Assembly: GCA_023898425.1 (NCBI GenBank)
Contig: CP060222.1
Span: 870,001-902,000, forward strand
Length of the DNA stretch: 32,000 bases
Source: Candidatus Saccharimonadota bacterium
GTDB taxonomy: Bacteria > Patescibacteriota > Patescibacteriia > 2-12-FULL-60-25
Direction of reading: 5' to 3'
Part shown: positions 1 through 32,000 of the stretch, in pieces
Position numbering within the stretch: the first letter of the stretch is position 1
Layout of the letters: each line of letters begins with the position of its first letter
Program-made: the position numbers and the translations under genes
Notes under the pieces: generated by a model
The model's input: only the letters and a program-made list of their open reading frames with translations
Told to the model about the DNA's origin: nothing
Database searches by the model: none

Positions 1-19
1 CGCACAATCGATGATGTGC

Positions 20-307
20 TTATGCAGTCCAAGAGCAAAGTACGGACTTTCGGAGTCGTGCAAAGACGAATCCTTCATCACAGACCAATACAATCTGTTG
101 CTCGATACTCTGCTTTTTCAAGCAATCTTCCATAACTGCATCGAATTTCACTGGATCATCTTGTAAAATCCTTCTGAGAACGGCCTTTACTTTCTTGAGA
201 TCTTTTTCCAGGCTTTGTTGCTTGGATATGTGACCCTGCATGGTACCCAGGCTCACTTCAGATATGTCCACGGTTCCTCCAACCTGCCAAAGGCGAAATC
301 GTCTCAC
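20..307 (-). CDS. hypothetical small protein (95-aa ORF), possibly part of a longer frameshifted gene that runs off the left edge
   Basis: ORF track only; no motif recognised. A second minus-strand frame stays open from about 60 to position 1 (..HDSESPYFALGLHKHIIDCA), so the stop at 20-22 may follow a frameshift. Confidence 0.3.
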   Translation of the reverse strand: MRRFRLWQVGGTVDISEVSLGTMQGHISKQQSLEKDLKKVKAVLRRILQDDPVKFDAVMEDCLKKQSIEQQIVLVCDEGFVFARLRKSVLCSWTA

Positions 308-348
308 AAGCCGTGAGAGGGCCGACTATCTCATAATATGATACATGC

Positions 349-617
349 GTCAAGCAGCACTCTTTTGGCTCAAGACGTAAAGATCAATTTTTTCAATGAG
401 CTGATCTCTCTTTTCGAGAGTGCTTAACTTTACGCTATACAGAGCCTTTTTTAGGTCTGTTAGCGCCTCTAAAATCTCTTTTTGCGATGGATCGTTAGAC
501 ACTCTTTTCACAAGCGCTTCATATTCATCGTTAAGATCATATTTCTTGAGAAGATCTATGATCCCTTTATGCTACGAACATTTTTAACGCTTGTGCTGTT
601 GAAGTCTCTTTGTTCAC
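349..617 (-). pseudogene. possible small helical protein split by one frameshift
   Basis: GTG at 617 opens VNKETSTAQALKMFVA, then TAA. The +1 frame continues without a stop (KGIIDLLKKYDLNDEYEALVKRVSNDPSQKEILEALTDLKKALYSVKLSTLEKRDQLIEKIDLYVLSQKSAA) to TGA at 349-351. It is absent from the ORF track because the long piece has no start codon. Confidence 0.25.
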
Positions 618-914
618 GTTAAACCCTTGTGACAACGCGGTCCACAATTGGATGCGTACTGGGCATACTATTGAAATTGTATTATTTGTCAAGTAAGCAC
701 ACCTCATTATTTTGCTAATATTAGCGTAATATTTGTCTTATCCACTTGACGGGACCTGTTGTTTCTGTGATAGCTTGTCCTCGTTGAACGCTTTTCGTCT
801 CTCATTGAACTCACTCAATGGGGGACGAAAGTCGTGACAACCTCGAACAAGTAAATAGAACAATAAGCTCTTTTCTTTTTTGCTGGCTGACCGATTCTGA
901 ATATTTACCATTTT

Positions 915-2903
915 ATGGAACCAAACAATACATCGGGTTCAAGCGCTGCGGCGCCGTCAAACCCAACCCCACGTCCGCAAACGCCACGTGGTCCACGCCC
1001 TCCTTTTAAACCAAGGACTGGCGCAAATTATAATACCCGCGATAGCCTTAAATCAGGCTTCGCAAAAGAAGAAGGCTATAAAGGTCGCGGCACAAGCGAT
1101 AAAAACGAAGTCAAACGCGCTAACCGCCGTCGCGGACCTTTGAGCATGATTCAACCGCTACCACGCATGGGTGCGTATAAGCACAATCCTCAACGTAAAA
1201 CCGGTAGTGATACTGACGCGCTTCATGCTGAGGGTACTCGCTTAAAAGTCACCGTTGTTGGTGGTAACGAAGAGATTGGTCGTAACTGTACGCTTCTTGA
1301 GTATGGTGATGACATTATTATTATCGATCTTGGTCTTCAGTTTCCTGATGACGACATGCCTGGTGTTGATTACATCATTCCAAATCTTTCTTCGCTAAAA
1401 GGCAGAGAGAAGAATGTTCGTGGTGTTATTATCACCCATGGTCACTATGATCATATCGGTGGTGTGCCACACATTGTCCCAATGCTCGGTAACCCACCGG
1501 TTTTTGCAACCGATCTTACGTGCGGCATTATCGCAAAACGACAAGAAGATCATAAAGATAAGCCTCGCTTAAATCTTTTTTCTGTCACCTCTGATGACGT
1601 GCTTCAACTTGGAGCTTTTAAAGTCGAGTTTTTTGGTGTTGCGCACTCCGTACCATCATCCCTCGGTGTTATCGTAAATACCCCAGCTGGTATCATCGTC
1701 CACACGGGTGACTTTAAACTCGAAGAAGGTCCTGGTGCACAGTCCAAGCAAGACACAGAAAAAATTAAAGCTCTTGGTGATCGCAATGTTCTTGCGCTCA
1801 TGTGTGACTCGACCAATGCTTCTAAGCCAGGTCGTCAAATGCCCGAGATCGAGATTCAAAACAATATCGACGAGATTATTAAAAACGCGAAAGGCCGTAT
1901 TATTATCGGTACCTTTGCCTCAATGATTGCTCGTGTTCAACAGATTATTAAAGCCTGTGAACGTAGTGGCCGTAAAGTCGCTATCGAAGGCTTCTCCATG
2001 AAGTCCAATGTCATGATTGCCCAACAACTTGGCTATATGGACATCGGTAAGAGCACGCTTATTGATGCTCGTGATATCGATAAATATCCTCGCGAAAAAA
2101 CAGCGGTTGTCTGTACAGGTGCACAAGGCGAAGAACGCGCAGCGCTTATGCGTATCGCAAACCACGAGCACCAAAACATTAATCTTGTTGCAGGTGATAC
2201 GGTGGTTTTTTCTTCGTCGATCATTCCTGGCAACGAACGCTCCGTACAACGTGTGAAAGATACTCTTTGCCGCGAAGGCGCTGAGGTTGTTCACTATAAG
2301 ATGATGGACGTTCACGCTGGTGGCCATGCTCAACAAGATGATCTTGTAGAAATGCATGCGATGATTAAACCAAAGTACTTGATCCCTATCGAAGGGCATT
2401 ACTCATTCTTGGTTGATCATGCAAAAGTCGCTATCGCAAATGGCTTTAACCCAAATAATATCTTTATCGCTGACAATGGTCAGGTGATGGAATTTGATCA
2501 TAAAGGCAACGGAATGCTTACCAATAAAAAAATCGATACCAACTACATCTTTGTTGATGGTCTCGGTGTTGGTAATACAAATCAAATTGTCTTGCGTGAT
2601 CGTCAGCATCTTGCTGGTGATGGTGTCGTGATCTTGGTAGCTGTTATTGATGGCCGTACCGGCAATCTCGAAGCGATGCCAGATATCATCTCTCGTGGCT
2701 TTACCTACATGAAAGAACAACAAGAACTTGTTGCTCAGAGCCGTGCAAAAGCTGCGGCGATTGTAAAAACAACATCTGAAAAAAGCACCGGTCCACTCGA
2801 CATGACCTATCTCAAAGATAAGCTTCGTGACGAAATGGGTGAATTCCTCTACGTAAAAACCCAATTACGTCCGATGGTGATCCCCGTGCTCATCGAGGTA
2901 TAA
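915..2903 (+). CDS. rnj: ribonuclease J (metallo-beta-lactamase / beta-CASP family) with a long disordered N-terminal extension
   Basis: 662-aa ORF. HxHxDH motif (ITHGHYDHIGG) followed by a beta-CASP and RNase J-type C-terminal region. The first ~110 aa are Pro/Arg/Gly/Asn-rich low complexity. A hairpin terminator follows the stop directly. Confidence 0.9.
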   Translation: MEPNNTSGSSAAAPSNPTPRPQTPRGPRPPFKPRTGANYNTRDSLKSGFAKEEGYKGRGTSDKNEVKRANRRRGPLSMIQPLPRMGAYKHNPQRKTGSDTDALHAEGTRLKVTVVGGNEEIGRNCTLLEYGDDIIIIDLGLQFPDDDMPGVDYIIPNLSSLKGREKNVRGVIITHGHYDHIGGVPHIVPMLGNPPVFATDLTCGIIAKRQEDHKDKPRLNLFSVTSDDVLQLGAFKVEFFGVAHSVPSSLGVIVNTPAGIIVHTGDFKLEEGPGAQSKQDTEKIKALGDRNVLALMCDSTNASKPGRQMPEIEIQNNIDEIIKNAKGRIIIGTFASMIARVQQIIKACERSGRKVAIEGFSMKSNVMIAQQLGYMDIGKSTLIDARDIDKYPREKTAVVCTGAQGEERAALMRIANHEHQNINLVAGDTVVFSSSIIPGNERSVQRVKDTLCREGAEVVHYKMMDVHAGGHAQQDDLVEMHAMIKPKYLIPIEGHYSFLVDHAKVAIANGFNPNNIFIADNGQVMEFDHKGNGMLTNKKIDTNYIFVDGLGVGNTNQIVLRDRQHLAGDGVVILVAVIDGRTGNLEAMPDIISRGFTYMKEQQELVAQSRAKAAAIVKTTSEKSTGPLDMTYLKDKLRDEMGEFLYVKTQLRPMVIPVLIEV

Positions 2904-2929
2904 AAAGATCCCCTTCGGGGGATTTTTTA
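2904..2929 (+). terminator. rho-independent terminator after rnj
   Basis: aaaaaGATCCCCttcgGGGGATtttttt: GC-rich stem, tetraloop and a T6 run. Confidence 0.8.
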
Positions 2930-2958
2930 TTTACTTTTTATCATTGGTGAGCTAATCT
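2930..2958 (+). promoter_or_regulatory. putative trpS promoter giving a leaderless mRNA
   Basis: TTTACT (2930-2935), 17-nt spacer, TAATCT (2953-2958), then 6 nt to ATG 2965. No Shine-Dalgarno before trpS. Confidence 0.35.
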
Positions 2959-2964
2959 CGCCAC

Positions 2965-3975
2965 ATGAAAGAGATGCTATTTTCGGGAGTAAAACCGACT
3001 TCTATCCCAACCTTGGGTAATTATATTGGTGCGTTTAAGCAATGGATGACCTTGCAGCATCAATACCCGTCTATCTTTTGTATTGTGGATTCTCATGCGA
3101 TTACCGTACCGCAAGATCCTAAAACACTACGTAAGCTCACTTTAGACGTTGCTGCGGCTTATATTGCTGTTGGTCTTGATCCTGAAAAAACGATTATCTT
3201 TATCCAGAGCGAAGTCGCTGAACATGCAGAGCTCGCTTGGATCCTTGGTTGTTCTACGCGTATGGGTGAGCTTTCACGCATGACTCAATTTAAAGACAAA
3301 TCTCAAAAAGAAGGCGCCGAAGGTGCTGGCGTAGGTCTATTTACCTATCCGGTTTTAATGGCGGCAGATATTTTGCTCTATGACACAACGGTTGTTCCTG
3401 TTGGTGAAGATCAGGTACAGCATGTAGAGCTCACCCGTGATATCGCTCAACGCTTTAACTCAACCTACGAAGAAGACGAGTTCTATGAGCAAACCTTCAT
3501 TTTGCCAAAAGCGCTTGTTCAAGAACAAGGTGCGCGCATCATGAGCTTGCAAGATCCTTTAAAGAAAATGAGCAAGAGCGATGAATCAAAAATTGGTACT
3601 ATTCTTCTTGATGATGACGCTGAAACGATCACCAAAAAAATCATGAAGGCCGTAACCGATAATGACGGCATCGTAAAATACGACCCAGAAACAAAACCAG
3701 CCATCGCCAATCTCATGACGATCTATCACCACATGACGGATAAATCTATGGCCGAGATCGAGCAAGAATTTGCCGGAAAGGGCTATGGAGATTTTAAGAA
3801 AGCTGTCGCTGAGAGCGTTGTTACCGTGCTTGCACCCATTACAAAACGCATTAATGAACTACGCGAAAATCCTGCTGAGTTAAATGCTATTCTTGATGAG
3901 GGTGCTAACAAGGCTCGCATGATTGCAAAAGCGAAACTTGAACGCGTAAAAAAGAAAGTTGGATTAGGGCGATAA
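2965..3975 (+). CDS. trpS: tryptophan--tRNA ligase
   Basis: 336-aa ORF. Class I aaRS signatures TLGNYIG (the TrpRS form of HIGH) and KMSKS. Size and layout are typical of bacterial TrpRS. Confidence 0.95.
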   Translation: MKEMLFSGVKPTSIPTLGNYIGAFKQWMTLQHQYPSIFCIVDSHAITVPQDPKTLRKLTLDVAAAYIAVGLDPEKTIIFIQSEVAEHAELAWILGCSTRMGELSRMTQFKDKSQKEGAEGAGVGLFTYPVLMAADILLYDTTVVPVGEDQVQHVELTRDIAQRFNSTYEEDEFYEQTFILPKALVQEQGARIMSLQDPLKKMSKSDESKIGTILLDDDAETITKKIMKAVTDNDGIVKYDPETKPAIANLMTIYHHMTDKSMAEIEQEFAGKGYGDFKKAVAESVVTVLAPITKRINELRENPAELNAILDEGANKARMIAKAKLERVKKKVGLGR

Positions 3976-3980
3976 AAAAC

Positions 3981-4012
3981 AAATACCCCGTACCAGGTTG
4001 GTACGGGGTTTG
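3981..4012. terminator. bidirectional terminator between convergent trpS and the helicase gene
   Basis: aaaTACCCCGTACCaggttGGTACGGGGTttgtttt: 9-10 bp stem flanked by A-rich and T-rich tracts. Confidence 0.8.
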
Positions 4013-4014
4013 TT

Positions 4015-5748
4015 TTAGGCTGCCTTCGTGGCAAACAGAATGAACAATTTTACTTTGCCGTCGTACTCGGGACACAGGTTCCAAGGAACTCCGACAATAC
4101 GAGAATGATGAGCGATGATGCTCGATTTTTGCAAGATACGCTTTTCACCTTTTGATGAATAATAGATGCGCTTCTTATCTGTACGGCTGAACGTATTTAG
4201 TAACCCCGCTCTGATCGAGGCAATAATCGCTTCTCTGCCGCCATACGGGGCATCAAGACTGACCTTTGTCGAAAGATTGCACATAAGACTCTTGTAGACG
4301 CCTTCGGCACGCTCTACCGCCTTTGACCTAAGAGCATAACGCTCACGCAGATATAACGGCATAGAGCGTATGGCCATAAAGACCTTAGATTGAGCGATAA
4401 GATCTGAATCTTGCTCGTCACTGCAGAGCTCGCGCCATTCGCCAAAACCTCTGCGTCCGTCGCCTTCGGTAATACCTCCCGCTTCAAAGACTGAGATAAT
4501 GGGGATGATTTCGTCCACGACACCGAGACGCTCAGCTTCGAGCAGCATACAGCCCGCTTCGACCGAAATTGGGAGCAGAGCGATGCGTCCGCCTTTTTTC
4601 GTTACCTTGCCTGATGGGCTTAGGCATCCGAGCGCCTGTAGCGTTCTTTCGGCGTCCCTTACCAAATACTCAGGAGGCTGGTGAAAAAAGATGATGTCAT
4701 ACATACGGTGACCAACCATAGCAAGCTTCAACGCGATTTGCTCGAGCTTGGTGCACATGATTGCAGGGATAGGATACTCGTGTCGATCGCCTTCAGGAGC
4801 ATGATCGATGTAGTAGCCAAGCTTGGTACGCCCGGCTCGTCCTCGACGCTGCTCGGCATCTGCAAGCGAAATTACCGCTTCATAGAGGCCGGTGACACCA
4901 CCTTCGACGTAAGCTCGGTTCTCCAGACCCGAATCAATAACCGCATCGATATCGTCGATCGTAATCGACGTTTGCGCGACTGAAGTAGCAATGATGCACT
5001 TAGGTCGATCATAGTGCTTGAAGCAGCGCTGTTGTTTACGTGCGTCAAGCTCGGCATGCAGGGGTAGAATAACGGCATCTATGCGGTGCTCGCTATTAAG
5101 CTCCTCCATCAACTGTTGGATTTCGCGCTTTCCAGGTACAAAGACCAAAACGTTTTTACCTTGTTTGAGCAAAGCATTAGCGTCATGAGCGATAGAAGCG
5201 CCTTTTTTGATCTTCTTCACCAAGTGATTACGCCCCGTCACCGTCACAACAGGTGCATCATCAAAGTATTCTGAGAGCCGCGCAGCATCGAGCGTCGCGC
5301 TCATGATAACGATCTTGATCTGATGACCTTCGATGATAGCTCGATGCGCCAGAGCGATCAGCGCTTCAATATGAGTGTTCCATTCATGCACTTCGTCGAT
5401 GACGAGTACATCAAAATGAGAATTGTGCCCCATGAGTTCGCGCATCACAACGAGTCCGTCGGTAGCGAACAAAAGACGCGTTTTTGCGCTAGAAAGTTTG
5501 TCATCACGCGTGCGCACGCCAATTGTTTCACCCAGTGACTCGCCGTATTCAGCAGCCACGAATTCAGCGACTGAAAAGGCTGCTAAGCGACGTGGCTGAG
5601 CCACTACGACCCGAAAGCCATAATCGAGCAGATACCGCGGCACCTGAGTCGACTTACCACTCCCCGTTTCAGCGACAATGATCGTTACTGAATTGTCGAG
5701 GATGGTCTGCATGATTCGATCACGTTGTTTTGTAATGGGAAGGTACAC
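4015..5748 (-). CDS. DEAH-box (HrpA/HrpB-like) ATP-dependent helicase, short form
   Basis: 577-aa ORF with a GTG start 6 nt after GGAGGTG. Walker A AETGSGKST, DEVH box (VIDEVHE), MSAT and QRRGRAGR. It is much shorter than canonical HrpA/HrpB. Confidence 0.85.
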   Translation of the reverse strand: MYLPITKQRDRIMQTILDNSVTIIVAETGSGKSTQVPRYLLDYGFRVVVAQPRRLAAFSVAEFVAAEYGESLGETIGVRTRDDKLSSAKTRLLFATDGLVVMRELMGHNSHFDVLVIDEVHEWNTHIEALIALAHRAIIEGHQIKIVIMSATLDAARLSEYFDDAPVVTVTGRNHLVKKIKKGASIAHDANALLKQGKNVLVFVPGKREIQQLMEELNSEHRIDAVILPLHAELDARKQQRCFKHYDRPKCIIATSVAQTSITIDDIDAVIDSGLENRAYVEGGVTGLYEAVISLADAEQRRGRAGRTKLGYYIDHAPEGDRHEYPIPAIMCTKLEQIALKLAMVGHRMYDIIFFHQPPEYLVRDAERTLQALGCLSPSGKVTKKGGRIALLPISVEAGCMLLEAERLGVVDEIIPIISVFEAGGITEGDGRRGFGEWRELCSDEQDSDLIAQSKVFMAIRSMPLYLRERYALRSKAVERAEGVYKSLMCNLSTKVSLDAPYGGREAIIASIRAGLLNTFSRTDKKRIYYSSKGEKRILQKSSIIAHHSRIVGVPWNLCPEYDGKVKLFILFATKAA

Positions 5749-5818
5749 AGCTCACCTCCTATGGTTCAAGATTGAACAGAGCTACCTCAACGTTTTTGGG
5801 GGATTTTGTCAATATATT

Positions 5819-7846
5819 CTACTTCGTCTTTCTCACAAATGTACCGTCCCAACCCTCTCCCGGAGGATTCGCTTCATATTCGCTACAGCGCTCGAAAAAG
5901 AGCTTAGCTGGCAAATCGGACGGATAAAGCTCTAAGTACTCGTTAAAGAGCCTCTTAGCCTCTGAGAATTGGCTTTGGTAGTACATTGTCAATGCATCTG
6001 AGTAACGAACAACGCGTTCTTTTTCAAGGTCGGTTGCTTGATCCATCTTTTCTACGATTTCATGAATTTTTACCGGTTCGGTTTTGCCCTTCACAGCAAC
6101 CTGGTCTAATTCGCGTTGGAGATATTCGCCCTGTAATTCATCTAAGGTATTCTTTGTGACGATGATTTCTGATCCATAATCTTTACATAAGCTTTCGGTA
6201 CGTGAAGCAAGATTTACGCTGTCTCCGATGACGGTATAATCATGACGTAGTGACGAGCCGATATTGCCAACCACCATCTCTCCGGTATTCATCCCAATAC
6301 CAACACGTAATTGAACGCCATTTGGAAAAAGTTTTTGTTCGTTCATTTCATGCAAACGCTTTTTCATCGCTAAAGCACATCGAACAGCTCGAAGCGCATG
6401 ATCGGTTTGATCCATTGGTGCATTCCAAAAAGCCATGACCGCGTCACCAATATATTTATCAAGTACTCCCCCTTCGGCAAAAACAATTTTCGTCATCTCA
6501 TCGAGATACATATTTAATACTTCGACGAGTTGCTCTGGACTGAGCCCTTCAGAAAGCGTGGTAAATCCGCGTAGATCAGAAAATAATACGGTCATGCGTC
6601 GACGCTCTCCCCCAAGACGGATTTTTGATGGGTCCTTCATTAACGATTCAACGACACTTGGCGATACATATCGTCCAAAAATTTGTTTGATTTCGGTTTT
6701 GTCTTGCTCGGATGCAACGAAACGATAGACAGATGCGCCCATATAAGCGGCGATCACAGCAACGACCGGCCAAAAGAGGCCAAGTAAAATTCCTTTATCG
6801 AATAATAAAAATCCCGCGGTAATATACCCGAAAATAATGACAATAAGTGCGATCACGCTATAACGAGGGCGTAATAAAAAGGCAGAAAAACCAATAAGAA
6901 GAATGCCCATCAATAAACTTAACGCATTTGCGATAAATGACGCATCTTTCAGCCAAAGTCTCGTAAGTAATGTATCTGCAATAGAAGCATGAATCTCTAC
7001 ACCGCTCATAGGAATACCTCCTGATGTTGGGACGAGTTGTTCATCATGCAAATCTCTCGCTGTTGCGCCGACAAAAACAATCTTGTCTTTTACAACACTT
7101 AAGTCTGCTGAGCCCTGAAGAATATCGGCAGCTGATAGTCTCGGTAATACACCGGGTTGTCCTGGGTAATTGATAATGAACCGTTTTGAACGATCTGTTG
7201 GGATCTCATTTAGCGCCGGTACAAGCCGTGCAATACGTAAGGCTTCTGCAGCAAAGCCATAGATTTGTGAGCCGTCTTTTTCATTTACGGATACGGGTAA
7301 ACGACGTGCGACATTATCAGAGTCCAAAGGGAGATTTGTAAAACCTGATGCTGATGCTACACCGAGTATACTTGAGATCGGTTTAACAGATTGCCCTTCT
7401 TGGACATACTGACCATCTTGAATAACAACGTTTGATAATTCTATAGGCAAAACAACATTGCCCGCTTGTTGAATCGCACGAGCAAGTTCTGCATCACTTT
7501 CTGGGGTTGAGTTCTCAGGAAAATTAATATCCAAAGCAATGACTCTTGCTCCTGCATTTGAAAGTCTACGAACAAGTTCGGCATGAACGGATCTATCCCA
7601 AGGCCAACGACCAATACGAGATAAGGAGGCGTCATCAATAGCAACAACGAGTAGACGACTATCTGGTTCTCGGTGAAGAAAAATAGCGTCTGTTAATCTT
7701 GAGGATGCTGTGTGGAAAAGTCCAAGCGCATCAACAGAAATCACACAGAGCGCACAGACAATAAGCATGCCGGCAAGCGACAATAAACGTTGTTTCATGC
7801 TCCTATGGTCAGGCGTAGAACGTTTTTTGTCAAAAGCGCACCTCAA
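5819..7846 (-). CDS. CHASE2 sensor-domain adenylate/guanylate cyclase (class III) with a TPR-like tail
   Basis: 675-aa ORF. N-terminal TM, then a CHASE2-like segment (VVAIDDASLSRIGRWPWDRSVHAELV), three TM helices, and a cyclase domain (VLFSDLRGFTTLSE, YIGDAVMAFWNAP, GDSVNLASRTES). The TTG start at 7846 overlaps the upstream gene. ATG at 7798 (MKQRLLSLAG) is an alternative start. Confidence 0.85.
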   Translation of the reverse strand: MRCAFDKKRSTPDHRSMKQRLLSLAGMLIVCALCVISVDALGLFHTASSRLTDAIFLHREPDSRLLVVAIDDASLSRIGRWPWDRSVHAELVRRLSNAGARVIALDINFPENSTPESDAELARAIQQAGNVVLPIELSNVVIQDGQYVQEGQSVKPISSILGVASASGFTNLPLDSDNVARRLPVSVNEKDGSQIYGFAAEALRIARLVPALNEIPTDRSKRFIINYPGQPGVLPRLSAADILQGSADLSVVKDKIVFVGATARDLHDEQLVPTSGGIPMSGVEIHASIADTLLTRLWLKDASFIANALSLLMGILLIGFSAFLLRPRYSVIALIVIIFGYITAGFLLFDKGILLGLFWPVVAVIAAYMGASVYRFVASEQDKTEIKQIFGRYVSPSVVESLMKDPSKIRLGGERRRMTVLFSDLRGFTTLSEGLSPEQLVEVLNMYLDEMTKIVFAEGGVLDKYIGDAVMAFWNAPMDQTDHALRAVRCALAMKKRLHEMNEQKLFPNGVQLRVGIGMNTGEMVVGNIGSSLRHDYTVIGDSVNLASRTESLCKDYGSEIIVTKNTLDELQGEYLQRELDQVAVKGKTEPVKIHEIVEKMDQATDLEKERVVRYSDALTMYYQSQFSEAKRLFNEYLELYPSDLPAKLFFERCSEYEANPPGEGWDGTFVRKTK

Positions 7847-9044
7847 CAGTAACCGAACCTGTATATGTCTGATTTTCTAGCTGACATTTTGCAGTGATAA
7901 CAGCCGAACCAGCATTTGCTAAAGCACTGAAGAATTGTTTGTCGATTTGGCCAAATCCTTCTGGCGCAGAACTAAAACGACATTGCGTTGTAATATCACT
8001 GCGTTCACCATCGTCACGAATAGCGTACGCTCGCAGTGAAATTGTTTGACCAAATGATAAGCCTGTAGAACTTGGAATAACGCTGATACGCGTAATGGTG
8101 GTTGTTGTTGATGTTGGCGCTGTTGGCGCAGTCGATGTCACCACGGTAGGTAGCGTAGACGTGGTGGATGACACGGTAAGAGTACCGTCTACAGTAGACG
8201 TGGTCATCGAAACGCCTACGATTGAGTTATCCTCTATATCACGGCTAGCCAAGGTTATAATCTCTTGCAAAGTTAGCGTTTGAGATCGTAGTTTTGACCA
8301 AATCTCACCAAAAACACTCGCTTGACTCTCCGTCCAACGTGGACGTAATTGATCCATATCATTTGCAACATTATTGAGCCCCTGAAGACTTACGGATGCC
8401 GCGAGTGCCGCTTCTTCGTAACGTTTTTGTTCTAGTGCTTGTCTTGATTCATTCATTCGTGAATGAAGTGATAATAAGCGCAGCGCTAAGCTTTCAGTCT
8501 CATCACGTGACAGAGTAAGGCGCCAATCTTCAAGTTGTTGTTTAATGCGATACGATCCATGACGGTCATCAATATCCGCAAAAATCCAATATCCAAGATA
8601 CAGTCCTTTGCGAAGTGTATCTTTATATCGAGCGTCTTTTTCTATGCGCTCCTTCCAGCGGTATTCTTCATCGAGAAATGCTTTTGAGGCTGTGCCAGAT
8701 TTATTATCATCCGCCAATTGACGCATCTCTAATAAGCGAGTGACGATGCGCTGCAACTCTACCGTCTCATTATTTTTATTTAGACGTTGATGCAACCATC
8801 GTGACGGTGCTCGTAACCATGCAATAAAAGATGCTTCACCTTTTGTCCAAGTTATTAACGCTGCTCGCACTTCGCTTGACTGCTGCGTTTGGTTTGTTGG
8901 GTCTATCCAAGCAGTGAGCGCATCCCCATGATCAATTTCTGTATAACTTTGCAACTCTTGAGGGAGCGGCTCAATGGTACCAATACGCCAAAAACCCCAT
9001 CCTAATAACAGGGCGACAATCATACCCACCAACCAACGCTTCAT
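7830..9044 (-). CDS. membrane-anchored hypothetical protein with a Thr/Ser-rich linker and a C-terminal Ig-like (Big_2-like) domain
   Basis: 404-aa ORF. N-terminal TM (MKRWLVGMIVALLLGWGFW), a helical middle region, a linker TTSTVDGTLTVSSTTSTLPTVVTSTAPTAPTSTTTTI, then a beta-rich tail resembling bacterial Ig-like domains. It directly precedes or overlaps the cyclase gene on the same strand. Confidence 0.6.
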   Translation of the reverse strand: MKRWLVGMIVALLLGWGFWRIGTIEPLPQELQSYTEIDHGDALTAWIDPTNQTQQSSEVRAALITWTKGEASFIAWLRAPSRWLHQRLNKNNETVELQRIVTRLLEMRQLADDNKSGTASKAFLDEEYRWKERIEKDARYKDTLRKGLYLGYWIFADIDDRHGSYRIKQQLEDWRLTLSRDETESLALRLLSLHSRMNESRQALEQKRYEEAALAASVSLQGLNNVANDMDQLRPRWTESQASVFGEIWSKLRSQTLTLQEIITLASRDIEDNSIVGVSMTTSTVDGTLTVSSTTSTLPTVVTSTAPTAPTSTTTTITRISVIPSSTGLSFGQTISLRAYAIRDDGERSDITTQCRFSSAPEGFGQIDKQFFSALANAGSAVITAKCQLENQTYTGSVTVEVRF

Positions 9045-9089
9045 AAAGCAGTTATACTAAAGAAAAGGAAAAACAGCTATACTCTAAGC

Positions 9090-10061
9090 ATGAAATGGAT
9101 CTTGGGGCTTTTTCTTGCCCTCTTGCCGCTCCAAGTATCGGCCACGACGTTTTTTCCTGAAGATAAAACGTTATTGAATAGCTATTCTCATGAGAGTCAG
9201 TTTCTTATGGACGAAAGCATTGTTATCGAACAGCCCGTGCAAGGTGATGTTTTTTGTATGGGACTGAACGTAACCATTGATGCACCCGTTTATGGAGATG
9301 TGCTTTGCGCTGCAAAAACGATCTCTATCAACGCACCAGTGACGGGCGATATTCGCCTTATTGCACTTAACACAACGGTTTCAGCGGATGTACAGCAAAG
9401 AGCAACGATCATTAGCTCTACGCTAAATATAAATACCGGCGCTAGACTACACTCTGAGTGGTACGTCTGGTCCAAAAAGTTGTTTCACAACTTTTTCCTG
9501 ATCAAGAACGGTTTATACAATTAAAACCTCTCTTTGGTTTTAAAACGGCGTTATCAAAACAAGACTACCTCTACAGACTCTTCCAGAGATATCTTATTTC
9601 AATCGCATCTGCACTTACTTTCGCTTTTATTCTTAGCGCTATTTTTCCGAAACGGATCGAAGATGCTTATGAGCAAATCATCGTCAAAAACGTTATACCT
9701 TGCTTTGGGGGCATGGCTCGCAATGGGTATCCCTGTTTTGGCGCTCTTATGTATCTTTACTATTATTGGTATTCCTATTGGCTTTGCATTACTTGCGATC
9801 TGGTTAGCTTTTGTTTATTCGGCACAACTCTTGGCTGGTGGATTATTAGGTCATGTACTCGCACAACATTTTCAGCCGAGTAAAAGGCGCATGCTACTTT
9901 TATCGCCCGGCATTGGGATTCCGCTTTTATGGCTATTCTTTTACATTCCATTTATCGGATGGCTATTTCGTCTCATCGCTATTTGTATAGGATTTGCCGG
10001 CATGTGGTATGGAGCTGAGTCGCTCATGAAACGTCGTGTAAAAGTCCCATGGCGCACATAA
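9090..10061 (+). pseudogene. secreted bactofilin-repeat (polymer-forming cytoskeletal-like) protein with a C-terminal multi-TM domain, interrupted by two frameshifts
   Basis: Signal peptide MKWILGLFLALLPLQVSA, then bactofilin-type repeats (PVQGDVFCMGLNVTIDAPVYGDVLCAAKTISINAPVTGDI). The reading frame moves from the 9090 frame to the 9458 frame and back to the original frame (9534 ORF). Each candidate shift region contains an A5 run (9474-9478 and 9686-9690). Confidence 0.6.
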
Positions 10062-10092
10062 AAAACACCTCGAGACTATCGAGGTGTTTTTT
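10060..10092. terminator. bidirectional terminator between the bactofilin-like gene and rnpB
   Basis: aaaaaaCACCTCGAgactaTCGAGGTGtttttt: 8-bp stem with an A-run upstream and a T-run downstream. Confidence 0.8.
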
Positions 10093-10096
10093 ATGT

Positions 10097-10516
10097 GCGA
10101 GATAAGACGATAAGCCGAGTTCTGTCACCCGATACTCTTGCCAATAACGGGGGATGACTATCTCTCTGGGATGCTGGTTGCCCATCACCTCAAGCGAACG
10201 ACCATACTTTGGTCTTACGACCTCAGAATTTGTTCTTGCACCAGGAAGGGTTTGCCGCGAACCACTGTTACCAATGGCCGAGAAGGCTGGCAGCAATTCT
10301 TGCGAAAAACCACCCGACTTCACTTTTCACCTTTCATCCACTTACGTGGACTAGTATTGTCTCTGTGGCACTTTCCCTCGGTTTACTCCTCGATTGCTCT
10401 CGAAGCTATATCCGGGCGGTCATTAGCCGCTTCCGCCTTCACTCACCTTGCGATGAGATCGGTGCTCGGACTTTCCTCCCCAACGTAAACGTTAGGGCAG
10501 TCATCTGTCTTACCTA
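10097..10516 (-). ncRNA. rnpB: RNase P RNA (bacterial type A)
   Basis: The minus strand carries the universal motifs GAGGAAAGTCCGAGC (reverse complement of 10464-10478) and ACAGAACTCGGCTTAT (reverse complement of 10110-10125), plus AGTGCCACAGAGA. The termini can pair as P1 (AGGTAAGAC / GTCTTATCT). Only short overlapping ORFs occur here. Ends are +/-5 nt. Confidence 0.88.
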
Positions 10517-10524
10517 GCGGGCGA

Positions 10525-10553
10525 ATACTAGATTATTTTGCTTGTTTTGTCTA
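10525..10553 (-). promoter_or_regulatory. putative rnpB promoter
   Basis: Minus strand: TAGACA (10553-10548), 17-nt spacer, TAGTAT (10530-10525), about 9 nt upstream of the predicted rnpB 5' end. Confidence 0.45.
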
Positions 10554-10586
10554 CTTTCATCCATCGCGCGAATCATCTCCCTCATT

Positions 10587-10612
10587 CCCTCTTCTTTATT
10601 TAAAGAAGAGGG
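10587..10612. repeat. perfect polypyrimidine/polypurine palindrome upstream of the DUF559 gene
   Basis: CCCTCTTCTTTA-TT-TAAAGAAGAGGG, an 11-12 bp stem. Confidence 0.7.
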
Positions 10613-10709
10613 AGGTCTAACTCAAGCCGCTCCTTTAGGGAGGGTAGGTACCCCGTTGGATCCTTTTACTGTTTGACGAAGTAGCGAATATTGTGGAACG
10701 GGGTATATC

Positions 10710-11063
10710 ATGCGCTACTTACCCTATAACAAAGCACTTAGAAAGCGTTCACAAGAAATGAGAAAAGTTCCTACCAAGGCTGAGAAACACTTTTGGAATG
10801 TCGTATTACCCAAGAGTAAGCTTGGTCACTATCGCTGGAATCGGCAAAAACCATTACTTCAGTTTATTGTAGATTTTTATTATGCAGAATTGAAGCTCGT
10901 TATTGAAATTGATGGCGACATTCATCAGCTTCAATGTGACTATGATCGGTCGAGAGACGAAGTGTTAGCTTCGTACAATTTACAAACCATACGATTTACC
11001 AATGAAACAGTGTTAAATGATTGCAGTAAATGTATTTTAGCGTTGAATGATTTCCTCCTTTAA
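10710..11063 (+). CDS. DUF559 (Vsr/restriction-endonuclease-like) domain protein
   Basis: 117-aa ORF. The motif layout is typical of DUF559: KAEKHFWNVV, RWNRQKPLLQFIVDFYYAELKLVIEIDGDIH, VLASYNLQTIRFTNETV. Confidence 0.85.
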   Translation: MRYLPYNKALRKRSQEMRKVPTKAEKHFWNVVLPKSKLGHYRWNRQKPLLQFIVDFYYAELKLVIEIDGDIHQLQCDYDRSRDEVLASYNLQTIRFTNETVLNDCSKCILALNDFLL

Positions 11064-11075
11064 ATAAAGGAGGAA
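11052..11075. repeat. palindrome spanning the DUF559 stop codon
   Basis: TTCCTCCTTTAAATAAAGGAGGAA, a 10-11 bp stem with the TAA stop in the loop. Its design resembles the palindrome at 10587-10612. Confidence 0.7.
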
Positions 11076-11090
11076 CACAAGGTGGATTTG

Positions 11091-12783
11091 CTACCAACTC
11101 CCTCCGCCTCCTCCACCTCCACCGCCGCCGGAGCCGCCTCCCGAAAAGCCAGAACCACCGGATCCTGATGACGAAGGCGCTGCATAGGAGCTCGACATGT
11201 CAGACTCCATGGCATGAACCGTATTTACAAAAGAACCTACGTTAAAATTATTGTACCCTTGTACATACTCAGGCGAAGGCACTTGCATGTCTTTAAATTG
11301 GTTCGCCCATTTCTTTTCTACTCCAAACAAGACAGCCGCTGGCAAAAAACGTGCAAACTGTTCTGGTTTTTTTTCAGGCGCATCAGTAAATGCTAAGCGC
11401 TTTTCTTCTGTTACGGAGAGAAAAGTTTTAAAGCCTTTGATTTCTTCTCGAACAATAGCACCTTTACGCGTCACGCGCGGCATATAATGCGCAAAAAACA
11501 TCATAATGATACCGCTTATAATCGAGCTCACTATCATGAGAGAACCAAGAAAAGCTGTGAGTGTCATCATCATAATAACGGGTACAGCAAATGCAGCGGT
11601 ATACCATAACCCTCTTACGATGCCTGGACGCTTATCGTAATAGCCATCATTTACTAATTGTTTAACCGTTAACTCACGAGCTTTCGAAACAGCAATATAG
11701 AGATCGTCAACACGTTTGTCTGTGTCCACTCGATCGCCTTCGGAAAAAACCCCGTCAAAAAGCGTTCGTTCTGCATCATTCATACCACTATCTGCCTTTC
11801 GATCTTTGACCAAAAACATTTTTTTGTTTTTCTCACCTTCGTATTCAACGTGCATATATCCTCTACGCGCTAAATCTAATAGCGCTGCCGTTACTGCGCG
11901 AGAGGTAACAGATTCATCTAGCAACCCTGACATTTGTAATACGTTTAATTTATATGGTTCTTCGTATTGAGCAATGATTGTTCCTCGGCCTTTTGGATCT
12001 CGTCCTTTAAACCACCAGATGCCATACATCACAAAGAAAACAACAAACGGCGTTGCAGCCCAAGCATTATCAACCATCCAAAATAGAATTTTATCACTTG
12101 TACTTACCGGTAATACTGACTCTAGTGGAAATCGAAATGCCACCGTTAACCCTTCGCGAGCAGAGAGAGGTTTCGTTAATCGCGTCTCATAAACATCACC
12201 TGTTTTCGTTATCGAACAGGCTTTTTGTGTTGATCCATAGACACCGGTAAAACAAGTAGAATCTACCTGCTTCAACCGGACCACGCATGGTAAGCGATGA
12301 TGAAAGGATGGGTACATTCCAACCGTTACCTGTCACATTCCAATACCATTCAACAACATCTTCGTCCGGAAAGTCGTTAAGCGCACGATTGACGTTATAT
12401 CGAATAACATAGGTATGCTTACCCGTTATCGTCTTATCACCTTCACCGATTTTTAGATTTGTTTCATTTGGATTTTTTGTTTTTGTGTAGATAGCTTTAT
12501 TACCATCTTGGGTAACGCTTACGAGGTCTAACAATAGATAATATCTTCCGCCATTACGATCATAGCCCGTTGGGATATAACGATAGATCCCATGTCTAAA
12601 TTGTGAACCAAAATCATATTCGATCGTTTCTTCTACGGTGATACGACGATCTTTATTGATTGTAGCAACAACATCAAAACGTGTGATTTGTTCTGGGCGA
12701 AGGGTTTGAGCGCCTACCCATTGTGGCAACGCTAACATCAACAAAAAGACACTCGTATAGAGCCAACGATACAGATACTTCAT
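11091..12783 (-). pseudogene. DUF2207 family membrane protein with a poly-Gly tail, split by one frameshift
   Basis: The N-terminal piece (start ATG 12783, signal peptide MKYLYRWLYTSVFLLMLALP, then ITVEETIEYDFGSQFRHGIYRYIP) and the C-terminal piece (..CFTGVYGSTQKAC.., TM helices, GGGSGGGGGGGGGGSW tail) lie in different frames. They overlap at about 12196-12317. Confidence 0.75.
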
Positions 12784-13649
12784 AGTAGCTAGATGGTAGA
12801 ACGTTATATCTATCGAGGGCAACTTAAAACCCCGAAGATAGCGGGGTTTAAGAAAGTGATGTCGCATTTTTAGGAGTGCGGGCGATATTTGCAAGGCTGC
12901 TTGGATGCAGCCAACGAGAAGCTTGTTGAAGCAACTGGATCGTAATGTGAGTTGTTACCAGCATCGCTGAATGACAATAATAACATCGTTATTTTCACTT
13001 GGTTGAAGTAAATACCAGTGCATGAACAGGGCGGATGTCAACATTGTGCAATGCGCCAAAGGTAACACAGCAAAGCGTTGCGAACACTGCGTTGTTTTGG
13101 TGTGTCTAAAAGGTGCATGGAGAACCTCCGTACAGCGCCATATGGTCTGCCTCGCCAAGAAAATTGTCAATAGATATGAAATCACCCCCAGCTTAGTTAA
13201 GCCGAGGGCGTCAGAATAAGCTCAATCCGGTGAAGGATACATTGAGAGCCAGTAGAATATGAACAAAGAGCTTGTTTGCCTCGCTCAATGCTATACAACA
13301 AAGCGATGGCCGTTATATGAAAAAGCGTGAGAGCGGTGGTGACGGTGACCCGAATACTATCACTATCTCAAGAGGGCTGATTTTTTTAGCGATTGAAATT
13401 CCACAAAGAATAGGTGAGCCTATCAGCGCGCAAAGCAGTGATAAGCAAACGACACCAATCAAACACCTTTCACTTCGTGTCGTAACGCACAGGTTAGAGA
13501 ACTTTTTCTTCATTGCTAACACCTCCCGGATAGTAGGACAGCTGCAGACAATGAGTAGGTAATAATACGTTATATCGTACGATCGTCAAGTTAACCGGCT
13601 AATTATAGATTCAGAGACAAAATACCAATAAACAGTTACACTACCACGT

Positions 13650-14579
13650 ATGTTCTCTGCAAAAATAAAGCGCTTACTTACCGAGAATCAGGTACTCGTT
13701 ATTCTTCTCGGAGTTATCTTGGGCATTACTCTCCCCTCGCAGCTAAACTTTATCAATGCGTACTCTACGCAATTACTGATATTAGTCTTCTTTTTTCTAG
13801 CTTAAGACTTTCGCTAGATGAGGTGGTGGGCTATACGCCAAAGATTGGCGCATGACGTTATTTGCAAGCATCTACATGCTCATTGTGATGCCGTTTGCGT
13901 TGTTTTTTTCAGCCTCTTTTTTACCCACAGAATGGTCAGTGGCACTGCTTATTTTAGGCGCGATGCCTACGGGTACCACTATTGCGCTCATGGCAGAGAA
14001 TTTTTTGGAGGTAAAACATCGCCTCGCTCTTGTTATTACAACCATTCACCTCATTACTTGCGCCGCTCACTATTCCGTTTGTAAGCAAGGTAGCTATTGG
14101 TACTACGGTAGAAATTGATACGGCACGCATGTTTATCTCTCTCTTTCTTACTATTGTTGCCCCGTTTGCCCTTGGGGTTCTTGTTCAAAAGCGGTGCCAA
14201 AACAAATAAAAAGCGTGATGCCCTTTGGCGTAATATCTCGGTCATTGCTTTTGGCTTTCTTATCACGGGTATTGTCGCGGATTCTGCTGGCGAAGGTATT
14301 ACGTTTACTCTCACCGATGGTGGTATCATGCTTTTTGCGATGGCGCTTCTTGGAGCGCTCACGTGGGGTGGATATTATATCGCTACCTGGCGACAGCCGT
14401 CAGAGCGCGTTACGATCGCACTTTGTATGCTTTATATGAACAATACGCTCGCGCTCTTTGTTGGCGATAAGTTCTTTCGTGAGCTAGGTATTGTTCCAAA
14501 ACAGGTGCTCTTACTCTTGGTGGTTAATGCATTGCTACCCGCCGTTAAAATAGCCGCTCAACATGTCACAAAAACCTAA
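13650..14579 (+). pseudogene. bile acid:Na+ symporter (BASS/SBF)-like permease with about six frameshifts
   Basis: Joining pieces from all three frames gives a continuous permease-like sequence: ..FFSSLRLSLDEVVGYTPK..MTLFASIYMLIVMPFALFF..LLILGAMPTGTTIALMAENFFGGKTSLALVITTI..LLAPLTIPFVSKVAIGTTVEIDTARMFISLFLTIVAPFALGVLVQK..ITGIVADSAG..CMLYMNNTLALFVGDKFF... Shifts fall at or near the T6 runs 13791-13796 and 14001-14006 and the A4 run near 14185. Confidence 0.6.
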
Positions 14580-14622
14580 AAACCCTTTCTTTCGTTCGCT
14601 CATCGATAACCCTACCACTCCT

Positions 14623-15615
<993 letters not shown>

Positions 15616-15624
15616 CCCTTAAAA

Positions 15625-15656
15625 CACTCTCTTCTTTGACGAAGAGGGTGTTTTTT
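15625..15656 (+). terminator. intact rho-independent terminator after the broken dehydrogenase gene
   Basis: aaaaCACTCTCTTCtttgacGAAGAGGGTGtttttt: 10-bp stem and a T6 run. Confidence 0.8.
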
Positions 15657-15701
15657 GCTTAGATCTTCGTTATTTGCTCTTTTCACACCCTAAGAGGACT
15701 C

Positions 15702-16714
15702 ATGAGAAATGAACGGAATGCAAACGAACCTATTCAGTTGCTAAAAGATCGGCGGCGGATTGGCGGGCTCACTCAACAAGAAACCGTAGAAGCCATCATA
15801 GAATATCAATCCTCGCGATGACGCCAGTCGCAAACGAGATCTCGAAGAGCTTGTTATCTCGACGCATTTACCTGGGGCATTACTGAGAATCATAAAGCCG
15901 CATCATCAGTATGCAGCACGAAGAACTCCTTTCCTCGTCTATTTTGCGATGAAAAAAGCAATGAACCGTTTTAATCCAAAAAAGAATACGACATTTCTTA
16001 CATACCTGCGTTTGTGGATGAGAAATGAGTTACAGAGAAATCGTACGGATGAAGAGTTTCGTCTCTACAGACAACCATTCGAAAGAAATGCTCTCTATCT
16101 AGCATGCAAATCCATCGATGCGCAGCTACACAATCATTGGGGACATACCCTCCATCACTGATATCCATCAGGAGGGTGTTCGTAGAAAAAACCCATTATT
16201 TGTAAATAAGCATGGCATCATCTCAATAAAAGGTCTTGCCGACCTCATCGCTGAGATGGAAATACCGATCATGTCCCTTCAGACAGAGCGGCACAATGAG
16301 TATGAATATCTGTCATCACATACGTCTCTAAGCCCTTCTTCAAGAGCGCTCATCCATGAGCTACATGCAAATGCAAAAGGCCTTTTGAAGACTATCTGTC
16401 ATTTCTTGTCAGCCAACTTGGTTTTATGGAAGCCGATCTCTGCCTCGAATATCTTTTTATTGGAAAAAACCTACAAAGACGCAGGCTCAATACACCAGCT
16501 CTCAAGAGAGCGTGTACGTAAGATTATCTCGGTGCAAATACCCGAATGTTTTTCTGAACTGGGCTGGCATTCACCAAGCATTCTTTCTGAGCTCGCTGCA
16601 ATCACTTTGCTCACGTATGAGTTTTGTGGAGATACACCCAGTCCAATCTTGGAACGGCTATCGAACCTAAACCACGAGCTCACCGAAGTAAGCCTTTTCG
16701 ACGTTTACCGATAA
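15702..16714 (+). pseudogene. sigma-70 family-like protein, multiply frameshifted
   Basis: ATG 15702 follows AAGAGG. Region 2-like FAMKKAMNRFNPKKNTTFLTYLRLWMRNELQR and region 4-like AGSIHQLSRERVRKII occur in different frames. An EELLSSSIL piece sits in a third frame. I count at least 3 frame changes. Domain assignment is moderate confidence only. Confidence 0.5.
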
Positions 16715-16919
16715 CGTAGACTATCTATCCGTCTTTCATCGATTGAGAGAAACCATAGCCAAAATAGACGGTATGAGCCTATCATCTTTAAGCGTAGCAA
16801 AAGCACTCCCTATCGCTCTGCCAAAGAGCGATACGAGATAGCGTGTCGCTCTCAAGATCTACCGTCACAACTGAAGACGACACAAGATCTGCTTCAAGCG
16901 CTTCGCGTGACGCAGCTTC

Positions 16920-17189
16920 ATGACGAACCCCCAAGATCAACGACTTTTTCCATTTGGAAGAGAGACGTTATATCTTCTGTATTCTGATACGCATTCTCGA
17001 ACGTCTATTGATGACCTTCTGAGCAAAGCGCATAGACAAGGCGACATCATCCTTTATCGTAACGCCATTCAAGGCGAGGCGATCAAGTTTTGGCCCTCTC
17101 CGGCATCTCCTGTTCTTGCGACCACAGAACACAAGCCTTCGGCAGATTCGGCCCTTTTCCTTTCCGGTAAGGTTAACGCCTCCTTCTAG
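16920..17189 (+). CDS. hypothetical protein (89-aa ORF)
   Basis: ORF track only. Upstream (16773-16920) there are further short open pieces in other frames, so this may also be a fragment. Confidence 0.3.
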   Translation: MTNPQDQRLFPFGRETLYLLYSDTHSRTSIDDLLSKAHRQGDIILYRNAIQGEAIKFWPSPASPVLATTEHKPSADSALFLSGKVNASF

Positions 17190-17240
17190 GGTATTTCATC
17201 ACCATCAGCGTCAACAACGTCTGATCGCCTAAAACTATTG

Positions 17241-17268
17241 CCCCATCTGCTTGATGGGGCTTTTCGTT
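17241..17268 (+). terminator. terminator-like hairpin
   Basis: CCCCATCtgcttGATGGGGcttttcgtt. It lies inside the 5' extension of ORF 17251, which argues that the real start of the next gene is ATG 17305. Confidence 0.5.
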
Positions 17269-17304
17269 GCCAGAATGCGCCAAGCGTACTACGCTATCTA
17301 TAGT

Positions 17305-17928
17305 ATGAAACGTTATTCATTTACAAAGCTCTTGCTTTCGCTTTCTGCGGTTGCCTTATTTGGTATTGGCTGCAATACAACAGCGCCCATTAAGACCCCT
17401 CCAGAAACAACAGCGGCGACACAAACAACATCCTCAACAGCAACAACAGCGACTCCTTCACCTACAGAAAATACTGTTGTGATCGATGACACTTGGGATT
17501 CTTATTCGAGTAAGTCAGGTTTTACTTTTCAATATCCAACAAAAGGACGCCTTACTCCAGAATGGTCCATTGATAATTTTGCCACCAACGATGCAAAGGT
17601 CTTGGATGGTTGTTATTTAGATGGATCTAGTGAACGAGATGGCTCTCGCACAAAGATAAAGATCGATAATACCGAGTTCTGTGTAACAAGAACGGCTGAC
17701 CCAGGCGCAGGACAAGTTTACTATGCGGATAATTATGCTTTCGAGAACGGTCGAAGTATCACCGTCATCACTTTTGTAAAACATTTTGCCAATGGATCAA
17801 ATTTTGAACGAGAAGCTTGCCACGGAAAAACAGTTGTTCCAGTTGGCGCAAATGATTGCGCCTTATTTGAAGAAGGTGACTATATCAATCTATTAGACTC
17901 TGTTATAAAAACATTTAGTAAAGAATAG
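17305..17928 (+). CDS. secreted protein or possible lipoprotein with a Thr-rich linker
   Basis: MKRYSFTKLLLSLSAVALFGIGC is a signal peptide ending in Cys (atypical lipobox). The linker is TTAATQTTSSTATTATPSPT. The globular C-terminal domain is of unknown family. Confidence 0.7.
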   Translation: MKRYSFTKLLLSLSAVALFGIGCNTTAPIKTPPETTAATQTTSSTATTATPSPTENTVVIDDTWDSYSSKSGFTFQYPTKGRLTPEWSIDNFATNDAKVLDGCYLDGSSERDGSRTKIKIDNTEFCVTRTADPGAGQVYYADNYAFENGRSITVITFVKHFANGSNFEREACHGKTVVPVGANDCALFEEGDYINLLDSVIKTFSKE

Positions 17929-17957
17929 TTCGTTCGTAAAAAAATCGATTGAATATC

Positions 17958-17986
17958 AAACGCGCTCGATAGCTTCGAGCGCGTTT
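17958..17986. terminator. bidirectional terminator between convergent genes
   Basis: AAACGCGCTCGAtagctTCGAGCGCGTTT, a 12-bp stem. Confidence 0.8.
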
Positions 17987-17991
17987 ATCGT

Positions 17992-18595
17992 TCAGATTAT
18001 TTTTTGTTCATAGGTGAGATGAACGGTAATGGTTGAGATGGGTACATTATGAACCCTGTCTTCAGCATGGGGCGGATCAGCACGAAAGTCCGTAACAATA
18101 CCGCCCGCCATATCAACGACCTTATGACCATAGATATTAAACGCATTTAGAAGCCAATGCTCTAATACATCAGGAATCCCACTAAAGGAGACTACGTGAT
18201 ATCCCGTGAGGACTTCTTTGTCACAGGATGACCGAAGTTAAACATCTGCACCATCAGCTTCGGCACAGCTTTTAATGCCGTTTCTGGTGAAGCGAGTTTA
18301 AGAAGGGCGCGATAGGCACCCGTCAGATCACGATTCGCCTGCCATTCGGTACGATGTTTGAGATACGTCTTAACCGGTTTTTTTGAAACACTGGCTTCAA
18401 TAGGTAGGAGCATAGGCACCCACATCACGTCATACATGGCGCTATCCAAGAATCGCTGCGACATAAAGGCGTGAAGATCTGTGTCTACCGCTGAACCGCT
18501 TCTAGGAGTCTTGGATATCCTCCATCTACTTCGCTATCAAAATAGCTTCTTGTGCCTGTATACAGGGTGCCTTTGGCAAGAAAGTTCGAGGTCAT
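17992..18595 (-). pseudogene. ~195-aa hypothetical protein (possibly DUF2378/TIGR02265-like) with two frameshifts
   Basis: Strong start (AAAGGAG, 5 nt, ATG at 18595). MTSNFLAKGTLYTGTRSYFDSEVDGGYPRLLEAV | VDTDLHAFMSQRFLDSAMYDV..FNFGHPVT | EVLTGYHVVSFSGIPDVLEHWLLNAFNIYGHKVVDMAGG..VHLTYEQKII lie in three frames. The family guess is weak. Confidence 0.5.
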
Positions 18596-18653
18596 ACCAA
18601 CTCCTTTCTAAGGTACTTTTTAGACGTTAGCGTCCATCAGCCTGATTGTCCAT

Positions 18654-18690
18654 ATAAAAAAAATACCCTGGCAAAAGCCAGGGTATTTTT
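18654..18690. terminator. bidirectional terminator
   Basis: aaaaaaaaaTACCCTGGCaaaaGCCAGGGTAttttt. Confidence 0.8.
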
Positions 18691-18705
18691 ATCTAATGTT
18701 CTATC

Positions 18706-19390
18706 TTAGAGATTTTGATCAATACTCTCTAAAAGTTTTTCTGCCTTGTGTTTACCACCGAGACCAAAGGCAATACCTCCTGCGAGGGAGAACATCACCA
18801 CAATGCCGGACAATACGATTTGGATCAAGCTCGTAGCGATACCGAGCTGCACTAAAGCCGCCATCAAGGTAAAGATGACAATCGACCACTTAGCGAGACC
18901 AGAGAGAAAACCTGCAAAGCCTGAAGCGACTTTAGATGCTTCGACGCCTTTTTTTACAAGGTCTTGTACAAACTTACCTACAATCAAGCCTACACGGCTG
19001 GGATGATAATAGCCACAATGACATTAGGGATATAGAGCGCGATTTGCTGCAAGAAGTTGGTTACTTGCGTAAGCTCAAGCACATCTACAACGGCAATAAA
19101 GACAACGATGTTCAAGAACCATTTTACTACCCAAGAAACAAGACCAGAGAACGAAAACCCTAAACCATAAGATTCTAACTCTTTTTAACGCCGATCTTTT
19201 CTAAAGCATTATCAATCTTTGTGTATCTCAATACCGCTCGCACGGCTCTTGCCACAAGAGAAGCAATAAAAAGACCAATAAGTAATGCGAGTAGTGCGCC
19301 AATAATTTTTGGTGTATAGGAGATAAATTGGCTCATCATCCCTTGCCCGGATGCGGTAAGCGCTTCACTCCATGAGGTAAAATAGTTCAT
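18706..19390 (-). pseudogene. conserved TM-helix repeat (PF05552-type, CmpX-like) small membrane protein with two frameshifts
   Basis: MNYFTSWSEALTASGQGMMSQFISYTPKIIGALLALLIGLFIASLVARAVRAVLRYTKIDNALEKIGV | ..LGFSFSGLVSWVVKWFLNIVVFIAVVDVLELTQVTNFLQQIALYIPNVIVAIII | LIVGKFVQDLVKKGVEASKV..GIAFGLGGKHKAEKLLESIDQNL lie in three frames. The first shift is at an A5 run near 19180. Confidence 0.6.
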
Positions 19391-19450
19391 AGGTATGTGG
19401 TAAATTATTGTATTTAAATGAATTACTTACCTAACCTTAGCACAAAAAAC

Positions 19451-19480
19451 AAAAAACGTCCTGTTTTAGGACGTTTTTTG
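19451..19480 (-). terminator. terminator just 3' of tRNA-Ala
   Basis: Plus-strand sequence aaaaaACGTCCtgttttaGGACGTtttttg. On the minus strand the hairpin is followed by a T-run. Confidence 0.7.
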
Positions 19481-19481
19481 G

Positions 19482-19558
19482 TGGTGGACCGTGTCGGATT
19501 CGAACCGACGACCCCCTGCTTGCAAAGCAGGTGCTCTAGCCAACTGAGCTAACAGCCC
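19482..19558 (-). tRNA. tRNA-Ala (anticodon UGC), CCA encoded
   Basis: Minus strand GGGCTGTTAGCTCAGTTGGCTAGAGCACCTGCTTTGCAAGCAGGGGGTCGTCGGTTCGAATCCGACACGGTCCACCA. It folds as a cloverleaf, the anticodon loop is TTTGCAA, the G3:U70 alanine identity pair is present, and the T-loop is GGTTCGAATCC. Confidence 0.95.
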
Positions 19559-19703
19559 TTAACCAGATATACTTGTTCAAATCGATTGATAAGCACCAAA
19601 TGTATCGTGGGCGCAATTTAACAGATAGCAAGAAACATTGCAATATCCTTGACGGTAAACCTATATTTTAGTAGCATTCTCGTCCCTCAAATACAGGTGT
19701 ACC

Positions 19704-20051
19704 TTGTTTGCACAATCAACCTACCCCGTAGCACATTCTTCTGAAAACTCACCCGTCCGTTGCCTCTACTCAAAGGAGCTCAGCTCCCCAGTACAACGGG
19801 TCTATTTTTTCAAAACTGACACGGACGGCGTCTATCTCAGCTTTTCGCGATATCTCATCACACAGCCAAAGGAACAATGGCTGATACGTATCATTCGAGT
19901 TAAGCCAGATATTCACGTCATCGGGCGTTTTACTCTGGGCGTGAGTGATTTGAAGTTTGAAAACCAGATTAGCTTTAACTTGCCAATCTCAACGAACGGA
20001 ATGCGCCAACATAAATGCTACCAGCTAGAAGGCGTATCGTTCATCGATTAG
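19704..20051 (+). CDS. hypothetical protein (115 aa)
   Basis: TTG start 4 nt after AGGTG. No recognisable motif. A hairpin (ACCCGCAGAcactcTCTGCGGGT, 20058-20080) follows the stop. Confidence 0.45.
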   Translation: MFAQSTYPVAHSSENSPVRCLYSKELSSPVQRVYFFKTDTDGVYLSFSRYLITQPKEQWLIRIIRVKPDIHVIGRFTLGVSDLKFENQISFNLPISTNGMRQHKCYQLEGVSFID

Positions 20052-20090
20052 GATCTCACCCGCAGACACTCTCTGCGGGTTTGACATTTT

Positions 20091-20119
20091 TTGGTGTTTT
20101 TCACCAAAAGCACTATAAT
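20091..20119 (+). promoter_or_regulatory. putative promoter of the DoxX gene (near-leaderless)
   Basis: TTGGTG (20091-20096), 17 nt, consensus TATAAT (20114-20119), then 9 nt to ATG 20129. No Shine-Dalgarno. Confidence 0.4.
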
Positions 20120-20128
20120 AGGTATACT

Positions 20129-20605
20129 ATGATGAACAATTTACTTTGTAAGACAGACTGCCATGGCAAATGTCGCCAATGGGGTCTCCTTATTCTTCGC
20201 GTGGTTATTGGTGCGATTTTTATTTCGCATGGTTATGGCAAGCTAACTGGCTCGCCTTCACTTGAGATGTTCTCAGGCATGCTTGGTGGAATCGGCGTTC
20301 CGGCTCCAATGTTCTTTGCCTGGGTCGTTGCATTAACTGAATTTTTGGGTGGTATTGCTCTTGTGCTTGGTATCTTTGTTAAGCCAGCAGCATATCTATT
20401 GGCTTTTGTAATGTTTATCGCCCTCTGGAGAGTTAAAGGCTTTGCTATCTTCTCCAAAGGCGAAATTGATTTTGCCCTTCTTGGTGCAACACTCGCCATT
20501 GCTATGATGGGATCTGGTAAATTTGGTGTAGCTCATCGTGCTTGTGGTTGCTGCAAAGACGGTGTCTGCTCAGCAGAGAAAGCTGACGAAATGAAAAAGG
20601 CCTAA
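20129..20605 (+). CDS. DoxX family membrane protein with a Cys-rich tail
   Basis: LLILRVVIGAIFISHGYGKL, LTEFLGGIALVLGIF and four TM helices are typical of DoxX. The start is taken at the internal ATG 20129, because the longer ORF crosses the upstream terminator. The C-terminus has CGCCKDGVC. Confidence 0.8.
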   Translation: MMNNLLCKTDCHGKCRQWGLLILRVVIGAIFISHGYGKLTGSPSLEMFSGMLGGIGVPAPMFFAWVVALTEFLGGIALVLGIFVKPAAYLLAFVMFIALWRVKGFAIFSKGEIDFALLGATLAIAMMGSGKFGVAHRACGCCKDGVCSAEKADEMKKA

Positions 20606-20620
20606 ATTTAAAAACTATAA

Positions 20621-20651
20621 AAACACCTCCGGTTTTATCGGAGGTGTTTTT
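20621..20651. terminator. bidirectional terminator between DoxX and femAB
   Basis: aaaCACCTCCGgttttatCGGAGGTGttttt. Confidence 0.8.
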
Positions 20652-21635
20652 AGATATTACGTATTCTTTGAATCAAGGTGTACATCTTTTTTTGCAATGG
20701 TAAATCCCAGGTTCCTGCATACCGTACAAGTTCACCTCCCCAACCGGATTTAAAACGTGTGATACCTTTCCAACTTGGTTTATAGAAAAGGTCTTCTTCA
20801 CTCTCTGGATTACATCCCCACAAGTCATACCAATGCTTCCCTTCTGACTTTGCTGCTTTGATAGCTTCAAGATGAAGCGCAAATGGAGCCATTACTTCTC
20901 GTTGCTCAGAAGACGAAGCTCCAAAAGATAGGTGATTGTATCTTCACTTACAGTCTCTATAGACGCTGCAAGCAATACCCCTTCTTTTTCTGCTAATCGT
21001 AAACGAATAAGCCCACTTGGCGCTAATTCTTGAAAGAGCTTTTTTACATAGCTGGAGCTTAGTGGCTTAAAGCCATCGCGTTTTGCTGTTTCTTCTTCTA
21101 GTTCTATGTAGCGATCAATATCTTGTGCGTTGCCTACACGCACCTTTACTCCGTGTCGCTCCGCAAGGCGGGCATTGTAGCGTGTTTTGCTATGCATTCC
21201 TGCAAGTAACTCTTCTTCTGTTTGTGTGAGATCTATAAGTCTAGTGACTGCCGGTTGATAAGAGCGTCTAGGTACTAAGCCCAACTCTTTGTAGTCTTCT
21301 TCGGGCATTCTTGGTTCGATACGTAAAAAAGTGGCATCGACAAAATAATCTCGTAATTGAGTGATTGCCTGTTTACATTGTTCTGATGTTGCACTCGTTA
21401 ATTCAAAAGGACCATAAGGAAGCATCCAATAATTGAGTGCAAAAAATGTTGCTTGCTGTATTGCTTGTGCAGCAAATAACCTTGTTCCATCTTCATGTAT
21501 AAAAACGATGCGTTTTACTTTTTTTCCTAATGATTCTTGAGCCTCTCCCCACTTCCAAGACCACAAAAACGATTGGTGCTCTTTTGGTAAAAGCGCCGTC
21601 CACTCTGATTCAGTAGCGATTTCTTTCCAGGGCAT
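20650..21635 (-). pseudogene. FemAB-family peptidoglycan interpeptide-bridge aminoacyltransferase, with a single frameshift
   Basis: 247-aa N-terminal ORF (..MHSKTRYNARLAERHGVKV..) plus an 80-aa C-terminal ORF (MAPFALHLEAIKAAKSEGKHWYDLWG..RFKSGWGG). The C-terminal frame extends upstream as FGASSSEQREV. Adding one T to the T4 run (plus-strand A4 at 20923-20926) restores ..TITYLFGASSSEQREVMAPF... Confidence 0.8.
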
Positions 21636-21637
21636 AG

Positions 21638-22195
21638 TTATTTTACGAGAAGCTTAAGAGCATAGCGTACTTTGTCTGATGGATCCGTGATGCTATCAGG
21701 AATATGCTTGCACACCTCTTTTGCTTGAGAGGCTGAGTAACCCAATCCAATAAGCGCTTGCGCAACTTCTTGATCGGCAGATGATTCATCTTCTTTAGAA
21801 ACGAGCTGCCCTTTAAGCTCAAGAATAATTTTTTGCGCTGTTTTTGTTCCTACTCCAGGCACTGAAGTTAAAAAGGATAAGTTGCCTGCCATAATGGCCG
21901 TCTGCACCTGATCAGCAGAGCCGGTAGAAAGAATCGTGAGAGCCGCCTTTGGTCCAACGCCTGAGATACTTAATAGCTTCTCAAAAAGCTCAAGGTCACT
22001 TAAATGCAAAAAACCAAATAAGTCTCTTTGGTCCTCGCGAACATGGTCATGGATATAAAGAAAAGCGTTTTGCTTGCCCGAAAGATCAGAAGAAACCGTA
22101 GAGCTGATACGGATACGATATCCTACGCCGTTTACCTCAAGAATCATCCAATCGATGCTTTTTTCTATTATTTCTCCACGTAATGATCCGATCAT
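21638..22195 (-). CDS. ruvA: Holliday junction branch migration complex subunit RuvA
   Basis: MIGSLRGEIIEKSIDWMILEVNGVGYRI.., two HhH motifs (ISGVGPKAALTIL, VPGVGTKTAQKIILEL) and the C-terminal domain III. The start is the internal ATG 22195. The stop lies 2 nt from the femAB start. Confidence 0.9.
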   Translation of the reverse strand: MIGSLRGEIIEKSIDWMILEVNGVGYRIRISSTVSSDLSGKQNAFLYIHDHVREDQRDLFGFLHLSDLELFEKLLSISGVGPKAALTILSTGSADQVQTAIMAGNLSFLTSVPGVGTKTAQKIILELKGQLVSKEDESSADQEVAQALIGLGYSASQAKEVCKHIPDSITDPSDKVRYALKLLVK

Positions 22196-22318
22196 ATGCC
22201 CTGATGGTAAGGGGGAAACCCGTTTGGAGCAAGCATTGACCATTTCTTGTCACTCTCTTGCTCGTTTGAGAGACTACTTAAGGTTCCTTCACATACGAGG
22301 GAGAGAAAGAAGGTAATT

Positions 22319-22798
22319 GTGAGCAAAGAACAGCCAATAGGCAGTCTTATCGTTGTCGTAGGCAAGCGTGGCGCCGGCGTCTCAACCGAACTCTGCTATC
22401 TGTCGCATGCCATGAACGGAAGAGAATATTACACGGTTACAGCTACGGCTAAACCGATGAACAATCCTCACGTACCTAATGCGAACCATCAGAGCATCCC
22501 AGCAATGGGCCTTAACGGTGAGTCTGCTCCTCTCTGGAGTTTTCTCGAAGAGAATATGCATGGCAAACAAGTATGGCTGATCATTGACTCTGCCGAGTGC
22601 TTCAAGAACCAAGACGATGCTTTTGATACCATTAACGCCATTCGAGAAAAAGGGCACCATGTGCTTATCGGTGGTCTAGATGGCACGCTCCTTATTGAGA
22701 AGCTTGTCATGGTTGCTCAACACATCCACCCAAACAATGTCCGCATCGTGAGGCCTCTGTGCCTCAAGCATGGGCTCTTTCATGAGGCATGCTCATGA
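22319..22798 (+). CDS. degenerate thymidine kinase-like paralog (predicted inactive)
   Basis: GTG 22319 after GAAGG. Its layout parallels the downstream TK: GSLIVVVGKRGAGVSTEL versus VIAGPMGSGKS, WLIIDSAECF versus VAIDEAQFL, VLIGGLDGT versus IVAGGLDTDF. The Walker A Lys and the DEAQ Glu are replaced, and the C-terminal Cys/His pair is missing. Its stop overlaps the tdk start (ATGA). Confidence 0.6.
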   Translation: MSKEQPIGSLIVVVGKRGAGVSTELCYLSHAMNGREYYTVTATAKPMNNPHVPNANHQSIPAMGLNGESAPLWSFLEENMHGKQVWLIIDSAECFKNQDDAFDTINAIREKGHHVLIGGLDGTLLIEKLVMVAQHIHPNNVRIVRPLCLKHGLFHEACS

Positions 22799-23421
22799 GC
22801 CAGCTTCGCCGTGGGCATCTTTCCGTTATCGCCGGCCCTATGGGCTCTGGCAAATCCATAAGAATGATTGAGGCTATCTCGCTGGCCAAGATACGCAAGC
22901 TACGTGTATGCGCCGTAAAACCCACTCTTGATACGAGAGATGGATCAACGATCAAAACACGCCTCGCTATTGAACCGATTCCCGCAATTGGGATATCTAC
23001 GCCAGAAGATTTGCTTCTGGCGACACAAGAAGCTGATTTCGTCGCCATCGATGAAGCACAATTTCTCGATGCATCGATCCTTCCTGCCATTCAAGACCTT
23101 CTGAAAAGAGGTGTTGAAATCGTCGCCGGTGGTCTTGATACCGACTTCTTGGGCAGACCTTATGGCATCATGCCGCAGCTTCTGGCGATGGCAGACGATG
23201 TCACTAAGATGAAGGCCGTTTGCACACTATGCTCAAAAAAGCTTGCGACGCGTACAAACTTTACTTTTCACCCTCAGGGTGAGGATGAGTCATTCGAATT
23301 ATTCGCTTATCGTCGTCAAAAACTAGAAGATTTTCTCAGCGGTAAGTCGCATGAGCTTGTTGGTGATATGGGCGCCTACGAACCCCGATGTCCTGATCAC
23401 CACTTTTCTCCCTCCTTTTGA
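22795..23421 (+). CDS. tdk: thymidine kinase (TK1-type)
   Basis: GPMGSGKS P-loop, IDEAQF, GGLDTDF, and the CTLC ... CPDHH zinc-ribbon pair. Alternative start at ATG 22789. The lasso region is unusually long (..FTFHPQGEDESFELFAYRRQKLEDFLSGKSHELVGDMGAYEPRC). Confidence 0.85.
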   Translation: MSQLRRGHLSVIAGPMGSGKSIRMIEAISLAKIRKLRVCAVKPTLDTRDGSTIKTRLAIEPIPAIGISTPEDLLLATQEADFVAIDEAQFLDASILPAIQDLLKRGVEIVAGGLDTDFLGRPYGIMPQLLAMADDVTKMKAVCTLCSKKLATRTNFTFHPQGEDESFELFAYRRQKLEDFLSGKSHELVGDMGAYEPRCPDHHFSPSF

Positions 23422-23437
23422 TCAACCGCCCTACAAG

Positions 23438-23465
23438 AAACCCCACTCTCTCGAGTGGGGTTTGA
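23438..23465. terminator. bidirectional terminator between tdk and gyrA
   Basis: aaaCCCCACTCtctcGAGTGGGGttt. Confidence 0.75.
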
Positions 23466-23475
23466 TCTATCTTTT

Positions 23476-25980
23476 TTATTCTTCGTCTGTCGTGACTTCT
23501 CCGTGCTCGACAAATGTTACCGAGCTTACGAGATCACCATCTTCTTTAAAGCGCATGAGACGGACACCTTGTGTGTCACGGCTAAGCTCAGGCACGGACT
23601 TGAACGGCGTTCGAACGACGATACCTTTTTTGGAGATCATCACGAGATCACGTTCATCCTCTTTGCTTGAGATATAAGCGTTTACAACACCACCCGTTTT
23701 TGCACTGACTTTTGCTGTACGAATACCAGATCCGCCACGGCCTTGTGCGCGATATTCGCTCACATCGGTGCGTTTACCCATACCGTTTTGTGTAATAACG
23801 AAGAGCGCGAGCTCACCTTTGTCTGCAAGCTTTGGATTAATGACATCCATTGCCACAACATAGTCTTTGCCTTTGAGAGTGATACCACGAACACCGGCGG
23901 CTGTGCGACCCATTGAGCGAACACCGTCTTCGTTAAAGCGAATACTTTGACCTTCGCGAGTAACGAGCGAGATATCATCCTTACCGCTTGATGGCTTTAC
24001 CCAGACAAGCTCGTCTGATTCATGAAGTGTAATCGCGATAAGACCGGATCGTCTTACATTGGAGAATTCTTCGATACCAGATTTTTTAATTGTTCCTTGA
24101 CGCGTGACCATCACAAGATGTTTTGAACCATCGATATCATCCATTGGCAAGGTGACGGTGACCTTTTCGCCTGGAGCAAGTTGCAAGAAGTTTACAATTG
24201 CTTGTCCTTTAGATGTACGTGTTGCTTGTGGTAACTCGTAGGCTTTAAGACGGAAGACGCGACCACGACTCGTAAAGAACATGATTTCGGTATGCGTATT
24301 TGTTGTAAACATGGTACGCACAGCATCTTCTTCTTTTGTGGCAACACCAACGATACCCTTACCGCCACGATGTTGAGCTTTAAATGTATCCGGAGGTAAT
24401 CGCTTGATGTACCCATCGTCGGTAAGCATGATCAGACACTGTTCTTGTGGCACAAGATCCTCCATAGAAAACTCTCCAACAGGACCAGGGATGATGAGCG
24501 TACGACGTGCGTCACCAAACTTGTCGCGCAAGCCTTCGACTTCGGCTTTAATGATATTTAACATCTTTTTTACGGATGCAAGAATCGATTCAAGTTCATC
24601 AATAATTTTCTTTTTCTCTTCCCATTCTTGTTCAACTTTTAAACGCTCAAGGTTTGCGAGTTGTTGCAAACGCATATCGAGAATCGCTTGTGACTGGATT
24701 TCTGAAAGCTTAAACTTGGACATCAAATTTGATTTTGCCTCATCCTTGTCTTTGGATTTTTTAATCGTTGCGATGATTTCATCGATATGCAAAAGCGCAA
24801 TACGCAAACCTTCTAAGATATGAATACGTTCTTTTGCGCGGTCAAGATCGTATTGCGTACGACGACGCACCACTTCTTTGCGATGAGAGATGTATTCTTC
24901 AAGAATGTGTTTAAGCGTCAAAATACGTGGCTGAATACCATCAATCAAACAAAGTGAGTTTACGTGAAACGCCTCTTGGAGCTGTGTAAACTTAAAGAGC
25001 TGATTGAGAACTTTCTTTGGATAGGAATCTTTTTTGAGATCAATCACCATGCGAATACCCTCTTTGTTGGATTCGTCACGAAGATCACGAATGCCTTCGA
25101 TACGCTTTTCTGTCACAAGCTCAGCCATCTTTTCGAGAAGATTTGCTTTGTTTACTTGGTAAGGCAATTCACTCACGATAATTTGAAAATTACCTGCTTT
25201 TTCTTCTATAATTTCTGTTTTTGCACGCATGACGATACCGCCACGGCCTGTTGCATAGGCCTGCATGATGGCGTTTTTGTCATAAATAATACCACCGGTA
25301 GGAAAATCAGGACCAGGGATAATAGCAACAAGCTCTTCGATGGTGAGGTCGCCGTTTTCGATAAGCGCGATAATACCGTTACAAACCTCCGTAAGGTTAT
25401 GTGGCGGAATATTCGTTGCCATACCTACAGCAATACCGAGTGTACCGTTTAAAACAAGATTAGGAAGTTTGCCCGGTAATACACGCGGCTCATCATGTGA
25501 ACCGTCGTAGTTTGGACGAAAATCAACGGTATTTTTATCGATATCAAAAAGCATTTCTTCGGCAATCGGTGAGAGCTTGGCTTCTGTATAACGATAGGCA
25601 GCAGCAGAGTCACCATCTACCGAACCAAAGTTACCTTGACCACGCACAAGTGGATAGCGCAAAGAAAACTCTTGCACCATACGCACCATTGCTTCGTAAA
25701 CCGATGAATCACCATGAGGGTGATACTTACCAAGCACGTCACCAACAACCGTTGCTGACTTACGAAACTTTGCGCTTGAACGCAAACCAGAGTTCCACAT
25801 TGAGTAGAGAATGCGTCGATGAACCGGTTTTAAGCCATCACGGACATCTGGCAAAGCACGGTCAACAATAACGGACATGGCATAGTCCAAAAAGGCCGTC
25901 TTTACTTCGTCCACAAGTGGAGCGGATGTGACACCGTGTGGCAACTCTGCTGGTTGCTCGTTGTTGATTTCTTCTTCCAT
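23476..25980 (-). CDS. gyrA: DNA gyrase subunit A
   Basis: 834-aa [20 protein letters not shown], the active-site region [11 protein letters not shown], and C-terminal beta-pinwheel repeats. Confidence 0.97.
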
Positions 25981-25987
25981 AGTTTTT

Positions 25988-26395
25988 TTACTGTTGAGTA
26001 GTGGTTGGTGACTCGTTGTTCTTTAGCTCTTTTGCTTGCTGTTGAAACAACTGAACGTCGGACTTAACGGATTCGGCAGTGTACCTAATGGTTTCTATCG
26101 CCGTATCTGGATTTGATGGTTGTGTTAACCATATCCCTCTGCCAAACGAGAGCAGCCAACCCGTCGTTACCATGAGTGTTGAGGCGGCGATCGCGATCAC
26201 ATAACCTAGGTGTGGTCCACGATCTTGATTGGCTCGAGCCGAGGCATGTGCACGAATGAGCTCGTGCTTTTCTTCGGGTGTAAGTATTTTTGGCTCAAGC
26301 GCATCAAAAACATTGCCACGCGCTTTTGGTTTTGAAGCGCGACGCTTTACGACAGATTTTTTTGGCGTCTTCTGTAATGTGCGTGGCATAGTCAT
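25988..26395 (-). CDS. hypothetical single-pass membrane protein
   Basis: 135-aa ORF with a basic N-terminus and one TM ([20 protein letters not shown]). It ends 8 nt before the gyrA start, so it is probably co-transcribed. Confidence 0.55.
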
Positions 26396-26418
26396 GATTA
26401 AAACACGTTCACCTAAGG

Positions 26419-27060
26419 TTAAGCTCGTTCTAAGACGGTTACAACAAGGTCCTCTGATGGGAGATCCTTGCGACTAATCTTGAGCTTATTGGCATTGTTG
26501 CGCTCGCAGACAAGTTCTTTGCAGAAAGCATCTGCCGTACCAAGCTCTTCTTTGAGGCCATCTACATGATAGGCGAGTGGCACAACCATACGAGGCTCAA
26601 CACGAGAGATGGTATCGACAGCTTGTTTTGCGCTCATACGATCTCCGCCACCAACAGGAAGGAGTAAAATATCAATATTTCCTAAAGCTTTTACCTCTTC
26701 ATCATTTAATGTGCGATTGAGCTGCCCAATAAATCCTATGGACATCCCTTCAACCTCAAAACGATACATAAGATGAAAAGGATATTCGTCCCCTTCTGAC
26801 TTAAGGGGCATCGCATAAGCAAAGAACCCGTTTACTTCATACTCACCTGGAGTATTGATGGTAAAAGGATCATTTTGAAATGCATCATTAGGAAAACGCG
26901 CTTCATCTTGATGAGTAAGCGCTACAATATCTGGAGTAAGTGTACGCGGAAAACGTAATCCGCTGTCATTTGCGTAAGGATCCGTTACAAGAACGGCGTC
27001 TTTACCGCCAAAGTTCGCTTCGATGCGAACGCATGAGAGTCCGTGCCAATAAATCTGCAT
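26419..27060 (-). CDS. MBL-fold (Lactamase_B_3-like) protein with a degenerate metal motif
   Basis: MQIYWHGLSCVRIE..VLVTDPY.. and the overall length (213 aa) match small MBL-fold hydrolases. The expected HxHxDH position reads LTHQDEARF. Confidence 0.7.
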   Translation of the reverse strand: MQIYWHGLSCVRIEANFGGKDAVLVTDPYANDSGLRFPRTLTPDIVALTHQDEARFPNDAFQNDPFTINTPGEYEVNGFFAYAMPLKSEGDEYPFHLMYRFEVEGMSIGFIGQLNRTLNDEEVKALGNIDILLLPVGGGDRMSAKQAVDTISRVEPRMVVPLAYHVDGLKEELGTADAFCKELVCERNNANKLKISRKDLPSEDLVVTVLERA

Positions 27061-27172
27061 AAGTAAGCCAAGTAATCAACCTTAGTGGTTAGAGACATTA
27101 TAGCTTATTTACAGGCGAAAATCGAGTTTTCCGTCAAGGGTTAAGCTACTGTGATATACTTAGATCCTATCT

Positions 27173-27640
27173 ATGGAAAATCCCTTTGCAATAGCTCCTA
27201 TTCTTCCAAAAGCTGAGGTAGAAAGCTGGCAACCCCCCGTTATCCCGCGTCATGAATTTCGCGTCGAGTATGTACGATCTTCGGGTCCTGGTGGACAAAA
27301 AGTAAATAAAACATCAAGTGCAGTATTCTTACGCTGGCCAATAAAGCTATCGCAAGCGCTTACGGATGAACAAAAAGACCTCCTTATGGAGAACTTAAAA
27401 AATCGCATCAATGATGCGGGTGAGCTTGTATTAAAAGTTCAAGAATTACGCTCACAAAAGCAAAATCTCGAGCGAGCTATTGAAATAGTCCAAGAGCTTG
27501 TAGAAAAATCCCTTAAACCGCAAATCGAGCGCAAAGCGACCAAACCGAGCAGAGGGGCAAAAGAGCGCCGTTTAGACGAAAAAAGCAAGAAAGGTGCAAT
27601 AAAAATGAATCGAAAGTATCAGCCAGGGCGTGACGACTAA
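27173..27640 (+). CDS. arfB: alternative ribosome-rescue factor ArfB (peptidyl-tRNA hydrolase, GGQ family)
   Basis: 155-aa ORF with SSGPGGQKVNKTSSAV (GGQ motif) and a basic C-terminal tail (KPSRGAKERRLDEKSKKGAIKMNRK). Confidence 0.85.
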   Translation: MENPFAIAPILPKAEVESWQPPVIPRHEFRVEYVRSSGPGGQKVNKTSSAVFLRWPIKLSQALTDEQKDLLMENLKNRINDAGELVLKVQELRSQKQNLERAIEIVQELVEKSLKPQIERKATKPSRGAKERRLDEKSKKGAIKMNRKYQPGRDD

Positions 27641-27656
27641 AGTAAGTATTTAAATA

Positions 27657-27684
27657 TTGACAAAATCCGTATTTCCTGTAGTAT
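27657..27684 (+). promoter_or_regulatory. putative sigma-70-type promoter for the 115-aa orphan
   Basis: Consensus TTGACA (27657-27662), 16-nt spacer, TAGTAT (27679-27684). Confidence 0.45.
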
Positions 27685-27717
27685 ACGGGCTGTCTTGTAA
27701 CTTCATTAACCCTTGAG

Positions 27718-28065
27718 GTGATCGTGCAAAGCGCCCTGACAGAAGAAGATTCTGCCACAGTAGAAAAACTGACCTGGATCTATAATCAAACCTATCCGCG
27801 TCTCCGCAAGGTGCGCGAAATCGTCACACTAGATATGGATGCACAAATTAGCATCCCGCTTTCTGTAGATACAGATGGCTACGGCACAGCCTATATGATC
27901 TATGGACTTCTGAAGTATCTCAAGTGCCCTGATATCCTTTTTTGCCTTACCATCGCAAACGCAAAGCACAGAAGAATTCCACTAGATGCAGAGTGGTTCA
28001 TTAGATCGATAGAAGAAGATCATCCAAATGAACTAACTCGCTATTATGAAAAATACGCTTCCTGA
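27718..28065 (+). CDS. hypothetical protein (115 aa)
   Basis: ORF track. The GTG at 27724 has GAGGTG just upstream and is an alternative start. No motif recognised. A terminator follows. Confidence 0.5.
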   Translation: MIVQSALTEEDSATVEKLTWIYNQTYPRLRKVREIVTLDMDAQISIPLSVDTDGYGTAYMIYGLLKYLKCPDILFCLTIANAKHRRIPLDAEWFIRSIEEDHPNELTRYYEKYAS

Positions 28066-28097
28066 CCCGCTCAACATAATGAGCGGGTTTATTTTTT
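28065..28097 (+). terminator. rho-independent terminator
   Basis: ACCCGCTCAacataaTGAGCGGGTttatttttt. Confidence 0.8.
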
Positions 28098-29283
28098 AAC
28101 CAAGTAGTTGCTTGATATTAAACTGTGTATCCAAAATCTCTTTGGCTGTAGCATCTTTCGTTTCTTGAACCGGATTATTGTTCGCGTTTTCCCATGCTGC
28201 AGGCAATGCAATGGATAGGATACGTGCCGCCTCTGCCTTTAGGGGCGAATTTGCGTTCATCATAAGTCTCTTTAACTCTATCAACAATTGACTACGACTC
28301 ATGCCTTTCACATTCTCAGTCATGTGGTCACCGTGATGACCCAAGATAATCGTCTTTGTAAGTATGCGTGCATGTATCTCTAGCTCCCAACTTTGTTGTT
28401 GTGCTGCTAATGCGCCTATTCGTTTTAATAATGCATCACCTTCTTTTGCTGTTGTCTCTTCGCTGACGAATTTATCCATGATCTTTTCATCAATAAAAAT
28501 TGTCGTATTAATCAAAGGTACCTTGCCCTCTTTGGGATTATCAAGATATTCTCCAGGTTTTTTAGAGCCAACGTCATACCAATACGCCTTAGCAAAATCT
28601 CCTTCAGCCGTTCTCCTTAGACCACGTTTAAGCTTACTAAGATACTCGTCACGATTTGTTGTTGCATCAACACCAACTAAAGCACCTTCGCGGTCATTAT
28701 CCTCTACTGTGTAGATTAATAAACCGTCTGCGCCATTTACGGTATCGTCGATATCGCAGGAGCCGTAGGGAAATACGCTACCGTCCGCCACATCATAACG
28801 TCCATTGAGCGCACCATCTGCTGAAAACACTTCTAATATAGCAAATTCAAGTTGCCTTGGCCCTTCCTTTTTTTTGAGACTAAATCCAACCTTTTTATTT
28901 GTATGGTATTTTCTTTCTTCTTGATCAATAGTGATGCGACCTCCTGTATCATCTTGTTTCCAAGGAATCGTTCTATTCGCTATCCACCAGCGCATTATAT
29001 CCATCTGCTTTTCACGAGAAGGAATTTGCTCATCTTTTTCTGGGCCTCTCTTTGCTGGTTTTTCAGCAGCTTGTGGATCTTTTGGTTTACCTGCTCTTTT
29101 GACCACGCTTCCTTGAGTGGCAGCTGATTCTCCTCCTTTTCTTGTTCTTTTGATGACGCTACCGCCTGATCCTTTTGGTTCATCATCGATTTTTCGATCC
29201 ATTAACATGCCTCGCTCTAATGGGTTTTTCATAATTAAACATATAATACCATACTCCCTTTGTACTTGCCGTTTCGCTGCCAT
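28096..29283 (-). CDS. hypothetical protein (368-395 aa) with a basic repeat-containing N-terminus
   Basis: Long uninterrupted ORF. Likely starts are ATG 29232 or ATG 29202 (GAGG 7 nt upstream). N-terminal duplicated motif GSVIKRTRKGGE / GSVVKRAGKPKD. No TM and no catalytic motif I recognise. Confidence 0.6.
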   Translation of the reverse strand: MAAKRQVQREYGIICLIMKNPLERGMLMDRKIDDEPKGSGGSVIKRTRKGGESAATQGSVVKRAGKPKDPQAAEKPAKRGPEKDEQIPSREKQMDIMRWWIANRTIPWKQDDTGGRITIDQEERKYHTNKKVGFSLKKKEGPRQLEFAILEVFSADGALNGRYDVADGSVFPYGSCDIDDTVNGADGLLIYTVEDNDREGALVGVDATTNRDEYLSKLKRGLRRTAEGDFAKAYWYDVGSKKPGEYLDNPKEGKVPLINTTIFIDEKIMDKFVSEETTAKEGDALLKRIGALAAQQQSWELEIHARILTKTIILGHHGDHMTENVKGMSRSQLLIELKRLMMNANSPLKAEAARILSIALPAAWENANNNPVQETKDATAKEILDTQFNIKQLLG

Positions 29284-29319
29284 GAAATCCTTGTGTAAAT
29301 ATTTATGTAAACACGATAC

Positions 29320-29348
29320 TTGACATATATACCGTATTATGCTAACTA
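29320..29348 (+). promoter_or_regulatory. putative promoter reading into the GC-rich insert
   Basis: TTGACA (29320-29325), 17-nt spacer ending in TGc, TAACTA (29343-29348). It lies in AT-rich sequence just outside the GC shift. Confidence 0.45.
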
Positions 29349-29349
29349 T

Positions 29350-30340
29350 AGCTGGCGAGATTCACCAACCACCCGAATCTCAAGGAGTTCCATGGAAAAG
29401 ATTACCGTGTCCGAGGTCCCGAGTCTGAAGAGCGTCCTTACGGCTTTTGGCCGTAACGGCGAGGCGCGTAAGCGCTATCAGAAGGAGCGGCAGCGGTTTA
29501 TCCGCGAGCTCCGTCAGAACGGTCTCTTTCTCCCGAATGCGATGGCAGACAATGCCCCGCTCGAAGAGATCCAGCGCTGGGCATCCGCTCAGCTGGACCA
29601 GCCCGCCGTCGTGGCTCGCCTGCAGAGGTGGCACGACAACGAGGCGCTCTGGAAGGAGATCCTCCTCGTTCTGAAGAGGGTTCACACCCTCGAAGACGAG
29701 GCCGGCCACAAGCGGACGCGAGTCCACGGCGGTCGAGAGTCGGAGCGCAAACAGCTCGAAAAAGCGAAGGCGTTCTTGCTCAACCGTGAGCGCACCCTCA
29801 AGGGGGCTTACGGGTTTCGCACCAAGCTCGGCGCCCTGCTGAATAAGCAGGAGACCGTATTGGCGGCGGAGTAGGCGTATGGGTTGTGGGTCCCCAAAAT
29901 GACCCACGCATCGTTCAAACCAAACAAAAAAACCAAAACAAGAGGATAAAGTGAAACAGCAAACAGAAACGAATCTCCGTTCTTTGGCAATGTTCTTGGT
30001 GAAGTTGGAGCGCAACGATGCGATCTCTAGCTTGGCCGTGATGCTCACCCTGAGCGCCGTAAGCCTAGCGGCTTATGCGCTAACGGGCGACCACTCCTTC
30101 AAGGGTGTGTCGCTGGTACTGGGTGGCCTCGGTTGCTACCTCTTCTGGTACAAAAACCTGAAGCTGGACTACCGAGACGAGTGCGAGAGCAAGGCATCGC
30201 CTCGCTACAGCCGGTATCTACCGGTTCTCGCGGTTGGTGTCGTGGCGGCTTACTTTGGGGTAACCCTTTTGAGCCACCTTGGCACCGATCATCTCTTCAC
30301 CACCTTCACGAAGCTGGCGCATCTTGTGCCGGCTTCTTTT
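29350..30340. other. compositionally foreign (~60% GC) insert
   Basis: Hand-counted G+C per 60 nt: 35, 42 and 37 inside, versus 19 in the neighbouring gene. The boundaries are abrupt. Confidence 0.7.
29392..29874 (+). CDS. hypothetical basic, helical protein (160 aa) encoded in the GC-rich insert
   Basis: AGGAG 4 nt before ATG 29392. Arg/Lys/Glu-rich sequence (..RKRYQKERQRFIRELRQNG.., ..RESERKQLEKAKAFLLNRERTLKG..). G/C-ending codon usage is consistent with this frame. No family recognised. Confidence 0.6.
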   Translation: MEKITVSEVPSLKSVLTAFGRNGEARKRYQKERQRFIRELRQNGLFLPNAMADNAPLEEIQRWASAQLDQPAVVARLQRWHDNEALWKEILLVLKRVHTLEDEAGHKRTRVHGGRESERKQLEKAKAFLLNRERTLKGAYGFRTKLGALLNKQETVLAAE

Positions 30341-30373
30341 ATATCTAAAAAATTTGATTCCCTATTCTCTTGA
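29951..30373 (+). CDS. hypothetical small membrane protein (140 aa, ~3 TM) encoded in the GC-rich insert
   Basis: GTG 29951 after AGAGGA. TM segments ISSLAVMLTLSAVSLAAYAL, VSLVLGGLGCYLFWY and YLPVLAVGVVAAYFGVTLL. The 3' end overlaps convergent ruvC by 12 nt. Confidence 0.5.
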   Translation: MKQQTETNLRSLAMFLVKLERNDAISSLAVMLTLSAVSLAAYALTGDHSFKGVSLVLGGLGCYLFWYKNLKLDYRDECESKASPRYSRYLPVLAVGVVAAYFGVTLLSHLGTDHLFTTFTKLAHLVPASFISKKFDSLFS

Positions 30374-30838
30374 TTTCATTGTTGAACCAGCGATCGCGAT
30401 AGCAAGTGCATCCGCTGCATCATCTGGTTTTGGAATATCGTCCAATTTTAATATACGTTTTACCATTTCTTGTATCTGATCTTTTTTTGCTCCACCATAC
30501 CCTGCGGCAGCTTGTTTGATTTGATTTGGTGTTAACTCGATCATTGGAATACCCGCATCTGCAATCGCAAGCAAAATCACTCCTCTCCCCATTCCAACAT
30601 TGATTGCTGTTTTCGCATTGCTCGAAAAAAACAATTTTTCTACAACAACAAGATCAGGTTTTGCTTTTTCGATAATACGCTTTACTCCGTCACGCGTTTC
30701 TTGAAGACGTTGAGTAAAATCATCTTTTGATGAGGTTTGAATACAGCCATGACCAATCCAGCGAAACTCATTTTTTATCACATCAATAACGCCCCAACCC
30801 GTTCGGTCAAATCCTGGATCTATTCCGAGAATGCGCAT
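30362..30838 (-). CDS. ruvC: crossover junction endodeoxyribonuclease RuvC
   Basis: MRILGIDPGFDRTGWGVI.. (catalytic Asp), ..VVVEKLFF.., ..PNQIKQAAAGYGGAKKDQI.., ..DDAADALAIAI... The start is the internal ATG 30838. Confidence 0.9.
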   Translation of the reverse strand: MRILGIDPGFDRTGWGVIDVIKNEFRWIGHGCIQTSSKDDFTQRLQETRDGVKRIIEKAKPDLVVVEKLFFSSNAKTAINVGMGRGVILLAIADAGIPMIELTPNQIKQAAAGYGGAKKDQIQEMVKRILKLDDIPKPDDAADALAIAIAGSTMKSRE

Positions 30839-31225
30839 ACTACTGTTAAGGCTAGTGGATGAATGATTTATGGTCAACGAAGCGCTGCTCTTGGCAAGGA
30901 TTTTTTGATAGACTAAAGTCTTGTCACATCTTTGGAGAAAGGAGGTTTTATCGGAACTTACCAGCACTCTGGACATGACCAATGTCGAAAGAAATGGTTT
31001 CTACGCCCAGTGGCGCATTGCGTCGGTGGTGCCTAGCGATATTTCAAAAGCGTCAGAGCGCGTTCCGAAGAGCAGGATGTAGATACTTCCAGCACATAAT
31101 CGAAGTCTTACGGTAACACGTGAGACACGTTGAAAAAAATAAGGGGACTCCCCCTCTGGTCACGTGGATACTCTCCCGTGACCACTTTTATTTCATAGAG
31201 GGTTATTCTCAGCAAGTAACAAAAA

Positions 31226-31250
31226 ACACCCCCAAAGGGGTGTTTTTTAT
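31226..31250. terminator. terminator after rpoC (bidirectional design)
   Basis: aaaaaaCACCCCcaaaGGGGTGtttttt. Confidence 0.8.
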
Positions 31251-31258
31251 TAAGAAGA

Positions 31259-32000
31259 TTATGCTTCTTCTTTTATTTCTTCTTTTTCTTTTTCAACTTT
31301 TGTTTCTGGGTCTGCGATATCCTCTTCAGGAGCAGCAACCGGTTCTGGTTCATCACCAGAAAGATCTGCGCCGAAGCCAGTACCTGCAGGTGTTAAACGA
31401 CCGATAATCACATTTTCTTTTAGACCTTCGAGATGATCGACTTTACCATTTACGGCTGCGTCGATCAGCACGCGAGCTGTTTCCATAAAGGATGCAGCTG
31501 ACAAGAAGGACTCGGTAGAAAGTGCCACCTTGGTAATACCCATAAACAATGGGCGGAACGTTGCTGTTGTGCCTTTGCCAAGTTCGAGAAGACGTTTGTT
31601 CTCGGTTTCAACACGATAGCGATCAACAATTTGCCCTGGTAGGAGCTCGGTGTCACCAGCGTCTTTAACAAGCACACGCAAGAACATTTGACGGATGATC
31701 ACTTCAATATGCTTTGCATTTAGTTTCTGACCTTGTGATGCATAGATCGCGAGAACCTCTTTAAGAAGGTAACGCATGACCGCATCTTGGTTACGAAGTC
31801 TAAAGAGCTCTTGAAGATCAAATTGACCTTCGGTAAGCACATCACCCATAGCAACTTCTTGCCCATCTTTTACGTATAGCGTGTATCCAGAAGGGATTTC
31901 TGCCTCCCAAGCATTAATCGCTTGGTAAACAAAACGTAATTTATTTTTAACGATCGACACCACACCCTTGTTTGGAGCTGTGATTTCTTCGCCGTCAGCT
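31259..32000 (-). CDS. rpoC: DNA-directed RNA polymerase subunit beta' (C-terminal part; the gene continues beyond the window)
   Basis: The frame is open to the right edge. Conserved beta' C-terminal blocks: ..HIEVIIRQM.., ..FRPLFMGITKVALSTESFLSAASFMETARVLIDAAVNGKVDHLEGLKENVIIGRLTPAGTG... Acidic tail. Confidence 0.95.
   Translation of the reverse strand, partial: ADGEEITAPNKGVVSIVKNKLRFVYQAINAWEAEIPSGYTLYVKDGQEVAMGDVLTEGQFDLQELFRLRNQDAVMRYLLKEVLAIYASQGQKLNAKHIEVIIRQMFLRVLVKDAGDTELLPGQIVDRYRVETENKRLLELGKGTTATFRPLFMGITKVALSTESFLSAASFMETARVLIDAAVNGKVDHLEGLKENVIIGRLTPAGTGFGADLSGDEPEPVAAPEEDIADPETKVEKEKEEIKEEA

Follow-up and report, generated by a model that had tools for sequence, protein, structure and literature searches.

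A GC-rich two-gene unit beside ruvC in a CPR genome, probably a long-resident operon with deeply divergent membrane-protein alleles

In the Lawrence and Ochman model, genomic islets of atypical composition arise by horizontal transfer and then ameliorate. Bacteriocin and colicin immunity genes, pherotype loci and surface-antigen cassettes are polymorphic loci whose deep alleles are swapped through conserved flanks. Several described systems involve small membrane proteins: hok/sok type I toxin mRNAs encode a membrane peptide of under 60 aa and have a cis-antisense RNA, class I holins have three transmembrane (TM) helices, and pore-forming colicin immunity proteins are similar in size and three-TM layout to one of the two proteins described here. 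We analyzed a locus at positions 29350-30340 of a 32,000-nt stretch of genomic DNA, hereafter the window, which shares features with each of these systems and differs from each of them.

The block at 29350-30340 is 57.6% G+C, as compared with 44.4 ± 2.2% for other 991-bp windows along the stretch (z ~5.9), the highest of which reaches 51.8%. Its edges are abrupt. On the left, the GC fraction rises from 0.27-0.30 to 0.47-0.63 over positions 29340-29415, and on the right it drops from 0.60 to 0.23 over positions 30315-30345. The two co-oriented reading frames inside the block, ORF1 and ORF2, have GC3 values of 0.789 and 0.652, respectively (0.71 for the conserved core of ORF2), in comparison with 0.27-0.42 for neighboring genes and 0.52 for the highest other gene checked. 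The computed GC and GC3 profiles are not flat, which bears out both the composition jump and the G/C-ending codons of the original prediction, and the four hand counts of G+C per 60 nt on which that prediction was built (35, 42, 37 and 19) are all exact. The module has the atypical base composition and codon usage by which a recent island is recognized. Like the Lawrence and Ochman islets, it is a short, foreign-looking block of GC and codon usage with sharp edges and with genes that lack relatives in the core of the clade. As read from the sequence, the block spans everything from a 5' leader through an intrinsic-terminator-like hairpin, and we infer that it coincides with one transcription unit.

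The 5' leader (29350-29391, forward strand) starts with the GC-rich block and carries a CA-rich 11-mer, CACCAACCACC, at 29363-29373 and the ribosome-binding site (RBS) AAGGAG at 29382-29387, which precedes the ATG of ORF1 at 29392 as predicted. Both the 11-mer and the RBS are unchanged across the window, L013 and L166, and the adjacent intergenic DNA carries indels. The 11-mer is enriched in the window (5 copies versus 0.23 expected), yet its other copies are unconserved or do not lie upstream of genes, and we rejected the idea that it is a general leader motif. No stable fold beyond chance was predicted for the leader (z 0.01). Upstream of it lies a weak, putative promoter (29320-29348, forward strand) composed of TTGACA, a 17-nt spacing and TAACTA with an upstream TG. 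The TTGACA noted earlier at 29320 is present, but a consensus scan recovered no sigma-70-like site at 29320-29348; the best -10 candidate is poor, and the promoter alignment with the sister lineage is limited to TTGA.

ORF1 (29392-29874, forward strand) encodes a hydrophilic, predicted all-helical orphan protein of 160 aa with a pI of 10.2. It aligns with the copy in the sister lineage at 57-58% amino acid identity with no indels at 67% nucleotide identity, its variability is highest at third codon positions, and its dN/dS is 0.37, so that the basic, helical, soluble protein that had been proposed appears to be the product of a genuine gene. Conserved motifs are FGRN-EARK-Y-KERQRFIREL, RWHDN and GFRTKLG-LLNKQE. 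The AF2 model consists of helices only (pLDDT 55), and with this low-confidence model Foldseek gave no meaningful match (E above 4). No match to ORF1 was found in Pfam, NCBIfam, PHROGs, PADLOC or PDB; a near-match to Arc_MA (E 1e-3, below the cut-off) was set aside as noise. Apart from a fragment with a frameshift (P0005) and a spurious TPR protein (P0006), a profile search of 1.84 billion representative proteins returned nothing for ORF1 but members of its own clade. A 222-aa antisense ORF (29380-30048, reverse strand) stays open in both lineages, for which the chance is ~0.03-0.08 per lineage. It has no Pfam match, and in a codon-aligned comparison of the lineages its dN/dS is 1.34 at 43% identity versus 0.37 at 57% for the sense frame. 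We rejected it as a real gene and agree that it is the shadow of a GC3-rich sense frame.

Between the two genes lies an intercistronic element, GGGTTGTGGGTCCCCAAAATGACCCACGCATCGT (29881-29914, forward strand), with a hairpin stem formed by 29886-29892 and 29901-29907 and an 8-nt loop, CCCAAAAU. This element is the same at 33 of 34 nt between the lineages, in a setting in which the coding DNA is 69% identical and the remaining spacer is unalignable, and it is predicted to fold as a 7-8 bp stem in both. It is single-copy in the window and absent from viral contigs. Because no U-tract follows, the hairpin is not a terminator. The A-rich spacer downstream of it (29915-29950, forward strand) is specific to the allele of the window and contains, as predicted, a GAGGA (29942-29946) ahead of the GTG start of ORF2 at 29951. 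In strain L002 and in P0014-16 the spacer is shorter and of another sequence and the start is ATG (MEKFLRSLA...), an arrangement that resembles the sister lineage.

ORF2 (29951-30373, forward strand) encodes a 140-aa membrane protein comprising a conserved core (29951-30321) and a species-specific tail (30322-30373). It has two strong hydrophobic segments (residues 23-46 and 89-111) and one weaker one (52-67), is 66% identical to the sister-lineage protein with a dN/dS of 0.31, and differs in length within its core only in frame, all of which is in keeping with the predicted small membrane protein of about three TM helices and with a genuine gene. The motifs TGD, SPRY and HL--TFTKLA are conserved. 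Its AF2 model (pLDDT 66) has three long helices, for which, at this low confidence, Foldseek returned only generic helical bundles; ORF2 has no match in Pfam, NCBIfam, PADLOC or PDB and only noise in PHROGs (E of 0.05 or more). The original prediction had been unable to place either protein in a family, and the searches of Pfam, NCBIfam, PHROGs, PADLOC, PDB and Foldseek, none of which gave a meaningful match, leave that judgment standing. No homolog of either ORF was found outside the clade among 5.8 billion and 1.84 billion proteins. By these searches, ORF1 and ORF2 are two new orphan protein families. Across four comparisons of the annotated frames dN/dS is 0.30-0.37, a coding signature indicating that ORF1 and ORF2 both encode proteins and evolve under purifying selection.

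The 3' end of ORF2 contains an intrinsic-terminator-like hairpin (30310-30346, forward strand) made up of a hairpin at 30310-30336 and a U-tract at 30337-30346. In the window it is predicted to have a 12-bp stem (dG -20.5 kcal/mol, z -6.6) followed by UUUUAUAU, and in L013 a 9-bp stem followed by UUUUUU (dG -13.7, z -3.3). The stem is kept in all alleles, and a single compensatory pair, G-C to A-U, distinguishes the window allele from those of L002, P0003 and P0014. As aligned, the loop exceeds that of the sister lineage by 4 nt (CATCTTGT versus ACTC in L013). The AT-rich tail of ORF2 arises because this 4-nt indel shifts the frame past the ancestral stop. The earlier proposal that the right junction had replaced the C-terminus of ORF2 is thus not supported, since the tail comes from an indel in a conserved terminator loop.

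The convergent ruvC gene (30362-30838, reverse strand; Pfam RuvC, 5.8e-46) has its stop at 30362-30364, and its last 12 nt overlap the tail of ORF2, whose own stop lies at 30371-30373; the overlap had been described correctly. In L013 and L166 the stops of ORF2 and ruvC are 13 nt apart and do not overlap. RuvC is 85-86% identical to its sister-lineage counterpart, and the GC3 of the gene is 0.27. On the other side lies the divergent p395/p378 (28096-29232, reverse strand), which encodes a lineage-specific protein with no family or PDB match and is host-like in composition (GC3 0.33). It is hypervariable within the species, with strain divergence of 4.4-8.1% at the nucleotide level versus 0.6% or less for other genes in most comparisons, and is 51% identical in amino acid sequence to the sister-lineage protein. 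A second hypervariable neighbor, p115, was observed alongside p395. The neighbors of the locus also include arfB and rpoC.

A sister species (gyrA 94% identical in amino acid sequence) has the same gene pair at the same site, with ORF1 58% and ORF2 66% identical. The original prediction had suggested comparing the arfB-ruvC interval among relatives; the same segment with the same composition was indeed found, in this one sister species only. Between the two species, the synonymous divergence of flanking genes ranges from a dS of 1.3 to saturation, and that of the module is 0.87-0.89 (NG86). Corrected for composition, the distance at 4-fold sites is 0.79 (0.60-1.06) in the module, as against 1.18 in the flanks. 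At synonymous sites the module is ~30% less distant than the flanks, leaving room for a common origin that is somewhat more recent. The sequence comparisons indicate that the two-gene unit predates, or is roughly as old as, the split of the two species. Every strain carries the module, as does the sister species, and none of 146 ruvC loci shows an empty p395-ruvC site. Searches via ruvC of species-representative genomes and metagenomes found neither an empty site nor an intermediate relative; after the sister lineage, the next ruvC is 54% or less identical and shares no synteny. As neither an empty site nor a more distant relative turned up, the evidence for ancestral presence of the unit reaches back no further than these lineages.

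Over this interval the hosts changed in composition and the module did not. All eight flanking genes show GC3 shifts of +0.06 to +0.19 between the lineages (W|S 593 versus S|W 294, p 5e-24), whereas the shifts of the two module genes are 0.00 and -0.06 (39 versus 46; Fisher p 1.9e-4). The decay toward host composition that defines amelioration is not seen, and the GC-rich codon usage is unchanged in hosts of 44% and 50% GC. The predicted folding of the mRNA is also unusual. Under strict dinucleotide-preserving synonymous shuffles, ORF1 gave z values of -3.0 and -2.3 and ORF2, in four alleles, of -4.2, -4.0, -3.0 and -4.6; 11 of 12 control segments lay between +1.9 and -1.5, and the control gene p135 gave -2.8. 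The mRNA of every allele is predicted to be more stably folded than its synonymous recodings. Local G3/C3 patterning could by itself produce such an excess, in which case the folding would not be a selected trait. The explanation that we favor, and that we consider probable, is that the block is a bicistronic operon that is restricted to its clade and has long resided in a Candidatus Magasanikbacteria (CPR) genome, its composition being held by selection.

The history of ORF2 is not one of simple descent with the genome. The deep alleles of ORF2 are A, B and C, the first of which divides into sub-alleles A1 and A2 (~7% apart). The deep alleles differ by a dS of 0.87-1.23 with a dN/dS of 0.30-0.35. 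The genomes of L166-L172 and L013 are ~97.5% identical, with flank proteins that are 96-100% identical and a flank dS of 0.05-0.14, yet the allele C ORF2 of L166-L172 is only 56% identical to that of L013, with a dS of 1.22 and a dN/dS of 0.30. Allele C lacks ORF1 and the hairpin, precisely from a shared ATGGAA up to ORF2, and identity with L013 returns at the terminator. ORF1 alone shows presence and absence among the copies, and in allele C ORF2 persists under purifying selection without it. Within the species of the window, the ORF2 of strain L002 is 7% divergent over a background of 0.6% or less. From start codon to terminator, the alignments resolve at least three deep alleles. Two of these segregate within a single species, and one of the two lacks ORF1 and the hairpin. 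Therefore, the unit is exchanged as a cassette via its conserved ends.

These properties recall the polymorphic loci introduced above. As in those loci, the alleles of ORF2 are 44-53% divergent in protein sequence in genomes otherwise 97-99% identical, the breakpoints coincide with conserved sequences at the boundaries, the gene encodes a small polytopic membrane protein, and gene content varies with the presence or absence of ORF1. The ORF2 cassette differs from them in having no sequence or structural relation to any such family and no recognizable cognate toxin, peptide or receptor gene. Deep, swapped alleles of this kind would fit diversifying or frequency-dependent selection at the locus.

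Exchange also bears on the composition itself. With exchange proven by allele C, the stasis of GC3 could instead reflect repeated re-import of cassettes: homologous recombination would keep replacing them from a reservoir not sampled here (related lineages or a higher-GC element), so that their GC is not selected in situ and never equilibrates with the host. An allele deeper than the A/B split that sits, with breakpoints at start codon and terminator, in a genome otherwise nearly identical to L013, the mosaic ORF2 allele of strain L002 and a module synonymous distance somewhat under that of the flanks all speak for such a pool. However, every copy that three protein searches and two locus scans recovered sits at this one locus in hosts of 44-50% GC, there is no higher-GC carrier in the data, and a dS of 0.9-1.2 between alleles implies long residence of each somewhere. 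Re-import also leaves unexplained the folding above synonymous shuffles in all alleles, and we judge it unlikely on balance, if the foremost of the alternatives.

A function in toxin-antitoxin (TA), immunity, abortive-infection or exclusion systems has to be weighed as well; the original prediction had named toxin/immunity, abortive-infection and superinfection-exclusion modules. ORF2 would then be a membrane toxin or immunity protein and ORF1 its partner, with the folded mRNA throttling expression as in addiction modules. The pairing of a small soluble with a small membrane protein, the deep allelic diversity and swapping, the hypervariable neighbors, the highly folded predicted mRNA and the resemblance of ORF2 in size and three-TM layout to pore-forming colicin immunity proteins are all in line with this. 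Nevertheless, ORF1, ORF2, p395 and p115 gave zero matches to PADLOC models at E of 0.1 or less, and neither PHROGs, Pfam nor NCBIfam gave a match. No relation to immunity proteins of the pore-forming colicin type was found in Pfam, PDB or Foldseek, no recognizable toxin gene lies nearby, and there is no prophage context. Since ORF2 is kept under purifying selection without ORF1 (dN/dS 0.30 in allele C), ORF1 is not an indispensable antidote and ORF2 is not a mere antidote to ORF1. Like type II TA operons, the module has two small co-oriented genes, one terminator and one basic helical product. Unlike them, it shows no homology to TA families in Pfam, NCBIfam or PADLOC, its second product is a predicted integral membrane protein, its genes are 76 nt apart with a conserved hairpin between them, a spacing that does not suggest tight coupling, and its second gene survives alone where mutual dependence would be expected.

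The comparison with hok/sok is similarly mixed. Both have a membrane-protein mRNA with strong predicted folding and a reading frame upstream of the membrane ORF; however, ORF2 is 124-140 aa with about three TM segments, no antisense RNA gene was identified, Rfam gave no match, and a pair-preservation test found no conserved long-range pairing. Class I holins resemble ORF2 in size and in the number of hydrophobic helices. Unlike a holin gene, ORF2 has no endolysin or prophage genes around it, its neighbors being arfB, ruvC and rpoC; its PHROGs matches are at noise level, it has no IMG/VR relative, and its C-terminus is not highly charged. All things considered, membership in a TA, immunity or exclusion system of this kind strikes us as improbable.

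The original prediction had read the block as recently acquired cargo: a GC-rich donor would have supplied ~1 kb between p395 and ruvC, truncating the membrane ORF. The strongly atypical GC and GC3 with sharp edges, the AT-rich tail of ORF2 and the dearth of homologs among host-like genes are what such an event would leave. This reading does not survive the comparison with the sister species, in which the same pair occupies the same site with the same composition between flanks saturated at synonymous sites, and in which the GC3 of the module has not moved. In contrast to Lawrence and Ochman islets, the position of the module is conserved in two species, it shows zero amelioration while host GC3 diverged by 0.06-0.19, it has no mobility genes or att-like repeats, and its edges are a conserved leader and a conserved terminator, not insertion scars. 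No donor appeared among the 5.8 billion and 1.84 billion proteins searched or in viral contigs, where three scans, which covered IMG/VR, found no relatives. Pfam families of integrases or transposases are missing among the neighbors, and the single tRNA lies 10 kb away. Such repeats as were detected are short and look like chance matches. A possible boundary direct repeat (TTCACCA.. at 29361 and 30296, 15/20 nt) was rejected as a chance match that is not conserved in the sister lineage, consistent with the earlier statement that no integrase, tRNA target or clear direct repeats could be seen. With the tail accounted for by the 4-nt loop indel, we regard a recent insertion as very unlikely.

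Could the block instead be a structured non-coding or dual-function RNA, with its ORFs incidental or secondary? A GC-rich block within an AT-richer genome, a near-invariant hairpin, a folding z of -8.7 for the whole unit, and consensus-MFE z values of -4.8, -2.8 and -4.9 with 25 compensatory pairs would suggest so. The RNAalifold and pair-count results are circular, however, because the structure was derived from the same alignment. In an independent, non-circular test, pairs predicted in one allele of ORF2 outlast substitutions in other alleles no more often than random complementary pairs do (for example, 0.38 versus 0.38); this lends no support to a specific conserved RNA fold in ORF2, and we dropped the idea. 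Rfam gave no match at the gathering score across the window and none at E of 1 or less in 29200-30500. The dN/dS values, an ORF1 free of indels at 67% nucleotide identity, an ORF2 core that changes length only in frame, and an unconstrained antisense frame all argue for coding sequence, leaving the RNA reading hardly credible. An assembly chimera or contaminant, for which only the abrupt composition change speaks, can be dismissed, as the original prediction asked to have checked, by the recurrence of the junctions in at least nine independent assemblies, where both are 96-100% identical across separate samples in NCBI, ENA and Logan and on a 1.03-Mb contig, and by the syntenic structure in a second species.

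For the long-resident operon that we favor, the order of elements read from the sequence would be a leader with the 11-mer and RBS, ORF1, the near-invariant hairpin, ORF2 and an intrinsic terminator. Its composition may be held by selection on the transcript, for instance for a compact, stable and poorly translated mRNA, and would not be a fading mark of import. ORF2 may be the core effector, able to work alone, and ORF1 an accessory factor, possibly an RNA-binding regulator that acts on the hairpin and controls ORF2 synthesis. The deep swapped alleles and the hypervariable neighbors would point to diversifying or frequency-dependent selection acting on a function at the membrane, for which immunity, exclusion and cell-cell interaction are examples. 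A bolder extension, which we offer as speculation and think more apt to be wrong than right by some distance, is that the locus represents an undescribed CPR accessory cassette: a membrane-protein gene with an optional basic partner and hairpin, whose GC-rich, hyper-folded mRNA is selected and whose composition is independent of the host, with ancient alleles, some as old as the species or older, swapped via leader and terminator. It would then be an RNA-gated, polymorphic immunity or interaction locus in episymbionts.

Atypical GC is routinely read as recent horizontal gene transfer (HGT). Here, such a composition has been kept through ~1 substitution per synonymous site, in a GC-stable unit that sits in two hosts whose own genes have diverged in GC. 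Should selection on the transcript be the cause, the locus would be a clean natural example of mRNA-level constraint prevailing over mutational bias and a warning for composition-based inference of HGT. Deep membrane-protein alleles swapped among near-identical CPR genomes point to frequency-dependent selection, and such selection could reflect interaction with phage, host cells or kin in organisms not yet cultured. Together with p395 and p115, the locus may offer a compact target for learning what such bacteria fight over.

The GC content at 29350-30340 is 57.6%, compared with a mean of 44.4% (standard deviation 2.2, maximum 51.8) for other 991-bp windows, a z of approximately 5.9. The four hand counts of G+C in the original prediction are all exact upon recounting, and the abrupt compositional switch that it described is complete within ~60 nt at the left edge and ~30 nt at the right. 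Likewise, both ORFs of the module use G/C-ending codons as claimed: GC3 is 0.789 for ORF1 (29392-29874, forward strand) and 0.652 for ORF2 (29951-30373, forward strand), with a value of 0.71 for the conserved core of ORF2, versus 0.27-0.42 for neighboring genes. Second in GC content within the window is a DEAD/DEAH-box helicase gene at 4015-5748 on the reverse strand (GC 0.50, GC3 0.52), which is much less extreme in composition than the module.

Elsewhere in the window, ORF-poor stretches with fragments of broken genes occupy 12900-19400: a 2-hydroxyacid dehydrogenase in two pieces (14639-14926 and 15175-15447) that separate its catalytic domain from its NAD domain, part of a sigma-70 region 2 (15949-16161), and part of an MscS transmembrane helix (19175-19390, reverse strand). 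Either these are pseudogenes or a long-read assembly has introduced frameshifts here. The reverse strand also carries a class A RNase P RNA (10095-10516, 178.7 bits), with which two spurious ORFs (10138-10488 and 10209-10517) overlap, as well as a lone tRNA-Ala(UGC) at 19482-19558 and, at 5819-7846, a CHASE2-domain adenylate/guanylate cyclase, a sensory signaling protein in a CPR genome of ~1 Mb.

Eleven loci, taken from assemblies of different samples in NCBI, ENA and Logan, are 96.2-100% identical to the window across the region. The original prediction had left room for a chimeric assembly; since both junctions are present in all 11 of these loci, a chimera is excluded and an assembly artefact is contradicted. 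Existing records assign the exact ORF1 and ORF2 proteins to Candidatus Magasanikbacteria, a CPR lineage, under the name hypothetical protein, with one record on a contig of 1,032,900 bp, and the nearest ruvC sequences outside the clade are from Saccharibacteria MAGs (52-54% identical). Frameshifted or extended module variants occur in other assemblies (P0005, P0011 and P0021), namely a 96-aa frameshift and a 178-aa N-terminal extension of ORF1, and a 185-aa ORF2 that reads through the terminator; they represent either assembly errors or occasional pseudogenised copies.

Comparison of the window with the sister lineage gives dN/dS values of 0.37 for ORF1 and 0.31 for ORF2 in their frames, and ORF1 aligns without indels at 67% nucleotide identity, with variation highest at third positions. 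A non-coding RNA is contradicted by this coding signature. Both ORFs are real genes and belong to orphan families. The 222-aa antisense ORF has a dN/dS of 1.34 in the codon-aligned antisense frame, indicating that it is a shadow, as originally proposed; both ribosome-binding sites, the GTG start of ORF2 and its 12-nt overlap with the ruvC stop are also as first described. ORF1 is basic (pI 10.2), hydrophilic and predicted to be all-helical (model pLDDT 55), and ORF2 contains three hydrophobic segments, two strong and the third weaker, and its model has three long helices (pLDDT 66). No relatives of either outside the clade were found in Pfam, NCBIfam, PHROGs, PADLOC or IMG/VR, among PDB sequences, by Foldseek against the PDB, or among 5.8 billion clustered proteins, nor did an ORF1 profile find any outside the clade among 1.84 billion representatives, all of which HMMER scanned.

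The genome of the sister species is ~50% GC and has the gene order arfB, p112, p349 (reverse), ORF1, ORF2, ruvC (reverse), rpoC, in which p112 and p349 are flanking proteins. Between the two species, identity is 77-94% for housekeeping proteins and 43-65% for lineage-specific ones, with 58% for ORF1 and 66% for ORF2. Between-species dS ranges from 1.3 to saturated for the flanks and is 0.87-0.89 for the module; after correction for composition, the four-fold distance is 0.79 (0.60-1.06) in the module, against 1.18 in the flanks. By these synonymous distances, the module dates from around the time of the species split, or moderately later. In the sister species, its two ORFs have the same GC3 (0.789 and 0.648) as in the window. 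Thus, the original claim of recently acquired cargo is wrong, and a recent insertion is contradicted by the synteny, the flank dS and the unchanged GC3. GC3 differs by +0.06 to +0.19 between the species in eight of eight flanking genes (W|S 593 versus S|W 294, p 5e-24), in contrast to the module (W|S 39 versus S|W 46; Fisher p 1.9e-4 for the contrast with the flanks). Neutral mutation pressure should put the between-host GC difference into the module whatever its origin, and this difference is absent there. The composition of the module does not track that of its host.

Operon anatomy was read from alignments between the two lineages. The leader, with an invariant CACCAACCACC and a ribosome-binding site, is conserved between them, as is a 34-nt intercistronic block at 29881-29914 (33/34 nt identical), the remainder of the spacer being unalignable; this block folds into a hairpin (stem 7-8 bp, loop 8 nt) that lacks a U-tract. 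In the window, a 3' hairpin with a U-tract at 30310-30346 has a dG of -20.5 (z -6.6), versus -13.7 for its sister-lineage counterpart, and the stem differs between two ORF2 alleles of the window's species by a compensatory G-C to A-U change, read in the protein as KLAHLVP versus KLTHLVS. The GC-rich block thus spans leader to terminator, presumably as one transcription unit. The promoter proposed earlier was not confirmed: a consensus scan found no site, and the alignment with the sister lineage retains no more than TTGA. Allowing up to one mismatch, CACCAACCACC occurs five times in the window versus 0.23 expected (29363-29373, 9027-9037 and 25740-25750, and 26000-26010 and 8097-8107 on the reverse strand). 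The ORF1 ATG is preceded by a copy at a distance of 19-29 nt, and the gyrA ATG by another at 20 nt; the sister lineage keeps only the ORF1 copy.

The ORF2 protein of the sister species terminates in ...TKLATRRLF, its stop codon falling within the U-tract. In the window's species the 3' hairpin loop has 4 extra nt (as aligned, CATCTTGT versus ACTC), and there ORF2 is shifted in frame and runs for 16 further codons through AT-rich host DNA into the ruvC end. Because the longer loop and frame shift yield the host-like tail, an insertion junction is needless, and the C-terminus was not replaced there as had been supposed. The ORF2 stop in the window's species lies ~25-30 nt past the point at which its own terminator is expected to end transcription (30337-30373), so that transcripts ended at the predicted terminator would be stop-less and need ribosome rescue; the tail could be encoded only by read-through RNA, antisense to ruvC. 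The location of arfB 2 kb upstream is probably a coincidence.

The 996-nt unit folds at -438 kcal/mol, compared with -371 ± 7.7 for dinucleotide shuffles (z -8.7). When shuffles are constrained further, so that the protein, codon families and all dinucleotides stay unchanged, z is -3.0 (window) and -2.3 (sister-species contig L013) for ORF1, and -4.2 (window), -4.0 (L013), -3.0 (sister-species contig L166) and -4.6 (L002, a strain of the window's species) for ORF2. Of 12 control segments, all but one fall within the range +1.9 to -1.5, the exception being p135 at -2.8. This small lineage-specific gene upstream of gyrA (25988-26395, reverse strand) is the sole such control, with z values of -2.4 and -2.8. 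Consensus-MFE z values are -4.8, -2.8 and -4.9 for the module versus -0.03 to -1.8 for controls. RNAalifold reports 25 compensatory pairs, but its structures are derived from the same alignments. In a non-circular test, in which structure was predicted from one allele and its pairs were scored in the others, pairs outlasted substitutions no better than random complementary pairs. We conclude that high predicted folding propensity is a conserved property of every allele and that a specific fold is supported only for the two discrete hairpins.

A third ORF2 allele, C, was found through the protein variant P0033, matched by a profile of nine ORF2 sequences, on contigs L166-L172. These belong to the sister species, with flank dS of 0.05-0.14, flank proteins 96-100% identical to those of L013, and the same spacings to p349 and ruvC. 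They lack ORF1 and the hairpin (553 nt); ORF2 is joined to an ORF1-type leader at a shared ATGGAA, and identity to L013 restarts at the terminator. Allele C is 56% identical to the L013 copy, allele B (dS 1.22, dN/dS 0.30), and 47% identical to the window copy, allele A, and is still GC-rich (GC3 0.69). It is functional, at least as deep as the A/B split, and segregates with B within one species. In L002, ORF2 is 7.1% divergent with a sister-like N-terminus, in a background of ≤0.6%. Given such deep alleles in near-identical backgrounds, the stretch from start codon to terminator is either exchanged by recombination or kept as an old polymorphism, and allele C indicates that ORF2 can work in the absence of ORF1.

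The lineage-specific neighbors of the module, p115 and p395 (27718-29283), are hypervariable within the window's species, with nucleotide divergence between strains of up to 13.8% and 4.4-8.1%, respectively; in the same strains, divergence at arfB, ruvC, rpoC and ORF1 is 0-0.6% in the majority of comparisons, with 2.4% for arfB in one. Both are host-like in composition and have no family or PDB match. In the sister lineage, an ORF6N (KilA-N-like) gene lies between ruvC and rpoC (L013, 11215-11748), shortened to 102 aa in L166 (4725-5033) and absent from the window (30839-31258), where only ~200 nt of spacer still aligns. The ruvC-rpoC interval is a second variable spot adjoining the module.

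These data show that the unit is an old, clade-restricted bicistronic operon with conserved ends, exchanged as a cassette. Its composition may be held by selection acting on the transcript and favoring stability or throttled translation; ORF2 would be the core membrane effector, and ORF1 and the hairpin lost alongside it an accessory, possibly regulatory part. The main alternative is a possible re-import of cassettes from an unsampled pool richer in GC; exchange does occur, as seen in allele C, but all copies found sit at this one locus, their hosts being 44-50% GC, and the folding excess would be left without explanation. A toxin/immunity or exclusion role for the two genes is possible but has no homology support, and allele C rules out strict mutual dependence of ORF1 and ORF2. 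The feature singled out by the original prediction is therefore real and more interesting than a generic island, even if neither recent cargo nor C-terminal replacement describes it. The allele pattern suggests diversifying or frequency-dependent selection. The locus is an accessory orphan operon or polymorphic cassette locus, and its unusual feature is compositional stasis.
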